A stretch of 52,782 nt of DNA from Escherichia phage vB_EcoM_IntR: the sequence record OM313460. One strand, given 5' to 3'. Below, piece after piece: positions 1 through 52,782 of this stretch; within the stretch, counting starts at the first letter, position 1, and each line of letters begins with the position of its first letter. The translations under genes and the position numbers were made by a program. The notes beneath the pieces were generated by a model. The model saw nothing but the letters and a program-made list of their open reading frames with translations, did not search any database and was not told the DNA's origin.

Positions 1-121
1 ACTTAGAGGCGTCTATATGTATGATCCGGTTTATCTCTTTATTAATATCAGAACCGGATGAAAAAAATTTACGCTGGTGAAAAATAAAAAAAAGCCGGAC
101 TGATAAATAAATTTGTAGACG

Positions 122-150
122 TTTACACTATAAAAAAGATGTGTTACAAT
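122..150 (+). promoter_or_regulatory. sigma70-type promoter (TTTACA-N17-TACAAT)
   Basis: TTTACA at 122-127, 17-bp spacer, TACAAT at 145-150; upstream of the 205..636 ORF. Confidence 0.5.
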
Positions 151-204
151 ATTTATCAATGTTGCTGATTACCAAATCTTTGGATTATATACGAGGCTGA
201 ATAA

Positions 205-636
205 ATGGTTAATATAAGACAGAAAGGACAGAACTTTGAGCGTAAAATGGCTAAGAAGTTCAATAGCTCGTTCGGATTAACTGTTGAGCGCAATCTTCAA
301 CAGTCTATTAATGGCGTGGCAGACTTGTTGGGTGTGCCGTTTTTCAGCGTTGAACTGAAGAAGCACAAGACCAAGTCTATCGGAACATGGTGGAGACAGT
401 GTGCGGCATCGGCAAAGGCTCAGAACAAGATGCCAGTGCTTATATACGAACTACCAAGAAAACAGCCTACCGTGGTGATGAATAAGGCTGATGTGATTGA
501 CTGTTTTCCAAGTGGCACGACTTTTAACGAGGCATCGAANCGCCTCTTTGTGGGTNTAGTAGAATTAACATGGGAACAATTTTGCCGGGTCTACAACTAT
601 TACGTTGCGCCCGGCACTCAATATCACGTCAATTAA
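205..636 (+). CDS. PD-(D/E)XK-type nuclease-like protein (possible resolvase/endonuclease)
   Basis: ATG with GAGG Shine-Dalgarno upstream; motif GVAD...SVELKKHK resembles the D...ExK nuclease core; two N-containing codons (X) in the ORF. Confidence 0.45.
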   Translation: MVNIRQKGQNFERKMAKKFNSSFGLTVERNLQQSINGVADLLGVPFFSVELKKHKTKSIGTWWRQCAASAKAQNKMPVLIYELPRKQPTVVMNKADVIDCFPSGTTFNEASXRLFVGXVELTWEQFCRVYNYYVAPGTQYHVN

Positions 637-818
637 TCTTGTTTCAGCTCGTCACAAATGACATGCTGATTTTTGGCAGGGATAATACCAAGATTNAGNA
701 NGGTGTATGGACTATCNGCGACACATTGTTCAACGGTAGTCCATTCAGGTTTGGATTCAACAATTTTGTAACTACAATCATGAGTAGCCACACATGTTGC
801 CAGGATTAAGCCAATCAT
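633..818 (-). CDS. hypothetical protein (contains ambiguous bases)
   Basis: 61-aa ORF, AAGGTGA RBS upstream of ATG; sequence has Ns at 696-717. Confidence 0.3.
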   Translation of the reverse strand: MIGLILATCVATHDCSYKIVESKPEWTTVEQCVXDSPYTXXNLGIIPAKNQHVICDELKQD

Positions 819-994
819 AAGTAATCACCTTCAACCAGGAACTCAAACANNTGGTTGTAAACGTTGCAACCTTTAGCGAAAGAGCTTTCAGCAGGTTTAC
901 CATCGCGGACGATCATCATATACTCACCGCCATGGATGTCCACCCAGTATTGCATGCCACCTTTGACCGGATTACGTTGTAAGAATTTAAACAT
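815..994 (-). CDS. hypothetical small protein (59 aa, not in ORF track)
   Basis: ATG at 992-994 overlapping stop of upstream gene (TAATG), AGGAG RBS; my manual translation MFKFLQRNPVKGG...; contains NN at 850-851. Confidence 0.3.
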   Translation of the reverse strand: MFKFLQRNPVKGGMQYWVDIHGGEYMMIVRDGKPAESSFAKGCNVYNXXFEFLVEGDYL

Positions 995-1239
995 TATTTG
1001 CTCCTGATTCCAAGTTTATTCAATAGCCACACTGTCATGTCAACCCAGGTTAACGGTACAGTTTTCGGGGGTTGATAATCCCAGCAGCTTGCAGTTCTTT
1101 GTATTTCTGCTTGGCGCCGCTCCGCTTCGCGTAATACCGCATCGTCAGAAGTGCCGGCAGAAAAAAGATCGGTAACACCAGATAAATCGCGTTGATTAAC
1201 ACGTCGAGCAATGTCATATAAATCTTCCTTAGAAAGCAT
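994..1239 (-). CDS. hypothetical early protein
   Basis: 81-aa ORF in leftward gene array; weak RBS. Confidence 0.4.
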   Translation of the reverse strand: MLSKEDLYDIARRVNQRDLSGVTDLFSAGTSDDAVLREAERRQAEIQRTASCWDYQPPKTVPLTWVDMTVWLLNKLGIRSK

Positions 1240-1466
1240 AAGTTAATACCATAATAATTACCAGAAAAACCGCTACCAGTTTACTCATGTACCGGCCTTC
1301 AGCATATGCAGGATTCACAACAGAATACTCAACAACATGTTTACGGCGGACCATAAGGCCTCCACTTGTGGGTTAATTCAATCATGAGGACTTTTGGCAA
1401 ATCCTCAGGATTGAATTAATTACCAGCTTTTAATCAAGCCCTGTCAGCGCCAGGACTTGACTAATA

Positions 1467-1667
1467 TCACTCAATCATTATCTGTACTACTATTATACAC
1501 TCTTTATTGAAGCGGGTAAACACCTTTCCTCCATTTGTGCGTTTAGCCCCAGATTTTAGAGCTGACTGGCACCAGACATTCCATTCCTCAACTGTCAAGA
1601 ATTTTTGCTCAGCTTTGGGTGGTAGTCCATTGGCAAGGTCTACCGTAGTAAATTTGACTAGTGGCAT
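1467..1667 (-). CDS. hypothetical early protein
   Basis: ATG at 1665-1667 overlaps stop of upstream gene (ATGA coupling). Confidence 0.45.
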   Translation of the reverse strand: MPLVKFTTVDLANGLPPKAEQKFLTVEEWNVWCQSALKSGAKRTNGGKVFTRFNKECIIVVQIMIE

Positions 1668-2056
1668 CACTTGACCTCAAATTTTGACTCGTCATATTCC
1701 GGATCAGTCACGTCCCGGGTAGCACAATTTTTGATTGCCTCCCAGTAACGTTGGGCATCATCGCCATCGACATAAACTGTCCAGTGGCCGTAACCACCTT
1801 CAAATCTGTCCCAGGCTTGTTCCCAGACTTTGCCATCTTCCAGCTTGTACCAAGTTGGACGACTGTCAAACTCGCGGATTGGATGGTACCCCAATAAAGG
1901 ATTCATGATGTCAATAATGTCTGCCCTGCCAATCTCCTGGTTTTCCCACAAGATTGTCATGAATTGCTCAAACTTAAAAGCGTTTGGCAGAACTTTGATG
2001 ACTTCACCATCACAATATACGGTATAGGTGCCATCTTCGCATTTTGCACTGTACAT
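1667..2056 (-). CDS. hypothetical early protein
   Basis: 129-aa ORF, ATG preceded by AGGAGAGAG RBS; leader repeated upstream of 2563..2721. Confidence 0.55.
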   Translation of the reverse strand: MYSAKCEDGTYTVYCDGEVIKVLPNAFKFEQFMTILWENQEIGRADIIDIMNPLLGYHPIREFDSRPTWYKLEDGKVWEQAWDRFEGGYGHWTVYVDGDDAQRYWEAIKNCATRDVTDPEYDESKFEVK

Positions 2057-2129
2057 GTTTCTCTCTCCTATTGATTGTGAATAATTTCAATCATGAACTA
2101 TCACAACTTTGGATAGTTCATTGTTGAAA

Positions 2130-2303
2130 CTATACTAACTTTGTTACAATCTGAATTGTCAGCCGGAAGTCTTCCATCAAGTTATCAAACCCTTTGGAAC
2201 CACCAACCGCATCAGCTATTTGATCTTTCACAATTTGGGCATTTGATTCCAGTAATTCAATCAGGTGCGCCAATTCGTCTTCAGTCAATTTCAGGTCTTT
2301 CAT
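2130..2303 (-). CDS. hypothetical small protein
   Basis: Internal ATG at 2301-2303 with GGGTGGA RBS, ATGA overlap with upstream stop; the ORF-track start at 2318 is a TTG. Confidence 0.4.
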   Translation of the reverse strand: MKDLKLTEDELAHLIELLESNAQIVKDQIADAVGGSKGFDNLMEDFRLTIQIVTKLV

Positions 2304-2557
2304 AATGTATCCACCCAAGCCATAACTTTTGCCAGTCTTACAACGTCTTCATGGTCCCGCTCGCCATCAGAAAATTCGCTGGCGATGATACCCATAATTG
2401 ACGCCAGATTCATGTTGATGATGTAGGCGTGTTGGCGCACTTCATCAATTCCTGAATCTATCACCAGTTCCGCAAATTCCTGCGAACCTTCATCCCATTC
2501 AGCCCAATACTGCTCGGCATAAAAGTCCAGTTCTTTTTTCATCTCAATGTCAGTCAT
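2300..2557 (-). CDS. hypothetical acidic early protein
   Basis: 85-aa ORF, GAGGAG RBS upstream of ATG. Confidence 0.5.
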   Translation of the reverse strand: MTDIEMKKELDFYAEQYWAEWDEGSQEFAELVIDSGIDEVRQHAYIINMNLASIMGIIASEFSDGERDHEDVVRLAKVMAWVDTL

Positions 2558-2562
2558 TTTGA

Positions 2563-2721
2563 TTACTCCTCAGAACTTGAAAATTTGTCATCAATGGACT
2601 CAACAATATAATCAAGAGTTGAAGTGTGAGAACTATCAGAAAAAGTGCCCATCTTCTCCAGCTCAATCATCATATCCCGTAAAGCCATTGCCTGGTCTTT
2701 GGTCAGTTTAATTTTAAGCAT
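2563..2721 (-). CDS. hypothetical small protein
   Basis: ATG at 2719-2721 with AGGAGAG RBS in a conserved leader; the longer ORF-track start is a GTG. Confidence 0.35.
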   Translation of the reverse strand: MLKIKLTKDQAMALRDMMIELEKMGTFSDSSHTSTLDYIVESIDDKFSSSEE

Positions 2722-2785
2722 GTTTCTCTCCTGTTGATTGTGAATAACTTTCATTGATGGCACTACTTGAGTGCCATCTCAAAAA

Positions 2786-3355
2786 TTACTCTTCAGTTTC
2801 TTGTGCTTCAGTTTCAGGTTTTTCTTCAGTATCAGTTTTTTCACCAGTTACTGACTTACCCTCAGTCACTTTACCAGATTTTACATCATTCCGGTAGTAT
2901 GACATATATGACTGGATAACTCTTTTGGCTTTGATGTCATCCGCCTCCATTCCACAGGCTTTCATGGCATCAACAAGTGCCAATTTGGAGTCTTCTTTAT
3001 CCATCAGGTTGTAATCTTCGGGCACCACATAGCAGGTATCTTTAGTTGACGGACCAGATGACGATTTGCGAGAGCCACCAGCGGATGCTCGTGTTGTCGC
3101 AACTTTGACCTCTTCAACTTCCAGTTGGTTCAGTTCATCAAACAATGCCTTGACCAACACTTCTTTGGAGTCCTTGACACTTACAGTACTTTCATCATTA
3201 AGGGACTTAATCATCTTAATGATCTGGTTGTTGGCAAAGTACTGAAGACTATCCATCTGCACTACAATAGTCCCAAGACTTTCAGTAGTCAGACCAGATT
3301 TTACAGACTCAACAGAAAAGGCGGAAGTCAGGTAAACATAGTTGATAGTAGTCAT
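2786..3355 (-). CDS. hypothetical acidic protein (Glu/Thr-rich C-terminus)
   Basis: ATG at 3353-3355 with GAGGA RBS (ORF-track start 3424 is TTG); 189 aa. Confidence 0.5.
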   Translation of the reverse strand: MTTINYVYLTSAFSVESVKSGLTTESLGTIVVQMDSLQYFANNQIIKMIKSLNDESTVSVKDSKEVLVKALFDELNQLEVEEVKVATTRASAGGSRKSSSGPSTKDTCYVVPEDYNLMDKEDSKLALVDAMKACGMEADDIKAKRVIQSYMSYYRNDVKSGKVTEGKSVTGEKTDTEEKPETEAQETEE

Positions 3356-3450
3356 TTGATGTATCCTCGTTGATAGAATTTTTGATATGTGCCAATCCTT
3401 GGCAAGTAAGTCCAAACATGACAACTTTTGTCAAGTTGTCATGATTGAAA

Positions 3451-3753
3451 TCACTTCGCGCTTGCGTTTTCAACGGCTTGTACAACTTTCAACAAATGCC
3501 TGAAGTCATCATGATAGATTTCATTAAAGCCATCTGCCGCAAAGTTTTCGCCAATTAAGATCAGTCTTTCGCGGACCAAGTCAATCAATAGTTTATTGTC
3601 AGTTATTTCCGCACCTGTAACAAGTTCAACAAATAATTGCTGTACGTTATCGCAACGGATGTTACTTTCAATACACACTTGGCGCATGTCTTCAACTATT
3701 GACATGATTGTGACTTGCATTTCTACGTCAGAAGTGATGTTATTCAGTTTCAT
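3451..3753 (-). CDS. hypothetical early protein
   Basis: 100-aa ORF, AAAGG RBS; first gene of the leftward early array. Confidence 0.5.
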   Translation of the reverse strand: MKLNNITSDVEMQVTIMSIVEDMRQVCIESNIRCDNVQQLFVELVTGAEITDNKLLIDLVRERLILIGENFAADGFNEIYHDDFRHLLKVVQAVENASAK

Positions 3754-4125
3754 AATAGTTACCTTTGTACTAGTTTCCAGGTGTGACTACTGTTACCAAT
3801 AGTCACTAGTTGAAACTACTACTTGTGTTACTATCAACAAGAAACATGTTACCAAATTGTTAAAGAGCAAAAGGTACCATTGACATCTACCAGATGTACC
3901 TGTTGACTGGTTAAGTACTACCTACCTAATCTAAACCATACCAATATCCTTTAGACCAGTTAGACTGGTCACTCAGTCATCACATTCAATAAATATATAA
4001 TAGTCCAATCCCTCTTGATTGTACACCTTATATTTGTAAGTTTATGCAAGTTTTTAGAAATGATAATCACTTGCGATTGAGAGTGGTTCTCGTATGCTAT
4101 TGATATAGTTTCGCATGTAATTACT

Positions 4126-4205
4126 CAACTCAAAATGGTCGGCAGGGGTTATAATCACATAGGGGTGCCACTTAAAGGAGCCGGCGAAATTATTTATAAA
4201 AATAT
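4126..4205. repeat. direct repeat copy 1 (~80 bp) in control region
   Basis: TCAACTCAAAATGGTCGGCAGGGGTTATAAT...AGGGGTGCC...AAGGAGCCGGCGAAATT + AT-rich tail; matches the copy at 4301-4380. Confidence 0.6.
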
Positions 4206-4300
4206 AATTTCAATCTGAAGTATAGACGCTTTGTGTTATAACGGCCGAAGTAGTTCATACGGTAATTGTATCAATCACAATAGTTACCAGCGTAATCATT

Positions 4301-4380
4301 TCAATCGAAATAGGTGCGGCGGGGGGTAATTTCGCAAGGGTGCTACCCACCAGGAGCCAGCGGAATTTTTTTATTTTTTG
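4301..4380. repeat. direct repeat copy 2 (~80 bp) in control region
   Basis: TCAATCGAAATAGGTGCGGCGGGGGGTAATTT...AGGGTGCTACC...CAGGAGCCAGCGGAATT + T-rich tail; shares blocks with copy 1. Confidence 0.6.
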
Positions 4381-4600
4381 GTATTTTCTCCTTATCAGGA
4401 CCAATCATCATCAGAGTGATACGACAGGAGCTAACCTTTTGCCTAACACAATAATAAGTGAAGCCCCTCTAAAATTTTTTTATATTTTTCGGAAATTGTG
4501 TAGACACTCACTAAAAAGTGGTGTACTTTCTCTCCTCCACGCGCTATCATTAATGTGAATCATCAAACGGCCTCACGGTCTCCTACTTGTGGGTAACATT

Positions 4601-5164
4601 ATGAAAATTGTTCAATTAGAACCATATCCGCCTCAATTGGCTATCGTTTGTAGCGAAAAAGAGCATGAAGAGCTCCAAAAGCTGATGGATTTGCCTGATT
4701 TTGGCAACTGGAATGACCGGGAAACGCGTAATGCGTCTACTTTTACGTTCACTCGCGTTAACTATCCGTACCTGTTAATCGTCGTCGAACTGTACCACCC
4801 GGACGACCTGAAGTACAACACCATTTCCCACGAAGGCATTCACGTAATGTCGTCGCTGATGAACTATGTAGGGCTTAAATACGACCCAGAAAACGATGAA
4901 TGGTACGCATATCAGCACGATTTCATCGTAAATGCCATTTGTAAGGCCCATGATGAGTACCTGGAGCGCAAAAAAGCGCCAAAACATAAGCCAAAAATCG
5001 AAACAGGCAATCATCCTGTGATACAGCCACAAGACGTAATGAACTCGCTTTTGACTGACACTACTGGGGACTTTTTAGATGATAAACCTAATCTTTGCAA
5101 TGGGCCAAAATGGGGAATTCGGGTTGTCCCCGGAGTTTATGAAGCATCAGGTGGACTCGTGTAA
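4601..5164 (+). CDS. hypothetical protein with HExxH motif (possible zinc metallopeptidase-like)
   Basis: ATG at 4601 (ORF-track start 4589 is GTG); motif ISHEGIHVM; 3' end overlaps the next gene by 86 nt. Confidence 0.45.
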   Translation: MKIVQLEPYPPQLAIVCSEKEHEELQKLMDLPDFGNWNDRETRNASTFTFTRVNYPYLLIVVELYHPDDLKYNTISHEGIHVMSSLMNYVGLKYDPENDEWYAYQHDFIVNAICKAHDEYLERKKAPKHKPKIETGNHPVIQPQDVMNSLLTDTTGDFLDDKPNLCNGPKWGIRVVPGVYEASGGLV

Positions 5165-5753
5165 GACTATGGAAGAGGTCCGTGCGCTTCCTAAGTCTGG
5201 TTTACCATGGAAGTGTCCGTCAGATATGCTCTTTTTCAGGACTATGACTAATTCAATTGCGTCAGAACCAGGCTATAATGCGTATCAGCAACTACGGGGA
5301 CAGTTCCCAAGTGACCAGTTGCGAAACATGATAGCTGATGTAACGGTAAAAATGGTTGGGCATAGCGTATTGTTAGCCGGTCGTAAAACGTTTATGACTA
5401 TGAGTCTGCCTATGTCAGCCCACCGAATACTGCTGCCGGTATCTCGTCAGATTATGGCTTCAGAAGGCTACAACAATATAGGTGAGTTGGCAGCAGCACT
5501 TGAGACCAGTGGTTCAGATGTTTGGATTGTTGGCGGTGCACAGTTAATACTTGCGGCTCTTGAAGAGCATGCCAAAGGTACACTCCGTGTTGACAACATG
5601 TTTATCAGCACAATCAAAGAAGCAGGTCCAAGTGATATATTAATGGACCGTAGCAAATTAATGATGTACATTGATAGCGACTTCACTTATAATGATGAAT
5701 ATGTTGATAACAAATCTGTGCTGATACAGCGTTACCGGAGTGTACACAAATGA
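5079..5753 (+). CDS. dihydrofolate reductase
   Basis: N-terminus MINLIFAMGQNGEFG, LPW motif, VLLAGRKTF and VWIVGGAQL blocks match DHFR signatures. Confidence 0.7.
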   Translation: MINLIFAMGQNGEFGLSPEFMKHQVDSCKTMEEVRALPKSGLPWKCPSDMLFFRTMTNSIASEPGYNAYQQLRGQFPSDQLRNMIADVTVKMVGHSVLLAGRKTFMTMSLPMSAHRILLPVSRQIMASEGYNNIGELAAALETSGSDVWIVGGAQLILAALEEHAKGTLRVDNMFISTIKEAGPSDILMDRSKLMMYIDSDFTYNDEYVDNKSVLIQRYRSVHK

Positions 5754-6256
5754 ATATCATAGTTGAGGGACCTGACAATGCTCGTAAATCTACACTTATT
5801 AAGTTCCTTGAACCTCATCTTGGCCGCGCAGTTATTCATAATACTGTTGACAAAGATGCCGAATCGGTCATGGCTAAACAGGCCAAAGAAAACGCGCTCG
5901 AAGGCAATAGTATTTACGACCGTAGCGCTGTTATATCTGAGTATATCTATTGCATGGTTCTTCAACGTACGCCTGTCATCAATATTAATGTATCACATGT
6001 AGCAGATATGTGTGACAACGCCATCGTTATCTTTTGTATGCCGCCTATTGAAAAGGTACTGGCGACTACAAAAGAAGAGATGCCTGGTGTTGTGGAAAAT
6101 CTTGAGGCGTTATACAACCAGTATGACAACCTCATTGACGAACTGGTTATGATGGGCAAGCAGTTCTTTATTTACGACTGGACTGCTGAAGAAAATGGCC
6201 CAGAAGCAGTTCTCGAATACATCAACGAACGTATTAATAAGGAGTGGAACAAATGA
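5750..6256 (+). CDS. thymidylate kinase-like dNMP kinase
   Basis: IIVEGPDNARKST aligns with the TMK P-loop (IVIEGLEGAGKTT) but lacks the glycines; DR motif (IYDRSAVISEY); ATGA-coupled to DHFR. Confidence 0.6.
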   Translation: MNIIVEGPDNARKSTLIKFLEPHLGRAVIHNTVDKDAESVMAKQAKENALEGNSIYDRSAVISEYIYCMVLQRTPVININVSHVADMCDNAIVIFCMPPIEKVLATTKEEMPGVVENLEALYNQYDNLIDELVMMGKQFFIYDWTAEENGPEAVLEYINERINKEWNK

Positions 6257-6972
6257 GCCCAGTATACAATACCTCAGTCACGCTGTCAGCAACCGTAGGG
6301 GACGTCAACAAGACTGTTACTGTGGGTTCAACTAACCCGAACCTGTCAGGCGAAGACCTGCTACGCCTGGCCAAACGTGCTCTTGAAGATAACGAAGTGA
6401 CTGGTACTGAAGGCGTTAACATTGAAATTAACGTCGAAGGGTATCCACACAGCATCAGTATTGCTACCTCTTCATTGCCGGATGATGAAACTCGTGAACA
6501 GCTGGAAACCAAAAAGTTCAACGACGAGCTGGAATATCGTACCGGTGAGATGTTCAGCAGTGCGCTAAACTGGTACTTGTGCAAGGCTTCAAACTACGCT
6601 GGCGCTCCTATGTCAGACCGTATGTTAGCTGATATGTCTGCACGTGAAATTGCTAAAGGCTGGGCGCATGTACAGATGCTGCAGGAGCATATCTGCAAGC
6701 TGGAAAGCTGCAATAAAGACGCGTCTGAGCTTATTACTGCCTATAAGCGACAGATTAACGACCTGCAGCAACTGATGGGCAAACGCGCTGAAGAATATGA
6801 GGCTGAGATTCGTAGTCTTAACGGTACGGCTGTTGCTAACAACCGTGCTTTCAGCGAAGAGCGTAAAGCGCTTATTGCCCAGCGCGACGCTGAAAAACGT
6901 CGTGCAGACGACCTAGCAAACCGTCTTAATTTTATCCGTAAACACATGGATGCTATGGAAGGGGTAATCTGA
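6253..6972 (+). CDS. hypothetical protein (C-terminal coiled coil)
   Basis: ATG at 6253 with AGGAG RBS (ORF-track start 6244 is GTG); ATGA-coupled to upstream gene. Confidence 0.5.
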   Translation: MSPVYNTSVTLSATVGDVNKTVTVGSTNPNLSGEDLLRLAKRALEDNEVTGTEGVNIEINVEGYPHSISIATSSLPDDETREQLETKKFNDELEYRTGEMFSSALNWYLCKASNYAGAPMSDRMLADMSAREIAKGWAHVQMLQEHICKLESCNKDASELITAYKRQINDLQQLMGKRAEEYEAEIRSLNGTAVANNRAFSEERKALIAQRDAEKRRADDLANRLNFIRKHMDAMEGVI

Positions 6973-7262
6973 TGGACTTGTTCGATATGGTCGAACATCC
7001 TGAAGTAAACGGCTTGGCGGAAGCTAAGCCATTTAACTGGGATGAATTCGTAGCAGGCAAACCTGCTGTAACCCACAATGGGCAGATTGCATATTACGGA
7101 GGCCATAGCGAACATCCGATGTGCACTCACCTGTACAACGCTATCACAACCATAGCCGACGAAAACGTTATTAAATACGGAAAAGATGTAATGCCTTTTC
7201 TTGTAGATGAGCGCGGTTACTTCGAAGGTAAATGGTTCCCGTTTCTGGTAGAAATGGCCTAA
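6972..7262 (+). CDS. hypothetical protein
   Basis: 96-aa ORF, start overlaps upstream stop. Confidence 0.45.
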   Translation: MDLFDMVEHPEVNGLAEAKPFNWDEFVAGKPAVTHNGQIAYYGGHSEHPMCTHLYNAITTIADENVIKYGKDVMPFLVDERGYFEGKWFPFLVEMA

Positions 7263-7378
7263 AAACCGGATAAATATAAAGGCGTCTAAGTTAGTTCTTC
7301 ATCTATATAAGCTACTTATTCGCCTTTCTACTGTAGACTTTCTCATCATCTCTCTAGACACTTCATTTTTATATTCTG

Positions 7379-7407
7379 TTTACTTACTTCGCGTAACTCG
7401 TTATAAT
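7379..7407 (+). promoter_or_regulatory. sigma70-type promoter (TTTACT-N17-TATAAT)
   Basis: TTTACT 7379-7384, 17-bp spacer, TATAAT 7402-7407; upstream of the terminase genes. Confidence 0.55.
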
Positions 7408-7439
7408 CCCGACTATCCGGATTAACGAGGACGACACCC

Positions 7440-7730
7440 ATGGCAAAACCGAAAAAAACCCGTGAGGCAACAGAAGAACTGTTGGCCACGATGCGACGTA
7501 TCCAGCTGGACCCGTTGGAAGTTATGCAACGGGCTATCATACTTGCTGAACGTGAAGACGACTACAAAGCAATGATGGATGGTGCACTGGGCGTTATGCC
7601 GTACATGTATCCTAAGCTGAAAGAATCCGTTGTCAAAGCAGACATCGACCAGAACCTGTCTGGTAATGGTGTCAACCTGAACATTACAATAGGCGACCAG
7701 AAAGTGGTAGATACTACTGGGGAAGAGTAA
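7440..7730 (+). CDS. putative terminase small subunit
   Basis: 96-aa ORF immediately upstream of the large terminase, GAGGA RBS; assignment by position only. Confidence 0.4.
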   Translation: MAKPKKTREATEELLATMRRIQLDPLEVMQRAIILAEREDDYKAMMDGALGVMPYMYPKLKESVVKADIDQNLSGNGVNLNITIGDQKVVDTTGEE

Positions 7731-7733
7731 TAA

Positions 7734-9122
7734 ATGAATCTTGACTTTCACCTGCATGACAGACAAGGTGCCGCTCTGCGGTCTCAGGCAACTGAGATTC
7801 TGTACGGTGGTGCTGCTGGTGGTGGTAAGTCTCACCTTATGCGTGTAATGTCAATTATCATGTGTTGCATGATACCTGACTTGCAGATTTACCTTTTCCG
7901 CCGAAACTATAACGACCTTACGGCTAACCACATGGTTGGCCCCACAAGTTATCCTGCCTTGCTGGATGGTATGTGCAAAGCTGGCAAGTGCAAGATTAAC
8001 TACTCGAGCAACACTATCAAATTCTGGAACGGTGCAAACATCAAGCTCTGTCACCTCCAGTATGAAAAAGATATTTATACCTACCAGGGTGCGGAGATTC
8101 ACGTTCTGCTGATGGATGAGCTTACTCACTTCACAGAAACGATGTACCGCTTCTTGCGTAACCGTGTCCGACTCGGTGCTCTCAAAGTCCCTGAGAACTT
8201 TTTCCGGCCTCTGCCACTCATCTTTTGTGGGTCAAACCCCGGTGGTGTAGGTCACAACTGGGTTAAGCGTACTTTCGTAACTGCTGCTCCTCCGATGAAA
8301 ATCGTTAAGCAGGAAAAACGCGAAGGTGGTATGGCGCGTCAGTACATACCAGCTAAGATGACTGATAACCCTACGTTGATGGAAAACGACCCTGATTACG
8401 GCGACCGTCTTGAAGGTCTTGGTGACCCGGCGCTTGTTGCCGCGATGAAAGAAGGCGACTGGGATATTGTTGCAGGTGGTGCACTCGACGATGTATGGTC
8501 AACCAAGTGTATTCTGCCTCGTATGCGTATTCCAAAAGGCTGGACTATCGAACGTTCTCTTGACTGGGGTTCTACTCACCCGTTCTCTGTTGGTATCTGG
8601 GCTATTGCAAATGGCGCTTCGCTTACAGACGACGAAGGCAATGAGTACTTTATTCCACGTGGTTCCATTATACGTATAGCTGAATGGTATGGGTGCTCTG
8701 AAAAAGAAGCTAACAGGGGTATTAAACTTTCTGCTGCCGAAGTTGCTCAAGGTGTTATTCGTCTACAGGAAAATCTGCAGGCTGGTGGCTGGATTCAAAG
8801 CAACGTTAATCCTGGTCCGGCAGATAGTCAGATTTATGCGTGCAAGGAAAAAGACGTTGAGACTATCGCGAAGAAAATGGAAGACGAAGGCGTAACCTGG
8901 GTCAAGGCCGACAAGTCACAAGGTTCGAGAATAAATGGCTTAGAGCTATTCCGTCAGCTTCTGAAAAATGTTAAGATGGACGAAACGGAAAAGCCGGGCA
9001 TTTATTTTATGGAAAACTGTCCAGCAGCCATAAACACGTTGCCGGTTCTGCCGCGTGACAAGAACAACACGGAAGATGTCGACACGAACTCTGAAGACCA
9101 CGTATACGATGATTGTCGTTAG
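7734..9122 (+). CDS. terL: terminase large subunit
   Basis: Walker A YGGAAGGGKSHLM, Walker B LLMDELTH; followed by the portal gene. Confidence 0.85.
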   Translation: MNLDFHLHDRQGAALRSQATEILYGGAAGGGKSHLMRVMSIIMCCMIPDLQIYLFRRNYNDLTANHMVGPTSYPALLDGMCKAGKCKINYSSNTIKFWNGANIKLCHLQYEKDIYTYQGAEIHVLLMDELTHFTETMYRFLRNRVRLGALKVPENFFRPLPLIFCGSNPGGVGHNWVKRTFVTAAPPMKIVKQEKREGGMARQYIPAKMTDNPTLMENDPDYGDRLEGLGDPALVAAMKEGDWDIVAGGALDDVWSTKCILPRMRIPKGWTIERSLDWGSTHPFSVGIWAIANGASLTDDEGNEYFIPRGSIIRIAEWYGCSEKEANRGIKLSAAEVAQGVIRLQENLQAGGWIQSNVNPGPADSQIYACKEKDVETIAKKMEDEGVTWVKADKSQGSRINGLELFRQLLKNVKMDETEKPGIYFMENCPAAINTLPVLPRDKNNTEDVDTNSEDHVYDDCR

Positions 9123-9183
9123 ATGGTGTTGCGTGGCATCAACCGTTATACTACCAAGCTCAAAATAAATATGGGACGGTAAA

Positions 9184-10746
9184 ATGTCGATAACCCCAAG
9201 CAGCACGCCTAACGTCGGATACCAGCGTCCTGAGCTGACTAAGAACGCTGGTAAGTACCGAATGATTAAGGACTGCATCGAGGGTCAGGAAGCTGTTAAA
9301 GCACGCGGTGATTTTTATCTGCCTCGTCCTGACCCTACGAACTGCACAGAAGAAAACCTGATGCGGTACAACTCGTACCTGCGTCGCGCTGTGTTCTATA
9401 ACGTACTACAGCGAACTCTTTCGGGTATGACTGGTCTGGTATTCCAGCAGCAACCTGAAATGCTGATGCCTGATGATATGGAAGTGCTGAAAGTAAATAT
9501 CGACGGTGCAGGTATCGGTGCTATTCAGCAAATGCGTAAGTGCTTTAAATCAGTGCTTGCGTTTGGACGGGCAGGATTGCTGACTGACTTTCCAAAAGCA
9601 CGTATCGGTGAGTTTGGTGAATCCATTGGTTTTACACGTAAAGAACTAATGGATGGAGAAGTGCAGCCGACAGTAACGCTGTACATGCCATGGCAGATTA
9701 TAAACTGGCGAGAAGAGTATCGCAACGGTAAAGTGATGCTCACTCAAGTTGTCATTTGCGAGCAAATACCGGGGGTTACTGATGGCTTTCAGCAAGACTA
9801 CACACCCGTGTGGCGTCACCTTTACCTGGATGAAGAAGGCAATTGCAACCAGTCTTTGTGGGTCAATAAGGGCGACAAGAATGCGCAGAACGTCTCCGGT
9901 GGTGCGTTGTATGTCACGCAAGAAAATGTTGTCTTACGCGACTCCAACGGCTTACCGCTGAAGTTTATTCCGTTCCAGTTTATTGGTTCTGAAACAAACA
10001 GCGCTGAGATTGACCCTCCGCCGATGTACGACTTAGCTGTGCTTAATATCGCACACTACCGTAACTCTGCTGACTACGAAGAATCATGCTTCGTAACAGG
10101 TCAACCCACAGTATGGGCGTCTGGACTTACTGAAGCATGGGTTGAAGATGTTCTGAAGGGTGAACTGCGACTCGGTTCGTTTGGTGGTATTCCGCTGCCG
10201 GCTAACGCCGCTGTAGGTATTATTCAGACCAACCCTAACACCCAGCCGTTTGAAGCGATGAAGCAAAAAGAAGCGCAGATGATTGCAATCGGTGCTCGAC
10301 TGATTCGCGAGAATGGTAAGGTAGAACGACGCGAAGTTGAGATTAAGAATGAAGCTGCATCTGAAGCTTCGCTTATCGTAACTGTTGCGCAGAACGTTGA
10401 AGCTGCTTATCGTAAAGCAATCGAATGGTGTGGCCTGTTCTACGGACACCCTAAAGAAGAAATTACGATTAACCTCAGCTACAACTTCATCTATAGCCAG
10501 TTGACTTATCAAGAACGTCAGCAGCTGGTTAACGAATGGATTGCTGGTGCTATCACGTTTAGTGAGATGCGTAGCAATCTTAAACAGGCTGGCATTGCTA
10601 AGCTCACCGACGAAGAAGCTAAGAAGCTAATTGATGAAGAGCTGGCTGAACGCGATGCGCGTGAGGTAGCAAAAGAAGCAGAAAAGAACGCTCAAGCAGC
10701 TAAGAACAGTGATGGGCAGGAAAATAATCCAGAAAAAACTGAATAA
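9184..10746 (+). CDS. portal protein
   Basis: 520-aa protein between terminase and scaffold/capsid genes; acidic C-terminus. Confidence 0.65.
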   Translation: MSITPSSTPNVGYQRPELTKNAGKYRMIKDCIEGQEAVKARGDFYLPRPDPTNCTEENLMRYNSYLRRAVFYNVLQRTLSGMTGLVFQQQPEMLMPDDMEVLKVNIDGAGIGAIQQMRKCFKSVLAFGRAGLLTDFPKARIGEFGESIGFTRKELMDGEVQPTVTLYMPWQIINWREEYRNGKVMLTQVVICEQIPGVTDGFQQDYTPVWRHLYLDEEGNCNQSLWVNKGDKNAQNVSGGALYVTQENVVLRDSNGLPLKFIPFQFIGSETNSAEIDPPPMYDLAVLNIAHYRNSADYEESCFVTGQPTVWASGLTEAWVEDVLKGELRLGSFGGIPLPANAAVGIIQTNPNTQPFEAMKQKEAQMIAIGARLIRENGKVERREVEIKNEAASEASLIVTVAQNVEAAYRKAIEWCGLFYGHPKEEITINLSYNFIYSQLTYQERQQLVNEWIAGAITFSEMRSNLKQAGIAKLTDEEAKKLIDEELAERDAREVAKEAEKNAQAAKNSDGQENNPEKTE

Positions 10747-10751
10747 AGCTA

Positions 10752-10780
10752 TTTACTTTCGGTTTACCTGGCTATATAAT
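10752..10780 (+). promoter_or_regulatory. sigma70-type promoter (TTTACT-N17-TATAAT)
   Basis: TTTACT 10752-10757, TATAAT 10775-10780. Confidence 0.55.
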
Positions 10781-10782
10781 CC

Positions 10783-10875
10783 TTCATGTCAACCGCGCAA
10801 CAGCCGGCCACGAGAGTCTGCAGGGCTCAGTGGATTTCGGATGGCTGGCTGCGCGGTTCGACCCAAACCTGTTCG
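10783..10875 (+). ncRNA. structured leader RNA (long imperfect hairpin) upstream of scaffold gene
   Basis: AACCGCGCAACAGCCGGCC ... GGCTGGCTGCGCGGTT inverted repeat downstream of the promoter -10. Confidence 0.3.
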
Positions 10876-10923
10876 GAGCCCACTTGAGTGGATTGAGCCC
10901 CTCTCATATAGGATTGTAAAATT

Positions 10924-11637
10924 ATGGCACTTAAAACAGTTGTAACTGACCTTACCGAAGTTGATGAAGGCTTCCGTGGCCTGTATATCAAAGACGAAGC
11001 ATCTGGCGCATTCCGTTTGGACGTTGAACCAGACGAAAAAACGCTGAAAGAATTAGAAGACCTGCGCAAAGAAAAACAGCGTATGGAACAGCACACCAAA
11101 AAGCTTCTCGAAGAAAAGAAAAAAGAAGCTGAACGTGCTCGCCTGGCTGAAGAAGAACGCGCACGTCGTGAGCGTGATGTTGAATCTCTTGAGCGCTCTA
11201 TCAAAGAGAAACATCAGGCTGAACTGGAACAGTATACTAATCGTCAGGCACAGCTGCAAGCTCAGCTGGAAGCGCAAATGGTTGATAACCTGGCGCTGAA
11301 CCTGGCTAACCAACTCTCTGACACCCCGGCACTTATTATGCCACACATCAAGGCCCGACTGCGCGCTCAGGAAATTGATGGTAAGTGGCGTACTACTGTC
11401 GTGGATGTTATGGGTAACCCGACTGCTACAACGCCAGATGAGCTAGTGGAACATATGCGCGCTGATAAGCAGTTTGCACCTCTTGTGCGTGGAACCAAGG
11501 CTGGCGGTGGCGGTGCCAACGGCGGCGGAGCTAATCCTGGTGGGAACGGCGGTGGCGAACAGCACACTTTCGGAGGCGGGGACGACCGCATAGCACGTGC
11601 TCGTGCTAAAATCCAAAACACACAATGGGGCAAATAA
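10924..11637 (+). CDS. scaffolding protein
   Basis: Charged coiled-coil (E/K/R-rich) with Gly-rich C-terminus; located directly upstream of the major capsid gene. Confidence 0.6.
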   Translation: MALKTVVTDLTEVDEGFRGLYIKDEASGAFRLDVEPDEKTLKELEDLRKEKQRMEQHTKKLLEEKKKEAERARLAEEERARRERDVESLERSIKEKHQAELEQYTNRQAQLQAQLEAQMVDNLALNLANQLSDTPALIMPHIKARLRAQEIDGKWRTTVVDVMGNPTATTPDELVEHMRADKQFAPLVRGTKAGGGGANGGGANPGGNGGGEQHTFGGGDDRIARARAKIQNTQWGK

Positions 11638-11640
11638 TTT

Positions 11641-12618
11641 ATGTCACTGTATATTTTTAACGAACAAGTACGTTCTACCGCCACCGAACGGGTCGACCAG
11701 GACGTACAGAAGTTCAACGAAGCTTCTGCAGGTACCCTTATCCTGGGTAACCAGTACGTAATCGGTGATTACGTTGAGCAGGCAATGTGGCAGCTGGTTG
11801 ACGGTATCGCTACTCGTCGTAACGCTTACGCAGGCACCAACAAAGTTGATGCGCAGACTCTGGGCCAGATTCTGGACCGTTCTGTTAAGATCGACGGCCG
11901 TGTTGGTCCTCTGAACATTACCGGTACTATGATGCGTCGCATCGGTGCAGGTGATACTGAACCAGCAGCTGTTGTTGCTGCACAGGCTTCTGCTGCGATG
12001 TTCCAGGACTACCTGAACACCACTGCTGCATGTCTGGTAGCTGCTATCGGCGCAAACGCTGATGTTGTTCTGGACGTAACTGCAGGTTCCGGTGCTGCTG
12101 CAAACATCACTATGCAGAACCTGAACAAAGTAAACGCTAAGATGGGTGACCGTTCTCAGCAGATTCGTGCATACATCATGCATTCTACTGCGTTCCACTC
12201 TCTCATCGACCAGGCCATCAACAACACGGAACACCTGTTCCAGATTGGTGACCTGAACGTATACAAAGACTTCCTGGGTCGTCGTTATGTCGTTTCCGAC
12301 ATCCCGGCTCTGGTTGATGGCGCCGGTGCTTCCGCTAAGTACCGCACTCTGGGTCTAACCCCGTCTGCTGCAATCGTTCAGGTCGGCGGCCTGTACGATA
12401 TGGTTACCTCCGAGCAAACCGGTGGTGAAAACATCCTGCGTCAGATGCAGGGTGAATACGACTTCAACGTGTCGCTGAAAGGCTACAGCTGGGTCGGTCA
12501 CAAAGCTGGTCAGTCTCCGACTGATGAAGACCTGGCTGCTCAAGCGTCCTGGTCTAAAGTTGCGACTTCCAACAAAGACACCGCTGGTGTTATGCTGCTG
12601 GCTAAGTCTGCAATCTAA
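11641..12618 (+). CDS. major capsid protein
   Basis: 325-aa Ala/Gly-rich protein after the scaffold gene; followed by a strong terminator. Confidence 0.7.
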   Translation: MSLYIFNEQVRSTATERVDQDVQKFNEASAGTLILGNQYVIGDYVEQAMWQLVDGIATRRNAYAGTNKVDAQTLGQILDRSVKIDGRVGPLNITGTMMRRIGAGDTEPAAVVAAQASAAMFQDYLNTTAACLVAAIGANADVVLDVTAGSGAAANITMQNLNKVNAKMGDRSQQIRAYIMHSTAFHSLIDQAINNTEHLFQIGDLNVYKDFLGRRYVVSDIPALVDGAGASAKYRTLGLTPSAAIVQVGGLYDMVTSEQTGGENILRQMQGEYDFNVSLKGYSWVGHKAGQSPTDEDLAAQASWSKVATSNKDTAGVMLLAKSAI

Positions 12619-12640
12619 CCCACAAACGGGACTAACAAAA

Positions 12641-12670
12641 GGCGAGCTGACGAGCTCGCCTTTTTTATTT
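12641..12670 (+). terminator. rho-independent terminator
   Basis: GGCGAGC...GCTCGCC stem followed by TTTTTTATTT. Confidence 0.75.
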
Positions 12671-12696
12671 ACACGTATAAAGTTCTGGTATATAAT
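12668..12696 (+). promoter_or_regulatory. sigma70-type promoter (TTTACA-N17-TATAAT)
   Basis: TTTACA 12668-12673, TATAAT 12691-12696; overlaps the terminator T-tract. Confidence 0.55.
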
Positions 12697-12722
12697 CGGA
12701 CTAAACTTGCTGGAGGCTTTAT

Positions 12723-13223
12723 ATGGCATACACACTTGTTGTGGAAGACGGTTCAATCGTTCCGGGTGCTAACTCGTATGTTAGCGCTGCAGAAGTAGAT
12801 GAGTTTATCACTAACGAAGGTCTTCTCATTCAGCCAGGAACTGACCCGTACTACCAGGCTGCCAAAGCAGCTATTCGACTTGATAACCAGTTTAACTGGC
12901 TAGGCCGTAAGGTCAGCAAAACACAGAACATGGCTTGGCCCCGTACTGGCCTCGGTGCATGCAATGTTGACATCGCGGAGTCTGTAATTCCGCGAGAAGT
13001 TAAGCTGGCACAGCTTTATATGATGGCCAGTGTATTGAGCTATGACGGCGAAGAAGGTGTGCGTAGCGACCAGGCTTTGCGCCGTAAGAAAGTTGGTAAC
13101 CTGGAGATTGAATACTTCGACTCCAAATCAGGCGTTACCGGCGCAACTGACCTTTGGACGTCAGACGTCAAGGCCATGCTCAAGCACCTTGTGGGTGCAT
13201 CCCTGAGAACGCGGAGAGTATAA
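12723..13223 (+). CDS. head-tail connector / head completion protein (putative)
   Basis: 166-aa ORF right after the capsid gene, GGAGG RBS; assignment by position. Confidence 0.45.
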   Translation: MAYTLVVEDGSIVPGANSYVSAAEVDEFITNEGLLIQPGTDPYYQAAKAAIRLDNQFNWLGRKVSKTQNMAWPRTGLGACNVDIAESVIPREVKLAQLYMMASVLSYDGEEGVRSDQALRRKKVGNLEIEYFDSKSGVTGATDLWTSDVKAMLKHLVGASLRTRRV

Positions 13224-13711
13224 TGATTCGCATACGCCTTGAACGTCGCGACAAACAAAAGTTCGAGTTCACCTACCGTGCCTTTAAGTCGTTTGAAGGT
13301 CAAGGCGTATCAGTAGGTGTTCATCCAGAACACAACAGACGTGTAAACCCTAGAGATCGTATAACAAACGCTGAGCTTGCAATGGTGCATGAGTACGGTC
13401 TTAACGGTCTACCAGAACGAAGCTTTCTTCGTAGCGCTGTTGGTGGTAGGGGTAAAGGTCGACAGGCGATAAACAAAGCTTTCCGTGATAACGTGCCTGC
13501 CGTTCTTAGAGGAAGCATGACTGCCCATGAACTTAACGACAGAATAGGCCGTATGCTTGTCGATGCTGTTCACGACAGAATGGACAGTGATGTACCGCCT
13601 CCTAACACCGAGCTGACAGAAGAGCGCAAGCGCGGACCTGGTACGCTTAGAGAATCTATGCAGTTGTATGATTCGATAGGGTACAAGGTCGGCAGAAACT
13701 GGAGGCTATAA
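13223..13711 (+). CDS. neck / head-closure protein (putative)
   Basis: ATG at 13223 overlapping the upstream TAA, GGAGA RBS (ORF-track start 13154 is upstream and overlapping). Confidence 0.45.
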   Translation: MIRIRLERRDKQKFEFTYRAFKSFEGQGVSVGVHPEHNRRVNPRDRITNAELAMVHEYGLNGLPERSFLRSAVGGRGKGRQAINKAFRDNVPAVLRGSMTAHELNDRIGRMLVDAVHDRMDSDVPPPNTELTEERKRGPGTLRESMQLYDSIGYKVGRNWRL

Positions 13712-14088
13712 TGCTCAAGATAACTTCGCTAATGAAGGATAAAACCTTTGTAGCATTAACGGATGTTCTTCTCCGAAACGATTCGCGCTTACCAAATGGC
13801 GACTTCGAAGACGAATATACAGCTGCAAAGTATCTGTGTAACATTCAACCTGGTGCAGCTACCAACCAGCCTAACCTGTTGACTAAAGACGATGGCGAGC
13901 ATGAGTTCCCACGTATTGCGATATACAGTGGACAAGAGCTGAAGCTCGGAGACTTCGTTATATACGAAGACCAACCATACCGTGTATTCCGTATCGACCC
14001 ATGGAGTCGTCATGGCCACTACTACGTTACAGCAATTCTCCATAAAGGACCTCAGGGAGCTCGTTCAGAAGCTTTTACCATTACCTGA
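13711..14088 (+). CDS. neck / tail-completion protein (putative)
   Basis: ATG overlapping upstream stop, GGAGG RBS. Confidence 0.4.
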   Translation: MLKITSLMKDKTFVALTDVLLRNDSRLPNGDFEDEYTAAKYLCNIQPGAATNQPNLLTKDDGEHEFPRIAIYSGQELKLGDFVIYEDQPYRVFRIDPWSRHGHYYVTAILHKGPQGARSEAFTIT

Positions 14089-14539
14089 CGGGACATGTAT
14101 TATTGGTGAAGAGTCTGGTACAGTCGATGGTAGTCCGTATGTTTACTTGCGCCCTGGCGACGCATATGACTTCGGACCTCCTCGAACCAAACAAGGCGCT
14201 GACGGCTTTGAGTACGTCAGTAAACCTATGATGACATCTGTACGTATTACAGCTGTCGGTAAGAATGCTGCTGAGTTAATGCGTAAGCTACATATAGCAC
14301 TGGGTAGCTCACCAGCTAAGCAGTTTAACCGTTTACGGCATTATGCAATAACCAAAATATCGAAGATTGATAATGTCGGTGGTGCTATTGGTGCAGGCTA
14401 TGCGCAGAAATCAATGATGACTGTCGACATTAGCTATGTACATAAAGTTAAAATTGAGCAACCGTACATCTACAAGGTTGACATCACTTGTATGGATGAT
14501 AACGGTAACAAAGCGACTGGTACAGTAGAGGAACCGTAA
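14012..14539 (+). CDS. tail completion protein (putative)
   Basis: ATG at 14012 with GGAG RBS (ORF-track start 13982 is GTG); overlaps the previous ORF by 77 nt. Confidence 0.4.
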   Translation: MATTTLQQFSIKDLRELVQKLLPLPDGTCIIGEESGTVDGSPYVYLRPGDAYDFGPPRTKQGADGFEYVSKPMMTSVRITAVGKNAAELMRKLHIALGSSPAKQFNRLRHYAITKISKIDNVGGAIGAGYAQKSMMTVDISYVHKVKIEQPYIYKVDITCMDDNGNKATGTVEEP

Positions 14540-15162
14540 TGGCAACTGAAGTAGACCCGGAACTGCAAGCGCAGCTGGATAAGCTAACAACTGCTGTCCA
14601 GCTTATTCATGACTTCGGTATGTCAGACGACTCAAGCATCCCTAACCCGGAAGGCGGTGTCATACGCACACTCGAAGGCATTAACGCTGCAATCAATGAA
14701 GCTATACCAAATTTTGAAAATGCTAACGAAGCTGCTATACAGGCGCGTGCTGCTCGTGATGCGGCTATTGCAGCCAAAGAAGCTGCAGAAACCGCAGCTG
14801 AACAGGCCACAGTATCTTCTACGTCAGCAATCTATGAGTACGGCAACGTTGCAAGTGCAGCTACTGTAACTATACCTGCTGCATCTAAAACAATTGTCAG
14901 TCTTACTCTTAACCAGCCAAACACCGTAATTAATATCGGTGGTGTATCTGACCCGTCTACTGTTGCGCGTCAGATTACTATTGCTATTAAGCAAGGCACT
15001 GGTTCTAACAAGGTGACTGCCTGGGATCCCAGAATAAAATGGGCAAACAACAGAAAGCCCGTTCTGTCATTCCTTGTGGGTTACACAGATGTTGTTACGT
15101 TGCTTACATTTGACTCAGGAGCAACTTGGATGGGTTTCTTTAACGGTGGATGGATTAAATAA
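14539..15162 (+). CDS. virion structural protein (Ala-rich coiled region)
   Basis: 207-aa ORF, GAGGA RBS, start overlaps upstream stop. Confidence 0.4.
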   Translation: MATEVDPELQAQLDKLTTAVQLIHDFGMSDDSSIPNPEGGVIRTLEGINAAINEAIPNFENANEAAIQARAARDAAIAAKEAAETAAEQATVSSTSAIYEYGNVASAATVTIPAASKTIVSLTLNQPNTVINIGGVSDPSTVARQITIAIKQGTGSNKVTAWDPRIKWANNRKPVLSFLVGYTDVVTLLTFDSGATWMGFFNGGWIK

Positions 15163-18119
15163 TGCACACGATGTTGCTTAAAGACGGATCAGACCATCGA
15201 GCTAATGTCGAAAGCCTTATCGAAGGTCACCACCACTTTCTTGAGCGCAATACTGGTAGAACTGACGACGCTACGCGTCAGCACTATATCTTCAACCCAG
15301 AAGGAGTAGTGTCGAACAACCGCCATTTTATTGCGCACACTATGATGGAGTACCAACCTAACGGTGATGCTCCGTCTGAAAGTCAGTCGCTGCTGATACT
15401 CGGCGAAATTCACGCGTACCTTGCTACTAAGGAACAGCGGTATCTGGACAAAGCAATTGAGTACTTCAATGCTTACGTCAAATACTATTACGAGGGTGAC
15501 CCAATCCCTGATACTCCTCGTCGCTGGATCGCTAACTGGCTTTGTAATGGCAAAGAGCCTGTGCTAGCCAGCTTCCCGATCAACCCTGATTCACCAACAC
15601 AGGGTGGATATAAAAATGTGCCAGTTAAATTTGTTAACGGCAAAGCACAAATCCCTCATGGTTCTCCTTTCTGGGGCGAGTACCTGGATGTTGCTACTTG
15701 GGCCCACAGGGGACACATGGCATGGCCTGCTATTAATGGCGGGGTGCGTGTTATTAAAAATGAAGTTAACTGGGATGATATTTACAACAATTATCGCATC
15801 ACTACCATGCCAGCTGACCCATGGAATCAGTTAGCCTGGATTGACTGGCCGAGGTACCTCGGTGAGCCAAGCTACACTGTGGACTGGTCTGCTGCTGAAC
15901 CTCCTATACATCTCATCGAGTATATTGTTGCGTGGACCAATAACAAGATTGGTGTTCTACCTGGCAAAAACGATGAGCTATGGGGAGGCGAGATTCTTGA
16001 GACTGGACTGCCTGACTCTCGCAGGGGTGAGATTCAGCTTCGTGACCATACTATCAATGGTGTGTACCTGCTTAACTATGCTGTTAAGCTTCCTGTTGAA
16101 CACGGTGGTTATTTGCTCAAGCGAAATGAAGTATGGCACAACAGACCTGTGAACGTTCCACTGTACGGCGAGCTTCAGCGCGGTAATGCTGCTGATGCTG
16201 AGTTGTGGTTCTGTGACTGCTGCTATATGCTGTGGCGAATTACTAACGAGCAAAAGTATTACAACGCTTGGCAAGCTGTCCTGTTTACACTGGAGGAGTA
16301 TATTGACATCGATAAACAAGACCAGTTCTTCCGACAAGACACTCACGCGTCGTCTCCGTTTACTGATGGCATCTCTTATGATTGGTCTTATCCTGAACTG
16401 GCACAAGCTATATATTCACGTGATGAAAATGGTTATATAGTTCTACGTCAGAACGAAAAAGCTCAATCATCTCTGGAGCAGCAGGCTGTATGGTTTAAGT
16501 GTAAGCCAACAGCTAAGATACGTACAGAAGTTGGTGGCAAAGATGATGCTGGTCAGAATATCAGTGTCAAGGTGGAAATGTACATGAACCGTGAAAAGGT
16601 TGACGTCGAGCAAAACATCTATCGTTTTGTCACACAGCTACCTGCTCTTGGCGCTTCGCCTGCTAACTACGACATTCCGTTAAGCGATTTTGTCGCAGGT
16701 ACTAAGCCAGACGGTTCTGAGTATATCTTAGCTGATATTCGTTCATCCACTGATTATGGTAATGCCACTATTGCAGTGTCTTACCGTACTGACATACTCG
16801 ACAACAGACGTGGCAACACTGTTCGTATGACGATACCGGATAGTTCGTCAGGTGCCATTATAGGCTTTTGGCTACTGGAATCTTCCCAGGCACCTTTAAA
16901 CTCGCTGACGTATACTTCTACAGGTCCGTTGTACATCAAAGTAACTGACGCGCAAGGCTGGAGCTGGGTACGTGATTTACCTGCCGCATCAGGCTGGGTA
17001 ACTCAGCAGATTCGTACATGGGAGTTCAGGCTGGCGTCATACCAGGAAAACCCAGGTACACCACCAGCTAGCCCACAATTCGGCGAGATTAAGCAGTTCT
17101 CGTTTGTACTGCCTGACGGCGTTAATACGTCGACAAGTATTAGCTGGTACTGTGTGAATGATGTTCCGCCTCGCTATAACTGGCCAATTGGTTATACGAT
17201 TAAGTATCGTCTTACTTTCTCGGCTGATAACCCGTACACAGCTAAGCTTGGCGACTGTACTGTGCTGGACTATGAGAATGATAACCTTGCTTACACGCCA
17301 GGTGTTATTCCGTTCTCCAACATTTATAACCCTGATTCTAAGCAGTTCGATGGTTGGCACGGTATACCTTACCCTGGCTATCAGTATCCGTTTGTCTTTA
17401 CGCATGACGATACTGCAGCAGGTACAATCAGGCTGAACAACATGGTTAACTTTTTGTACGATTCTCAGCAATGGTACTATAAGAAGTTTGGTCAGCTAGG
17501 TCCTGGTGCATCTGCTTTTATCTGGAACCGTTGGGATAACTTTAAATACGGTGTACCTGATACGTTTACCATGTATCACTGGGGTAATGGTAGTGCATGG
17601 TCAGGTTACCAGCCTCGTGCTTATTTCTCCGCAGCACGTGGATGGTATGAGCTAGTAAACCGTGGTAAGCCGGTTCCGAGTAAGCTTATTGCTTACGTGG
17701 ATAACTGGTCAAAATGGTTGCTTGACTTCATGGAAAGGTCAGGAGGTGTGTCACCTTCTAACTTCCCGCAAGAAGGTGTTGCTCTGCCAGTCCCTTCAGA
17801 CTTCACAGGCCACATGTGTGGACTATGGCTTGCTGGTGCAGCTATGTCAGCCCTTTGTGGGTCAACAGTATCAGGACTTGATAAGCTGATGGATATGCTT
17901 GTCAATGAGCTAGAAGACCACTATGACATAACTGGTATTCCGGGACATGTAATGGATGGTGGTTGGTCGCCAGCGTTACGCCTTGAAACTGGTACCGGAC
18001 CTGAAAGCAACGCCATGTACTATGGTTTTTACTCTGGCGAAATATTACGAGGGCTGGGGTTATACTTACTGTACAAAAACAAAGGGGCTAAAGCAGATAT
18101 TTATGATTTAGGCCCGTAA
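15162..18119 (+). CDS. large virion-associated protein (985 aa), possible glycan-degrading enzyme
   Basis: Long uninterrupted ORF rich in Trp/Tyr; inserted between neck genes and the tail sheath gene. Confidence 0.5.
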   Translation: MHTMLLKDGSDHRANVESLIEGHHHFLERNTGRTDDATRQHYIFNPEGVVSNNRHFIAHTMMEYQPNGDAPSESQSLLILGEIHAYLATKEQRYLDKAIEYFNAYVKYYYEGDPIPDTPRRWIANWLCNGKEPVLASFPINPDSPTQGGYKNVPVKFVNGKAQIPHGSPFWGEYLDVATWAHRGHMAWPAINGGVRVIKNEVNWDDIYNNYRITTMPADPWNQLAWIDWPRYLGEPSYTVDWSAAEPPIHLIEYIVAWTNNKIGVLPGKNDELWGGEILETGLPDSRRGEIQLRDHTINGVYLLNYAVKLPVEHGGYLLKRNEVWHNRPVNVPLYGELQRGNAADAELWFCDCCYMLWRITNEQKYYNAWQAVLFTLEEYIDIDKQDQFFRQDTHASSPFTDGISYDWSYPELAQAIYSRDENGYIVLRQNEKAQSSLEQQAVWFKCKPTAKIRTEVGGKDDAGQNISVKVEMYMNREKVDVEQNIYRFVTQLPALGASPANYDIPLSDFVAGTKPDGSEYILADIRSSTDYGNATIAVSYRTDILDNRRGNTVRMTIPDSSSGAIIGFWLLESSQAPLNSLTYTSTGPLYIKVTDAQGWSWVRDLPAASGWVTQQIRTWEFRLASYQENPGTPPASPQFGEIKQFSFVLPDGVNTSTSISWYCVNDVPPRYNWPIGYTIKYRLTFSADNPYTAKLGDCTVLDYENDNLAYTPGVIPFSNIYNPDSKQFDGWHGIPYPGYQYPFVFTHDDTAAGTIRLNNMVNFLYDSQQWYYKKFGQLGPGASAFIWNRWDNFKYGVPDTFTMYHWGNGSAWSGYQPRAYFSAARGWYELVNRGKPVPSKLIAYVDNWSKWLLDFMERSGGVSPSNFPQEGVALPVPSDFTGHMCGLWLAGAAMSALCGSTVSGLDKLMDMLVNELEDHYDITGIPGHVMDGGWSPALRLETGTGPESNAMYYGFYSGEILRGLGLYLLYKNKGAKADIYDLGP

Positions 18120-18125
18120 CCACTA

Positions 18126-18154
18126 TTTACTTAACCGAGGCGCCAGCCTATAAT
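18126..18154 (+). promoter_or_regulatory. sigma70-type promoter with -10 inside an inverted repeat
   Basis: TTTACT 18126-18131, TATAAT 18149-18154; GCGCCAGC..GCTGGCGC inverted repeat spans the -10. Confidence 0.5.
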
Positions 18155-18186
18155 AAGCTGGCGCACCCAATAAGAGGATTCTCCAG

Positions 18187-18825
18187 ATGGCAAATCGTAC
18201 TACAGCCAACCGTCATATTGAAGACGCAGACCTGCGTCAAGAGTCGGTTACTCAGTTCCCGTTAGCCAAGCCGACCAAGCTTGATGAGAACGGAAAATTC
18301 ATTCCAACCCCAGTTACCGGTGTAACTGTTACCCCTAAAACTAAGTCAATTGCTGTTGGTGAGTTTACTACTCTGACAGCAGCAGTAGCCCCGGCAGACG
18401 CAGATGACGTCACTGTATTGTGGGAAAGCGATGCACCTGACAAAGCCACTGTTGATGGTTCAGGTCGTGTTCAGGGTATCAAAGTAGGTTCAGCAACTAT
18501 TACTGCTAAATCCAAGCTTGACCCTGCCAAAACCGATACCGTAGCAATTACGGTAACTGCTCCGCCTGTAGCCGTCACTGGTGTTACGTTAGCGCCTAAG
18601 TCGCCCAGCGTTGTAGTAGGCTCTACTGTACAGCTGACTGCAACTGTGCTGCCTGCTGGCGCTACTAACAAAGCTGTTACCTACGAGTCCAATGACACGG
18701 CTAAAGCTACTGTTAGCGCTACCGGTCTGGTGACTGGTAAAGCAGCTGGCGTCGTCACCATCACTGTCAAAACAGCTGATGGCAGCTTCACTGACACCGC
18801 GTCAGTAACTGTTACTGCCGAGTAA
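18187..18825 (+). CDS. bacterial Ig-like (BIG2-type) domain protein
   Basis: Two Thr/Val-rich repeats of the pattern VTGVT...ATVD..G.V.G...G.ATIT..T.DG. Confidence 0.6.
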   Translation: MANRTTANRHIEDADLRQESVTQFPLAKPTKLDENGKFIPTPVTGVTVTPKTKSIAVGEFTTLTAAVAPADADDVTVLWESDAPDKATVDGSGRVQGIKVGSATITAKSKLDPAKTDTVAITVTAPPVAVTGVTLAPKSPSVVVGSTVQLTATVLPAGATNKAVTYESNDTAKATVSATGLVTGKAAGVVTITVKTADGSFTDTASVTVTAE

Positions 18826-18836
18826 GGAGCTGATTG

Positions 18837-20966
18837 ATGTCGCTTCCACTTGATGAGGTTGTCGACGTCCAGTTCAGTAAGAGCAACGGGGGTAAAGGTT
18901 TTACCCCCAATGTTCCGCTGGAAGGCATAATGCTTTACAACTACGAGTACTCAATCGTTGCGGATGATGACCCTGTTCAGCTAGCTGTGCTCTACATTCC
19001 AACCAACGCTACGGAGCGTGGTATGGTATGGGAATCTAGCGACTCAGACGTTATCACCGTTGATGAGCTCGGATTTGCAAAGCCGCTGGCGGAAGGTGTT
19101 GCATACGTGACTGGTACGTCTGTTGATGGCGGTTATACTGTACGAGCAAAGTTCAATGTTGCTCGAGCACCTATCCTTGTTGAATCTGTTACAGTGTCTC
19201 CCACAAGCGTGACACTTGAAGAGGGTAAGACTCAACGTCTGACATACACCTATTTACCTGCTAATGCAGACAAACCTGATTTTTACTGGATTTCAGATGA
19301 CGAGGCTGTTGCTGTCGTTAGTGACAGCGGGCTTGTCACTGCCATTGGAGACGGTGAAACAACTGTAAGCGTACAGTACGGTATTGACAGTACTATATCT
19401 GATAGCTGTATCGTAACTGTTATTCCACCTATTGTACACGTTACAGGAGTTGAGTTTCTTACTCAGTCACCTCTTAACATTAATATCGGAAGCACAACTG
19501 AGACGAGTATTCGTGTATCGCCAGAAGACGCCACTGACAAAACAGTGACGTACGAAAGCAGTGCGACTGATGTAGTAACTGTAGATACTGACGGAAATGT
19601 TACGGGTGTTATAGCTGGCAATGCCACTATTACTGTTAAGACGAATGATGGTGATAAGACTGACACTCTTGATATTATAGTCAAGGAGGCTGTCGTAAAT
19701 GTTACCGGTGTAAGTATTGATGAAGGCGCTACAGCTTCCATGGAAGTTGGAGACACTCTTCAGTTGCATGCTACTGTGACTCCTGAAAATGCTACTGACC
19801 CGTCTGTTGTGTGGGATGCTCCTACATCAGCAGTTGCGACTGTTACTAAAGCTGGTTTGGTAACCGCTAATGAAGTAGGTTCAATTAATGTTACTGTTAC
19901 CACTAATGACGGTGGCTTTACCGATAGCATTGAGGTTAAAGTTACAGACCCTAGCATCGCAGTTACAGACGTTGCATGGGCTTCTGACTCTCCGACTAAA
20001 GTGAGTGCTGGCCATCAGGTGCAAACTAAAATTGTTATAACACCTGAAAAAGCAACCAATAAAAAAGTCAGTTACAACAGCTCAAACCCAGACGCTGTTA
20101 CTGTTGACACTGATGGAGTTATATACGGTCAATCTCCTGGAACTTCAACTATTACAGTTACAACAGACGACGGTGGACTTACTGCTTCGTTTATAGCTAC
20201 TTGCACAGAAGTGGCTGTTATTACACCTGACGGTCTTGGCGGTATTCCAATCGGTGGCACCCAGCAGTTCACTTATACTGTTAGCCCGTCTGATGCTGAG
20301 CTAACTGATATTCGTTACGAATCTGCTAACCCAGCTATTGCAACTGTTGATTCGTCTGGCGTTGTAACTGGTGTTGCTAGCGGCGGATGTAATATCTGGA
20401 TTTACGCAACTAGTAATGGTGCGGACATTAGCTCAGCTACTTGGGCACAAATTTCTGAGAGGGTTCAGGTATACCCGCAGTATGCTGAATGGCTTGTGGG
20501 TAACAACAAACAGCTTGATGTTGAGATTTATCCATCGGACTCTAAGAGCGTTACCGTTACTTATAGCTCGTCAGATGATTCTGTAATTAGCATAGATGCA
20601 AATGGCTTGATGACTGCTAAGTCTGAAGGTTCAGCAACTATTACTGCTAACGTTGTAATGAACGGTGTTGCTGCTTCTGGTACAACATCTCCTTACGTGT
20701 CTGAGCTTTCTGTTACTACTGATTCGCTGCCTGCACTTACTGTTGGCAACACGCAGCAGCTGGTTGTAACTGTTAGACCTGAATACGCTAAGACAGACCC
20801 AGGCTATAACATTCAGTATACAACTACAGACGATACTGTCGCTACTGTAAGTAATACCGGTGTTATTACTGGCGTTGGTAACGGTGGATGCCGTATTGGT
20901 GCCACAGTAACTGTGAGAAATGCTACAGCGTCGGACAGCTCTTATCAGTCCGTTGATGCAGCATAA
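18837..20966 (+). CDS. multi-domain Ig-like (BIG2-type) repeat protein
   Basis: ATG at 18837 with AAGGAG RBS (18834 is TTG); about seven tandem Ig-like repeats. Confidence 0.6.
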   Translation: MSLPLDEVVDVQFSKSNGGKGFTPNVPLEGIMLYNYEYSIVADDDPVQLAVLYIPTNATERGMVWESSDSDVITVDELGFAKPLAEGVAYVTGTSVDGGYTVRAKFNVARAPILVESVTVSPTSVTLEEGKTQRLTYTYLPANADKPDFYWISDDEAVAVVSDSGLVTAIGDGETTVSVQYGIDSTISDSCIVTVIPPIVHVTGVEFLTQSPLNINIGSTTETSIRVSPEDATDKTVTYESSATDVVTVDTDGNVTGVIAGNATITVKTNDGDKTDTLDIIVKEAVVNVTGVSIDEGATASMEVGDTLQLHATVTPENATDPSVVWDAPTSAVATVTKAGLVTANEVGSINVTVTTNDGGFTDSIEVKVTDPSIAVTDVAWASDSPTKVSAGHQVQTKIVITPEKATNKKVSYNSSNPDAVTVDTDGVIYGQSPGTSTITVTTDDGGLTASFIATCTEVAVITPDGLGGIPIGGTQQFTYTVSPSDAELTDIRYESANPAIATVDSSGVVTGVASGGCNIWIYATSNGADISSATWAQISERVQVYPQYAEWLVGNNKQLDVEIYPSDSKSVTVTYSSSDDSVISIDANGLMTAKSEGSATITANVVMNGVAASGTTSPYVSELSVTTDSLPALTVGNTQQLVVTVRPEYAKTDPGYNIQYTTTDDTVATVSNTGVITGVGNGGCRIGATVTVRNATASDSSYQSVDAA

Positions 20967-20991
20967 AAATTAATTAACTTTGCACTGGCCA

Positions 20992-21020
20992 TTTACTTGG
21001 TTAAACTTACTGAGTATAAT
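20992..21020 (+). promoter_or_regulatory. sigma70-type promoter (TTTACT-N17-TATAAT)
   Basis: TTTACT 20992-20997, TATAAT 21015-21020. Confidence 0.55.
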
Positions 21021-21052
21021 GGCCGGAAAGTCCACCCAAGAGGTAAACAAAA

Positions 21053-22192
21053 ATGCCGTTGAATGTAAACCAGATTGTAAACGTTCAACTGAACAACACT
21101 CCAACTGGTATCAGCAAAGGTGACTTCGGTAAGCTGGCTCTTTTAACTCAGGACCCTGGCACTGCTTTTCCTGACAGCGACAACGGACACTATGTTGAAA
21201 TCGGCAGCTACTCTGAAGCCGAGTCTTATTGGGGTGCTGGTTCAGTTGTGCTTGGCGCGTTGAAGATTTTCTTTGCACAATCTCCGCGTCCTCGTTCAGT
21301 AGTTATCGCCTCATGGAACAACACCTCTACTCTGGATGCGGCTATTAAAGCATTCAACGATGTGTACCCTGACTGGTATGTTCTGCGTCCGCTTCCACCT
21401 ACTGGTGAGCTGTCTGACGATGACATCAGTTTGCTGGCGTCAACTGTTGCTGCTTACGATAAAAAACGTTGCAGCTATACAACCACTAAAGCAACTCATA
21501 TTGAAAACAGCGACTCCAACCCGATTAAAGTTCTGGCTGGTAAAGGCTACAACAATATGTGGCTTCAGTATGATAAGAACAACCAACACTATGCAGACAT
21601 TTCTGCTATGGCGCGTGCTCTGTCCGTTAACTTCTCTGGTAACCGCACCACGATTACCATGAAGTTCAAACAAGAGCCTGGCATTACACCGAACAACACT
21701 TTAACGCTTACTGAAGCTAACAAGTGTAAAGCGCTGGGTATTAACTGGTACACCTACTACAGCACCTTTGCTATGCTTGCTGAGGGTACTGTTCTCGGTA
21801 CGTCCAAACCGCCTCGCTTCTGGGATGAAGTACACGGCCTAGACTGGTTCTGTAATGCAGTTCAGACTTACGTCTTCAACTCAATCGCTACGTCACCCAC
21901 GAAGGTGCCGCAGACGAACAAAGGTCACGAGCGCCTTACCGGTGCTGCAGCTGTTGCTTGTCAGCAGGCTGTCGACAACGGCTTGGTTGCACCTGGTATC
22001 TGGTACGGTGATGAGTTTGGTACACTGTCTTATGGTGACCGACTCGAGACAGGTTTCTACATCTACATCCCTGACGTAGATGACCAGCCTCTGGATGAGC
22101 GTGAAGCTCGTCAGGCCGTTGTAATGCAAATCGCGATTAAGCTGGCAGGTGCAATCCATTCCAGCGACATCCTGATTAACTTCACTCGCTAA
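21053..22192 (+). CDS. tail sheath protein (P2 FI / Mu L-like size class)
   Basis: 379-aa ORF followed by tube, chaperone and tape-measure genes; AGAGG RBS. Confidence 0.5.
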   Translation: MPLNVNQIVNVQLNNTPTGISKGDFGKLALLTQDPGTAFPDSDNGHYVEIGSYSEAESYWGAGSVVLGALKIFFAQSPRPRSVVIASWNNTSTLDAAIKAFNDVYPDWYVLRPLPPTGELSDDDISLLASTVAAYDKKRCSYTTTKATHIENSDSNPIKVLAGKGYNNMWLQYDKNNQHYADISAMARALSVNFSGNRTTITMKFKQEPGITPNNTLTLTEANKCKALGINWYTYYSTFAMLAEGTVLGTSKPPRFWDEVHGLDWFCNAVQTYVFNSIATSPTKVPQTNKGHERLTGAAAVACQQAVDNGLVAPGIWYGDEFGTLSYGDRLETGFYIYIPDVDDQPLDEREARQAVVMQIAIKLAGAIHSSDILINFTR

Positions 22193-22203
22193 GGAGCAGA
22201 TCA

Positions 22204-22635
22204 ATGATCATCGATTCTTCTGAATGCGTGTTGAGCCTGAATGGTGTTCAGCTGTCCGACTGGGCAGACGGTGCCGATGTCATTGACGTGCAATGGGTGG
22301 ACCCAGCTTCCACCTATCTTGCAGGTGCTGATGGCGGTGGTATCCAGATTATGAACCCGTCCAAAGCCATTAAGCTGACTATCAAAGTTAAGCAAAGTGG
22401 TCCGGACGCCAAATGGCTTAACGACCAGTACAACCTGCAGCGTAACAACATTCGTGGATTCGTCCCGTTTGTGCTGCAAGCCAAAGACCTGCTAAACCAG
22501 GATTTGGCATGGGGTAAAAAAGGTTACTTTACCGATGGTTCCCCGTGGACTCGTGGTAACGGCCATAACCCGACTACCTTCTCTATTGTGTTCCACCAAG
22601 GTGGTATGCAGTTGACTGAAGGCTTTGACCAGTAA
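22204..22635 (+). CDS. tail tube protein
   Basis: 143-aa ORF between sheath and chaperone genes; AAGGAG RBS. Confidence 0.5.
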   Translation: MIIDSSECVLSLNGVQLSDWADGADVIDVQWVDPASTYLAGADGGGIQIMNPSKAIKLTIKVKQSGPDAKWLNDQYNLQRNNIRGFVPFVLQAKDLLNQDLAWGKKGYFTDGSPWTRGNGHNPTTFSIVFHQGGMQLTEGFDQ

Positions 22636-22653
22636 CAATAGAGGAAAGCACAA

Positions 22654-23082
22654 ATGACTGAGCCCAAATCATTTGACATCGACGACGTAACGTACAACAT
22701 GACACTCGCAAACGCGCTGCAAGCCTGGACAGTCCTGAAAAAAGCAGGTAAGCTGTTCAAAGGCATTGGTAACGCGGACATTGTGGGTAAAGACGGCAAA
22801 GTGGACGGTAAGAAAGCAATGCTGGTCCTGTTGGACGCTGTTCTGGAGAACGCAGGTTCTGACGAGATGACAGCTATTGAGGAACTAATCTTCCGCAATA
22901 CTGTTGTTGTAGTTGATGGCAAACCGCGTAAGCTGTCTGACTGTAAAGACCAACACTTCAACGCACATCGTAGCCATATCTTCGGTGTGCTCAAGGAGGG
23001 ATTGGTATATCAGTTCGCGGATTTTTTCAAAGGGAATGGCCTGTCAGGTCTAGCGGGTCTAGCCACGCCCTTGACGAAATAA
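22654..23082 (+). CDS. tail assembly chaperone (short form)
   Basis: 142-aa ORF immediately upstream of the tape-measure gene; AGAGGAAA RBS. Confidence 0.55.
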   Translation: MTEPKSFDIDDVTYNMTLANALQAWTVLKKAGKLFKGIGNADIVGKDGKVDGKKAMLVLLDAVLENAGSDEMTAIEELIFRNTVVVVDGKPRKLSDCKDQHFNAHRSHIFGVLKEGLVYQFADFFKGNGLSGLAGLATPLTK

Positions 23083-23264
23083 AACGCAAGCAACAGTCAG
23101 GGACGCAAGAAACTGACTGGTTTATTTGGCTTCCTATTCTCAAGGGTCATGTGACCCTTGCAGAATTAAAGTCGTCTTACAGCTTGTGTGATTTGTGCGA
23201 CCTGCATATTGCTATTCTGGACTATGCCGAGTTAGAGGAAATCCATGGCGACCATAATCGATAG
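22654..23264 (+). other. tail assembly chaperone, -1 frameshifted long form (predicted)
   Basis: Slippery heptamer T_TTT_TTC at 23022-23028 in the zero frame; the -1 frame stays open from 23025 to a TAG at 23262-23264, overlapping the tape-measure start. Confidence 0.5.
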
Positions 23265-24927
23265 CTTTCTGGTAACGCTTGAGAGTAAAGCCGATAGTGC
23301 AGGCTTTGACCTCTTCGACCAGCTGTCCCGCCGTTTTGTGATTACCCTCGGCGATGTAATCAATCTTGCTGAGCGTGCCGCTGGTGCGCTCGGTAGGATG
23401 TTTGCGCCTGCGTTAGAGGCTGACGTACTCGCCGCCAAGATTAAAGGCTTCGGCTACGACGTCGAATCGACGTGGAAAACGCTGATGGATATGTCTTTGC
23501 AAATGGGTACACCATTTCAAGAGGCACTCGACGGCTTTACTAAACTTAAAGCGTATGGCGTTGACCCGTTAAACGGTTCGCTACAAATGCTCAAAACAAT
23601 CACTGCTGCAACAGGCGGTGATTTGGCACGTACCATTGTTGCGTACGGCCAGGCAACTGCGATGGGTTCATTGCAGGGCCAGGAAAAGAACCAGTTCATT
23701 AACGCCGGTGTTGACATCTGGGGCGCATTGTCCCGTTACACTGGTAAGCAACTCGGCGAGCTTCAGGATATGATGCGGCAGAAGAAAATTACTGCCGACA
23801 TACTGACTAGCGCGCTCAAACAAGAAGCCGAACGGTTAAAACCAATTGCCCACGAAGTGTCACAGACACTCAAAGCGCAGTTAACTAACCTGAGCACAAT
23901 TTGGTATGCTGCTCGTGCTAAGATTACCCAGACCCGAGTATGGGACGAGGTAACTAAAGGCGCGATAAATATGGTTAAGTCACTTACCGCAGTGCTTAAC
24001 GATACCACACTTACTGCAGCATTTAAAAAGTTTGATGAAATTGTATTCAATACAATTGAAAATATAAAACGACTTATCTACGTTATCGGGGATAACTTCC
24101 CGTTAATGGTTGCAATAACCTCATACGCACTGCTGTCACTTATTCCTGTGCTGGCGGCACTTATTCCCGTGCTGACTAAGGTCGGCAATGCCTTTGTGGG
24201 TTTAGCTGCCAAAATACTTATGAACCCGCTTACGTGGATTGTACTTGCTATCGGCGCAGTTATTGCTGTACTCGCTGACCTCGATGATGCTCTGGCAGGA
24301 CGTGAGACAGTTGTTAAGTGGTCAAAAGACGTTGTTGCTGCATGGGGAATTGTCAAGCAGTATATCGTAGTTATTGCAGACTTTATTCTGTCAATATTTG
24401 ACGGCCGCTTATGGAACCGGCTCGGTAACTGGTGGCAAGGTTTCCTTGGTGAAGTTAAGCAAGGCATAGAGCAGATAAAGCTGTGGTTGTCTGAAGCGCT
24501 TTACCAGTTGCCTGGTGGTAAGTTCCTAATGGCATTATTTGGTAAGCTCGATTCTACCCTGGGCTTTGCTGGTAACAAACTTGTGACAGGTGCGGAGGCT
24601 ACTGTCAATGCTGTGTCGCCTACCACTGAACAGGGCGGAAGCTTCTGGAGTAAGGCGCTCAACTGGTCTATGCGTAACTTCAACCCTATTACAGGGGAGA
24701 TGACAGCTGGAGGCCAGGCTATGCAGTCAGCTATAAATACAGCTAAGCAAAACCAACAACAGAACGCAACTGTTATCCATCAGGATAATAGCGTTAAAGT
24801 TGATGCTACTATTACCGGTGTACAAAACCCACAAGAAGTAGGTCGTGAGGTCAATGACCAGGTCAAACAGGCGCAGAAAGAGAATGCTACTGTAAGGGCT
24901 AACAACAAAACGGCGGTAACACAATGA
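23245..24927 (+). CDS. tail tape measure protein
   Basis: 560-aa alpha-helical protein with a central hydrophobic segment; position after the chaperone. Confidence 0.7.
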   Translation: MATIIDSFLVTLESKADSAGFDLFDQLSRRFVITLGDVINLAERAAGALGRMFAPALEADVLAAKIKGFGYDVESTWKTLMDMSLQMGTPFQEALDGFTKLKAYGVDPLNGSLQMLKTITAATGGDLARTIVAYGQATAMGSLQGQEKNQFINAGVDIWGALSRYTGKQLGELQDMMRQKKITADILTSALKQEAERLKPIAHEVSQTLKAQLTNLSTIWYAARAKITQTRVWDEVTKGAINMVKSLTAVLNDTTLTAAFKKFDEIVFNTIENIKRLIYVIGDNFPLMVAITSYALLSLIPVLAALIPVLTKVGNAFVGLAAKILMNPLTWIVLAIGAVIAVLADLDDALAGRETVVKWSKDVVAAWGIVKQYIVVIADFILSIFDGRLWNRLGNWWQGFLGEVKQGIEQIKLWLSEALYQLPGGKFLMALFGKLDSTLGFAGNKLVTGAEATVNAVSPTTEQGGSFWSKALNWSMRNFNPITGEMTAGGQAMQSAINTAKQNQQQNATVIHQDNSVKVDATITGVQNPQEVGREVNDQVKQAQKENATVRANNKTAVTQ

Positions 24928-25820
24928 GTGACATCTTTGCTGGAATTACTGATGCTGCCAATAACTTGTACCAGGACGCCCGTGACAGGCTCATGGGCGA
25001 CGGTACAACCACCTTACGCTTCCGCAACTGCGGAGGCATTAAGATGGATGCTGTCACTAACGAAGAGCATCAGTCTGACCTTGACATCGCTGATAACGAA
25101 CTTGAGTCCGGGGCTAAGGCTTCGGACCATGCTGCTGTACAACCAAAAGTTATTACTGTCACTGGCGTGGTGGTTGGTTATATCGACGAGTCAGTTCAAG
25201 AGTCAACAATTAAGGATGTAACAGGCCTACGGTCTATGGATTTCTTGGATGATATTCAGCTTCCACAGGTAGTGTCTACTGCTCTCGAAGGAACAAGGGA
25301 CTTTGCTGTTAACAAGCTAGCCTCATTCATAGACTGGGGCGGTTTAGACGCTACCATCTCACGCTCTTTAGTTCCATGGCTTCCTGACTTTAGTATAGCT
25401 GAACAGCTTAAGTCTTCGGACAATATGAGGATTGAACAGGTATACCGTACCTTGCTGGATTTACAGAAAAACGTTATCTACTGTGACGTTGACACTGGTA
25501 TCTTCAAGTATACGAATATGCTTTTGAAGTCTGTTCGTGTTGTACAGGAGAAAGATGGTTCAGCGACGTTTACCCTTACGTTCCGTGAAGTCATCGAAGT
25601 GCCGATTGTAGTTACAAACGCTGTAGCGGCTAAGTCAACAGGTCGCCCGGCTAACAACGGTACCAAGAAGAGCGGACGGGCGCAAGGTCAGGGTGATGCT
25701 GTCAGTAAGAAGGACATAAACACAACTACGTCGATTAGCGAGAAACGCGTAAACGATAACCGTGGATTCGGCGTAACGCTTGGTGATATGTTCGGCTTTA
25801 ACCTACGAGGTATTTTCTGA
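24924..25820 (+). CDS. tail/baseplate protein (Mu N-like position)
   Basis: 298-aa ORF between tape measure and baseplate genes; start overlaps upstream stop. Confidence 0.45.
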   Translation: MSDIFAGITDAANNLYQDARDRLMGDGTTTLRFRNCGGIKMDAVTNEEHQSDLDIADNELESGAKASDHAAVQPKVITVTGVVVGYIDESVQESTIKDVTGLRSMDFLDDIQLPQVVSTALEGTRDFAVNKLASFIDWGGLDATISRSLVPWLPDFSIAEQLKSSDNMRIEQVYRTLLDLQKNVIYCDVDTGIFKYTNMLLKSVRVVQEKDGSATFTLTFREVIEVPIVVTNAVAAKSTGRPANNGTKKSGRAQGQGDAVSKKDINTTTSISEKRVNDNRGFGVTLGDMFGFNLRGIF

Positions 25821-26212
25821 TGATACTTACCACAACTGCTTTCCTCGACATTGTAGGTAACGATGGTTCTGGTATTTACGACTTGGAGCCTACCTCTGAA
25901 GGTAAGCAATCAATATCAATTTCTATCGCTGGATATACGTATAACATTGAGTTGTACTATAACACGGTAGGTCAGCTCTGGCAGGCTACAGTGACTGACC
26001 TATCAAGTAATGCTGTACTTTGTTCCAGTTATGCTTTACAATATGGGCGTATTGCTTTTGGTAACTGGGACACGCGTATAGCGTTGCTGGTAAGTGACAA
26101 ATCCTCCAGCCGCATCGGTCCTATGACTACAGATGACATGGGAGGACGTTGCAATGTCTACATCGTCGACAAAACAGCCTACCCGTCAGTTTGGCCGCGC
26201 GTTAAAGCTTGA
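25820..26212 (+). CDS. tail protein (hypothetical)
   Basis: 130-aa ORF, translationally coupled. Confidence 0.4.
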   Translation: MILTTTAFLDIVGNDGSGIYDLEPTSEGKQSISISIAGYTYNIELYYNTVGQLWQATVTDLSSNAVLCSSYALQYGRIAFGNWDTRIALLVSDKSSSRIGPMTTDDMGGRCNVYIVDKTAYPSVWPRVKA

Positions 26213-27113
26213 GGTCAGCAACGGTAAAGATGAAGGCATAATCATCTCAAATCTTCGTGTTACCTTTGACATTCAAAAGGGTAACACGAAGCATCCAAAT
26301 AAAGCGACAATCACAGTGTTCAACTTGACTGAATCCAACCGTTATAAGTTGGCGGCAGGTACCTGGGATTACGTCCGTCTCTCTGTGGGTTACGGTCTTG
26401 ACAACATAGTTTATCGTTTGATATTCGAAGGCGATATTACTCGTGCTAACGACCAACGAAACGGCCTTGACATTCAGACTGTTCTCGAATGTGGCGATGC
26501 CCGTAAATCTTACAACGATGGCTTTGTTAATACGACGCTGGCTGCTGGTTCTACGTATGACAGTGTTGTTGACGTTTGCCTGGCTAGCATGCCAAACGTT
26601 GAAGAAGGGTACGTCTGCCTTGACAGCAACAAACCAGCTTTCCTGAGAGCACGTACTCTGTTCGGACAAACGCACAGTGTACTGGACCAGGTTGCTGCTG
26701 CCAACAAGGCTACCTGGTCTATACAAGACAATAAGCTCAATATCATTCCTAACGACTCTGTTACTGACTACGACGTTGTTGTGCTGTCAGAATCGTCTGG
26801 TATGATTGGTGCTCCTCGCGGCACAGACAAAGGTCTTGAGGTTACTTGCAACCTGAATCCTAGCCTGGCCATCGGTGGTCTTGTACAAGTAAATTCTATG
26901 TTTACACAGTACAACGGACAGTATAAAATCGACACTATAAGATTTCGGGGTGACAATAAACCGAAAGGACCGTGGCGTGCTGACTTAACGGTTCTTGGCG
27001 GACAGTTCGCGAAGAAAGTTCGTCGACTCAAGAAGCCACGCAAACTGTCGAAGATTGAGTACGACTACGTTACCGAACCCGGTGTTGACCATACAGTAGG
27101 CGGAGGTAGCTGA
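26154..27113 (+). CDS. baseplate hub protein (putative)
   Basis: ATG at 26154 with GGAGGA RBS (ORF-track start 26133 is upstream); sits before the spike gene. Confidence 0.45.
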   Translation: MSTSSTKQPTRQFGRALKLEVSNGKDEGIIISNLRVTFDIQKGNTKHPNKATITVFNLTESNRYKLAAGTWDYVRLSVGYGLDNIVYRLIFEGDITRANDQRNGLDIQTVLECGDARKSYNDGFVNTTLAAGSTYDSVVDVCLASMPNVEEGYVCLDSNKPAFLRARTLFGQTHSVLDQVAAANKATWSIQDNKLNIIPNDSVTDYDVVVLSESSGMIGAPRGTDKGLEVTCNLNPSLAIGGLVQVNSMFTQYNGQYKIDTIRFRGDNKPKGPWRADLTVLGGQFAKKVRRLKKPRKLSKIEYDYVTEPGVDHTVGGGS

Positions 27114-27760
27114 TGTCAGCTATTGACTATAATACAGCAACACTTGACGAGGCCATTGAAGCTGCACTGTTTGCTGCAATGATTGGTAAACGCCACTGTT
27201 TACCTGGCCGTATAGTATCGTTTAACAGCGACCTACAGACTGTTGTTGTTGAACCTATGGTTAGCGCCGAAAACGAAGATGGTTCGATGAGACAGTTACC
27301 ACCAGCAGCTGATGTTCCTTTGTTCCAGCTAGGTGGCGGTGATTTTGTTATAACACTCGAACCAAAGAAAGGCGACCCGTGCTTACTTCTTGTTGCTGAC
27401 AGATGTATTGACGTATGGTATGAGCTGGCTGAAAACGCTATACCAGGTGACTTCCGACAGAATGACCTGTCAGACTGCTTCTGTCTTGTGGGCTTCAGAC
27501 CTAAACCTCTGAAGATAACAAACTGGATGGAAGGTGTAACTATCCGTAAGGTTGATGGTAGCCACTATATCAATATTAATAATGCTGGCAAGGTATCGAT
27601 AAAGGCTACAGCAGTAGACTTGCTTGATACACCAACACTTAATGCACCAAACACAGAAGCCAAGTTTAAAGAAATTAATATTGGCGGCGTTAAGATGTCC
27701 AAACACAGACACCAAGAGAATGGTGACGGTGGCGGTATTACTAATGGCCCGCAAAACTAG
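27113..27760 (+). CDS. baseplate spike / assembly protein V-like
   Basis: GGAGG RBS; N-terminal LPGRIVSF block typical of gpV-type spikes; Gly-rich C-terminus. Confidence 0.55.
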   Translation: MSAIDYNTATLDEAIEAALFAAMIGKRHCLPGRIVSFNSDLQTVVVEPMVSAENEDGSMRQLPPAADVPLFQLGGGDFVITLEPKKGDPCLLLVADRCIDVWYELAENAIPGDFRQNDLSDCFCLVGFRPKPLKITNWMEGVTIRKVDGSHYININNAGKVSIKATAVDLLDTPTLNAPNTEAKFKEINIGGVKMSKHRHQENGDGGGITNGPQN

Positions 27761-27770
27761 GTAACCCACA

Positions 27771-28142
27771 ATGCGAACTAGACGACTTGATTCAAACTGG
27801 GACTGGAATTTTGGGCGTGGACGACTTGACTACGCCGAGACATCTGAGTCCATTGAACAACGCATCGTGCAGATACTCCGCTGCTATACCATGGACTGGG
27901 TACATGACCTGGACTATGGCATTGATTGGTTCGGACTAATGGAGAAGCCTGTTCGATGGGCTGACCTGGAGGCTGCAATCAAAACAGCAATACTTGCGGA
28001 GTATGGAGTTAGTTCTATCGAGAGCTTTACCCTAAGCTTCGACCCTGACTCACGTCACGCTGTTTATTCGGTTGAGGTTAATGATATTTACCACAACACA
28101 ACCTCTATTAACAGAAGTATTAATTTAACCGGAGAAAACTGA
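27771..28142 (+). CDS. baseplate wedge protein (gp25/W-like)
   Basis: 123-aa ORF upstream of the J-like gene; size and position match gp25/W. Confidence 0.5.
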   Translation: MRTRRLDSNWDWNFGRGRLDYAETSESIEQRIVQILRCYTMDWVHDLDYGIDWFGLMEKPVRWADLEAAIKTAILAEYGVSSIESFTLSFDPDSRHAVYSVEVNDIYHNTTSINRSINLTGEN

Positions 28143-29314
28143 TGGGCTCTGTAACTAGCACAGGCTATGTTCCCGTCAAGCTCGACGACTGGATCAGCAG
28201 ATTCGAAACGCTCTTCCGTCGTGTGTATGGCGCGGATATTGATTTGTCAGCTAAGTCTGCTGACGGACAAATGGTTGGTATTCTGGCGCAGATGTTTGCA
28301 GACCAGGACGAGCAAGTTGCAATTCTGTTTTCTATGCTTGACCCTAACCAGGCGTCTGGCGTATACGTCGACCAGTTTCTTGCCTACGTAGCGCTTCAGC
28401 GTAAAGGCGAGATGTCAACGCTGTTGACTAAGGTTAAGATTGAAGGCGACCGTAACACTATTATACGTACGCCTTACTATGTAACTGACAGCTCGAATAA
28501 CGTGTACCAGCTTAACTCCACTGTTGCGCTGGATGATAACGGTGTAGTAGAAACAAGCTTCAGCTCTGTTAAGACTGGACGCTTTGTCGTACTTGCAAAC
28601 GATGAGCTTAAACCACAGACTATTGTTTCTGGTGTACGTAAAGTTACCAACATGCAAGTGTCGTCTGGCGGTGCGTCCACTGAGCTCGACTCTGAGGCAA
28701 TAGACCGGGCGTATGCTTCTTACGGCAAACCTGGCACTAACAGCATCGATGGTATTGTTGCTGAGATTCGTCAGATGACTGATGTTATCGCATGTAACGG
28801 TTACGAGAACGAAGAAGCTACACAGGACCCGTTAACTGGCTTACCTCCTCATAGTATGCAGATTGTTGTGGATGGCGGTTCACCTGCGGCTATTGCTGAT
28901 TGCATCTTCCGTCGTAAGACTAATGGCTGTAAGCAGATTGGTACGGAGTCTTATCAGATTACGGATAAGTCCGGTACACAGCGTACAATAAAATGGAGTC
29001 AGCCTACTTATGTTGAGGCATATGCTTCAATAGTTGTAGCTCGTAAAGAGCTGTTTACAGACGTTTCCGAGGACCTTATCAAGAATGCTATTCTGTCCAA
29101 GGTATACAATATCGGTGAAGAGGTATCGACTTACGAGCTGGGCCAGCTGATTCAAGAAGCTAACGGTGTAAGCCCGAACTTCTACATCAAGACGTTCTTT
29201 GTGGGTAAAACATCTAATCCGTCAACAGATACTATTCTGCGTATCACTGCTCTTGAGCGTGCAATATTCGCTGCAGACCGTATCACTATTGCAGTGGTGA
29301 ACGCTGATGGCTGA
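28142..29314 (+). CDS. baseplate J-like protein
   Basis: 390-aa ORF, GGAGA RBS, in canonical baseplate gene order. Confidence 0.6.
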   Translation: MGSVTSTGYVPVKLDDWISRFETLFRRVYGADIDLSAKSADGQMVGILAQMFADQDEQVAILFSMLDPNQASGVYVDQFLAYVALQRKGEMSTLLTKVKIEGDRNTIIRTPYYVTDSSNNVYQLNSTVALDDNGVVETSFSSVKTGRFVVLANDELKPQTIVSGVRKVTNMQVSSGGASTELDSEAIDRAYASYGKPGTNSIDGIVAEIRQMTDVIACNGYENEEATQDPLTGLPPHSMQIVVDGGSPAAIADCIFRRKTNGCKQIGTESYQITDKSGTQRTIKWSQPTYVEAYASIVVARKELFTDVSEDLIKNAILSKVYNIGEEVSTYELGQLIQEANGVSPNFYIKTFFVGKTSNPSTDTILRITALERAIFAADRITIAVVNADG

Positions 29315-29960
29315 ATATCATAAACTACTTATTCAGCAGTACGCTGATAAGCCAAAAGCTGTTGCAACTATTCAAGGCTTCGATGATGCTATTCAAGGCA
29401 TCTGGGATGGTGCCCAGCAAGTTGTTGATAGTCTTAATATTGATAAAGCTTTCGGTAAAGGTCTTGATAATGTTGCAGCCCGAGTTGGTGCCTCACGTGC
29501 TCTTAAAAAAGGCGTAGACCGTAAGTTCTTCGGCTTTACCAATAAAGTACCAGACGTGCTTGGCTTCGGCGGTTCGTCTGGTAATAAAGGCGGTCCGTTC
29601 TACCGTTACGGTGCATCAGTATGGGACCCGGTAATTCTTGATGATATTGACTTGCGTACTTACATCAAGATGAAAATCTGGAAGAACATGCAAGACGGTA
29701 CTATGCCGTATTTAATTGACTTCCTGATTGAATTCTTCGGAATGAATAACTTCGTTATAACTGACAACGAAGATATGACAATGACTCTGGAGATATACAG
29801 TACTCTGACTCCGCTTAAGCAAGTGTTGATTCAGAACTACGATATTCTTCCGCGCCCCACAGGGGTGAAGATTGAACTTAATACGAGCGTTGACGTTACA
29901 GATAGCCTGTACCGTTATGCTACTGTAAACTTACCAGCACAGGTGAATGTATATGGCTGA
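29307..29960 (+). CDS. baseplate/tail protein (Mu gp48 / P2 I-like position)
   Basis: 217-aa ORF overlapping the J-like gene end. Confidence 0.45.
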   Translation: MAEYHKLLIQQYADKPKAVATIQGFDDAIQGIWDGAQQVVDSLNIDKAFGKGLDNVAARVGASRALKKGVDRKFFGFTNKVPDVLGFGGSSGNKGGPFYRYGASVWDPVILDDIDLRTYIKMKIWKNMQDGTMPYLIDFLIEFFGMNNFVITDNEDMTMTLEIYSTLTPLKQVLIQNYDILPRPTGVKIELNTSVDVTDSLYRYATVNLPAQVNVYG

Positions 29961-31287
29961 TGTACAAACAAGACCCGATAACGACATCTTCGCCAGCTCA
30001 GCGGGTACTGGTGAACTGCTGCCGTTCGGTGACCTTGCTAGAGGCTGGGGTGCAACCCTTGGGTACTCGGAAGGTATTCCTCCGATGGAGTGGTTTAACT
30101 TTATCGGTAACCGTACTGACAAAGGTATCCACTACATCCTACAGCAGGGTGTTGATGTATGGGTGGAAACTGAGACCTACCCGGTTGGCGCACTGGTTAA
30201 AGTTAACGCTGACAATATGCTGTACCGTTGTCTGGTGCAAAATATTAACATGGTACCGTCGGCTAACCCTACGCAGTGGCGTCCTGTACTTGATCTGACC
30301 GCTGCGTCTGCTGCTGCACGACAGGTTGGTAAAGCCTCTGGTAACGTAATCCAGGTCGGTGCATTTGGCTTAGGTGGCAACGCTGAGGTAGTTACTAATG
30401 CTAACAGCATTGTAAACGACGGTATCTACCAGCTTCCAGCATCAGGCACAGGCGGGCCTACTAACGGCGTTGCGACTGAGATTCTGCACATCAACTGGGA
30501 TGCTAATAACGCTTCACAGTGGGCACGAACCAAAGGTAAGCGCGTAATTGCTATGCGTGAGAAGGTTAACAATACCTGGGGTGGCTGGTCATACTCTTAC
30601 GGGCCTGACAATAAACCTACGGCTGCTGAGCTGGGTATTAACCAGGACTTCATCCCTATGGATGGTTCTGACTCAATCCGTGGTAACTTAGGTACTATTG
30701 GCTGGTTGCATATTGCACGTACTACTTCCGACTTGCTACGTGCTGCTAACTCCGCTGGTGTAGGTACTGTCGAGTATTCTGGTAACATCGCAGGTGGTAC
30801 TGCTGTTCAGGAGTTGCTGACTTCAGTTTCTGTCGCGGCTAACAGTAATGTTGTCACTGCTGCTCGCTGGGGATCTGTACCTATGTCGCACATCCAGCAC
30901 ATCCTTGTGGCTGGCGGTGCTACACAGATTAACATGGCGGTATGTCGCCCTGGTGGTATTGCCGACCGCCGTACAGTAGCTTTGCAGGTGGATGGTCTTA
31001 ACAGCCGAGTAACTACCACAAATAGCTTTATTTTATGTGAGAATGGTGTTAGAGTATATTCACCTAACAACCCGCAGCCTATCGATACTTCAGCCGGTAA
31101 CGTTCGGGGTATTCGACTCGGCGCTCGTATTGCTGCTGGTGTATCCGAGTCAACATTCTACCCGGGCCATGTAATGACTGGCTGGCGCTTCGGTAATAAG
31201 AAAGAGCTGCGCGGTGGTACATACTGGTCAGCGCCGTTACAGTATTATATCAACGGCACTTGGATTAACGTAAGCAACGTATCGTAA
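29953..31287 (+). CDS. tail fibre protein
   Basis: ATG at 29953 with AGGTGA RBS (29947 also ATG); Gly/Ala/Asn-rich 445-aa protein followed by chaperone genes. Confidence 0.55.
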   Translation: MADVQTRPDNDIFASSAGTGELLPFGDLARGWGATLGYSEGIPPMEWFNFIGNRTDKGIHYILQQGVDVWVETETYPVGALVKVNADNMLYRCLVQNINMVPSANPTQWRPVLDLTAASAAARQVGKASGNVIQVGAFGLGGNAEVVTNANSIVNDGIYQLPASGTGGPTNGVATEILHINWDANNASQWARTKGKRVIAMREKVNNTWGGWSYSYGPDNKPTAAELGINQDFIPMDGSDSIRGNLGTIGWLHIARTTSDLLRAANSAGVGTVEYSGNIAGGTAVQELLTSVSVAANSNVVTAARWGSVPMSHIQHILVAGGATQINMAVCRPGGIADRRTVALQVDGLNSRVTTTNSFILCENGVRVYSPNNPQPIDTSAGNVRGIRLGARIAAGVSESTFYPGHVMTGWRFGNKKELRGGTYWSAPLQYYINGTWINVSNVS

Positions 31288-31296
31288 AGGTTTATT

Positions 31297-31839
31297 ATGA
31301 CTAAGCATAAGGTGTTCCGTAACTTTACCATGTACCATCCCGAGGTAACAGAAGAGAACGAGAACATTGTAAATGCTGGTGCAATCTTCCTCAAGGATGA
31401 GGAAGGTCGCGACTGGTACAATCTCGCAAAAGAGTTCGCTGTCAAATACGAAGGCGCAACGTTCTTGCAGGTAGATAAGAACGGAGTTGTAATTGCGGCA
31501 CATACCGACCCAACTATGTTCCATCCTGTGGGTTGCGATATGGTAGTAACATACGACCCGCCTTTCAACATCTTCGAGACTGTTGGCGAATGGCTGTTCG
31601 ACGGTAAAGAGTTTACGCTTAACGCACCAATGATGAAGGAGATTGCTCGTGAGCGTAAAGAACAAGCTCTGTCCATCGCTTCGACCAAGGTCAGTGTTTT
31701 ACGTGACACAGTTGATAGTGGCAATGCTACCGATGAAGAAAAAGAGCTATTTGCTAAATGGCGTGATTACAGGATTGCTGTCAATCGTCTTGACATTAAC
31801 CTTGGTTCCGCTATGGTTGTTCCACCTATGCCGGAGTAA
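31297..31839 (+). CDS. tail fibre assembly chaperone (Tfa-like), paralog 1
   Basis: 180 aa; shares LKDEEGRDWYNLAKE / AAHTDPTMFHPVGCD blocks with the next ORF. Confidence 0.5.
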   Translation: MTKHKVFRNFTMYHPEVTEENENIVNAGAIFLKDEEGRDWYNLAKEFAVKYEGATFLQVDKNGVVIAAHTDPTMFHPVGCDMVVTYDPPFNIFETVGEWLFDGKEFTLNAPMMKEIARERKEQALSIASTKVSVLRDTVDSGNATDEEKELFAKWRDYRIAVNRLDINLGSAMVVPPMPE

Positions 31840-31842
31840 ACC

Positions 31843-32346
31843 ATGCAACTGTCATTTTTCAACTTTACAGAATACAACCCACAAAGGACGGCGGAGACAC
31901 TTCCGCTGATTAAGCAAGGCGTTGTATTCATCAAAGATAACAATGGTAATGACTGGCGTAAGCTGGCTAAAGAGCTGGCTAAGAATAAAGAGCTGGTTCA
32001 TTATATTGTTGTGGACAAGTACAATGCTGTTGCCGCGTATGCTAACGATCCTACGCTACTGTTTCCTGTTAATTGCGATTTGCATATTGTTGAGTCTGTC
32101 CCTGCTGCTAAGTTTGCGGATTGCTATTACGAATGGTCATACGTTAATGGCAAGTTTGTTAAGCACTCGGAACTGCAGAAGGTGATTGCAGAAGAACGCC
32201 TGCAGGAAGAACAGGCTTGGGTTGAAGGACAACTCGACACTGAAGAAGATGAGGAACGTATTATCGCTCTCCATAAATTCCGTGCCGATTTGTTGCTGCT
32301 TGTTATGTCAGATGCGCCGCATATCGACTGGCCTGTACGACCGTAA
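31843..32346 (+). CDS. tail fibre assembly chaperone (Tfa-like), paralog 2
   Basis: 167 aa; matching blocks IKDNNGNDWRKLAKE / AAYANDPTLLFPVNCD. Confidence 0.5.
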   Translation: MQLSFFNFTEYNPQRTAETLPLIKQGVVFIKDNNGNDWRKLAKELAKNKELVHYIVVDKYNAVAAYANDPTLLFPVNCDLHIVESVPAAKFADCYYEWSYVNGKFVKHSELQKVIAEERLQEEQAWVEGQLDTEEDEERIIALHKFRADLLLLVMSDAPHIDWPVRP

Positions 32347-32352
32347 CTAATT

Positions 32353-32394
32353 GCTACCAGCAAGCTTGTGCAGTTGCTGGTAGCGTTTCTTTTA
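32353..32394 (+). terminator. rho-independent terminator
   Basis: GCTACCAGCAA...TTGCTGGTAGC inverted repeat followed by GTTTCTTTT. Confidence 0.6.
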
Positions 32395-32448
32395 CGCTTG
32401 AGTCGTGCTATAATCCACTCTGGGTATACAATAAACCGGAGATATGGG

Positions 32449-32709
32449 ATGTTTGACTACAACGACAAGTCTTCCCTTATTGGCCAGTTTGTGGCTTGGG
32501 TAACAATAACAGTAAGTACTTTATCACTAAGTGATTGGGGTACTCTTATCGGTATACTCAGTTCCTTGGTGATGCTGATTGTTGTTACATATAACCAAAC
32601 ACGGCGAACCAAAATTATGTCGGATTATTACAATCGTAAGAAGCCGATAGAGGATGAAGTCGCGTCGAAAGAAGAGGTGTTACGTGAGTCTGAAATCAGC
32701 AGCGACTAA
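32449..32709 (+). CDS. holin (two transmembrane segments; possible pinholin)
   Basis: ATG at 32449 with GGAG RBS; hydrophobic stretches LIGQFVAWVTITVSTLSL and GTLIGILSSLVMLIVVTY; directly upstream of the endolysin. Confidence 0.55.
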   Translation: MFDYNDKSSLIGQFVAWVTITVSTLSLSDWGTLIGILSSLVMLIVVTYNQTRRTKIMSDYYNRKKPIEDEVASKEEVLRESEISSD

Positions 32710-33229
32710 AGGAGGTTGTAGCATGCTCGCTATCATCGGGCTTGTATTGTCGATGACAAGTACGCATGTACGTACTAATAAAGAAGGTCTTGAAATAATC
32801 GGTAATGCAGAAGGTTGTATGCGCAACCCGTATGTATGCCCTACTGGTTATTTAACAGTTGGCATTGGTAGCCGCATCTACAGCGATGAGCCCGCTGTAC
32901 GGCGCGAAGGCCTGACAGACCAGGAGATTGCTGACCGCTGGGTCAAGAATATACAAGAAGCAGAAAAGTGTGTTAACGACTGGTTCCACGGTAAAGATAT
33001 GAACACTAACCAGTTCAGCGCTATGACTTCAATGGTATTCAACCATGGTTGCACTAGACTCCGTAAGAACAAGGATGGTTCACCTACCAAAATATATACT
33101 GCTGCCCGTAAACAAAACTGGACTGAAATGTGTAACAGCATAACTGACTGGGATATGGGTGGTAAGTACAGGGGCTTGACAATACGTAAGCAAAAGGAAA
33201 AAGCGTTATGTCTAAAACCGGTGCAATAA
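32654..33229 (+). CDS. SAR endolysin, T4-lysozyme family (P1 Lyz-like)
   Basis: Catalytic block EGLEIIGNAEGCMRNPYVCPTGYLTVGIG and HGKDMNTNQFSAMTS; N-terminal weakly hydrophobic Gly/Ala/Ser-rich segment with Cys; alternative starts at GTG 32684 and ATG 32723. Confidence 0.75.
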   Translation: MKSRRKKRCYVSLKSAATKGGCSMLAIIGLVLSMTSTHVRTNKEGLEIIGNAEGCMRNPYVCPTGYLTVGIGSRIYSDEPAVRREGLTDQEIADRWVKNIQEAEKCVNDWFHGKDMNTNQFSAMTSMVFNHGCTRLRKNKDGSPTKIYTAARKQNWTEMCNSITDWDMGGKYRGLTIRKQKEKALCLKPVQ

Positions 33230-33537
33230 TTGCAGTTATTCTCGGCCTCGCCATTGTGTTCCTGGCTTTGTGGGTACGTGAGCTGAAAGGTGATATTATC
33301 GACCGTGACGGTATAATCAAACAGCTTAACAAGACTAATGGCGAGTTGTCCGCTACTAATCAAACGCTGATTAACTCTGTAAAGGATGAACGAGAGGCCT
33401 CAGCCAAACGCGCCAGTAAGATAACTGAACTTGAACAACAACTGCGTGATAAGAAGGGTAAATATGACGAAGCGACAAAATATGATTCGTGCGCTAATAC
33501 TGTTGCTCCTTCTGCCGTTCATGAACTCATGCGCTGA
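33208..33537 (+). CDS. i-spanin (Rz-like)
   Basis: N-terminal TM segment IIAVILGLAIVFLALWV then coiled coil; overlaps the endolysin end. Confidence 0.55.
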   Translation: MSKTGAIIAVILGLAIVFLALWVRELKGDIIDRDGIIKQLNKTNGELSATNQTLINSVKDEREASAKRASKITELEQQLRDKKGKYDEATKYDSCANTVAPSAVHELMR

Positions 33538-33739
33538 TAAGCCTGAAGTTGTTTATGTTGACAGGGTAGTCAAGGTTTATCCGCCTGGTGCGTACCTGGT
33601 TAAATGCCATAAACCTGAATTAACAGGTAATACCTGGAAGGCAATAGGTCAGTTAGCTATTGAACGTGGAACAGCTCTTGATGATTGTGCAGACAAGATG
33701 GACAGCATAATTAACTGGAGTAACAAAGGGGCCGAGTGA
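33464..33739 (+). CDS. o-spanin (Rz1-like lipoprotein), overlapping the i-spanin gene
   Basis: ATG at 33464 with AAGAAGGG RBS; signal peptide LILLLLLPFMNSC; out of frame with the i-spanin 3' end. Confidence 0.5.
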   Translation: MTKRQNMIRALILLLLLPFMNSCADKPEVVYVDRVVKVYPPGAYLVKCHKPELTGNTWKAIGQLAIERGTALDDCADKMDSIINWSNKGAE

Positions 33740-33753
33740 TGGCCCCTTTATTT
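33728..33753. terminator. bidirectional rho-independent terminator between convergent blocks
   Basis: GGGGCC-GAGTGAT-GGCCCC hairpin flanked by A-run upstream and TTTATTT downstream. Confidence 0.65.
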
Positions 33754-33755
33754 GA

Positions 33756-34034
33756 TTAAGCCTGCAGGAAGCCTGGGAACATATCAGCGCGTAAAGCAGC
33801 GCCCTTCAGTAACCAGATTTGGTCTTTAGCCTGTGCAAGCGCATTGTCCTGAGCTACTTGTTTGCCGATGTCTGCATTGAACTCTGCAGGGTCAACACAA
33901 CCAGAAGTACCTACACCTAACTGGAAGCCATCCAGCGTTGCCACACATACAGTTACAGTTGTATTCGGTACCTGCCAGAAATGATACTCCAGTTTATCAA
34001 CAAGAGCATTAACTTCTTTAAAATCTACTTTCAT
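33756..34034 (-). CDS. hypothetical protein
   Basis: 92-aa ORF, AAGGAAAG RBS, start overlaps upstream stop. Confidence 0.5.
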   Translation of the reverse strand: MKVDFKEVNALVDKLEYHFWQVPNTTVTVCVATLDGFQLGVGTSGCVDPAEFNADIGKQVAQDNALAQAKDQIWLLKGAALRADMFPGFLQA

Positions 34035-34258
34035 TATCGCTTTCCTTTCTTCTCGTTATACTGCGCGCAGGATGCACACAATACTGTACCGGGTAAGAGC
34101 TGACGTCGTTTTTCTTCAATGTCTTCCCCACACTGGTAGCACGTCAGCGGGCTTACTCCTGTGTATCTTACTCGGTTCGATAGCGCTGCGTCCCGGGCAA
34201 CTTGTTCAGCTTCAGAAGCCATATCATTAATGTCCGATGTGCGCGTAGTCTCAATCAT
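34034..34258 (-). CDS. DksA/TraR-type C4 zinc-finger protein
   Basis: CYQCGEDI...CASCAQ (CxxC-N17-CxxC), 74 aa; GAGGGA RBS. Confidence 0.55.
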   Translation of the reverse strand: MIETTRTSDINDMASEAEQVARDAALSNRVRYTGVSPLTCYQCGEDIEEKRRQLLPGTVLCASCAQYNEKKGKR

Positions 34259-34533
34259 TATTTTCCCTCTTCTTCACAATACAGGGTTTCTAATTCGTCG
34301 CATAGCTGTTGCGTCCAGCAATCATCCTCACCACGTATCTGGAAGCACAGCACAGGAATATCCTGTCGTAAAATATCGCTCTTGTAAATCTTTTTGGCAA
34401 CAGCTTCTGGTTCTTCCTGGAATATCTTCATAAACCAGTCCAGGCCTGACGTGCAGCCTGAGGCGTCTAGTATCTCCTTCGCCCTTAACTTAAGCGTTTC
34501 ATCTACTTCATACTCTAAACCTATCTTAGACAT
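34258..34533 (-). CDS. hypothetical acidic protein
   Basis: 91-aa ORF translationally coupled to the downstream gene. Confidence 0.45.
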   Translation of the reverse strand: MSKIGLEYEVDETLKLRAKEILDASGCTSGLDWFMKIFQEEPEAVAKKIYKSDILRQDIPVLCFQIRGEDDCWTQQLCDELETLYCEEEGK

Positions 34534-34548
34534 ATTATAGACCTTTAA

Positions 34549-36516
34549 TTAGTGTGCCTCTGCCCAGTTACTTTCTATCTTAGCATCAGTAAGAACAGGT
34601 ACACGAAGCGGTAGTACAGTTTCCATGACCCGTACGAAATCATAGAACCCATCTTCTGCTTGCTTACCAGACGGTAGAGAGAAGTTAAGCTCATCGTGTA
34701 CAGTCAGGCGAGGTACGCCAATCACGTCAAAGTAACCGTCTTCATACCCTTTCAGCATTGCAGACTTCATCTGGTCTGCTGACGACCCTTGCAGCACTCG
34801 GTTGATTGCCTTGTGGGTGTCTGCCAGTTTAATGTTCGGGCCATACTCCTGACGTGCTTCTTCAAATGGCAAAGGCATCTTCCCGAATCCACCACGCTTT
34901 GGTACCCACTTATTGAACCACGTCTTCCGGCCCATAAAGGTTTCTACGTACCCCTGGCTATAACATAAATCTTCATAATGCTTCATGGTAGCACCAATGA
35001 ATGGTGCGCCCTGATGGTACGCCTTCAGAACAGGTTCTGCTTCTTCAGGCGTCATTGCTAACTTACGGGCAAGAGCATTAAGCATCATGCCATATAGCAA
35101 ACCAAAGTTGATGGTCTTGGCTGGTTTACGCTCTATAACGTGACCTGAGGCTTCCTTGATAATATCGACCATAACATTGTGGTAATCTGCTTCCGGGTTA
35201 GCCGCGAAAATTGCTCGTAACTCATCAGCGCCCGGGCCGACTGCAAAATGCGCCATGAATCGATATTCAATTTGGGCGTAGTCTGCTGATCCCCATCTGT
35301 GTCCGACATCCGGTACGAAACAAGCACGAAGGAGTGGTCCCAGTATTTTGTGTCGAGACGGTATATTCTGCAGATTAGGGTCAGATGAGCTAAACCGACC
35401 ACTAACGGTTCCACCGTCATCACCGCGCATTTGATGGAATTGACCGTGAAGGAAGCCATTTGTATTCATCCCCAATATATAGCCACGAATAAACGTGGAC
35501 TGGATTTTTTCATAAGACTTAATCTCAGACACCAGTTCCGCAAACGGATGGTGCAAGCCTGCTAAGAAGTCTGCCGTAAACGACGGATTACCCGCCGCTG
35601 TTTTGAAGTACTCCAGACCTAAATGGTCAAATGCAAGAGCTAAGTCCGGACCTGAGTTAACGTTAATGTTAAAGCCAATCTGGTCTTTAATCTGCTGGTG
35701 CATTTTCCTTATTTCAGCGCTAAGCGTATCATCCGCCTCTTTGGCTTTATCAAGGTCAACACGCACACCTGCAAAACGCATCTTAAGCATTAATGGAATA
35801 AGCTTGCACTCCATATAGAATACATCTGTTAAACACCAGCGACTTAACAAAGGCCACTGGGCTTTGATAATGTGTATTGGTAAGTCGGCGTCAGATTCAG
35901 CATAGTAACCCACAAGACGAGGAGGCGTTTTGTAGATGTACTTTCTGGCTTCACCTGTTGGCTTACAGCCATAAGCATCTGAAATCCATTGGTACATCTC
36001 GGCTGAGTCTTTACCTTCGCCTACATACTTTCGTCCAAGTCCTTCAAGTGCAACACGCGCGCCTGGGTCAAGTAATGCTTCCGCGAATTGTACATCCATG
36101 CACAATCCTTTAACTTCCACGCCTTCTGCTGCAAGCCAGCCCAAGTCATATGTGATGTTAGCACCGACTTTAACTTGGTTAGGTCGCGAGAGTTCGAGCC
36201 GAAGCCAACCAAGTACTTCCTCAGCTGGAAGGTTATCCTCTTCGCCGAGCTCGTGTCTGATTGGGTAGTAAGCTTTGAAGCCGTTGTCCGTAGCGATACT
36301 AACTCCAACGATATGACCCTCCCTCCTGGCCCAACCACTACCATTTGTATCCATCCCTGGGTCGTATGTTTCACAGTCAAGACCGATAATCTTTGCAGAA
36401 GACAAATCCGGGTAATGCGCGCGCGGCCGCCATCCAGTATCCCTGACGTATGGTATAGGACGGTTGATAGGTTTAACATTCTTTGCACCTTCGAAGCTAT
36501 CGAATAAAAAGCTCAT
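34549..36516 (-). CDS. DNA polymerase, family A (with 3'-5' exonuclease domain)
   Basis: Exo I motif IGLDCETYD; Pol motif A DYAQIEYRF, motif B RKPAKTINFGLLYGM, motif C LTVHDEL. Confidence 0.85.
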   Translation of the reverse strand: MSFLFDSFEGAKNVKPINRPIPYVRDTGWRPRAHYPDLSSAKIIGLDCETYDPGMDTNGSGWARREGHIVGVSIATDNGFKAYYPIRHELGEEDNLPAEEVLGWLRLELSRPNQVKVGANITYDLGWLAAEGVEVKGLCMDVQFAEALLDPGARVALEGLGRKYVGEGKDSAEMYQWISDAYGCKPTGEARKYIYKTPPRLVGYYAESDADLPIHIIKAQWPLLSRWCLTDVFYMECKLIPLMLKMRFAGVRVDLDKAKEADDTLSAEIRKMHQQIKDQIGFNINVNSGPDLALAFDHLGLEYFKTAAGNPSFTADFLAGLHHPFAELVSEIKSYEKIQSTFIRGYILGMNTNGFLHGQFHQMRGDDGGTVSGRFSSSDPNLQNIPSRHKILGPLLRACFVPDVGHRWGSADYAQIEYRFMAHFAVGPGADELRAIFAANPEADYHNVMVDIIKEASGHVIERKPAKTINFGLLYGMMLNALARKLAMTPEEAEPVLKAYHQGAPFIGATMKHYEDLCYSQGYVETFMGRKTWFNKWVPKRGGFGKMPLPFEEARQEYGPNIKLADTHKAINRVLQGSSADQMKSAMLKGYEDGYFDVIGVPRLTVHDELNFSLPSGKQAEDGFYDFVRVMETVLPLRVPVLTDAKIESNWAEAH

Positions 36517-37511
36517 CAGTCCCCTCTCACATACGCAATTACAACTGTACGAGTTGAGTTTTCCATTTTGAGCGCCTGACTACCCAGTCCTATTCTTTCC
36601 ATGCCTTTAGCCAGTTTACTCATCTGACTAATAACACAGTTGAACGGTTTACTAAACTTAGTCGACTGGAACTTAATGTCGACGGACATCTTTGGAATAA
36701 TCTTATCTGGTAAGTCTGCCTTTGCAGTTGACTCGCCTGTTATCTCCAGAATAGCCTGACCTTCGTCGTACCCAGTAAGCTGGTCCATGACTTCCAGGAA
36801 CTCAGGAGTGATGGCCTGCATATCCATTTCCATATTGAAGAACTTCGATACGTCTGGCCATTTGGCTGCGAGTACCGGAGCATCCATCTGTACGCCATCC
36901 GCAAAGCCGAAGAACATCTGGCCGCGGGCGTATCCTACACTTGTGGGTTCCATCTTCAGCTTAACCAGGGCCTCAAGCATTGGTTTGGCTATGGCACATT
37001 CAAATTCAAAATCCACGTTCAACTTCTCGCGTATCATATACTTACCGTTAGTGGCGTAAGCATAACCATCGCGCAGAAGTAAAGATGTTGCCCATACCTG
37101 CGGTGCTTCGTTAGGTACCCATTTGGCTAAGGCAGTTAATACCGGGAGTAATTCGCCATGTGCTGAATACCAGTTGTTAACTGTAGCAAGCGGCGGTATT
37201 GGTTCATTAAGCGCTTGCATTCTTGTTTTAAGTACACCTGCTGTGACTGTGAGGTTTCCAGCGGCTGTAATGTTAAAAGTAATCTGTTCAGTTCTTGCCG
37301 CATTAACGGCCTTACGAAATGATTCAGCATCCACTTGCAGGTCTGGAAATCCTTTACATGGCGCTCGTAGTAATACGTTCTTGTAGTATGAATGGATTGT
37401 TCCGTCTGCAATCCATATTTTGCCCATAAGACCACTATCAGTATACTTGATGGGACGAGCTTGTTGAACGGCAGTCTGTATTTGTTTGGTGTCATAGTTA
37501 AACTTGCTCAT
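36516..37511 (-). CDS. hypothetical protein adjacent to the DNA polymerase gene
   Basis: 331-aa ORF; start follows a stable hairpin; function not recognisable by eye. Confidence 0.5.
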   Translation of the reverse strand: MSKFNYDTKQIQTAVQQARPIKYTDSGLMGKIWIADGTIHSYYKNVLLRAPCKGFPDLQVDAESFRKAVNAARTEQITFNITAAGNLTVTAGVLKTRMQALNEPIPPLATVNNWYSAHGELLPVLTALAKWVPNEAPQVWATSLLLRDGYAYATNGKYMIREKLNVDFEFECAIAKPMLEALVKLKMEPTSVGYARGQMFFGFADGVQMDAPVLAAKWPDVSKFFNMEMDMQAITPEFLEVMDQLTGYDEGQAILEITGESTAKADLPDKIIPKMSVDIKFQSTKFSKPFNCVISQMSKLAKGMERIGLGSQALKMENSTRTVVIAYVRGD

Positions 37512-37518
37512 AGTATAA

Positions 37519-37534
37519 CGGGGCCGAAGCCCCG
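37519..37534 (-). promoter_or_regulatory. stable intergenic hairpin (UUCG tetraloop on transcript strand)
   Basis: CGGGGC-CGAA-GCCCCG on the + strand, so CGGGGC-UUCG-GCCCCG in the leftward transcript, between the ThyA-family and downstream genes. Confidence 0.5.
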
Positions 37535-37541
37535 CTCCATC

Positions 37542-38426
37542 TTATACGGCCATTTGGAGTTTGATGTTTGGCATTGGTTTGTACTTCTCAACCATTGGCG
37601 TAACATCGGCAGGAGTGAAGTCAAACACTGACACGTCACAAATTGCATTAATGTCAGGACGACCTTCAAAGTTAGTGTCCAGTGTAGTATCAGAATTGCT
37701 TACGATACGTTGCAGGAAAATCTTTGCCGCATCGATATGATTCTGATAGATGTGATAATCACCCAGCGTAACAGTCATATCCCCTACACCAACACCCAGC
37801 TCAGCAGCAATGGTAATCTGCAACATCTGATGCAGCAGAATGTCATGAGGCAGGCCCAGAATAACATCCGCGCTACGCATATGGAACATCAGCTCTAATT
37901 CATTACGGTTGTTAATGAACAGCTGAAAACCATGGTAACAAGGCGGAAGGGCCATGGCGTCCATCTCTTGTGGGTTCCATGCCGTAACGTAAGCCCGGCG
38001 GTCGGTAGGTTTAACCTTCAGCGTTTCAATAACATCTTTAAGCTGGTTAGTGAGAACACCATTCTTATAGAATGGCTTAATCCACTGCACGCCGTACACA
38101 GGACCTAAGTCACGGTTGTCTGGTGTACCCCAACGTTTGTTTGCATCCTGCAGATTACCTTCCCACCAGTTGCAGCCAAAACCTTTGAGCGTATCGACAT
38201 TTGAAATGCCGTTGATAAAGCAATAAAGCTCAGCAGCAACAGCCTTGATGTTAACTGGTTTAAATACCGGTACCATCAGTTTGTTGTCCTTGAAAGCCAG
38301 CTTAAACGCTGTACCAAAACAACGGCGTGTACCAACACCTGTACGGTCTTCGACATCTTCACCCTTACGCAGGATAAACGAAATGATGTCGCTGTAAAGA
38401 GAATCGACAGTGCTGTATGTTTTCAT
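37542..38426 (-). CDS. ThyA-family pyrimidine C5-modifying enzyme, predicted dCMP-specific (hydroxymethylase or methyltransferase)
   Basis: DRTGVGT, DLGPVYGVQW, MALPPCYHGFQ (catalytic Cys), RSADVILGLPHD; Asp replaces the Asn177-equivalent and Tyr replaces His147; AAGGAA RBS. Confidence 0.75.
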   Translation of the reverse strand: MKTYSTVDSLYSDIISFILRKGEDVEDRTGVGTRRCFGTAFKLAFKDNKLMVPVFKPVNIKAVAAELYCFINGISNVDTLKGFGCNWWEGNLQDANKRWGTPDNRDLGPVYGVQWIKPFYKNGVLTNQLKDVIETLKVKPTDRRAYVTAWNPQEMDAMALPPCYHGFQLFINNRNELELMFHMRSADVILGLPHDILLHQMLQITIAAELGVGVGDMTVTLGDYHIYQNHIDAAKIFLQRIVSNSDTTLDTNFEGRPDINAICDVSVFDFTPADVTPMVEKYKPMPNIKLQMAV

Positions 38427-39019
38427 TAAAACAGTTCCTTTTGGGCCGGGTTAACGTGTGCGTCGATGATTGCCTGAATGTCAGGTGCTTTCCATCCTTC
38501 AGGCTTAACAATATCCTGACCAGACTTATGCTTACTGTTGCTTGCATCAGGCTTAGCGCGTTCTTTCGCCATGTTAGCAGCCTGTACCGCATCCCATGCA
38601 TCATCAAGTGGCCAGTTGTTGTTTGCACACCAGGTAATCAGGTGGATAATTAACTGTGCCAGACGGTCGCAATGAGTGTCTTCAGTATCCTTAACGTATA
38701 CGATAAGACCTTCAGCATCAAAGCGGTCCATAAATCCGCATGGCGTAGTCAATAGAATCGGATACTCAAATTCGTTGGTGAACCATGCTGTCTGGTCATA
38801 CAGGTATAACGTACCTGCAGCAATATAGATTAAGTCTACAATACCGTCTAAGAATCCAGCTTTATCGCCTTCTTTCTTAGCTTGCTTAATTTCATCCATC
38901 TCCTCAATAAGACGGTCATAACGAAGTTTGAACTCTGGCTTGCCGCCTTGACTAATCGGCTTGAGGTCAAACTTCTCGTGGAAAGCTGTAACACCTGCAG
39001 CAATTTTACTGAATCGCAT
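38426..39019 (-). CDS. MazG-like NTP pyrophosphohydrolase (candidate dCTPase/dUTPase)
   Basis: LIEEMDEI (EExxE-like) and LDGIVDLIYIAAG blocks; AAGGAG RBS; stop overlaps the ThyA-family start. Confidence 0.5.
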   Translation of the reverse strand: MRFSKIAAGVTAFHEKFDLKPISQGGKPEFKLRYDRLIEEMDEIKQAKKEGDKAGFLDGIVDLIYIAAGTLYLYDQTAWFTNEFEYPILLTTPCGFMDRFDAEGLIVYVKDTEDTHCDRLAQLIIHLITWCANNNWPLDDAWDAVQAANMAKERAKPDASNSKHKSGQDIVKPEGWKAPDIQAIIDAHVNPAQKELF

Positions 39020-39404
39020 TTCTTAACTCCTTACAAACAGTTTCGATAAACTTACGTTTTGTTTCAGTAGACCAGATTATATGTCGGGCCTTCTCTAATA
39101 CGTCCCAGCGGTCTTTACCCACAGGAAAGGGAACAATGAAGAGGCCGGTGCGAGATATACGCTTGATAAACGGGAACTTGCAACGCATGGTTGTTTCAAA
39201 TTTGATAAAGTTATTTTGCGCTTCGCGTGTAAATTTAACCTTATCAAATTCATGCTCGAGTGTTTGAGCAAGGTTGCATACCTCATGGAAAGAGGATGCA
39301 GGCAGGTAGTCTTCACGACCGACAGTGTTTACGTAGTCGATTTGACCTTCAAGACGAAGTATCCAAATTCTATAATAAGCTTCAGCGACACGTTGTAGAT
39401 TCAT
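39006..39404 (-). CDS. hypothetical protein
   Basis: 132-aa ORF with GAGGAGAG RBS, first gene downstream of the 39431-39459 promoter. Confidence 0.5.
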   Translation of the reverse strand: MNLQRVAEAYYRIWILRLEGQIDYVNTVGREDYLPASSFHEVCNLAQTLEHEFDKVKFTREAQNNFIKFETTMRCKFPFIKRISRTGLFIVPFPVGKDRWDVLEKARHIIWSTETKRKFIETVCKELRNAIQ

Positions 39405-39430
39405 TGTATCTCTCCTCTAAAAGATAACTT

Positions 39431-39459
39431 ATTATACCACATCACTCTCTAGTGGTAAA
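39431..39459 (-). promoter_or_regulatory. sigma70-type promoter on the minus strand (TTTACC-N17-TATAAT)
   Basis: Reverse complement of 39431-39459 reads TTTACC-17 nt-TATAAT. Confidence 0.55.
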
Positions 39460-39474
39460 GCACTTTTTATGCTT

Positions 39475-39509
39475 CGGGTAAAATAAAAAGGACCAGCGTT
39501 AACTGGTCC
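39475..39509 (-). terminator. rho-independent terminator (minus strand)
   Basis: GGACCAG-CGTTAA-CTGGTCC hairpin followed on the minus strand by TTTTTATTTT. Confidence 0.7.
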
Positions 39510-39741
39510 TTATGGCAGGGTGGCGTAAGGAGATACAAGGAATCGCAGTTATGCAACCAGGCAGCGCATATGAGATTGGCTTAAGGACTGACCGACTTAA
39601 TCCCCGCGACGAGTCGAAAGGAGGTACCATCAAGTAGCCAATCACATATGCGTTACTTGCTGTGTGCTCTTACCACAGAAAGTATATAGCGTTACACTTA
39701 TCACACAGTTGTAGTGGCAAAAGCACACAGCAAGTACAACC

Positions 39742-39828
39742 TTAGTTGTGGTGTCTTAGCACCTGAGTTATTGTGGATAACCTGCACCCGACGGGTGTCA
39801 AAAAGATACGCCAAAACACCACAACTAA
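39742..39828. repeat. 13-bp perfect inverted repeat pair flanking a DnaA-box-like 9-mer
   Basis: TTAGTTGTGGTGT at 39742-39754 and ACACCACAACTAA at 39816-39828; TGTGGATAA (reverse complement TTATCCACA) at 39772-39780; palindrome CACCCGACGGGTG at 39785-39797. Confidence 0.5.
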
Positions 39829-40079
39829 AATTGTGACCGCCGTCTACACCAGGCGCCTGGGGTCAAGGTAGCGAGCCAATACCCTTTTCAGCGTCGGAGG
39901 AATCGAACCTCACACATCACGGCTTTTACCAAATCTCGGTCAGCGAGCAGAATTGAACTGCATTCACTGGACACCCTCACTGTTTCAACACACCAGGCTT
40001 AATTGATTGTTGATAAGAAGAGAGATGTAAGGATGTCCATTGAATGCACCTCCGTAGAGGTGCGTTCAGATCAGCGCTA

Positions 40080-40547
40080 TTATTCAGCAACTTCTTCGTT
40101 GTCGCCTTCGATCGCGCCAGCCAGTTTAGCAGCTTCAGCTTTAGCAGCTTCTGCTTTCTGGCGAGCTTTTTCAGCTTTCTCTTCAGCTTTGCGAATCTGC
40201 TCAGCAGCTTTCGCTTCGGCTTTTTCAGCTTTGATGCGAGCACGCTCTTCAGCTTTACGCTGTTTTTCAGCAGCTTTAGCAGCATCGCGTTCTGCTTTAG
40301 CGGTATCAACGCGCTTAGCCAGAACTTTACCAGTGGCTTTACGCCAGTAGGTCAGCTGGGAAGAAACAGTACCACGGGACATTTCGGTAGTGGCAACAAC
40401 TTCGTCCATAACATCGGAGCTGGACTTGCCTTCTTCATGGGCTTTATCAGCCAGGTCCCATACGTAACGTGCGCCAGTACCAGCTGCCGGATACAGTACG
40501 CCGTTAACTTCTTCTTTACCAGTTACAAAAGTCAGTTTCTCGCTCAT
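40080..40547 (-). CDS. hypothetical protein with C-terminal Lys/Ala/Glu-rich single-helix repeat
   Basis: ATG at 40545-40547 with GAGGAAAA RBS; C-terminus KAEKAEAKAAEQIRKAEEKAEKARQKAEAAKAEAAK; overlapping + strand ORFs are low-complexity mirror frames. Confidence 0.5.
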   Translation of the reverse strand: MSEKLTFVTGKEEVNGVLYPAAGTGARYVWDLADKAHEEGKSSSDVMDEVVATTEMSRGTVSSQLTYWRKATGKVLAKRVDTAKAERDAAKAAEKQRKAEERARIKAEKAEAKAAEQIRKAEEKAEKARQKAEAAKAEAAKLAGAIEGDNEEVAE

Positions 40548-40653
40548 AATTTTTTCCTCGTCTACAGGGCTTAATGTTTGTTCGTTACGTGAGTTAATAT
40601 ACGTCATTTAAAAGAGAGTGTAAACACCTTTTTTAAACTTTTTTCATTAGTGT

Positions 40654-40881
40654 TTAGAAAGGCACATCATAGTCAAAAAGTTTACATCCGGAAGACAGGA
40701 CTGCCGGCGGTGGTGTTTTGCCTCCGGATAATAGACAACCTCCTGCCTGAAAGCTACGGCAGTTCGCACAGCTCATATCCTGCAGGTATATAATAAGCTG
40801 CCGGCGAACGTGCCGAGGCAAAGCTTTAGCCTGGGTTGCTACCCGTTCAAATAGTTCTCTGTTATCGAGCGCCATAGCCAT
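40654..40881 (-). CDS. hypothetical Cys-containing small protein
   Basis: 75-aa ORF overlapping the helicase 3' end by 20 nt. Confidence 0.3.
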   Translation of the reverse strand: MAMALDNRELFERVATQAKALPRHVRRQLIIYLQDMSCANCRSFQAGGCLLSGGKTPPPAVLSSGCKLFDYDVPF

Positions 40882-42532
40882 TTCCCCAGTCGTAGTTCAT
40901 GATTTGTGGGTAGGGCCGTTTAATCCATACCTTAATACGCTTAGGAATGGCCAGCTCACCCTTACGGCGGATAAACTCGTCGCATGTTTCAGGCGGTTCG
41001 GTTCCTGCAGCATTACGCCACCAGGCATCTGCCATTTGTTTAGCATTACCATGGGCCTCAATATTTACCCAAGTTGTGTACACTTCCAGGTTTGAGTAGT
41101 ACACAACCTTTATACTGTCAGGTCGTCCTTGCTTCTGGAATAAAGAATAGTTTACCAGCGTAACATCTTTATCCACAACACGAAGCTGGCCATTAGTCAT
41201 TACTTCTTCTTCTGACGAAGTGAATGCAATAGCAGGTCCGTTAACTGTAAATTCAAATTCATGTCCGCACATCGGATATACACCATTCTCATCTGGCGTA
41301 CTTCCTTTAGCCGGATGCTTACACGTACGGGCGGCATAACCACTTACCTGGTGGCAGATAGGGCACTCTTTACCGCCAGGTGTTTTCTCTGACCGTTTCT
41401 TTTTCTTCTTACCAAGACGTGGCGGAACAGCCGGGTCATCAATAGGCCCAAGGTCAATGGTGTTAGATGTAAAGTCCATGACAAGACAGTCATGCTTACC
41501 AGGCGCTGTACGTAACCCTCGACCGAGTATCTGCACCCACAAAGCAACAGACGTGGACGGGCGCAAGATGCCGAGCATATCAATCTCAGGATAGTCAAAT
41601 CCTGTTGTCAATACGTTTACGTTTACACAGACCCGTGCTCGTCCGCTTGTAAACTCTTCCAGCGCCGTTTCACGTTCTTTCTTTGTAAGACCGCCATGCA
41701 CAACTACAGTCTGCCACCCTCGCAGATTAAATTCGTCTGCTATGTTGTGGGCGTGTTCAACACTTGTGGCGAATACAAGAACGTGGTTCCTGTCTTTACC
41801 GTAGTGCATCATCTCGCGGATGGCTGCAACTGTTATGCTGTGTTGGTTGGCTACCTTCTCAAGCTCTGACGGTATATAATCACCCATCCTTTCGCCAACA
41901 TTACTGGTGTCAATCTTGGTTAACACTTTCTTGTTGACCAGGCGTGACAGGAAGCCTTCATTTACCAGTCTGGTGAATGCGTCAGGTGTTGTAAGGTCAT
42001 AGCAGATGTCGGTAAATATACCGCAGTCAAGTAAGTGACCACCCGCCAGTCGATACGGAGTTGCTGTAAGGCCTGTTACCTTTACCTTAGGATTAAGCTC
42101 TTTGAAATGAGCAATAACCTTACGGTATGTTGTTTCAGACTTCTCAGGAACAAGATGGGCTTCGTCAATGAATATAAGATTGAACTTACCTGCTTCTTCC
42201 AGGTTCTTAATAATCGACTGTACTGACGCTACAACGATACGACCTGAAAAGTCTTTGTGTCCTGCGCCTGAAGAGTAGATTGATACTGGTGCTTGCGGCC
42301 AGTGGCGAACAATCGCTTTGGCGTCTTGTTCTACCAGCTCCTTGACGTGTGTCAATATAAGAATACGCTGACGTGGATAGCTGGTAAGAATATCCTTCAT
42401 CAACATACCAAGCACAGGTGATTTACCTGAACCTGTAGGCATGACAATAAGTGGATTACCACTATAAGAATTGAAGTACGACCACCAAGCTGTGACCGCT
42501 TCTTTTTGATACCAGCGAGCTTCAAAAGCCAT
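40862..42532 (-). CDS. SF2 DNA helicase (DEAH-type)
   Basis: Motif I MPTGSGKS, motif II FIDEAH, motif III TATP, motif VI QILGRGLR; C-terminal Cys cluster CPICH...C. Confidence 0.8.
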   Translation of the reverse strand: MAFEARWYQKEAVTAWWSYFNSYSGNPLIVMPTGSGKSPVLGMLMKDILTSYPRQRILILTHVKELVEQDAKAIVRHWPQAPVSIYSSGAGHKDFSGRIVVASVQSIIKNLEEAGKFNLIFIDEAHLVPEKSETTYRKVIAHFKELNPKVKVTGLTATPYRLAGGHLLDCGIFTDICYDLTTPDAFTRLVNEGFLSRLVNKKVLTKIDTSNVGERMGDYIPSELEKVANQHSITVAAIREMMHYGKDRNHVLVFATSVEHAHNIADEFNLRGWQTVVVHGGLTKKERETALEEFTSGRARVCVNVNVLTTGFDYPEIDMLGILRPSTSVALWVQILGRGLRTAPGKHDCLVMDFTSNTIDLGPIDDPAVPPRLGKKKKKRSEKTPGGKECPICHQVSGYAARTCKHPAKGSTPDENGVYPMCGHEFEFTVNGPAIAFTSSEEEVMTNGQLRVVDKDVTLVNYSLFQKQGRPDSIKVVYYSNLEVYTTWVNIEAHGNAKQMADAWWRNAAGTEPPETCDEFIRRKGELAIPKRIKVWIKRPYPQIMNYDWGNGYGAR

Positions 42533-42590
42533 TTAACGTCTCCTCATTAACTTCATATATTATACCACTTCCTTGTGGTGATGTATACTT

Positions 42591-43469
42591 TTATTTTAAG
42601 GAAAGTTTAACGGGCTTCTCATCCTGTGGGAAGACATCAGCAGGGCGATACTCATCGCAAGCCGCTAATTGCTCTTCGATTGTTTCGAGTTCTTTCTGGT
42701 GCTTGTTGCAGTACCACACTTTGCCCTGAAGCGGTTTACTGTAATGGCAGGTTCTGCAGTTCCTGTCTGGCATTGCTCCTTTGTGGCACAAGTGATGGTA
42801 TTCGCACATCCCTGGTTTGCACTCCCACCAAATAGGCGATTCAGAAATCTTCGGCATATCCAAACCAGATTCCGCATATACAACAGCCTCCGCTTTACTC
42901 AGTTGTATGTCGCTTTCCAGTAAGTCAATCTCGACCACTTCAAAATACATCTCGTCAGTGTTCTTGTTGATTGCAATATACACAGCTTGATTCAGCTTAA
43001 GCTTCCGCATGTACACCTGCATCTGGGCGTAGTGTACCGGCTTACTTGCTTTAACAGACTTGAGCTTGACTAACTCTTTAAACGACTTATCGCCATGCGT
43101 CTTGAATTCAGCAAGTGCCCATACGCCTTTGTATTTAATTACACAGTCACAAGACCCAGAGAAGATGTCATTGAAGTCGTGTATGCGCCATTGCTTACCA
43201 GTCTTGGGATTGACGTCCAGCACTTCGTCACATACGGAACGAAGCCACTTTACAATTCTGCTTTCTTCAAGGTTACCACGTTCAAACAGACGAAGTTGCT
43301 TAGCTGTAAACTTCTCCTTGAACGACCAGTGCAGAACGTGCCAAAGATAGCGATAGCAGTTGTGTCCTATCTGCGATGCTCCAAGATGCCCGCGTCGTTC
43401 TTCTCTTTCATGGGCTTCGACTATCTTGATGTCAATACGTTTCTGCAGGTCGTTAAACGGACTGGGCAT
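42591..43469 (-). CDS. RecB-family (Cas4-like) PD-(D/E)XK exonuclease with Cys cluster
   Basis: ATG at 43467-43469 with GAGGAG RBS; DCVIKYKGVWALAEFK (D...ExK), QMQVY (QhxxY), C-terminal CKPGMCEYHHLC...CRTC. Confidence 0.6.
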   Translation of the reverse strand: MPSPFNDLQKRIDIKIVEAHEREERRGHLGASQIGHNCYRYLWHVLHWSFKEKFTAKQLRLFERGNLEESRIVKWLRSVCDEVLDVNPKTGKQWRIHDFNDIFSGSCDCVIKYKGVWALAEFKTHGDKSFKELVKLKSVKASKPVHYAQMQVYMRKLKLNQAVYIAINKNTDEMYFEVVEIDLLESDIQLSKAEAVVYAESGLDMPKISESPIWWECKPGMCEYHHLCHKGAMPDRNCRTCHYSKPLQGKVWYCNKHQKELETIEEQLAACDEYRPADVFPQDEKPVKLSLK

Positions 43470-43938
43470 TGTTAAACTCCTCAACGCTGAATTCATCATA
43501 CACAATATTATGTGCCCACAAATGGGCGACGGCATTTGCCATGCTGTCCTTCCATTTGGATTGAGAAGCTGTGTGTGCCAATGCAACTACCCGAACCAGG
43601 TTAAGGTTGGCTATCAGCATATCTGCACAATGTTCGCACGGCGGGTAGGTTATGTAGATGGTAACCGGGCCTAATGAAGGAGTGTCTAACTCACTCCTTA
43701 TATTAGCTAAGGTATTTATCTCGCTATGAATAGTGAGAGCGTTCTTGAGGCTATTAGGCACTATTCTTATAGAGTCTAGCTGCGTAGGCAGACCGTTATA
43801 TCCAGTGGAAATAATACGCTTGTTCTGGTCCACAAGAACGCTACCGACTTGACGTTTCGGGTCCTTCGACCAGCTTGCAACTTCACAAGCTATGCGCATA
43901 AACCGCTTATCCCACTTGTCCATCTTCTTCTTTTGCAT
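43453..43938 (-). CDS. dCMP deaminase (cytidine/deoxycytidylate deaminase family)
   Basis: Zinc-binding HSE (HSEINTL) and PCEHC motifs; GGAGA RBS. Confidence 0.8.
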   Translation of the reverse strand: MQKKKMDKWDKRFMRIACEVASWSKDPKRQVGSVLVDQNKRIISTGYNGLPTQLDSIRIVPNSLKNALTIHSEINTLANIRSELDTPSLGPVTIYITYPPCEHCADMLIANLNLVRVVALAHTASQSKWKDSMANAVAHLWAHNIVYDEFSVEEFNNAQSV

Positions 43939-43955
43939 GGTAGTCTCCGTATATG

Positions 43956-43976
43956 AAAATAGGGGCCGAAGCCCCT
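43956..43976 (-). terminator. terminator-like hairpin (UUCG tetraloop) on the minus strand
   Basis: AGGGGC-CGAA-GCCCCT on the + strand; on the transcript a hairpin followed by AUUUUC. Confidence 0.45.
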
Positions 43977-43999
43977 ATTGAATATCTACTCGGCAGGGA

Positions 44000-44527
44000 T
44001 TATTCTTCCCAAGGAGCTGCTTCACCACCATCAGTACCAGGTGCCGTTGCAGTAGCACTCGCACCTGCACCTACTTTCTTCGTCGTCGATGCAGTTGCTT
44101 GAGACTGACCGCCTACTGCAGTAGTTGCTTCAGTTGACGCTTTGTATTCGCGAATATCGTTTTGTGGGTCGTACTCACCGGTCTTGTCGATACGAACACC
44201 AACTTTACCGGCTACAATACGGTTTTCCAGTAAGTCGGTAGAAGTCAGTTCAACAATACCCAGCGCACGACACAACGCAGACAGTTTGCGATGACCGATT
44301 TCAACAGCTTGCGCATTAGGGTTGGAGTAGGTAATCATGTCAAATACAACACGGTTAGCGAACTCACCTTCCTGCACTTTCAGACGCAGGGACAGATAAG
44401 AACCAGTGCCTGCTTTAGTCGGCTTCAGCTCAACCTCTTCAATCATGAAGTTGTACCAGCCTTTCGGGATCGGGTCAAAAGACTGTTGCGGTTCGACGGT
44501 AGAGCTGTTGAAGTTTAATTCAGCCAT
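44000..44527 (-). CDS. hypothetical protein (DUF669-like position next to the ATPase; possible ssDNA-binding role)
   Basis: 175-aa ORF with Ala/Thr/Gly-rich acidic C-terminus, directly downstream of the AAA ATPase. Confidence 0.45.
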   Translation of the reverse strand: MAELNFNSSTVEPQQSFDPIPKGWYNFMIEEVELKPTKAGTGSYLSLRLKVQEGEFANRVVFDMITYSNPNAQAVEIGHRKLSALCRALGIVELTSTDLLENRIVAGKVGVRIDKTGEYDPQNDIREYKASTEATTAVGGQSQATASTTKKVGAGASATATAPGTDGGEAAPWEE

Positions 44528-44634
44528 TGTTTGGTATCCTGTTTAAGTTTAATTTAATTTCGTTTAACGCTTTACCGGCAGCGTTCGGCCGTGATGCTTA
44601 TTATACGCCACTTTTTATCATGGCGTAAACACTT

Positions 44635-45519
44635 TTATTCGCCGGATTCTTTTTCAGCTTGAGCAGCTTTCTTCGCCATCCAGGCTAGGTGCTTCTCTTT
44701 CGATTCGTCTGAACCGATTTTAGTGAGTTGCACATTCGGGTCGTCGTTCTGCATTTGTTCTGCAGCTCGACCAGTCAGAAGCAGGTAGCTGTCTGACTCC
44801 GGGTGGTAATACCACAGCTGGTAAGGATGATAGCCTTGTAGCTTATCATAAATCCAACCCAGATCTGCAGGTTCACGTGCATCCAGTTCACGCCCTGGTG
44901 CGTTACGGCACTTAGCTTCCCATTGATAGTCAGGTTGTGTCTGAATATAACGTTCGCTGTTACCGTTGGCATCTGGTGCAGTCATACGCAAAGCAAGTAC
45001 CGCATCCATAAGATACGGCAACTGTTTAGGTAACTGCTGTCCTGGCATAAGAGGTGAGTACAGCATTGCACCAGTAACCTCGTCCTTGTTCTTCTCAAGC
45101 TTGCACAGGTATGCAACGCTGAAAGGCAAGTCACGGAACTGACGCATGATATACATCATCTTGTCGTTGGTATTACCATAAGCCTGTCGTTTGTCGTTGA
45201 CCTGCGACTTCTCATAGTCCAGACAAACTTCAGCAACATCCGATAGTGAGTCGAAAATCAGATGCTCGTACTTCTGCGCATCCTTACTTTCGGTAAGCCA
45301 TTTGTACAGCGCCAGAATGTCATTGAACGTATTGATTGGCGTAGAGTCGATGTCAGCATCTGCAATCGACATCAATCCACCTTCAGCGTTAATGACCAGA
45401 ACCTTGTCATGAGGCAAGGTCTTAGCCAGGCTGGTTTTACCAACACCTGATGCGCCGTAAATAGCGACCTTAGGTCGCTTATTTTCTACGGCTTGTTTAG
45501 TAGATACAATCTGAACCAT
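44635..45519 (-). CDS. AAA/RecA-like ATPase (Sak4-like recombination ATPase)
   Basis: Walker A GASGVGKTSLA, Walker B HLIFDSL; GAGGA RBS. Confidence 0.7.
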   Translation of the reverse strand: MVQIVSTKQAVENKRPKVAIYGASGVGKTSLAKTLPHDKVLVINAEGGLMSIADADIDSTPINTFNDILALYKWLTESKDAQKYEHLIFDSLSDVAEVCLDYEKSQVNDKRQAYGNTNDKMMYIMRQFRDLPFSVAYLCKLEKNKDEVTGAMLYSPLMPGQQLPKQLPYLMDAVLALRMTAPDANGNSERYIQTQPDYQWEAKCRNAPGRELDAREPADLGWIYDKLQGYHPYQLWYYHPESDSYLLLTGRAAEQMQNDDPNVQLTKIGSDESKEKHLAWMAKKAAQAEKESGE

Positions 45520-45749
45520 TAGTGATAGTCCTCGTAAAGTGATTCTTCATCGCAGTACATACGATAAAGAGCTTCTTCGGCTTCTTCCAGGGTGTCAAAC
45601 TCCTCGCCACAGACGGAGTATTTTGTGGGTTCATCGAATGACTCGACGATGTGCCAGTCATGATGAATACCGTACGTCCACAAGTCGCAGTCATCTTTTG
45701 CAACAAGCTTACGTGTGGAACGAAATTGTGCTAGAGTATTGATGCTCAT
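45519..45749 (-). CDS. hypothetical acidic protein
   Basis: ATG at 45747-45749 with GAGGAGAGAG RBS (ORF-track start 45788 is upstream). Confidence 0.4.
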   Translation of the reverse strand: MSINTLAQFRSTRKLVAKDDCDLWTYGIHHDWHIVESFDEPTKYSVCGEEFDTLEEAEEALYRMYCDEESLYEDYH

Positions 45750-45809
45750 ATTCTCTCTCCTCATGTGTATAGAGGTATTATACACCACTTACATGGGGTA
45801 AGTACACTA

Positions 45810-46256
45810 TTATTTTACACTAACAGCTTGACACGATAGCCGCGACAAACCGAGGTTGGCTATAACGCCATCGAGCAATACTCCTGCATGTTCTTCATTG
45901 TATGCTTCTACCCACAAAGGGATGGTGACGCCCTTCAGATGGTCGCTATACACGTTAAACCTATATACCTGTTTGTGTGCTTTGTCAACACGCACAACAG
46001 TAAGGTTACCATCCTCGTAAGGAGGAAGCTCAACGCCTTTCTTACTCCAGAAGTTACGGAACTCAGCACTATTAACAATGCCGTGTACAACACGTTCTGT
46101 AAGCTCTGTTTTGAGGTCAGCACGTGCCTTTGTACTGATAAAGAAACGACAAGAGAAGAAAGCATTGACGTTTAACACATCAACCGCGTACACAACGTTA
46201 TGCTCTTCAGCAGTTGGTGCTTTATAAACAATATATTTAGTTTTGAACAGGTCCAT
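45810..46256 (-). CDS. hypothetical protein
   Basis: 148-aa ORF, GGAGAG RBS. Confidence 0.5.
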   Translation of the reverse strand: MDLFKTKYIVYKAPTAEEHNVVYAVDVLNVNAFFSCRFFISTKARADLKTELTERVVHGIVNSAEFRNFWSKKGVELPPYEDGNLTVVRVDKAHKQVYRFNVYSDHLKGVTIPLWVEAYNEEHAGVLLDGVIANLGLSRLSCQAVSVK

Positions 46257-46279
46257 AGTACTCTCCAGGGAGGAAGATA

Positions 46280-46297
46280 GGCGGGCTTGTACCCGCC
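46280..46297 (-). promoter_or_regulatory. intergenic hairpin
   Basis: GGCGGG-CTTGTA-CCCGCC between the 46305..47210 and 45810..46256 genes. Confidence 0.4.
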
Positions 46298-46304
46298 GAA
46301 GTTA

Positions 46305-47210
46305 TTACAGCAGTTCTGCTTTCATGGCAGCGATACCATCAAGCAATGCTTTGATGTCCGGATTAGATGCTGCCAGGTCTGCAACAACTGACTGACGACG
46401 ACGTTCCAGCTCTTTCTCAACTTCCAGGTCGAGGCGTGCTGATGCTTCACGCAATAAGGTTTCAACCTGCTGACGACGCTGGTACTTGTTAAAGTCAGGT
46501 ACATCAACCAGCCATTTGAGAGTTGCAGTATTATAGCCAGAAGTATTGGCTGCACTTACAGACACAACGTCAACCAGCTTAGTACCGTTTAAGTCCGGAT
46601 AGTTAACATTGCGAACGTCAACAACTGCTTTGTCGCCTACACTTACTTTGCCGATGTACTTGTATGTGTACACACGACCATTCGGTTCAAATTTAACACC
46701 GACGAACTTCAGTTTGTCGTCGGCAATAACTTCTTCCTCAACTTTGAAGTTGATTGCTGTGTTCTTGACAGGTGCAGCCGCTTTGAGCTTAGCAACCATG
46801 TACTGTTCGGAATGAGCAGGACGGCACAGACGGAATACGTCTTCATTGTACGTCAGCCAGTTACCAGTCTCATCCATGCATGCAATCTGATTAGTGCCAT
46901 CCAGCGAACGAACACCCGGACGATTCTTCTCAACACGATACAGCTTACCTTCTTTCAGGTTAGCATAAGAACGGCGGGCGATACCCCAGTTGTGTTTTTC
47001 AGATTCATACTTAGCGAAACGGTCAACACTGAAGTTCTGCTTCAGACCACGGTCGTCAATTACCCATAAGTTATCGTAAGCACCGCCGAAAGAACCCAGG
47101 TTGGCATACACTTTGCCCTGCGTCAACAGGGAAGTGTTTCCCTCGTCAACACAGATAACAAAACCCAGAGCTTCGTGTGCTTTACCGCTGCGGTCAAATA
47201 CTGTAGTCAT
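46305..47210 (-). CDS. hypothetical protein
   Basis: 301-aa ORF, AAGGAAA RBS. Confidence 0.55.
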   Translation of the reverse strand: MTTVFDRSGKAHEALGFVICVDEGNTSLLTQGKVYANLGSFGGAYDNLWVIDDRGLKQNFSVDRFAKYESEKHNWGIARRSYANLKEGKLYRVEKNRPGVRSLDGTNQIACMDETGNWLTYNEDVFRLCRPAHSEQYMVAKLKAAAPVKNTAINFKVEEEVIADDKLKFVGVKFEPNGRVYTYKYIGKVSVGDKAVVDVRNVNYPDLNGTKLVDVVSVSAANTSGYNTATLKWLVDVPDFNKYQRRQQVETLLREASARLDLEVEKELERRRQSVVADLAASNPDIKALLDGIAAMKAELL

Positions 47211-47324
47211 TTCTTGTTTCCTTGTATACCAGTTTGATTGTATGCCAGAGACATTCCCTGCGCATGTGCTTTATTGCTTAACCGTTAAAGACATTATATC
47301 ATTAGTGAGTGGTGACGTACACAT

Positions 47325-47615
47325 TTATTTTAAGGCAGAAGTGCAAATAGCATCACACAAACAATAATGAGCACGGTCGTAGTCTTCAAACAAGAACACT
47401 TCGCCGTTGGCGACTACTTCAATATCGTTAACTTGCATGCTGATACCAGAATGCAGGAGCACATCCATAGCCTGGTCCTTGTTCTTGTACGGGTCCCAAA
47501 TAAGCTGGAAGCCTGACCCGCAAAGGAGACATCCCTTGAGCTCCGGAAGAGTTGACTCCTTCACAGTCACATTACAAATCTTAGCCAGTTTAGCACGAGA
47601 ATCGAGAGTACTCAT
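47325..47615 (-). CDS. hypothetical protein
   Basis: 96-aa ORF, ATGA-coupled to the upstream gene. Confidence 0.45.
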   Translation of the reverse strand: MSTLDSRAKLAKICNVTVKESTLPELKGCLLCGSGFQLIWDPYKNKDQAMDVLLHSGISMQVNDIEVVANGEVFLFEDYDRAHYCLCDAICTSALK

Positions 47616-47902
47616 TTACGTTTACCTTTACGTTTGTGTAGCGGAGTATATGTTTTCTTTGGTACGCCAAACATGGCCGCATATGTACCGACTTCTTTCT
47701 TTGTTGGCTTATCCACAATTTCGTCAATCACGATTAAGTCATGGTCGATATTGCGAAAGACTTCAGCCGCTCTTTTCTCAACAGGAGTAAAGTCAATAAC
47801 CAGCTCTTTGCCTATCAGGCTTTCTTTGAGCTTGTCAAATAGCCATTTGTCACGCGGACCAGGATTGCCCATAAACATAACACGCATCTGCTTATTGTCC
47901 AT
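47612..47902 (-). CDS. hypothetical basic protein
   Basis: 96-aa ORF with Lys/Arg-rich C-terminus. Confidence 0.45.
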   Translation of the reverse strand: MDNKQMRVMFMGNPGPRDKWLFDKLKESLIGKELVIDFTPVEKRAAEVFRNIDHDLIVIDEIVDKPTKKEVGTYAAMFGVPKKTYTPLHKRKGKRK

Positions 47903-47992
47903 GGATGATATACCCCGTTATTTGTGTTGCCAGGTACAAACCGTATACCACACACCCAACTAGTATGGCATCAAGAATCAGATGAGCTATCT

Positions 47993-48295
47993 TTACGTTT
48001 GATCACCGGCCTTGACTGTAACGTTACGGCTGTTAACCACTTCCAGGCTGGTGCCATCATTTTTGTGGGTTACACGAATAAACGCAACACCCTCAGCCTG
48101 TGCCTGCTCAATAGCTTTATTCAGCACAACATTATCCTGTACCATATGACGTACGCGAGGAAGGATATTACAAAGAGGTTCCATCTCATCCATTCCTGCA
48201 GTACGCATGACTGACTTGAGAATGCCAAGATGATGCTTATAACGGTCTTCAAGATTATACTTCTTGCTGTTATGACTTTTACGTTCTGCTGCCAT
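47993..48295 (-). CDS. hypothetical protein
   Basis: ATG at 48293-48295 with GGAGA RBS (ORF-track start 48307 is TTG). Confidence 0.45.
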   Translation of the reverse strand: MAAERKSHNSKKYNLEDRYKHHLGILKSVMRTAGMDEMEPLCNILPRVRHMVQDNVVLNKAIEQAQAEGVAFIRVTHKNDGTSLEVVNSRNVTVKAGDQT

Positions 48296-48314
48296 GTAAG
48301 TCTCCAAAAGTCAA

Positions 48315-48333
48315 GGGGCTTGTGCTAAGCCCC
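48315..48333 (-). promoter_or_regulatory. intergenic hairpin
   Basis: GGGGCT-TGTGCTA-AGCCCC between the 48340..48789 and 47993..48295 genes. Confidence 0.4.
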
Positions 48334-48339
48334 GTCTAA

Positions 48340-48789
48340 TTACTCGGCTTCTTCCGTAGCTGCCGGGGTGAATGTTACAGTCGGAATACCAGGCGAGGTC
48401 TTCACAACAGGGTCGACGATAGCCAGTTGTTCTGGTGTCAGGTTACGGTATGCAGTAACTGACATTTCATACTTGGTTTTAAACAGCTTGGCAACAACAG
48501 TCTTCGGTAACTTCTTCATTACGTCAGGCACAAGCTTCTGGTCTAGCGAGCGGTTAACCTTCTGCTCAACCTTGAGTTTACCAGGTACGCCATGCATGCT
48601 GAACTCAACCGTTAGTGTACCTTCTTTACCACGATTGATAATCATGTCGCGTTCAAGACGTGCTTTAATGGTCCGGCGCAATGTCTCCTGGTTAGCTTTC
48701 GCCTGTGCCATCCAGCGGTTCAGATTCGCCAGCTTGTCGTACAGCTGTTCCGTGTCCATCGATTCCAGTTCTTGTGGGTTCAGTGCCAT
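48340..48789 (-). CDS. hypothetical protein
   Basis: ATG at 48787-48789 with GAGGAAA RBS (ORF-track start 48828 is upstream). Confidence 0.45.
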   Translation of the reverse strand: MALNPQELESMDTEQLYDKLANLNRWMAQAKANQETLRRTIKARLERDMIINRGKEGTLTVEFSMHGVPGKLKVEQKVNRSLDQKLVPDVMKKLPKTVVAKLFKTKYEMSVTAYRNLTPEQLAIVDPVVKTSPGIPTVTFTPAATEEAE

Positions 48790-49060
48790 CAGTTGTTTCC
48801 TCAGGTTGCATGTGCATAGTTGCACCAATTAGTAGACAATAGTTATTGAACATTGTACGTAGTGCCTGGCCCGCAACAATATCCGTTATGTCTATTATAC
48901 CACTTTTAGTGGTGACGCGTAAAGCTTTTTCTTTCTTTGTTTTTTCCACGAATGCAATGCTGATGATTTCTTCCGCATGTATTACGTGGATAGTACCTGC
49001 AAACTCACCAGTCTTAGCTGGTGCCTGGTACACTAACGACATAGACGGTTGGTTACTCAT
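48692..49060 (-). CDS. hypothetical protein (3' end overlaps the next gene by ~98 nt)
   Basis: 122-aa ORF, weak RBS; the long overlap makes the true stop uncertain. Confidence 0.3.
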   Translation of the reverse strand: MSNQPSMSLVYQAPAKTGEFAGTIHVIHAEEIISIAFVEKTKKEKALRVTTKSGIIDITDIVAGQALRTMFNNYCLLIGATMHMQPEETTDGTEPTRTGIDGHGTAVRQAGESEPLDGTGES

Positions 49061-49070
49061 TTAATTACTC

Positions 49071-49508
49071 TTATTTATATAAGTCCATCCAGTTACGATA
49101 CTCGTCATAGAACCGGTCAAACTCGGTTTTGGTGAGTGCGATAGCAACACCATTTACCAGATGCATGGTTCGTGTTTTGATGTTGACATACATGACGTTG
49201 CTGTACGGGAACAAGCTACCGTCATTGTCAGTGAAGTAAGTCGGTGTGATATGAAGCGCATCGCGCAATGCAACCAGCGCTTCAACAGCTTCTGCATGAC
49301 CTTCGCGGCGGAACGTCATGCAAGGCGGTGCACCGTCTTCGTCCTGGGTACCGCGCAAAGTAAGGTATACAATTTCAGCAGTATCATTGTGTACAATTAC
49401 GCTGATGTCAACGATGTCGCTGGTACGGAAGGTAACAAAGTGCTCTTCAATTACTTGTTCGTCGGTATTAGGACTGACGCCCTGAAAGGTCTTGAGTGTG
49501 TGAAACAT
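49071..49508 (-). CDS. hypothetical protein (first gene of the leftward block)
   Basis: ATG at 49506-49508 with GGAGA RBS (ORF-track start 49592 is upstream). Confidence 0.45.
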   Translation of the reverse strand: MFHTLKTFQGVSPNTDEQVIEEHFVTFRTSDIVDISVIVHNDTAEIVYLTLRGTQDEDGAPPCMTFRREGHAEAVEALVALRDALHITPTYFTDNDGSLFPYSNVMYVNIKTRTMHLVNGVAIALTKTEFDRFYDEYRNWMDLYK

Positions 49509-49539
49509 TGGTTGTATCTCCTTAACAGAATGTAAGTCT

Positions 49540-49568
49540 ATTATGTATATAAAGGAGGGGAAAGTAAA
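49540..49568 (-). promoter_or_regulatory. sigma70-type promoter on the minus strand (TTTACT-N17-CATAAT)
   Basis: Reverse complement of 49540-49568 reads TTTACT-17 nt-CATAAT; divergent from the + promoter at 49602-49631. Confidence 0.5.
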
Positions 49569-49601
49569 TAGATATAAATGTATAAAATACATAAAAGTCT
49601 A

Positions 49602-49631
49602 TTTACTCTGGTTTAATAACGTGTATATAAT
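49602..49631 (+). promoter_or_regulatory. sigma70-type promoter (TTTACT-N18-TATAAT)
   Basis: TTTACT 49602-49607, TATAAT 49626-49631. Confidence 0.5.
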
Positions 49632-49661
49632 GAGAGCCTCACAAACAAGAGGAGAGACTCA

Positions 49662-49994
49662 ATGATAAAGCCAAAGCTGTTGCGGCATATTCGCAACGGT
49701 ATTAAGCTACTCGCCGAAGGCAATGAATATGCCTGCAAGCAACGCGGTATTACAAAAGTCGGCCTGTTCAATAAAGAGTTACCGACTCGCTACTTTACCA
49801 AATCACCACTAACACTCGTACCTGCAGCGGAGTATTATAAAGACCCCGAAGCAGCTCGGGCTAAAATCAAGGAAGGTCTTGACCGACTTGTAGAGGAAGG
49901 CTATTTGACAGTACGTCAACACACTGAATCATCTTATTACTACAAGCCAACTTCTAAGGTAACCAGCAATGACAATGACGAGTCAGCCGAGTGA
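49662..49994 (+). CDS. hypothetical protein (possible DNA-binding regulator)
   Basis: 110-aa ORF with AGGAGAG RBS immediately upstream of the primase-helicase gene. Confidence 0.45.
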   Translation: MIKPKLLRHIRNGIKLLAEGNEYACKQRGITKVGLFNKELPTRYFTKSPLTLVPAAEYYKDPEAARAKIKEGLDRLVEEGYLTVRQHTESSYYYKPTSKVTSNDNDESAE

Positions 49995-52503
49995 TATTCT
50001 CGGTCTGAAATACTTTAAGCCAGAAGGGATTCCCCAAGTCTTCAAAGATATGAAGCGCTGGGCTATCTTTGAGCTGACGTACGAAGACGAGACTCTCGAA
50101 GTTCAATCCAAACCTAAGAAACCTGCAAGAGCGCCATCAGGCCGTTCCTTCAGCACAACTGTGCCTGAAGAGTGGATGACTTTCGACGACGCCCTGTCAC
50201 GTTGTATTCGCAATCGTGAAATGAAGATTAAAGCTGTACAGGGGAATATCACCTTTGTGCCGGCTTTGGTTGTTCCTCGCCAGTGGTACTTTGTTGACCT
50301 GGACAACCATGAAGATAACCCAGACATTGAAGCTACCCACAAAGCGATAATTGAAGGGACTCGTGGTGCTTATGCCGAGACGTCAATCTCTGGCAAAGGG
50401 CAACACATTGCAATCCCTTTACCCTGGACTGCAGCAACATCTAAAGAGAAAGACGAACAACTGGACATCAAAATCCAGAAGGCTGAGATGTTCCTGGTAA
50501 TGACAGGCAATGTATTGAGTGAGTTCAATGCTAATCCTGTTTCAGCCCGTGAATGGCATGCAGCAATTGAGAAGTTCTTTCTTGAATCAAGCGCACCTGA
50601 TATTGATGTTGAGTTTGAGCAAGACGAAGACCGTGGCGAAGAGTATGACAAAGAGCTGTACGAACAGCTAGCCGACAATACTCGCTGGGCGCTTGAGCAC
50701 TATCTTAGCGACTACGCACCAGACGGTGTTGGTGTGAGTAATGACGGTTCTGAACGTTTAAGCCGTATCTTAAAAGACTTGCTTCGTGTAACCCGTAACT
50801 ATGAAGTTACACAACGCATCTTCATGGCCAGCAAAGCTGCAGCATACGAAGGTCGTCGTGCAAGTCGACATAGTTTGTCTGTTGACAAGTACCATCAGTG
50901 GTTCAGTCGTGTTGGTAAGACTGTGCTGAAAGAGATGCAACGTGATGGCTTATTCGTCAAGACCAAGTTTGCTCTTGACATCAACAAAGAGTTAACCAAG
51001 AATTCTGGGGTGTCACTGGCTGAGAACGTTGAGTTCAAAGTCAACGACGATATTCTGCCATCTGACGTATTTGTCAGAACGGCCCCGTCCGGGTTTAAAC
51101 GGCTTATTGCTGAGATACAGGATAACATATCTCCGGCTAACAGGGTTAACGACTATGCAATTGGCACAGCTCTTAACATCCTGAGCAACTGCGCCGGTCG
51201 TAAGTATGTTTGTCCAGTAGGCGGTCATGCTAACTTCCTGGTAACCAACATCATTCTTGTGGGTGGTTCATCAATCGGTAAATCGTTGTATACCGAGATG
51301 TTCCCACAAATCCAGGCAAGTTTACCTGACACATCGCCTATCAGCCTTAATCGTATTCCAAGGGAACAGACTTTTGCAACCAGGACGTTCGCTGAACTGA
51401 TGGCTAACCCGTCATACCATTCAGTCCAGTTGTTCTACCCTGAATTTGGTCTGGCTTTAGGTTCTGGCTTACGCATGAATCCTAACAACCCTGACAACTT
51501 TCAGAAAGCTCTGATGGACGCTTCAACCAAGCGTAAGGTTGGCGGTATACTGACAGGTATCAAACGTGCTAATGCTGACAATGATGTCAAGACAGTAAGC
51601 GAACCATGCTACTCTATCCTGGGGGACTCAACTCAAGAGCTTATCCTTGACAACACCCGGAAGCAAGACTTCTCAAGTGGCTTTTTGCCCCGCTTCCTGT
51701 TCATCCCGAACTATGAGCGAGCGGAGTTTGCCAAACCTGAGAAGGTAGGACGTCGCCAGCAGATTCGCCGTACTCAATTCTCCAAAGAGCTGATTGAGAA
51801 ACTGGAAGCAATCGCTTATGTGAATGCTATCCCGCCTAACGGTAAACTAAGGCACGACCCGATTCCTATTTACGACGAATCGGATGATGATGACTTCCTG
51901 TACGAATACCAGTGCAATATTAATGATATGCGCCAGTATTACAGGGATAACGAAGTAGCATCTGCCTTTGTGGGCCGAATGGGCGAGTATGTATTCAATA
52001 TAGCAGCACTGATTGGACTACTCGATAACTGGGATGCTCCTGTTATGACCAGGGACAACATCGAATGGGCTTACAAATATGTTCTTCGTTGTATAACCGC
52101 CTGGGTCAATAACACAAGCAGGATAGTCGCACCACCAACTACCAACGCCGAAGTAGTGGACGGCTTCCTCAAAGTCTACAGGGACATTTTGGCCCTTTAC
52201 ACCAAAAGAGGATGGAACGGTATTGTTAAGCATTATCCTGAGGGTGTTGTGAGAAGTATCCGGGAAGAACACCTCCAGATGAATGGTTTAAGCATATATG
52301 CTATTCGTCAGTCTTTGAGCTGGTTTAAATCGAATTACGGTTTTAATATCACAGCTAACAACAAAGTCATTGACGGTATGCTGCAGGATATGATTGACCA
52401 GGACTATTTAGCAGTTCAAATATATAAGCCCACAAGAGGCCGATCTGCTAACATTTACTGCCTGACAGAGCGAGGATATGACACTGCTAAGAAGTTAAAA
52501 TAA
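49969..52503 (+). CDS. DNA primase-polymerase / SF3 helicase fusion
   Basis: Prim-pol motifs WYFVDLDNHED (hDhD) and SISGKGQHIAIP (sGxGxH); C-terminal P-loop ILVGGSSIGKS. Confidence 0.75.
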   Translation: MTMTSQPSDILGLKYFKPEGIPQVFKDMKRWAIFELTYEDETLEVQSKPKKPARAPSGRSFSTTVPEEWMTFDDALSRCIRNREMKIKAVQGNITFVPALVVPRQWYFVDLDNHEDNPDIEATHKAIIEGTRGAYAETSISGKGQHIAIPLPWTAATSKEKDEQLDIKIQKAEMFLVMTGNVLSEFNANPVSAREWHAAIEKFFLESSAPDIDVEFEQDEDRGEEYDKELYEQLADNTRWALEHYLSDYAPDGVGVSNDGSERLSRILKDLLRVTRNYEVTQRIFMASKAAAYEGRRASRHSLSVDKYHQWFSRVGKTVLKEMQRDGLFVKTKFALDINKELTKNSGVSLAENVEFKVNDDILPSDVFVRTAPSGFKRLIAEIQDNISPANRVNDYAIGTALNILSNCAGRKYVCPVGGHANFLVTNIILVGGSSIGKSLYTEMFPQIQASLPDTSPISLNRIPREQTFATRTFAELMANPSYHSVQLFYPEFGLALGSGLRMNPNNPDNFQKALMDASTKRKVGGILTGIKRANADNDVKTVSEPCYSILGDSTQELILDNTRKQDFSSGFLPRFLFIPNYERAEFAKPEKVGRRQQIRRTQFSKELIEKLEAIAYVNAIPPNGKLRHDPIPIYDESDDDDFLYEYQCNINDMRQYYRDNEVASAFVGRMGEYVFNIAALIGLLDNWDAPVMTRDNIEWAYKYVLRCITAWVNNTSRIVAPPTTNAEVVDGFLKVYRDILALYTKRGWNGIVKHYPEGVVRSIREEHLQMNGLSIYAIRQSLSWFKSNYGFNITANNKVIDGMLQDMIDQDYLAVQIYKPTRGRSANIYCLTERGYDTAKKLK

Positions 52504-52514
52504 GTAGGTAAATC

Positions 52515-52557
52515 AAGGGCTTGGGTAATTGTAAAAATCCTAAGCCCTTATTTTTTA
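52515..52557 (+). terminator. rho-independent terminator
   Basis: AAGGGCTT ... AAGCCCTT inverted repeat followed by ATTTTTT, just after the primase-helicase stop. Confidence 0.55.
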
Positions 52558-52670
52558 AGCTTATTTTACAAACTGATTAATATTTAAACTATAATTAAAT
52601 ATATGGACCCTAAGAGTATGATTTTATTACTCTTTTACAAATCATAATATATGGGCTCCCTATAAAAAGA

Positions 52671-52745
52671 TTAAGGGGGTAATAAGGGGATCCAAGTACC
52701 GGATAAAAGGGGTATATATTTATTTTATTATTATTATTATTATTA
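52671..52745. repeat. AT-rich region with three G-tract iterons and a (TTA)7 microsatellite
   Basis: TTAAGGGGG (52671), ATAAGGGG (52683), ATAAAAGGGG (52703) and TTATTATTATTATTATTATTA at 52725-52745. Confidence 0.55.
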
Positions 52746-52782
52746 TATATTATTAATTATATTAGAAGTAATAAAAACAGCT

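What the first reader, a model, noticed from the sequence alone, without database searches (positions are those of the whole stretch)
39510..40080. 570-bp ORF-free transcribed segment with a consensus DnaA-box 9-mer, a 13-bp perfect inverted repeat and a palindrome
Between the stop of the KAE-repeat gene (40080) and the minus-strand terminator (39489-39509) there is no ORF of 60 aa or more. The segment contains TTAGTTGTGGTGT / ACACCACAACTAA spaced 61 bp apart, a perfect TTATCCACA 9-mer at 39772-39780 between them, and the palindrome CACCCGACGGGTG. This is a candidate replication origin or a long structured 3' UTR/ncRNA. A single perfect 9-mer is expected about 0.4 times by chance in this window, so the DnaA box alone is weak evidence.
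Basis: partly seen in the sequence, partly recalled or inferred. Interest (0 to 1): 0.55.

Follow-up and report, generated by a model that had tools for sequence, protein, structure and literature searches.

The report
Phage tRNA-like structured noncoding RNA
The gene-free stretch is not a visible replication origin but encodes a roughly 590-base, heavily folded RNA. Its core is a tRNA-like motif, absent from the RNA family library, that recurs in many unrelated phages, often directly after tRNA genes.

Summary
The listed sequence features are real. The window is a Rosemountvirus (BP63/swi3-like) and all local genes are on the minus strand.

The segment lies between the stop of the KAE-repeat gene and the minus-strand terminator at 39488-39511. 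As minus-strand RNA it folds far better than shuffles (z = -8.85). It forms a UNCG hairpin, four long helices and a 133-nt core (39834-39966).

The core has:
- two tRNA-type T-arms;
- a D-loop-like bulge (GAGAUUUGGUAAA);
- two long-range helices.

A covariance model built here scores the window core at 81.6 bits. It finds 49 loci (48 distinct sequences) in uncultivated phages of 40-63% G+C. In 17 of 40 loci a tRNA gene ends 0-1 nt upstream. It finds nothing in 890 kb of control viral DNA. Fifteen of 18 pairs show compensatory changes.

Rfam 15, including tRNA and YrlA, and ARAGORN find nothing.

The "DnaA box" is the apical stem-loop GUUAU-CCACA-AUAAC of a hairpin whose arms covary. That hairpin sits elsewhere in one clade and is absent in another. 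There are no further boxes, no AT-rich unwinding element and no skew inflection.

Verdict: a new family of tRNA-elbow-like phage RNA. Its function is inferred, not shown. An origin is unsupported but not excluded.

The parts
40080..40607 (-). KAE-repeat gene (175 aa; predicted HTH plus a long helix). This is the upstream gene of the transcription unit. A promoter-like site lies at 40624-40596.
   Evidence: ORF list. Promoter scan. PHROG 28664, function unknown. No Pfam family. Low-confidence AlphaFold model. The gene is syntenic in four clades.
40042..40067 (-). Hairpin with a UNCG tetraloop (GCACCUC-UACG-GAGGUGC) about 12 nt after the stop codon. The loop is UUCG in most relatives.
   Evidence: Invariant in four clades and predicted by RNAalifold. 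Alignment.
39959..40048 (-). Long helix I4 (22-nt arms) with a pyrimidine-rich apical region containing the conserved GCCUGGUG. Its 3' arm ends at the GAAU that precedes the core.
   Evidence: Inverted repeat I4. RNAalifold predicts 13 pairs, of which 5 have compensatory changes over four clades.
39834..39966 (-). Core tRNA-like motif, in order:
- T1 arm, 39947-39961 (GCAG-UUCAAUU-CUGC)
- linker UCGC, 39943-39946
- P_A 5' strand UGACC, 39938-39942
- D-loop-like bulge GAGAUUUGGUAAAA, 39924-39937
- P_B 5' strand GCCGU, 39919-39923
- T2 arm, 39897-39911 (GAGG-UUCGAUU-CCUC)
- clade-specific insert carrying CUCGCUACC and the hairpin CCAGGC/GCCUGG
- P_B 3' strand ACGGC, 39839-39843
- P_A 3' strand GGUCA, 39834-39838
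   Evidence: Covariance model R1 scores 81.6 bits, E about 3e-15. Covariation. Homologues were found by exact-word scans.
39739..39831 (-).
   Evidence: RNAalifold predicts 33 pairs, of which 7 have compensatory changes. U-A becomes U.G in emiel and birk. The hairpin is transposed in the KE25 clade and absent in L178.
39654..39736 (-). Hairpin 2, with a stem of about 21 bp and a small apical hairpin.
   Evidence: Inverted repeat I1. RNAalifold shows mostly invariant pairs, with changes mainly to G.U and only 2 compensatory pairs. Present in the Rosemountvirus and Loughboroughvirus clades.
39558..39659 (-). Hairpin 3 (24-nt arms). Found only in Rosemountvirus and variable inside the genus.
   Evidence: Inverted repeat I3. 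MFE folds of the window and of swi3. Absent in the Loughboroughvirus clade.
39512..39557 (-). 3' tail with CUCCUU-type tracts. The stretch UUCCUUGUAUCUC (39530-39542) is complementary to the ribosome-binding and start region of the next gene (39400-39412).
   Evidence: Inverted repeat I6. Duplex energies beat shuffles in all four clades. However, the target ranks only 5th of 72 start regions in the window.
39488..39511 (-). Intrinsic terminator that ends the transcript.
   Evidence: Terminator scan. Conserved in all clades with compensatory stem changes.
39431..39459 (-). Sigma-70 promoter (TTTACC, 17-nt spacer, TATAAT with an extended -10 TG) of the next gene, 39006-39404. It marks the end of the unit.
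   Evidence: Promoter scan. Annotated as a promoter in BP63 and S144.

Best explanation
The segment is the template for a minus-strand, roughly 590-nt structured non-coding RNA. It is transcribed as the 3' part of the KAE-gene transcript and ends at the terminator 39488-39511.

Its functional heart is a 133-nt core (39834-39966). This core belongs to a widespread phage RNA family that Rfam does not hold. It consists of one or two tRNA-type T-arms and a D-loop-like bulge (A-G-A-U-U-N-U-G-G-U-A-A-A), held by two long-range helices (P_A and P_B). It has no acceptor stem and no anticodon arm.

Inferred mechanism:
1. The GG of the bulge docks into a T-loop as G18 and G19 do in tRNA. This gives a compact mimic of the tRNA elbow.
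2. The core is released from the transcript. Here that would happen by cuts in the flanking helices of 20 bp or more, which look like RNase III substrates. In other phages it would happen through the tRNA-processing machinery, because there the motif starts 0-1 nt after a tRNA.
3. The core then acts in trans as a stable RNA that occupies a host or phage factor recognising the T-arm or elbow of tRNA, as a decoy or scaffold.

Shown: RNA-level selection, the architecture, the distribution and the tRNA linkage.
Inferred: the tertiary elbow, the processing, the partner and the biological role.

My probability that this is a functional structured RNA rather than an origin is about 0.9. My probability for the decoy or scaffold mechanism is about 0.35-0.4.
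For: **The strand and the fold**
- All flanking genes, the terminator and the promoter are on the minus strand.
- The minus-strand fold has z = -8.85 and is 36 kcal/mol better than the plus strand.
- G.U pairs occur in helices I4, P_A and the box hairpin, and a UNCG tetraloop is present.

**Conservation in the phage family**
- The intergenic region is conserved in length and synteny across four clades: Rosemountvirus, Loughboroughvirus, KE25/fHy-Eco03, and the IMG/VR contig L178.
- The 5' domain and the core are 84-86% identical between the first two clades. Flanking genes are 58-85% identical.

**The core motif family**
- The core 19-mer occurs in unrelated AT-rich and GC-rich phage contigs.
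- Model R1 scores 34-102 bits in 49 loci. Chance matches score 19 bits or less, and the best score in 890 kb of control viral DNA is 19.2 bits.
- On a positionally defined alignment, 94.3% of cells pair against 76% shuffled and about 40% slid. Ten of 14 pairs have changes on both sides.
- On 48 distinct sequences, 93.3% of cells pair, and 15 of 18 pairs (165 cells) have changes on both sides.
- RNAalifold independently finds T1, P_A and T2.

**tRNA likeness**
- The T-arm consensus is G53, U-U-C-R-A-N-Y, C61. The closing G-C pair is invariant in 48 of 48 sequences for T1 and 42 of 42 for T2.
- A tRNA gene ends 0-1 nt before the motif, on the same strand, in 17 of 40 loci.
- About half of the compact copies end in a U-tract.
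Against: - No expression, processing or binding data exist for any member.
- No protein gene is shared next to the motif across lineages, so no partner can be named.
- The D-loop/T-loop contact rests on sequence resemblance only. The bulge is invariant, so covariation cannot test it.
- Salmonella phage rivia carries a 142-nt deletion that removes the 3' half of the core. If this is not an assembly error, the core is dispensable for plaque growth.
- Hairpins 2 and 3 have little covariation.
- The 3' anchors of the hand-made alignment were chosen by eye. The model-made alignment leans towards the model's structure.
Confidence: 0.6

Rival explanations
1. Replication origin. Host DnaA binds the 9-mer, and the hairpins or the transcript (as an R-loop or primer, in the manner of ColE1 RNA II or the T4 origins) start DNA synthesis.
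For: - The perfect box is conserved in three clades.
- The window holds three perfect boxes against 0.38 expected.
- The segment lies in the replication module between the helicase and DNA polymerase genes.
- The rivia deletion stops exactly at the box and keeps it.
Against: - There is one box only, with no relaxed boxes, no AT-rich element and no iterons.
- There is no skew inflection here.
- The box is half stem and half loop of a hairpin whose arms covary and tolerate U.G on one strand only.
- The hairpin is moved in the KE25 clade and missing in the syntenic L178 clade.
- The core of the segment occurs between tRNA genes in unrelated phages.
- The box at 41169 is not conserved beyond part of the genus.
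Confidence: 0.07
2. Purely cis-acting 3' UTR. The hairpins are RNase III or exonuclease barriers and insulators that set the stability of the KAE mRNA. The tail masks the ribosome-binding site of the next gene on read-through transcripts, or acts as a 3'-UTR-derived small RNA.
For: - The UNCG hairpin sits directly after the stop codon, and there are four helices of 20 bp or more.
- The tail is complementary to the next gene's start region in all four clades, with z from -1.1 to -3.5.
- The seed-plus-terminator layout resembles Hfq-type small RNAs.
Against: - This does not explain a core with about 35 almost invariant nucleotides shared with phages of quite different gene content, where it stands alone or between tRNAs.
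- The complementarity is not specific: the target ranks 5th of 72.
Confidence: 0.2
3. The core is a catalyst or sensor: a self-cleaving ribozyme that frees the upstream tRNA 3' end, or a riboswitch whose P_A/P_B helix plus U-tract forms a terminator.
For: - About 35 near-invariant nucleotides are kept across 40-63% G+C.
- The motif starts 0-1 nt after tRNAs.
- A U-tract follows P_A directly in about half of the compact copies.
Against: - No match to any ribozyme or riboswitch family in Rfam at E up to 10.
- There is no consistent downstream gene family.
- Many copies lie between two tRNAs, and the window copy has no U-tract after P_A.
Confidence: 0.1
4. Decayed remains of tRNA genes or of a protein gene, with no present function.
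For: - T-arm-like hairpins are present without a cloverleaf.
- Annotators placed different small ORFs here in different genomes.
Against: - There is strong purifying and compensatory evolution.
- Conservation equals or exceeds that of neighbouring genes.
- Indels of 1-2 nt between clades exclude a conserved reading frame.
Confidence: 0.03

Closest known systems
YrlA, the bacterial and phage Y-RNA-like tRNA mimics (Rfam RF02553; Chen et al. 2014, PMC4201824)
   Same: Both are tRNA-sized non-coding RNAs with a canonical T-arm followed 3' by a D-loop-type GG element. Both lack an anticodon loop, have near-invariant stem sequences, and occur in phages.
   Different: - YrlA has an acceptor-like stem-loop between T and D and a local D hairpin (seen in Bxz1). 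Here a 4-nt linker replaces it, and the strand before the GG bulge pairs with the far 3' end.
- YrlA lies next to a Ro60/TROVE gene. None was found among the 9 ORFs of 446 aa or more that were scanned.
- RF02553 hits Bxz1 but not this RNA. Model R1 does not hit the Bxz1 YrlA.
tRNA
   Same: - The T-arm consensus is kept, including the G53-C61 pair and the U-U-C-R-A loop.
- The bulge reads like a D-loop (A14, R15, G18, G19, A21).
- The motif sits inside tRNA arrays on the same strand.
   Different: There is no acceptor stem, no CCA context and no anticodon arm. ARAGORN and the Rfam tRNA model find nothing.
Phage T4 stable RNAs rnaC and rnaD (species 1 and 2 RNAs)
   Same: These are small stable RNAs of unknown function inside a phage tRNA cluster. 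rnaD starts 1 nt after tRNA-Arg, begins with AAUG and carries UCGCUACCGGUAAG.
   Different: Model R1 gives no match with filters off; the best score is 12.4 bits and lies elsewhere. rnaD has no T-arm. rnaC has a single 3' T-arm with an acceptor-like end.
Large ornate phage-associated RNAs (ROOL, GOLLD)
   Same: These are RNAs of several hundred nucleotides with many helices. They are phage-borne and often lie near tRNA genes (my own knowledge, and PMC12286853 as listed).
   Different: There is no Rfam match. The conserved part here is only about 100-135 nt, and the long outer hairpins are specific to this phage family.
DnaA-box origins and DnaA-box hairpin priming signals (the 'A site' of plasmid R6K; my own knowledge)
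   Same: A perfect TTATCCACA lies inside an inverted repeat.
   Different: There is a single box with no unwinding element. In the fold the box is half loop, whereas the A site needs a duplex box. The hairpin's position is not fixed between clades.

Membership tests
tRNA | Cloverleaf with acceptor stem and anticodon arm, detectable by tRNA finders | tested here: not met
   ARAGORN finds 0 genes in the window. The Rfam tRNA model does not match at E up to 10 on the segment or on a compact homologue.
tRNA | T-arm: a 4-5 bp stem closed by G53-C61, with a 7-nt loop U-U-C-R-A-N-Y | tested here: met
   T1 and T2 both fit. The closing G-C pair is present in 48 of 48 sequences for T1 and 42 of 42 for T2, and the stems covary.
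YrlA (Rfam RF02553) | Match to the family covariance model | tested here: not met
   No YrlA match at E up to 10. The positive control, Bxz1, matches at 32.5 bits with E = 1.7e-4. That score is itself below the family's gathering score of 69.
YrlA (Rfam RF02553) | Encoded within about 4 kb of a Ro60/TROVE gene on the same strand | tested here: not met
   Pfam finds no TROVE domain in the 9 window ORFs of 446 aa or more that were scanned, or in the KAE-repeat protein. PHROG searches identify the neighbours as replication and nucleotide-metabolism genes. Smaller ORFs were not scanned.
YrlA (Rfam RF02553) | Module order T arm, then acceptor-like stem-loop, then local D hairpin | tested here: not met
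   T1 is followed by the 4-nt UCGC. The next strand, UGACC, pairs with the distant GGUCA, with compensatory variants UAACC/GGUUA, UUACC/GGUAA, UCACC/GGUGA and UGAUC/GAUCA.
DnaA-dependent origin | Cluster of DnaA boxes beside an AT-rich unwinding element | tested here: not met
   There is one perfect box and no relaxed TTWTNCACA elsewhere in 39400-40150. No 40-nt window inside the segment exceeds 68% A+T. No iterons were found.
DnaA-dependent origin | Strand-composition switch at the origin | tested here: not met
   Cumulative GC skew turns at about 33 kb and about 4 to 50 kb, together with transcription direction. This is weak evidence in a phage.
DnaA-dependent origin | Initiation of replication maps to the site, and DnaA binds it | not testable with these tools
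   This needs marker-frequency sequencing, 2D gels, or EMSA/ChIP.
Intrinsic terminator | G+C-rich hairpin followed by a U-run on the transcribed strand | tested here: met
   39488-39511 on the minus strand has 10 pairs followed by TTTTTATTTT. It is conserved with compensatory changes in the KE25 clade.
ROOL, GOLLD and other Rfam large RNAs | Match to the family covariance model | tested here: not met
   No match at gathering score in the window or in 7 related loci. No match at E up to 10.
T4 rnaC/rnaD | Sequence and structure homology | tested here: not met
   R1 run with filters off over T4 66-78 kb gives a best score of 12.4 bits, not on rnaC or rnaD. blastn also finds nothing.

The most novel reading that the evidence does not exclude
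The 100-135-nt core is a previously unrecognised, phage-wide class of RNA built from tandem units of a T-arm plus a D-loop. It would be a bare tRNA elbow without acceptor or anticodon. Phages would deploy it to capture or disarm a host factor that reads the tRNA elbow, for example a tRNA-directed defence nuclease, RNase P, or a T-loop modification enzyme. Rosemount-type phages carry no tRNA genes. They would have kept only this element, embedded in a 590-nt processing scaffold.
Probability: 0.35. Interest if true: 0.85.

Novelty: new variant of a known kind. Interest (0 to 1): 0.7.

Why it matters
Rosemountviruses and Loughboroughviruses are widely proposed for Salmonella and E. coli biocontrol, and they are described as having no tRNA genes and no RNA genes. 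They in fact carry a conserved tRNA-like RNA whose largest intergenic region has been annotated with inconsistent small ORFs.

The core motif links these phages to jumbo and uncultivated phages of very different composition. Its roughly 35 almost invariant nucleotides argue for one conserved molecular partner or a precise three-dimensional fold.

If the partner is a tRNA-recognising host factor, this would add an RNA-based strategy to the contest between phages and tRNA-targeting defences. It would also give structural biology a minimal natural elbow mimic.

The motif is short, abundant and easy to test by Northern blot, SHAPE, pull-down or deletion. A natural deletion mutant, phage rivia, may already exist.

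Tried and rejected
**Searches that found nothing**
- ARAGORN and Rfam at gathering score on the window.
- Rfam at E up to 10 gave only hairpin look-alikes of miRNA families and a T-arm match to mascRNA.
- Literature searches by sequence string, by phage genus and by tRNA-mimic terms found no description of this RNA. The search was badly posed and uninformative.
- The PDB sequence search for the KAE protein gave nothing, and the single-sequence AlphaFold model was poor. I did not run a fold search on it.

**Scans that were uninformative or turned out to be the same phage**
- The first collection scan, with the 14-mer around the DnaA box, was unspecific and returned 120 chance loci. I reused those loci as negative-control DNA.
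- The genome scan gave one hit, a 'Bacillota MAG' contig. That contig, and two E. coli 'plasmids' of about 53 kb, carry the Rosemountvirus form of the core. I read them as Rosemountvirus DNA.

**Ideas considered and dropped**
- A permuted or intron-bearing tRNA, and a two-piece tmRNA. No complementary acceptor strand and no CCA exist.
- The CGAAUG before T1 as the Ro60-binding motif GNCGAAN0-1G. It is not conserved across copies (GUAAUG, CUAAUG, AGAUG and others).
- A closing helix between the 5' GAAU and the 3' AUUU or U-tract. Its topology is inconsistent with helix I4 in the window.
- The local hairpin CUCG-CUGAC-CGAG. It may coexist with P_A as a pseudoknot, but it is invariant and so untestable.
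- A conserved protein partner encoded nearby. Clustering 998 neighbouring ORFs found none shared across lineages.
- The tail as a specific antisense regulator of the next gene. It is only moderately specific.
- Homology to YrlA and to T4 rnaC/rnaD. Both were tested and rejected.
Full report
**1. Where we are.** The window is a Rosemountvirus genome. It is 99.6% identical to Escherichia phage PiR in this region. It is colinear with swi3 (MT768059), sharing the same length and the same coordinates.

Around the finding all genes read on the minus strand, in this order:
- helicase (40862-42532);
- a 75-aa protein;
- the KAE-repeat protein (40080-40607);
- the gene-free stretch;
- a 132-aa protein (39006-39404);
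- a MazG-like pyrophosphohydrolase;
- thymidylate synthase;
- a clamp-like protein;
- a family A DNA polymerase.

A promoter-like site precedes the KAE gene (40624-40596). An intrinsic terminator lies at 39488-39511. A strong promoter with an extended -10 lies at 39459-39431 and serves the next gene. The segment is therefore the 3' part of the KAE transcription unit.

**2. The observation.** Every listed feature is present. Coordinates and small corrections are in the observation check.

- No ORF of 60 aa or more lies inside the segment.
- Annotators of related genomes placed different small ORFs on different strands there.
- Indels of 1-2 nt between clades rule out a conserved reading frame.
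- As RNA, the minus strand folds at -238.2 kcal/mol (z = -8.85). The plus strand folds at -202.6 kcal/mol (z = -5.76).

**3. Conservation in the phage family.** A gap of 590-675 nt between the same two genes exists in four groups:
- Rosemountvirus;
- Loughboroughvirus (ZCSE2, S144, SE4);
- the KE25, fHy-Eco03 and SE1_KM group;
- a fourth lineage known only from IMG/VR contig L178.

Between the first two groups the 5' domain and the core are 84-86% identical. The flanking genes are 58-85% identical. Between the window and swi3 there is no difference across 39733-40271, whereas the surroundings differ by about 4%.

**4. Anatomy of the RNA**, from 5' to 3' in RNA sense.

(a) A hairpin with a UACG or UUCG tetraloop lies just after the stop codon. 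It is invariant.

(b) Helix I4 has 22-nt arms. RNAalifold predicts 13 pairs, five of them with compensatory changes over the four clades. One example is GGAC/GUCC changing to GAGC/GCUC.

(c) The core spans 39834-39966.

(d) A three-way hairpin follows. Its apical stem-loop GUUAU-CCACA-AUAAC holds the DnaA 9-mer. Seven pairs covary, and emiel and birk turn one U-A into U.G.

(e) Hairpin 2 has about 21 bp. It is mostly invariant, with changes mainly to G.U.

(f) Hairpin 3 occurs in Rosemountvirus only.

(g) A pyrimidine-rich tail and the terminator close the RNA.

**5. The core is a family of its own.** The exact word CUGCUCGCUGACCGAGAUU occurs in IMG/VR contigs that have nothing else in common with this phage. 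Some are AT-rich, some are GC-rich, and one copy sits directly after two tRNA genes. Three further degenerate-word scans raised the set to about 50 distinct copies.

Their common plan, from 5' to 3', is:
- the trinucleotide AAU;
- a T-arm (T1), with a 4-5 bp stem and a loop U-U-C-R-A-N-Y;
- the linker UCGC;
- the 5' strand of helix P_A (UGACC);
- an almost invariant bulge, GAGAUU(N)UGGUAAA;
- the 5' strand of helix P_B, whose sequence is free;
- a variable insert, usually a second T-arm (T2), a small hairpin and a YNGGUGNA stretch;
- the 3' strand of P_B;
- the 3' strand of P_A (GGUCA).

After P_A comes one of three things: a U-tract, a hairpin of the form UGACAG-stem-GGAAAGAC-stem, or the next tRNA.

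P_A variants change together. UAACC pairs with GGUUA, UUACC with GGUAA, UCACC with GGUGA, and UGAUC with GAUCA.

**6. Statistics.**
- RNAalifold on a plain MAFFT alignment finds T1, P_A and T2 by itself.
- On an alignment cut by positional rules (25 sequences), 94.3% of cells pair, against 76% after shuffling and 30-47% after sliding. Ten of 14 pairs change on both sides.
- I chose the 3' anchor of that alignment by eye. This favours P_A but not P_B, which is then fixed by position, and all five P_B pairs covary.
- A covariance model (R1) scores the window core at 81.6 bits (E about 3e-15). It scores 49 loci at 34-102 bits, and chance T-arm matches at 19 bits or less.
- In 890 kb of unrelated viral DNA the best score is 19.2 bits.
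- On the model-made alignment (48 distinct sequences), 93.3% of cells pair and 15 of 18 pairs change on both sides, in 165 cells. That alignment leans towards the model.

**7. tRNA likeness and tRNA linkage.** Both T-arms keep the tRNA signature, including the invariant closing G-C pair. The bulge reads A-G-A-U-U-N-U-G-G-U-A-A-A. This is the D-loop pattern A14, R15, Y, Y, G18, G19, U, A21. The comparison rests on established tRNA knowledge and is not tested here.

In 17 of 40 loci a tRNA gene ends 0-1 nt before the model start, on the same strand. The upstream tRNA is Phe, Gln, Met, Ser or Thr. Several copies sit inside arrays of 5-15 tRNAs, on contigs of up to 241 and 412 kb.

Yet ARAGORN and the Rfam tRNA model do not see the motif. 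There is no acceptor stem and no anticodon arm.

In L151 and L153, T2 is followed by a second UCGC-N4-CGAGAUU unit. In the window, T2 is followed by a weaker copy (CGACGCUGAAAAGGGUA). The motif therefore looks like a tandem of units, each a T-arm plus a D-loop.

**8. Distribution.**
- Among deposited phage genomes only the Rosemount, Loughborough and KE25 groups carry the motif at blastn sensitivity.
- A scan of 185,579 species-representative genomes gave one contig. Its core scores and measures exactly like the window's (81.6 bits, 133 nt), so I read it as Rosemountvirus DNA.
- In 5,426 E. coli genomes the only matches are two 'plasmids' of about 53 kb that are 98.5-99.3% identical to the window core. 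I read these as the same phage type.

As far as these scans reach, the motif is specific to phages.

**9. Known families.**
- Rfam 15 has no family for the motif.
- The nearest described RNAs are the YrlA Y-RNA-like tRNA mimics. These have a T arm, an acceptor-like stem-loop and a D arm, lie next to Ro60, and also occur in phages. Rfam holds YrlA as RF02553. It recognises the copy upstream of the Ro-like gene of mycobacteriophage Bxz1 but not our RNA. R1 does not recognise the Bxz1 copy. No TROVE domain was found among the nine ORFs of 446 aa or more that I scanned.
- Phage T4's stable RNAs rnaC and rnaD share the context. rnaD begins 1 nt after tRNA-Arg. They do not match R1.
- The literature searches found no description of this RNA. 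Papers on these phages state that they have no tRNA genes.

**10. The origin reading.**

In favour:
- the box is perfect and conserved in three clades;
- the window has three perfect boxes against 0.38 expected;
- the site lies in the replication module.

Against:
- there is one box only, no relaxed boxes, no AT-rich element and no iterons;
- there is no skew turn here;
- selection acts on the pairing of one strand (G.U pairs and compensatory changes);
- the whole hairpin sits upstream of the core in the KE25 clade;
- the hairpin is missing in L178, although synteny, the UNCG hairpin, helix I4 and the core are kept;
- the second box, at 41169, is not conserved outside part of the genus.

I put the origin reading at about 0.07.

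**11. How it most likely works.**

Shown:
- selection acts at the RNA level on the minus strand;
- the RNA is modular;
- the core is shared phage-wide and is linked to tRNA genes.

Inferred:
- the bulge GG docks into a T-loop and forms a tRNA-elbow-like knot;
- the core is released from its precursor, by tRNA-processing enzymes in tRNA arrays;
- in this phage, which has no tRNAs, release would use cuts in the flanking helices of 20 bp or more (I4, the box hairpin, hairpin 2), which have the size of RNase III substrates;
- the released core acts in trans on a factor that reads T-arms or elbows.

No neighbouring protein family is shared across lineages. This points to a host partner or to an RNA-only activity.

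The 142-nt deletion in phage rivia removes the 3' half of the core. If real, the RNA is not essential for plaque formation. That would fit an accessory role such as counter-defence or fitness.

**12. Verdict.** It fails the membership tests for tRNA, YrlA, T4 rnaC/rnaD and all Rfam families, while clearly working with tRNA building blocks. I file it as a new variant of a known kind, the tRNA-mimicking non-coding RNAs. Interest is 0.7.

Noticed in passing
window 36400-43200, compared with L002 (MT768059 swi3): The window has exactly the length (52,782) and coordinates of swi3. Over 6.8 kb it differs by 279 substitutions and no indel, mostly at third codon positions. There are no differences at all across 39733-40271. 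This could reflect a mosaic or recombinant origin, or a different record version.
   Followed up: partly
window 39772-39780 (-), 41169-41177 (+), 47709-47717 (+): The window holds three perfect TTATCCACA copies against 0.38 expected, and no shuffle out of 100 reached three. All three are followed by A (TTATCCACAA). The 41169 copy lies in the helicase gene and is kept only in some Rosemountviruses. The 47709 copy was not examined in relatives.
   Followed up: partly
window 39530-39542 versus 39400-39412; also 40016-40033 versus 39401-39418: The RNA tail just before the terminator is complementary to the Shine-Dalgarno and start region of the next gene, with 1 mismatch over 13-15 nt. A second such stretch lies in the I4 loop. 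Comparable complementarity exists in all four clades despite different sequences. However, the target ranks only 5th of 72 start regions in the window.
   Followed up: partly
L011 (Salmonella phage rivia, MT074438), about 2290-2340: A 142-nt deletion with GGT microhomology at its ends joins the bulge UUUGGU directly to GGUUAUCCACA. It removes the 3' half of the core and the 5' half of the box hairpin, and keeps the box. It is either a natural mutant or an assembly error.
   Followed up: partly
L136, L138, L163, L165, L188, L204, L151 and L153, directly 3' of the motif: A second conserved element follows P_A in a subset of mostly GC-rich phages. It has the form UGACAG-stem-GGAAAGAC-stem, for example GACAGCCGGGAAAGACCGGC. 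It is absent from the window.
   Followed up: no
L191 about 11620-11700, and equivalent places in L198, L149 and L200; also the 'tRNA-???' calls in L144, L149, L191, L197 and L200: In the rumen-type jumbo-phage arrays the motif is followed by an unusual tRNA-like sequence (CACCUAUGGUGUAACGGUAGCAC...GGUUCGAGUCC) that ARAGORN does not call. The same arrays also hold tRNA-like genes that ARAGORN reports with a two-base anticodon (tt).
   Followed up: no
L190 (JAEWER010000021.1, 'Bacillota bacterium' MAG); NZ_JBVNBN010000003.1 and NZ_CP067310.1 (E. coli 'plasmids' of about 53 kb): These records carry the Rosemountvirus form of the core and appear to be Rosemountvirus DNA filed as a MAG contig or as plasmids. 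The L190 core matches the window's in score and length (81.6 bits, 133 nt). The two plasmids are 98.5-99.3% identical to the window core.
   Followed up: partly
L211 (phage T4) 5054-5172 (-), rnaD: T4 species 2 RNA starts 1 nt after tRNA-Arg with AAUG and contains UCGCUACCGGUAAG. This resembles the motif's lead-in AAUG and its UCGCUGACC...GGUAAA. The window core also carries a CUCGCUACC copy at about 39868-39876. The covariance model does not match rnaD, so this may be coincidence.
   Followed up: partly
window 39846-39854 and 39990-39998: The 9-mer GCCUGGUGU (RNA sense) occurs twice, once in the apical loop of helix I4 and once in the small hairpin inside the core. The I4-loop copy is conserved in all clades. 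This could allow alternative pairing with CCAGGC, but such pairing is not conserved in ZCSE2.
   Followed up: no
window 40080-40607 (-): The KAE-repeat protein has no Pfam family. Its single-sequence model suggests a three-helix HTH-like N-terminal part and one very long C-terminal helix. The fHy-Eco03 homologue is annotated as detected in virions by mass spectrometry. Its gene always precedes the RNA in the four clades.
   Followed up: partly

What the first reader, a model, noticed from the sequence alone, without database searches (positions are those of the whole stretch)
40080..40547. Protein with a long Lys/Ala/Glu single-alpha-helix repeat next to the ORF-free segment
The C-terminal ~70 residues are an almost pure K/A/E/R/Q periodic repeat, typical of stable single alpha helices or TolA-like spacers, attached to a ~85-aa N-terminal domain. 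Such proteins are uncommon in phage replication modules. It could be a nucleoid-associated or DNA-bridging factor, or a spacer or ruler protein.
Basis: seen in the sequence. Interest (0 to 1): 0.4.

Follow-up and report, generated by a model that had tools for sequence, protein, structure and literature searches.

The report
Abundant phage DNA-binding head-and-rod protein
This is a real, probably very highly expressed 155-residue phage protein with a small helix-turn-helix head (distantly like plasmid KfrA), a stiff ~10 nm Ala/Lys/Glu helix and an acidic tip; it belongs to a large unnamed phage family that sits beside the replication helicase, and its function has never been tested.

Summary
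Window 40080-40547 (-) encodes a 155-aa protein (BP63_59, phrog_28664). Residues 81-147 are 88% K/A/E/R/Q and are predicted as one 67-residue helix. This helix follows a folded ~75-aa head.

The gene is real:
- dN/dS is 0.10-0.14 in the head and 0.23-0.28 in the tail.
- It has a GAGGA ribosome-binding site and its own sigma-70-like promoter.
- Peptides of a 91%-identical orthologue were detected by LC-MS/MS.

The claim that such proteins are uncommon is wrong. The head is an unnamed domain with no Pfam or NCBIfam model. It matches about 2,000 protein clusters. Across several phage groups it lies right after the Cas4-like exonuclease, helicase and small-protein genes. It is usually joined to an Ala/Lys/Glu helix, on either side.

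Profile-profile comparison links the head's three helices to the KfrA_N HTH (probability 83%, P 9e-6; shuffled controls are far lower). No solved structure matches significantly.

The rod is neither a classic ER/K single alpha-helix nor a canonical coiled coil. Codon optimisation equals that of the major head protein.

My best reading (about 0.45) is an abundant KfrA-like architectural DNA-binding protein of the replication module. No binding or oligomerisation has been shown. I rate it a new variant of a known kind, of moderate interest.

The parts
40596..40624 (-). Sigma-70-like promoter for the gene: -35 TTTACA, 17-nt spacer, -10 TATATT
   Evidence: The consensus scan gives 10 of 12 matches. 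BP63 annotates a promoter at the equivalent place. It is a prediction only.
40555..40559 (-). Shine-Dalgarno sequence GAGGA, 7 nt upstream of the ATG at 40547
   Evidence: Read directly from the sequence.
40080..40547 (-). Coding sequence of the 155-aa protein, including the stop codon at 40080-40082. It equals BP63_59 and belongs to phrog_28664.
   Evidence: dN/dS is 0.10-0.28 in this frame. The fHy-Eco03 gp60 orthologue was detected by LC-MS/MS.
40323..40547 (-). Head domain, residues 1-75: a beta-hairpin plus a three-helix HTH-like bundle. Family-wide conserved residues are P20, W30, D34, Q64, W68, R69 and G73.
   Evidence: AF2 models. Alignments. About 2,000 representative clusters match the domain profile. 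hhalign against KfrA_N gives probability 83% and P 8.8e-6.
40302..40322 (-). Basic linker, residues 76-82 (LAKRVDT)
   Evidence: Non-helical in the AF2 model. The segment 73-80 (GKVLAKRV) carries net +3.
40110..40301 (-). Ala/Lys/Glu helical rod, residues 83-146, about 10 nm if straight
   Evidence: A single helix at 83-149 in the AF2 model, with pLDDT about 88-92 over residues 91-130. Composition. 3.56-residue periodicity and heptad table. No indel among Rosemountvirus, Loughboroughvirus and SOI901 orthologues.
40083..40109 (-). Acidic, probably disordered C-terminal tip, residues 147-155 (EGDNEEVAE)
   Evidence: Low pLDDT. The last 12 residues have net negative charge in 35 of 35 orthologues, mean -4.5.
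40041..40068 (-). 12-bp hairpin directly after the stop codon, with no U-run. A hairpin is also present at this place in SOI901, with a different stem sequence.
   Evidence: Inverted repeat I9. Alignment of four phages.
39488..40040 (-). ORF-free, highly structured downstream segment that ends in a terminator-like hairpin plus T-run (39488-39511). It is probably co-transcribed with the gene.
   Evidence: Terminator scan. Chain of long hairpins. RNA fold of 39480-40085 gives z = -9.0. There is no tRNA or Rfam family here.

Best explanation
The gene encodes a small, very abundant, KfrA-like 'head-and-rod' protein of the phage replication/recombination module.

Shown:
- It is a real, selected and translated gene with its own promoter-like site.
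- It has a ~75-aa folded head, a 67-residue uninterrupted helix and an acidic tip.
- The head belongs to a large, unnamed domain family that is common in phages and nearly absent from plasmids. This domain is habitually joined to Ala/Lys/Glu helices.
- The gene always follows the Cas4-like exonuclease, DEAD/ResIII helicase and small-protein genes.
- Its codon optimisation matches that of the major head protein.

Inferred:
- The head binds double-stranded DNA through helix 3 (T-x-x-S/T-Q-x-x-x-W-R-K) and the basic linker, in the manner of the KfrA N-terminal HTH.
- The rod is a stiff ~10 nm Ala-rich helix. It holds heads apart as a monomeric spacer, or pairs weakly through its Ala stripe and distal hydrophobic patch (L141, I145). 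Relatives carry a clearer 2-3-heptad zipper at that distal position.
- Dimers or higher oligomers would then coat, bridge or space phage DNA during replication.
- The acidic tip either contacts a replisome partner or folds back on the basic head.
For: Gene reality:
- dN/dS is 0.10-0.14 in the head and 0.23-0.28 in the tail, at dS 0.45-0.67.
- Ribosome-binding site and promoter.
- LC-MS/MS detection of the 91%-identical fHy-Eco03 gp60.

Anatomy: AF2 models with pLDDT 83.8 and 86.8.

Head as an HTH:
- hhalign of a 199-sequence head alignment against KfrA_N gives probability 83%, P 8.8e-6 and score 28.8 over all three helices. One hundred column-shuffled controls give 9.8 +/- 2.0 with a maximum of 16.2.
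- Pfam KfrA_N aligns co-linearly with the relative P0019 (residues 28-132 to profile positions 4-108 of 113, E 0.014).
- All top Foldseek hits are HTH or winged-HTH DNA binders, or RRE domains.
- The family head is net positive (mean +4.2; 97% of members above 0), and the charge is focused on helix 3.
- The domain occurs twice in MuF-ART polyvalent proteins, and with Rho_N/SAP-like and zinc-ribbon modules. Such proteins commonly carry dsDNA-binding domains (PMC5512222).

KfrA precedent: an HTH head plus an Ala-rich, non-canonical helical tail that oligomerises and forms filaments on DNA (PMC7821693, PMC7783346).

Abundance: Fop is 0.87 against 0.64 expected (z 6.2; head alone z 4.2). In size of excess over expectation only the major head protein is comparable, and both exceed SSB and the scaffold protein.

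Synteny.

Rod features:
- 67% of 144 representative family members carry a K/A/E-rich segment of at least 20 aa.
- Large hydrophobic residues rise from 2% in the proximal fifth of the rod to 13% in the distal fifth.
- Rod length is invariant within the genus-level group.
Against: - No DNA binding, oligomerisation or abundance has been measured for any member.
- The target itself does not reach the Pfam KfrA_N threshold. The close-family profile against a single KfrA sequence gives only P 0.034.
- No solved structure matches significantly; the best E-value is 0.19.
- The best-ranked fold, the RRE, binds peptides rather than DNA.
- The target's head has net charge 0.
- In the target, only 3 of 20 best-register a/d positions hold large hydrophobic residues, so dimerisation is doubtful.
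- No repeated operator-like motif was found near the gene or dispersed in the genome.
- Codon bias is only a proxy for expression.
- The S144 virion mass-spectrometry table does not list the orthologue.
Confidence: 0.45

Rival explanations
1. It is a sequence-specific transcription regulator of phage middle or late genes (activator, repressor or autoregulator). The HTH head would read an operator. The rod would serve only for dimerisation or for reaching RNA polymerase. This is what the names 'transcriptional activator' and 'FtrA domain' on relatives imply.
For: - The head is HTH-like.
- KfrA itself is an autorepressor (PMC7821693).
- The gene has its own promoter.
- Relatives in CAjan, Iggy, R7M and HD01 are named transcriptional activators.
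Against: - Those names could not be reproduced. The CAjan, Iggy and HD01 relatives gave no FtrA match against NCBIfam, only low-complexity matches such as TolA, and 139 family representatives gave no regulator match against Pfam.
- Codon optimisation as high as that of the major head protein is unusual for a regulator.
- No operator-like repeat was found in its promoter, and no shared motif was found across promoters (10 matches against 6.1 expected).
Confidence: 0.2
2. It is a protein-binding adaptor of the replisome and does not bind DNA. The head would grip a partner peptide in the manner of an RRE or PqqD domain. The acidic tip at the end of the rod would dock onto the helicase, polymerase or SSB, as the acidic tails of T7 gp2.5 and T4 gp32 do (established knowledge, from memory).
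For: - The top fold hits are RRE domains: TbiB1 with probability 0.7 and the same beta-beta-alpha-alpha-alpha order.
- The acidic tip is invariant.
- The gene has a fixed position beside the helicase and a small Cys-rich protein.
Against: - The RRE matches are not significant (E about 0.2, RMSD 7-8 angstroms).
- The KfrA_N profile similarity is stronger.
- Positive charge lies on helix 3 across the family.
- The domain co-occurs with other DNA-binding modules.
Confidence: 0.15
3. The tail is a true monomeric single alpha-helix that acts purely as a molecular ruler or spacer, with no self-association.
For: - One helix is predicted at residues 83-149.
- The proximal ~45 residues have almost no large hydrophobic residues.
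- Segments such as AEAAKAEAAK match Ala-based E/K peptides known to be stable monomeric helices (Marqusee and Baldwin, from memory).
- Rod length is invariant within the genus-level group despite repetitive DNA.
Against: - E-to-K pairs at i+4 are not enriched (4 against 4.1).
- Charged residues make up only 51% of the tail.
- The Ala/hydrophobic 3.56-residue periodicity is significant (P 0.006).
- Relatives carry distal heptad zippers.
- Rod length varies from 54 to 81 residues across the wider orthologous family, and the helix can lie on either side of the head.
Confidence: 0.15
4. It is not a real gene, but a chance ORF in low-complexity DNA.
For: Long ORFs occur on both strands over the repeat.
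Against: - Purifying selection acts in this frame, including in the non-repetitive head.
- The head matches about 2,000 homologous clusters.
- There is a ribosome-binding site and a promoter.
- Peptides were detected in fHy-Eco03.
- Codon optimisation is extreme.
Confidence: 0.01

Closest known systems
KfrA-type proteins of IncP-1 and IncU plasmids (Pfam KfrA_N, PF11740; R751, RK2, RA3)
   Same: Both have an N-terminal HTH head followed directly by a long, Ala-rich, non-canonical alpha-helical tail. The three head helices show profile-profile similarity (hhalign probability 83%, P 8.8e-6). KfrA binds DNA, oligomerises through its tail and forms filaments on DNA (PMC7821693, PMC7783346).
   Different: - The tail is 67 residues here, against about 250 in KfrA.
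- This protein has an extra N-terminal beta-hairpin carrying the family motif N-G-x-x-R-P.
- The tip is acidic; RA3 KfrA has a basic tip.
- The gene lies in a lytic-phage replication module, not in a plasmid kfrA-kfrB-kfrC stability operon.
- The domain is virtually absent from plasmids (1 of 72,556 records).
- The target does not reach the Pfam gathering score.
ER/K single alpha-helix (SAH) domains, such as those of myosin VI and X, caldesmon and drebrin
   Same: Both are long, uninterrupted, highly charged helices. The proximal two-thirds of this rod lacks a hydrophobic seam.
   Different: This tail is 36% Ala and only 51% charged. There is no excess of E-to-K pairs at i+4. It has a significant Ala stripe at a 3.56-residue period and a distal hydrophobic patch.
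H-NS, MvaT and Rok-type nucleoid-associated proteins
   Same: All are small proteins built from a helical oligomerisation or spacer element, a linker and a compact DNA-binding domain. The Rok DNA-binding domain appears among the weak fold hits. High expression is inferred here.
   Different: There is no sequence or significant structural homology. The domain order is reversed. The helical element here is mostly uncharacteristic of a stable coiled coil.
TolA domain II and the ATP synthase b subunit dimerisation helix
   Same: These share Lys/Ala/Glu-rich long helices. They give weak sub-threshold matches: ATP-synt_B at E 0.014 and TolA models in relatives.
   Different: The matches are compositional only. 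This protein has no membrane anchor and no TolA domain III. All scores are far below the curated cut-offs.

Membership tests
KfrA family (Pfam PF11740 KfrA_N) | Match to the KfrA_N profile at or above the gathering score (26.1 bits) | tested here: not met
   The target has no KfrA_N hit at E <= 1. The best relative, P0019, scores 16.5 bits at E 0.014.
KfrA family (Pfam PF11740 KfrA_N) | Remote homology of the HTH head, detectable by profile-profile comparison | tested here: inconclusive
   hhalign gives probability 83%, P 8.8e-6 and 43 aligned columns. Shuffled controls reach at most 16.2 against 28.8. The close-family profile against a single KfrA sequence gives only P 0.034. No KfrA structure exists for comparison.
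KfrA family (Pfam PF11740 KfrA_N) | HTH head followed at its C-terminus by a long alpha-helical (coiled-coil) tail | tested here: met
   AF2 places the head at residues 11-72 and a single helix at 83-149. 97% of KfrA_N proteins have this order (PMC7821693). In wider relatives of the phage family the helix can also lie N-terminal to the head.
KfrA family (Pfam PF11740 KfrA_N) | Site-specific binding to an operator in its own promoter, and tail-mediated oligomerisation | not testable with these tools
   No convincing operator repeat lies near 40590-40690. This needs EMSA and cross-linking.
KfrA family (Pfam PF11740 KfrA_N) | Encoded in a plasmid stability or partition region (korB-kfrA-kfrB-kfrC) | tested here: not met
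   Here the gene lies in a lytic-phage replication module. The domain was found in 1 of 72,556 plasmid records. For comparison, R751 has kfrA next to the ParB-family gene, kfrB and kfrC.
ER/K single alpha-helix (SAH) | A long helix dominated by E, K and R, with enriched i-to-i+4 (or i+3) E-K/R pairs | tested here: not met
   Charged residues are 51% and Ala is 36%. E-to-K pairs at i+4 number 4 against 4.1 +/- 1.6 in shuffles. Only i+3 pairs are raised, at 8 against 4.1.
ER/K single alpha-helix (SAH) | No hydrophobic seam, and monomeric in solution | tested here: inconclusive
   Only 3 of 20 best-register a/d positions hold large hydrophobic residues, but 11 of 20 are Ala and the periodicity is significant. 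The oligomeric state cannot be tested here.
Canonical dimeric coiled coil | Heptad a/d positions mostly occupied by large hydrophobic residues | tested here: not met
   The best register gives 3 large hydrophobic, 11 Ala and 6 charged residues out of 20. Relatives have short distal zippers.
TolA | N-terminal membrane anchor, Lys/Ala/Glu-rich domain II and a C-terminal globular domain III, with a match to TolA models | tested here: not met
   The target has no TolA match. The sequence shows no hydrophobic anchor. Relatives give only sub-threshold hits to the low-complexity part.
PHROG phrog_28664 (unknown function) | Full-length match to the family profile | tested here: met
   E 6.4e-99, covering 1-155 of 155 positions.

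The most novel reading that the evidence does not exclude
The head is a previously unnamed, essentially phage-specific DNA-binding domain (about 2,000 clusters at 50% identity). Coupled to Ala/Lys/Glu rods, it would define a new class of abundant phage-encoded 'nucleoid' or replication-factory organisers. These would be miniature KfrA-like proteins that coat and bridge replicating phage DNA at a spacing set by the ~10 nm rod, and that recruit replisome partners through the acidic tip.
Probability: 0.2. Interest if true: 0.7.

Novelty: new variant of a known kind. Interest (0 to 1): 0.42.

Why it matters
If the reading is right, many lytic phages carry their own abundant DNA-architectural protein next to the helicase. 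These include Rosemountvirus, Loughboroughvirus, Queuovirinae such as 9g and CAjan, and Pseudomonas Iggyvirus and PaMx25-like phages. This component of phage replication has not been described. It is currently annotated as 'hypothetical', 'TolA-like' or 'transcriptional activator', names that this work could not support.

Three practical gains would follow:
- The ~70-aa head could be given a domain definition, which would improve the annotation of thousands of proteins.
- It would give a tractable 155-aa model for how Ala-rich non-canonical helices work in KfrA-type proteins.
- It would add a natural example of an (EAAAK)-like rigid helix.

If the reading is wrong, the family remains a conspicuous, highly expressed unknown that is worth a simple EMSA.

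Tried and rejected
- Pfam, NCBIfam and PDB sequence searches on the target, 29 homologues and 139 representatives gave only low-complexity noise such as ATP-synt_B, CAF1A_acidic, TolA and adenylate kinase PRK13808.
- Foldseek against the PDB, with both the full model and the head-only model, gave no hit below E 0.19.
- Foldseek against BFVD returned only uncharacterised phage proteins.
- A search for operator or iteron motifs found nothing beyond chance. This covered local repeats, genome-wide repeats and the -35-region motif AAGGTGTTTACA (10 matches against 6.1 expected).
- The 'FtrA/transcriptional activator' label on relatives could not be reproduced.
- A virion structural role is rejected. 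fHy-Eco03 LC-MS/MS labelled 48 of 81 proteins, including the helicase and ThyA, as particle-associated. The S144 virion table lacks the orthologue.
- tRNA and Rfam searches of the adjoining ORF-free segment found nothing.
- A plasmid origin like that of KfrA is rejected.

Full report
**Where the window comes from.** The window is a complete Rosemountvirus genome, a BP63-like myovirus of Salmonella and E. coli. The stretch 39400-40900 is 99.3% identical to Escherichia phage vB_EcoM_PiR and 97-99% identical to about 44 other records. The finding corresponds to BP63_59, which is annotated 'hypothetical protein' in every record. It matches phrog_28664 (unknown function) at full length, E 6e-99.

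**Checking the observation.** The minus-strand ORF 40080-40547 gives a 155-aa protein.
- Residues 81-147 are 88% K/A/E/R/Q (A 36%, K 19%, E 19%). Residues 1-80 are of ordinary composition.
- AlphaFold2 with 29 homologues (pLDDT 83.8) predicts a beta-hairpin at 11-20, three helices at 25-39, 43-53 and 58-72, a short basic linker, one uninterrupted helix at 83-149, and a low-confidence acidic end.
- A head-only model agrees (pLDDT 86.8, pTM 0.75).
- The start at 40547 is supported by a GAGGA 7 nt upstream and by the starts of orthologues. The upstream ATG at 40607, used for the 175-aa annotation in some records, lies between the predicted -35 and -10 hexamers.

**Is it a gene?** Yes.
- Nei-Gojobori dN/dS against fHy-Eco03, S144 and SOI901 is 0.10-0.14 in the head and 0.23-0.28 in the tail, at dS 0.45-0.67.
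- The fHy-Eco03 orthologue gp60 (91% identical over the N-terminal 91 aa) was detected by LC-MS/MS. That experiment also labelled the helicase, the exonuclease and ThyA as 'particle-associated'. It therefore proves translation, not a virion role. The S144 virion table does not list the orthologue.
- The plus-strand mirror ORFs are the trivial consequence of a sense strand without TTA, CTA or TCA codons.

**Family and context.**
- Forty-two close and distant homologues share a conserved head (P20, W30, D34, Q64, W68, R69, G73). Their tails drift in sequence but keep their composition.
- A profile of the head alone finds 2,008 representative clusters at E <= 1e-3 and 708 at E <= 1e-10, among 1.84 billion proteins.
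- The family motif is Q-N-G-[VI]-x-R-P-x-x-G-T-x-T-G-x-V-W-x-I-A-D ... G-[IL]-N-x-A-T-x-x-T-Q-Y-x-R-W-R-K-F-x-G.
- None of 139 representatives has a meaningful Pfam domain. NCBIfam gives nothing either. The related PHROGs (18634, 11298, 21588 and others) are all of unknown function.
- 67% of 144 representatives carry a K/A/E-rich segment of at least 20 aa, and 30% carry one of at least 50 aa (A 36%, K 21%, E 16%, net +0.05 per residue). The segment can lie on either side of the head.
- Other fusion partners are a Rho_N/SAP-like module with a zinc ribbon and, with two copies of the domain, MuF-ADP-ribosyltransferase/zincin polyvalent proteins. This class of protein often carries dsDNA-binding modules (PMC5512222).
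- The domain occurs in more than 200 phage records but in only 1 of 72,556 plasmids.
- The gene order is always Cas4-like exonuclease, DEAD/ResIII helicase, small protein, then this gene. This holds in Rosemountvirus, Loughboroughvirus S144, Erwinia phages SOI901 and RF1, Vibrio pVco-14, Acinetobacter HD01, CAjan, Iggy and two metagenomic contigs.

**What the head is.**
- No solved structure matches significantly. The best is the TbiB1 RRE at E about 0.2. The rest of the list is HTH and winged-HTH DNA binders: homeodomains, MecI, Fur, DeoR and the Rok DNA-binding domain.
- The pattern 'V-W-x-x-A-D-x-x-x-x-x-G ... T-x-x-x-Q-x-x-x-W-R' recalled the KfrA N-terminus, so I tested that link.
- Pfam KfrA_N aligns co-linearly with relative P0019 at E 0.014, below threshold.
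- The close-family profile against R751 KfrA gives P 0.034 in the expected register.
- A 199-sequence head alignment against an alignment of R751 KfrA plus 120 homologues gives hhalign probability 67-83%, P 5e-5 to 9e-6 and score 28.8. One hundred column-shuffled controls average 9.8 +/- 2.0 with a maximum of 16.2, and the reversed profile scores 11.8.
- I take this as good but not conclusive evidence for remote homology to the KfrA HTH.
- Across the family the head is net positive (mean +4.2), and the charge is concentrated on helix 3. This fits a recognition helix. In the window's protein the head is neutral overall, but helix 3 plus the linker carry +6.

**What the tail is.**
- It is not a classic ER/K SAH. 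Only 51% of residues are charged, and E-to-K pairs at i+4 number 4 against 4.1 expected.
- It is not a canonical coiled coil. The best heptad register has 3 large hydrophobic, 11 Ala and 6 charged residues at 20 a/d positions.
- It does carry a significant Ala/hydrophobic stripe with a period of 3.56 residues (P 0.006).
- In the orthologous family, large hydrophobic residues rise from 2% in the proximal fifth of the rod to 13% in the distal fifth. In other branches they form short zippers such as LKDEERLRKLQEKV and IAKLEEQIGKLSIRLSTL. In the window only L141 and I145 remain.
- Within the Rosemountvirus, Loughboroughvirus and SOI901 group the helix has no indels despite repetitive DNA. Indels are confined to the tip.
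- The last 12 residues are acidic in 35 of 35 orthologues, with a mean charge of -4.5.
- This resembles the Ala-rich, non-canonical, marginally stable tails described for KfrA (PMC7821693), in miniature.

**Expression.**
- The gene has its own sigma-70-like promoter (40624-40596).
- A conserved hairpin follows the stop codon.
- The first terminator-like site lies about 570 nt downstream, at 39511-39488.
- The fraction of E. coli-optimal codons is 0.87, against 0.64 expected from its amino-acid composition and genome-wide synonymous usage (z 6.2). The head alone gives z 4.2.
- In size of excess over expectation only the major head protein is comparable (0.86 against 0.60). SSB and the scaffold protein follow. 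The optimal-codon set is from my own knowledge of E. coli.
- This points to a stoichiometric, abundant protein rather than a low-copy regulator.

**Most likely mechanism (confidence about 0.45).** The protein is an abundant KfrA-like head-and-rod protein of the replication module.
- The head would bind DNA.
- The ~10 nm rod would space or weakly pair the heads.
- The acidic tip would contact a partner or the head itself.
- DNA binding, oligomerisation and abundance are inferences.

**Rivals.**
- A specific transcription regulator (0.2).
- A non-DNA-binding replisome adaptor with an RRE-like head (0.15).
- A purely monomeric SAH ruler (0.15; this concerns the tail only and is compatible with DNA binding).
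- A non-gene (0.01).

**Comparison with known families.** The closest is KfrA.
- Shared features are the head-tail architecture, the Ala-rich tail and the profile similarity.
- The phage family fails the Pfam threshold and lacks the plasmid context.
- It also has an extra beta-hairpin, a tail four times shorter and an acidic rather than basic tip.
- I therefore do not file it as a KfrA family member. I describe it as a new, phage-specific variant of the KfrA-type design.

**Verdict.** This is a new variant of a known kind, of moderate interest (0.42), with a cheap decisive experiment: EMSA plus SEC-MALS.

Noticed in passing
window 39480-40085 (minus strand): The ORF-free segment downstream of the gene is an exceptionally structured RNA: MFE -238 kcal/mol against -175 +/- 7 in shuffles, z = -9.0. 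It consists of a chain of long hairpins with 22-25-nt arms. It has no tRNA or Rfam match and no iterons. It lies between the gene's stop codon and a terminator-like site at 39488-39511, so it is probably the gene's 3' extension or a co-transcribed non-coding RNA.
   Followed up: partly
window 39893-39913; L006 3583-3743: In Erwinia phage SOI901 the equivalent intergenic segment carries tRNA-Pro and tRNA-Gln. The window keeps a T-arm-like motif (GAGGTTCGATTCCTC on the minus strand) but has no detectable tRNA. The segment differs strongly between close relatives, while the flanking hairpin, terminator and next promoter are conserved. It may be a decayed or remodelled tRNA cluster.
   Followed up: partly
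window 40041-40068: A 12-bp hairpin sits immediately after the stop codon and has no U-run. It is conserved in S144 and fHy-Eco03. In SOI901 a different sequence at the same place also forms a hairpin (GCCCCTC...GAGGGGC). This suggests a selected RNA structure, either a 3' stabiliser or a processing site.
   Followed up: no
window 40654-40881 (minus strand): A 75-aa Cys-rich protein (phrog_23504, unknown function) overlaps the end of the helicase gene. In most of the phage groups examined, a small (56-75 aa) ORF sits between the helicase and this gene family. It is a candidate partner.
   Followed up: no
window 46305-47210 (minus strand): This 301-aa protein of unknown function (phrog_33391) has the third-strongest composition-corrected codon optimisation in the genome (z 5.1), above SSB. 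It is another probably abundant unknown in the replication region.
   Followed up: no
L004 2199-4273 (Acinetobacter phage HD01); L012 2940-3743 (CAjan); L013 3333-3929 (Iggy): Relatives are annotated 'transcriptional activator' or 'FtrA domain-containing'. No FtrA or regulator model matched them here; only TolA-type low-complexity hits appeared. The name looks like a propagated artefact. HD01 has two paralogues side by side, one of them with a Rho_N/SAP-like module plus a zinc ribbon instead of the K/A/E helix.
   Followed up: partly
P0051, P0078, P0060 (metagenomic proteins): Two copies of the same head domain are embedded in large MuF-ADP-ribosyltransferase/zincin 'polyvalent' proteins. Such proteins are presumed to be packaged and injected with phage DNA.
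   Followed up: partly
window 540, 556, 696, 699, 701, 717, 850-851: The window contains ambiguous bases (N) near its left end. Its length equals that of Escherichia phage vB_EcoM_swi3 (52,782 bp) and the coordinates coincide. However, the 39400-40900 stretch is only 96.9% identical to that record, and the best match is phage PiR at 99.3%.
   Followed up: no
window 40548-40607: Several GenBank records (emiel, triss, SPLA11) annotate a 175-aa product starting at the ATG equivalent to 40607. This start lies inside the predicted promoter and lacks a ribosome-binding site, so the 155-aa BP63-style start is the better call.
   Followed up: yes

What the first reader, a model, noticed from the sequence alone, without database searches (positions are those of the whole stretch)
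52560..52782. AT-rich region downstream of the primase-helicase with G-tract iterons and a (TTA)7 repeat
After the terminator the sequence becomes very A/T-rich and contains three spaced (A)TAA(AA)GGGG elements (52671-52712) and a perfect (TTA)7 tract (52725-52745). Iterons plus an AT-rich unwinding element next to a primase-helicase gene fit a replication origin. A genome end or packaging-related region is the alternative.
Basis: inference. Interest (0 to 1): 0.4.

Follow-up and report, generated by a model that had tools for sequence, protein, structure and literature searches.

The report
Origin-like region beside phage genome end
The AT-rich, repeat-bearing stretch after the primase gene is real and conserved. 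It sits about 100-200 bp before the true physical end of this phage's DNA and looks like a replication origin served by the neighbouring primase-helicase, a familiar kind of element that has not been tested experimentally.

Summary
Window 52551-52760 is the most AT-rich 200 bp of the genome. It holds the only cluster of three G-runs and a perfect (TTA)7.

The window is a whole Rosemountvirus genome (BP63/swi3-like), opened at an arbitrary point. The element continues across the junction into window 1-150.

Relatives with determined or redundant ends are fHy-Eco03 (PhageTerm plus digests), Sz, AEV23 and LPSEYT. They place the left end of a ~4.3-kb direct terminal repeat (DTR) at window 75|76 (GCT|GGTG) and its right end at 4358. 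So a physical genome end lies about 110-185 bp downstream of the finder's elements.

The elements themselves track the primase, not the terminase. Phages S144 and ZCSE2 have identical TerS and TerL and near-identical DTRs. Their upstream modules differ, and the primase C-terminal (probably winged-helix) domain differs with them. Short CCGGAT-type boxes flank a ~50-nt pure A/T tract whose composition, but not sequence, is conserved. This is the layout of SaPI Pri-Rep origins.

Best reading: an origin-like module that abuts the DTR terminus. Origin firing is untested. This is a new member of known kinds, of moderate interest.

The parts
49969..52503 (+). Primase-helicase gene (844 aa). N-terminal primase-like region, central P-loop/DUF3987-like region, and a probable C-terminal winged-helix domain (last ~70 aa, about 52290-52500).
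   Evidence: phrog_3022 'DNA primase', E 6e-187. Pfam DUF3987 is below cutoff. C-terminus: PadR/HTH_45/MC4 hints in 5 of 8 members, AF2 local pLDDT 65-82 with wHTH topology, and Foldseek hits dominated by PadR-like winged helices.
52511..52556 (+). Intrinsic terminator of the primase gene.
   Evidence: RNA fold -17.8 kcal/mol, z -2.7. Compensatory stem changes in A1.
52557..52664 (.). AT-rich, poorly conserved spacer with a direct repeat AATATATGGRC (about 52598-52610 and 52646-52658). It has only a weak promoter-like TTTACA-19-TATAAT.
   Evidence: Segment identity 0.62 in birk-type phages. Repeat D3. No promoter passes the scan here.
52670..52712 (+). Three G/polypurine tracts with G-runs starting at 52675, 52686 and 52709. 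The 11- and 23-bp spacing is roughly helical phasing. GATwAAGGGGGTA is repeated at 35 bp.
   Evidence: The first tract is near-universal and sits at -183..-187 from the cut in 11 of 16 phages. Tracts 2 and 3 become AAAGAAA/AAGAGAG in ZCSE2/fHy-type phages.
52695..52707 (+). Left iteron-like box AGTACCGGATAAA, one copy of an 18-nt direct repeat.
   Evidence: The 13-mer occurs exactly only here and at 50-62, with one further 1-mismatch site at 7262. Three sites against 0.27 expected, and 0 of 100 shuffles reach this. Repeat D1.
52713..52764 (.). 52-nt tract of pure A/T containing (TTA)7 (52725-52745). Candidate DNA-unwinding element and a slippage-prone microsatellite.
   Evidence: The tract is 44-54 nt in most of the 16 relatives (range 28-66) and ends 90-112 nt before the cut. 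Its sequence drifts between (TTA)n, (TA)n and (TATC)n. Copy number varies.
52772..52782 (+). First half of the invariant box TAAAAACAGCT|ACTTAG, which is split by the window's linearisation.
   Evidence: AAAACA...CTTA is invariant in 13 of 13 (A1) and 12 of 12 (A3) relatives. No second copy in the genome.
1..6 (+). Second half (ACTTAG) of the invariant box.
24..31 (-). Inverted box ATCCGGTT (CCGGAT on the minus strand), forming an 8-bp inverted repeat with 52-59.
   Evidence: Single-strand folding is not significant, z -1.2.
50..62 (+). Right iteron-like box AGAACCGGATGAA, 22 bp before the cut.
   Evidence: The -22/-23 box is conserved in Rosemount-, S144-, PK3-, SE4- and Logan-type phages.
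72..79 (.). Inferred terminus cleavage site CGCT|GGTG. The first base of mature virion DNA is predicted at 76.
   Evidence: Homologous to the fHy-Eco03 DTR start, the first base of the Sz record, and the point where homology begins in AEV23. G-C-G-G-G columns are invariant.
80..103 (+). A-run followed by the box GCCGGACTGA (consensus GyCGGATTG), inside the DTR.
   Evidence: Invariant across genera.
122..150 (+). Sigma-70-type promoter TTTACA-17-TACAAT with an extended -10 TG, driving the PD-(D/E)XK gene at 205..636.
   Evidence: 10 of 12 match, the best site in the region. Conserved. The gene is Pfam PDDEXK_15, E 1.6e-17.
76..4358 (.). Predicted direct terminal repeat (~4,283 bp) carrying the resolvase-like gene and a block of small leftward genes.
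   Evidence: Boundaries transferred from fHy-Eco03 (3,699 bp) and Sz (about 4,264 bp). The same rule gives 3,915 bp in S144, equal to the published DTR of AEV23.
4145..4186 (+). R1: G-tract motif GGGGTTATAAT..AGGGGTGCC followed by GCCGGCG. No cut has been reported at this site.
4321..4358 (+). R2: GGGGGGTAAT..AAGGGTGC followed by GGAGCC|AGCGG. This is the right boundary of the DTR.
   Evidence: The Sz record ends at ...GGAGCC. fHy-Eco03 DTR end. The LPSEYT record is opened 7 nt beyond it. S144 restriction mapping puts an end in this gap.

Best explanation
The finding is the left part of one conserved, apparently untranscribed cis-acting block (about 52665..150). The block combines two things.

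1. A genome terminus (shown by homology to determined ends). The mature virion DNA starts at window 76 (CGCT|GGTG...) and carries a ~4.3-kb direct terminal repeat ending at 4358. The finder's elements therefore sit 110-185 bp outside the left DTR boundary. In the virion they lie just before the right-hand DTR copy. The window's own end is only an assembly convention.

2. An origin-like module (inferred). It has the Pri-Rep (SaPI/P4-like) layout. Directly after the primase-helicase ORF, short boxes lie on both sides of a ~50-nt pure A/T tract. These are AGwACCGGATrAA at 52695 and 50, an inverted copy at 24, and the phased G/polypurine tracts.

The proposed mechanism has three steps:
- The primase-helicase binds the boxes through its C-terminal winged-helix domain.
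- It melts the A/T tract and loads itself.
- It then primes DNA synthesis.

Speculative addition: because the module abuts the cut site, forks started here may also help duplicate the terminal repeat during concatemer processing, as at the T7 concatemer junction.
For: Terminus:
- fHy-Eco03 has 3,699-bp DTRs by PhageTerm plus restriction digests (PMC8145870). Its DTR starts at ...TTGCC|GGCGCAAAAAG, which aligns to window 75|76.
- The Sz record starts at GGCGAAAAAAAT and ends at ...GGAGCC.
- AEV23 homology begins exactly at |GGCGGAAAA, with foreign DNA upstream.
- My L-to-R2 rule gives 3,915 bp in S144, equal to the published AEV23 DTR.
- S144 digests show a physical end in the matching gap and no cohesive ends.

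Origin-like module:
- The position, directly 3' of the primase ORF between a terminator and the next promoter.
- The A/T tract is conserved in length and position but not in sequence.
- The 13-nt box occurs exactly only twice, once on each side of the tract.
- ZCSE2- and fHy-type phages carry their own internally matching boxes in equivalent places.
- S144 and ZCSE2 have 100% identical TerS and TerL and 95-100% identical DTRs. The module is only 42-66% identical, and the last ~86 aa of the primase changes with it: 94% identical to birk against 75% to ZCSE2.
- The C-terminus is probably a winged helix.
- SaPI Pri-Rep origins have exactly this layout (PMC9371898).
Against: - There are no reads or experiments for this phage. 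Termini are transferred from relatives, and the cut-site core differs by two transitions (GCT|GGTG against GCC|GGCG).
- One paper reports 'COS' for the Rosemountvirus vB_SenM-1.
- Origin function is by analogy only. The primase shows no detectable sequence relation to solved Reps.
- The winged-helix call rests on sub-threshold hits and a locally confident part of a poor model.
- The module/primase co-variation is a single recombination event between adjacent DNA.
- The lineage-specific boxes are individually weak statistically.
- There is only one box left of the A/T tract.
- G-tracts 2 and 3 and the left box are absent in some relatives.
- The two best-conserved boxes (-22, +19) flank the cut, which would also fit terminase binding.
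Confidence: 0.5

Rival explanations
1. Purely a terminus or packaging signal. The G-tracts, CCGGAT boxes and bendable A/T tract would form the recognition platform for terminase or an accessory nuclease that cuts at 75|76, analogous to lambda cosB or a T7 pac site, with no origin function.
For: - The elements lie within 200 bp of the inferred cut, at a conserved distance. The first G-run is at -183..-187 in 11 of 16 phages.
- The cut-site hexamer is degenerate (GCY|RRY), so specificity must come from flanking sequence.
- The pattern G4+T[AT]A[AT]N0-10[AG]GGG occurs only at 4145, 4321 and 52675 in the whole genome, each time upstream of a GCYRGYG site, against a null of about 0.2.
- Boxes at -22 and +19 flank the cut.
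Against: - S144 and ZCSE2 have identical TerS and TerL and near-identical DTRs but very different upstream modules.
- fHy-Eco03, whose terminus is verified, keeps only one G-tract.
- The regex was shaped after seeing the sites. An unbiased local alignment of the left against the right boundary regions is not significant, p 0.17-0.23.
Confidence: 0.2
2. No sequence-specific cis function. This would be a terminator-to-promoter spacer that is AT-rich by drift, carries a slippage microsatellite, and looks conserved only because the phages are closely related.
For: - (TTA)n copy number varies, and the tract changes repeat type between lineages.
- The first 80 bp of the finding is freely replaced.
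- There are no Rfam hits, no perfect DnaA box and only one perfect IHF match, inside the terminator stem, and no significant secondary structure.
Against: - Blocks are invariant out to Erwinia phage SOI901, whose primase is only 43% identical.
- Positions relative to the cut are conserved despite sequence drift.
- The core is far better conserved than the adjacent spacer and 5'UTR.
- The box repeat is significant.
Confidence: 0.12
3. A transcription-control region. The repeats would be operator or UP-like sites for a phage or host regulator acting on the early promoter at 122-150 or on read-through from the primase operon.
For: A strong sigma-70-type promoter lies 120-190 bp downstream. The repeated boxes and phased purine tracts resemble regulator sites.
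Against: The elements are 150-250 bp upstream of the -35 hexamer, separated from it by the physical genome end. At the left end of the virion DNA the promoter therefore lacks them entirely. They also co-vary with the primase C-terminus rather than with the promoter or DTR, which stay constant between S144 and ZCSE2.
Confidence: 0.08
4. The window end itself (52782|1) is the physical genome end, or a cos site.
For: Several records (BP63, swi3, SD350) start at this exact base. One paper reports COS packaging for a Rosemountvirus.
Against: - Many relatives run straight through this point.
- BP63 simply lacks the 58 nt containing the (TTA) tract, which indicates an assembly break in low-complexity DNA that later records copied.
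- The determined ends lie at 76 and 4358.
- Cohesive ends were excluded for S144.
Confidence: 0.03

Closest known systems
DTR boundary of Escherichia phage vB_EcoM_fHy-Eco03 (PMC8145870); also the Sz record and AEV23 (PMC12918118)
   Same: Homologous sequence and the same gene order (gp79, primase gp80, non-coding block, DTR with the resolvase-like gene). Both boundary contexts match: GCY|GGYG plus an A-run plus CGGATTG on the left, and GGAGCC|RGCG plus a T-run on the right.
   Different: The window phage has a longer predicted DTR (4,283 against 3,699 bp) and lacks the extra gp01 ORF. Its cut core has two transitions. It carries three G-tracts and (TTA)7, where fHy-Eco03 has one G-tract and (TA)n. 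None of those papers describes the non-coding motifs.
SaPI Pri-Rep / Rep origins (self-loading SF3-type helicase initiators; PMC9371898), and phage P4 alpha/ori (P4 from my own knowledge)
   Same: A primase-helicase that probably ends in a C-terminal winged helix. Short (~6-nt core) repeats begin immediately downstream of its ORF, lie on both sides of a central AT-rich tract, and include at least one copy in opposite orientation. Repeats and the C-terminal domain vary together between lineages.
   Different: No detectable sequence homology to solved Reps. There are fewer boxes (1 left and 2-3 right, against 6-12). G/polypurine tracts are an extra feature. The module abuts a DTR cut site. Binding and origin activity are untested.
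Phage T7 concatemer junction (origin + pac + terminal repeat; Chung & Hinkle 1990 as cited in PMC13236587)
   Same: Cis elements for replication and for end formation are clustered at the junction between unique right-end DNA and the terminal repeat of a DTR phage.
   Different: The T7 repeat is 160 bp and its signals depend on phage RNA polymerase promoters. Here the repeat is ~4.3 kb, no phage RNA polymerase promoter is evident, and no functional data exist.
Lambda cos (cosN nick site with cosB R-sites and a bend)
   Same: A cleavage site with repeated short elements and bendable AT-rich DNA to one side.
   Different: Cohesive ends were excluded for the relative S144. The ends here are terminally redundant. 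Identical terminases tolerate different upstream modules.

Membership tests
Rosemountvirus/Loughboroughvirus DTR left-boundary region | Sequence homologous to an experimentally determined DTR boundary | tested here: met
   The fHy-Eco03 DTR start aligns to window 75|76.
Rosemountvirus/Loughboroughvirus DTR left-boundary region | Conserved cut context GCC|GGCG, then an A-run, then GyCGGATTG | tested here: met
   Present at 72-103. The core reads GCT|GGTG (two transitions), as in PiR. Sz, which has redundant ends, reads GCT|GGCG.
Rosemountvirus/Loughboroughvirus DTR left-boundary region | Matching right boundary at a DTR-sized distance | tested here: met
   GGAGCC|AGCGG at 4356-4360. The predicted DTR is 4,283 bp, against about 4,264 bp in Sz. 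The same rule gives 3,915 bp in S144, equal to the published AEV23 value.
Rosemountvirus/Loughboroughvirus DTR left-boundary region | Read-start peaks and doubled coverage in this phage's own virion DNA | not testable with these tools
   No reads are available.
Pri-Rep / P4-alpha-type iteron origin | Repeats begin immediately downstream of the initiator helicase ORF | tested here: met
   The conserved core starts about 160 bp after the stop codon, after the terminator.
Pri-Rep / P4-alpha-type iteron origin | The initiator carries a C-terminal winged-helix DNA-binding domain | tested here: inconclusive
   Sub-threshold PadR/HTH_45 hits. AF2 local pLDDT 65-82 with wHTH topology inside a poor model. 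Foldseek hits are PadR-like but none reach E<=0.001.
Pri-Rep / P4-alpha-type iteron origin | The initiator is homologous to known Rep / P4 alpha helicases | tested here: not met
   No PDB sequence hits with the single protein or with profiles. Only DUF3987, below cutoff. It is therefore not filed as a member, only as working like one.
Pri-Rep / P4-alpha-type iteron origin | At least two iterons on each side of a central AT-rich tract, in opposed orientations | tested here: inconclusive
   CCGGAT boxes at -159(+), -52(-), -22(+) and +19(+) relative to the cut, with the A/T tract at -145..-94. Only one box lies on the left, plus three purine tracts.
Pri-Rep / P4-alpha-type iteron origin | Iterons co-vary with the initiator's DNA-binding domain | tested here: met
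   S144 against ZCSE2: the module and the primase C-terminus change together while TerS, TerL and the DTR stay identical. ZCSE2 has its own C[CA]CGGTAATA boxes. This is a single event, so the support is modest.
Pri-Rep / P4-alpha-type iteron origin | Origin activity and specific initiator binding | not testable with these tools
   Needs EMSA, marker-frequency analysis or a plasmid replication assay.
Cohesive-end (cos) site | Complementary single-stranded ends that anneal | not tested
   Not testable on this phage here. For the relative S144, fast and slow cooling of digests gave no difference, which excludes cos (PMC7432712).
DnaA-dependent origin | Cluster of DnaA boxes (TTWTNCACA) next to the unwinding element | tested here: not met
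   No perfect box. Only three 1-mismatch sites in AT-rich DNA.

The most novel reading that the evidence does not exclude
The origin and the terminus are mechanistically coupled. A self-loading primase-helicase, which has been reported as virion-associated in relatives, would initiate at this module directly beside the DTR cut site. Forks or strand displacement from it would then duplicate the 4.3-kb terminal repeat during concatemer maturation. That would be a long-DTR analogue of the T7 junction, operating without a phage RNA polymerase. The cut site would also act as a hard recombination boundary between a mobile 'replication cassette' and the rest of the genome.
Probability: 0.15. Interest if true: 0.55.

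Novelty: new member of a known kind. Interest (0 to 1): 0.35.

Why it matters
Most database records of this widely isolated group of therapeutic and biocontrol phages (Rosemountvirus, Loughboroughvirus) are deposited as arbitrary linearisations without their ~4-kb terminal repeats. Fixing the true ends (window 76 and 4358) corrects genome length, gene dosage and annotation.

A defined candidate origin next to the end gives a concrete fragment for engineering, for example phagemids, transducing particles or synthetic rebooting. It also offers a tractable case for asking how long direct terminal repeats are duplicated, which is poorly understood outside T7.

The S144/ZCSE2 comparison shows that the primase C-terminus plus its adjacent non-coding module is exchanged as a cassette, and that the cassette ends exactly at the genome terminus.

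Tried and rejected
- A hairpin or cruciform at the cut: an 8-bp inverted repeat exists, but single-strand folding of 140 nt is not better than shuffles (z -1.2). Dropped.
- Structured RNA: no Rfam match even at E<=1.
- Host-factor boxes: no perfect DnaA box. The only perfect IHF match lies inside the terminator stem.
- Promoters inside the finding: none pass the scan, and only a 19-nt-spaced TTTACA/TATAAT is visible by eye.
- Homology between the left and right boundaries: shared short motifs only. Smith-Waterman against shuffles gives p 0.17 and 0.23, so the shared G-tract motif (a post hoc regex) is kept only as a hint.
- Testing whether the module travels with the primase in distant phages: not possible. 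The primase family has only 7 clusters, the most distant being SOI901 at 43% identity.
- IMG/VR locus L017 proved to be an unrelated high-GC phage.
- The 'Ku' label of S144 ORF01: not reproduced by Pfam or PHROGs for window 4601-5161.
- AF2 single-sequence model of the C-terminus: unusable, pLDDT 43.
- PDB sequence searches: negative.
- A plasmid-replicon relationship: the only 'plasmid' hits are whole phage genomes.

Full report
**What the window is.** The last 3.8 kb matches about 60 phage records. The best is Escherichia phage PiR at 98.4%. vB_EcoM_swi3 has the same length and coordinates as the window. All are Rosemountvirus (BP63-like myophages) or the sister genus Loughboroughvirus. In records that are circularly permuted (birk, PiR, brunost) the window's last base is followed directly by its first base. 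The finding is therefore the left part of a ~483-bp intergenic region, 52504..52782 + 1..204. This region lies between the primase gene and a PD-(D/E)XK 'resolvase-like' gene (Pfam PDDEXK_15). BP63, swi3 and SD350 all start at window base 1, and BP63 lacks exactly the 58 nt that hold the (TTA) tract. The window's end is thus a convention inherited from an assembly break in low-complexity DNA, not a physical end.

**Check of the observation.**
- The stretch is the most AT-rich 200 bp in the genome, 78% against 54 +/- 4%.
- It holds the only cluster of three G>=4 runs within 60 bp on either strand.
- It holds the only trinucleotide array that TRF finds in the window.
- The terminator after the primase gene is real and shows compensatory changes in relatives.

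**Anatomy and conservation.** I aligned 13 and then 12 homologous regions, out to Erwinia phage SOI901, whose primase is only 43% identical. The alignments show a layered block, in this order:
- the terminator;
- a replaceable spacer (52557-52664; only 62% identical in birk-type phages);
- three G/polypurine tracts spaced 11 and 23 bp apart;
- a box AGTACCGGATAAA between tracts 2 and 3;
- a 52-nt tract of pure A/T containing (TTA)7;
- an invariant TAAAACAnnnACTTAG, which is split by the window junction;
- an inverted CCGGAT and a second box AGAACCGGATGAA;
- an invariant GCY|GGYG;
- an A-run, then GyCGGATTG;
- a TTTACA-17-TACAAT promoter.

The 13-nt box occurs exactly only at 52695 and 50, with one further 1-mismatch site at 7262. 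That makes three sites against 0.27 expected, and 0 of 100 shuffles reach it. Positions are well conserved. The first G-run is at -183..-187 from the cut in 11 of 16 phages. A 44-54-nt pure A/T tract ends 90-100 nt before the cut in most of them. The tract's sequence, however, drifts between (TTA)n, (TA)n and (TATC)n. G-tracts 2 and 3 decay to AAAGAAA/AAGAGAG in ZCSE2- and fHy-Eco03-type phages.

**A physical genome end lies in this block.**
- fHy-Eco03, a relative placed among the Rosemountviruses by its authors, has 3,699-bp direct terminal repeats. They were found by PhageTerm and confirmed by restriction digests (PMC8145870).
- In its record the right repeat begins at ...TTGCC|GGCGCAAAAAGAAAAAAAGCCGGATT and the left repeat ends at ...TTAAGCCCC|GGCAAATTTTTT.
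- The close relative Sz (57,020 bp, redundant ends) starts at GGCGAAAAAAATAAAAAAGCCGG and ends at ...CCAGGAGCC.
- The AEV23 record is homologous to S144 only from |GGCGGAAAATTT onward, with IS5-like DNA fused upstream.
- The LPSEYT record is opened 7 nt beyond the right boundary.

Transferred to the window, the left end is at 75|76 (CGCT|GGTG) and the repeat ends at 4358 (GGAGCC|AGCGG), giving 4,283 bp. As an independent check, the same two landmarks in S144 are 3,915 bp apart. This is exactly the DTR length published for its close relative AEV23 (PMC12918118). Restriction mapping of S144 found a physical end in the matching gap and excluded cohesive ends (PMC7432712). One conflicting claim exists, 'COS' for vB_SenM-1. 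By that paper's own account its record opens with a truncated ORF lacking a stop codon, so I read it as an arbitrary linearisation.

**What the finder's elements do: terminase signal or origin?**

*Terminase signal.* The pattern G4+T[AT]A[AT]N0-10[AG]GGG occurs at only three places in the genome (4145, 4321, 52675). Each lies upstream of a GCYRGYG site. I shaped that pattern after seeing the sites, however. An unbiased local alignment of the left against the right boundary regions is not significant (p 0.17 and 0.23).

*A natural experiment argues the other way.* S144 and ZCSE2 belong to one species.
- Their putative TerS (98 aa) and TerL (482 aa) are 100% identical.
- Everything to the right of the cut is 95-100% identical.
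- Identity collapses to 42-66% immediately to the left of the cut.
- S144 there carries a Rosemount-type module with three G-tracts, (TTA)7 and CCGGAT boxes. ZCSE2 has one G-tract, no such boxes and an 18-bp insertion.
- The last ~86 aa of the primase changes together with the module. S144 is 94% identical to birk but 75% to ZCSE2 there, while the upstream primase segments are equidistant.

Identical terminases therefore accept different modules, and the modules track the primase C-terminus. ZCSE2 has its own matching boxes (C[CA]CGGTAATA) on both sides of its A/T tract. fHy-Eco03 has (C/G)GGAAAAAGA repeats. Lineage-specific boxes that match each other within a lineage are what iterons would show, although each case is statistically weak on its own.

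**The neighbouring protein.**
- The 844-aa product matches PHROG 'DNA primase' families over its full length. In Pfam it matches only DUF3987, below cutoff.
- Its C-terminus gives sub-threshold hits to PadR, HTH_45 and MC4 in 5 of 8 members.
- An AF2 model is poor overall, but the last ~110 residues reach pLDDT 65-82 with beta-alpha-alpha-beta-wing-beta topology.
- Foldseek returns almost only winged-helix DNA-binding proteins plus ORC AAA+-WH subunits. None is individually significant.
- I found no sequence link to solved Rep proteins.

The published SaPI Pri-Rep system has the same logic. It is a self-loading primase-helicase whose C-terminal winged helix binds 5-6-nt iterons. These iterons sit immediately downstream of its ORF, on both sides of a central AT-rich region, in opposed orientations (PMC9371898).

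**Conclusion.**
- Shown by homology to determined ends: the genome end is at 76, and the element lies just outside the DTR.
- Inferred: the G/polypurine tracts, the CCGGAT-type boxes and the A/T tract form a Pri-Rep-like origin served by the adjacent primase-helicase.
- Speculative: initiation here is coupled to terminal-repeat duplication. T7 is the precedent, with its origin, pac site and terminal repeat clustered at the concatemer junction (PMC13236587).

Nothing here lies outside known kinds of element, and the motif architecture itself appears undescribed in the papers I could search.

Noticed in passing
window 52782|1; BP63 KM366099 ends at window ~52724: The window's linearisation point is inherited from BP63. 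That record lacks exactly the 58 nt holding the (TTA) tract, an assembly break in low-complexity DNA. swi3 and SD350 start at the same base. IMG/VR contig L016 also breaks just after the A/T tract.
   Followed up: yes
window 540, 556, 696, 699, 701, 717, 850, 851: Eight N bases, several of them inside the PD-(D/E)XK gene (205..636). The window is also only ~96.7% identical to the swi3 record despite having the same length and coordinates.
   Followed up: no
window 4145-4186 and 4321-4358: There are two tandem copies, about 175 bp apart, of a module: G-tract motif, then ~30 nt, then GCCRGCG, then an A/T run. Only the second (R2) coincides with the DTR end. Why R1 is apparently not cut is unexplained. 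Both copies are conserved out to Erwinia phage SOI901.
   Followed up: partly
L008 (S144) about 1350-1420 against ZCSE2: A sharp mosaic breakpoint coincides with the inferred genome end. Identity is 95-100% to its right and 42-78% to its left, and the divergent stretch reaches back into the primase 3' end. This suggests the terminus is a recombination boundary.
   Followed up: yes
L011 (AEV23 OR810919) 1-1496: The AEV23 record carries IS5-transposase and methyltransferase DNA fused exactly at the phage's left terminus. This looks like a chimeric assembly rather than phage sequence.
   Followed up: partly
NZ_CP067310.1 (53,474 bp, circular) and NZ_JBVNBN010000003.1 (52,771 bp): Two 'plasmids' in complete E. 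coli assemblies are whole Rosemountvirus genomes, and no chromosomal copies exist. This could be contamination, a carrier state or pseudolysogeny.
   Followed up: partly
PP583539.1: A record named 'Listeria phage 220426122051' is about 96-97% identical to this Salmonella/E. coli phage group. The host label is probably wrong.
   Followed up: no
window 49662..49994 and 49969..52503 (homologues fHy-Eco03 gp79/gp80, S144 ORF69): The primase-helicase homologue was detected in purified virions by LC-MS/MS in both fHy-Eco03 (gp80) and S144 (ORF69). The small upstream protein's homologue was detected in fHy-Eco03 (gp79). This is unusual for a replication protein. If real, it may be injected with the DNA.
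   Followed up: no
whole genome; window 5079..5753 (DHFR domain), 5750..6256 (thymidylate kinase): DNA of the relatives S144 and fHy-Eco03 resists most restriction enzymes and is cut only by the AT-specific SspI and PacI. This implies an unidentified base modification that could also affect the G-tract and GCCGGC sites discussed here.
   Followed up: no
MT012730.1 (vB_SenM-1), PMC7503781: The published PhageTerm call of 'COS' packaging for this Rosemountvirus conflicts with the DTRs found in fHy-Eco03 and AEV23 and with the exclusion of cohesive ends in S144.
   Followed up: partly
window 18888-18908: GGGGGTAA occurs on both strands 13 nt apart, a palindromic pair. It is probably a terminator hairpin between structural genes.
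   Followed up: no
window 7440..7733: An unannotated ~97-aa ORF directly upstream of TerL is homologous to S144 ORF07 ('putative terminase small subunit').
   Followed up: partly
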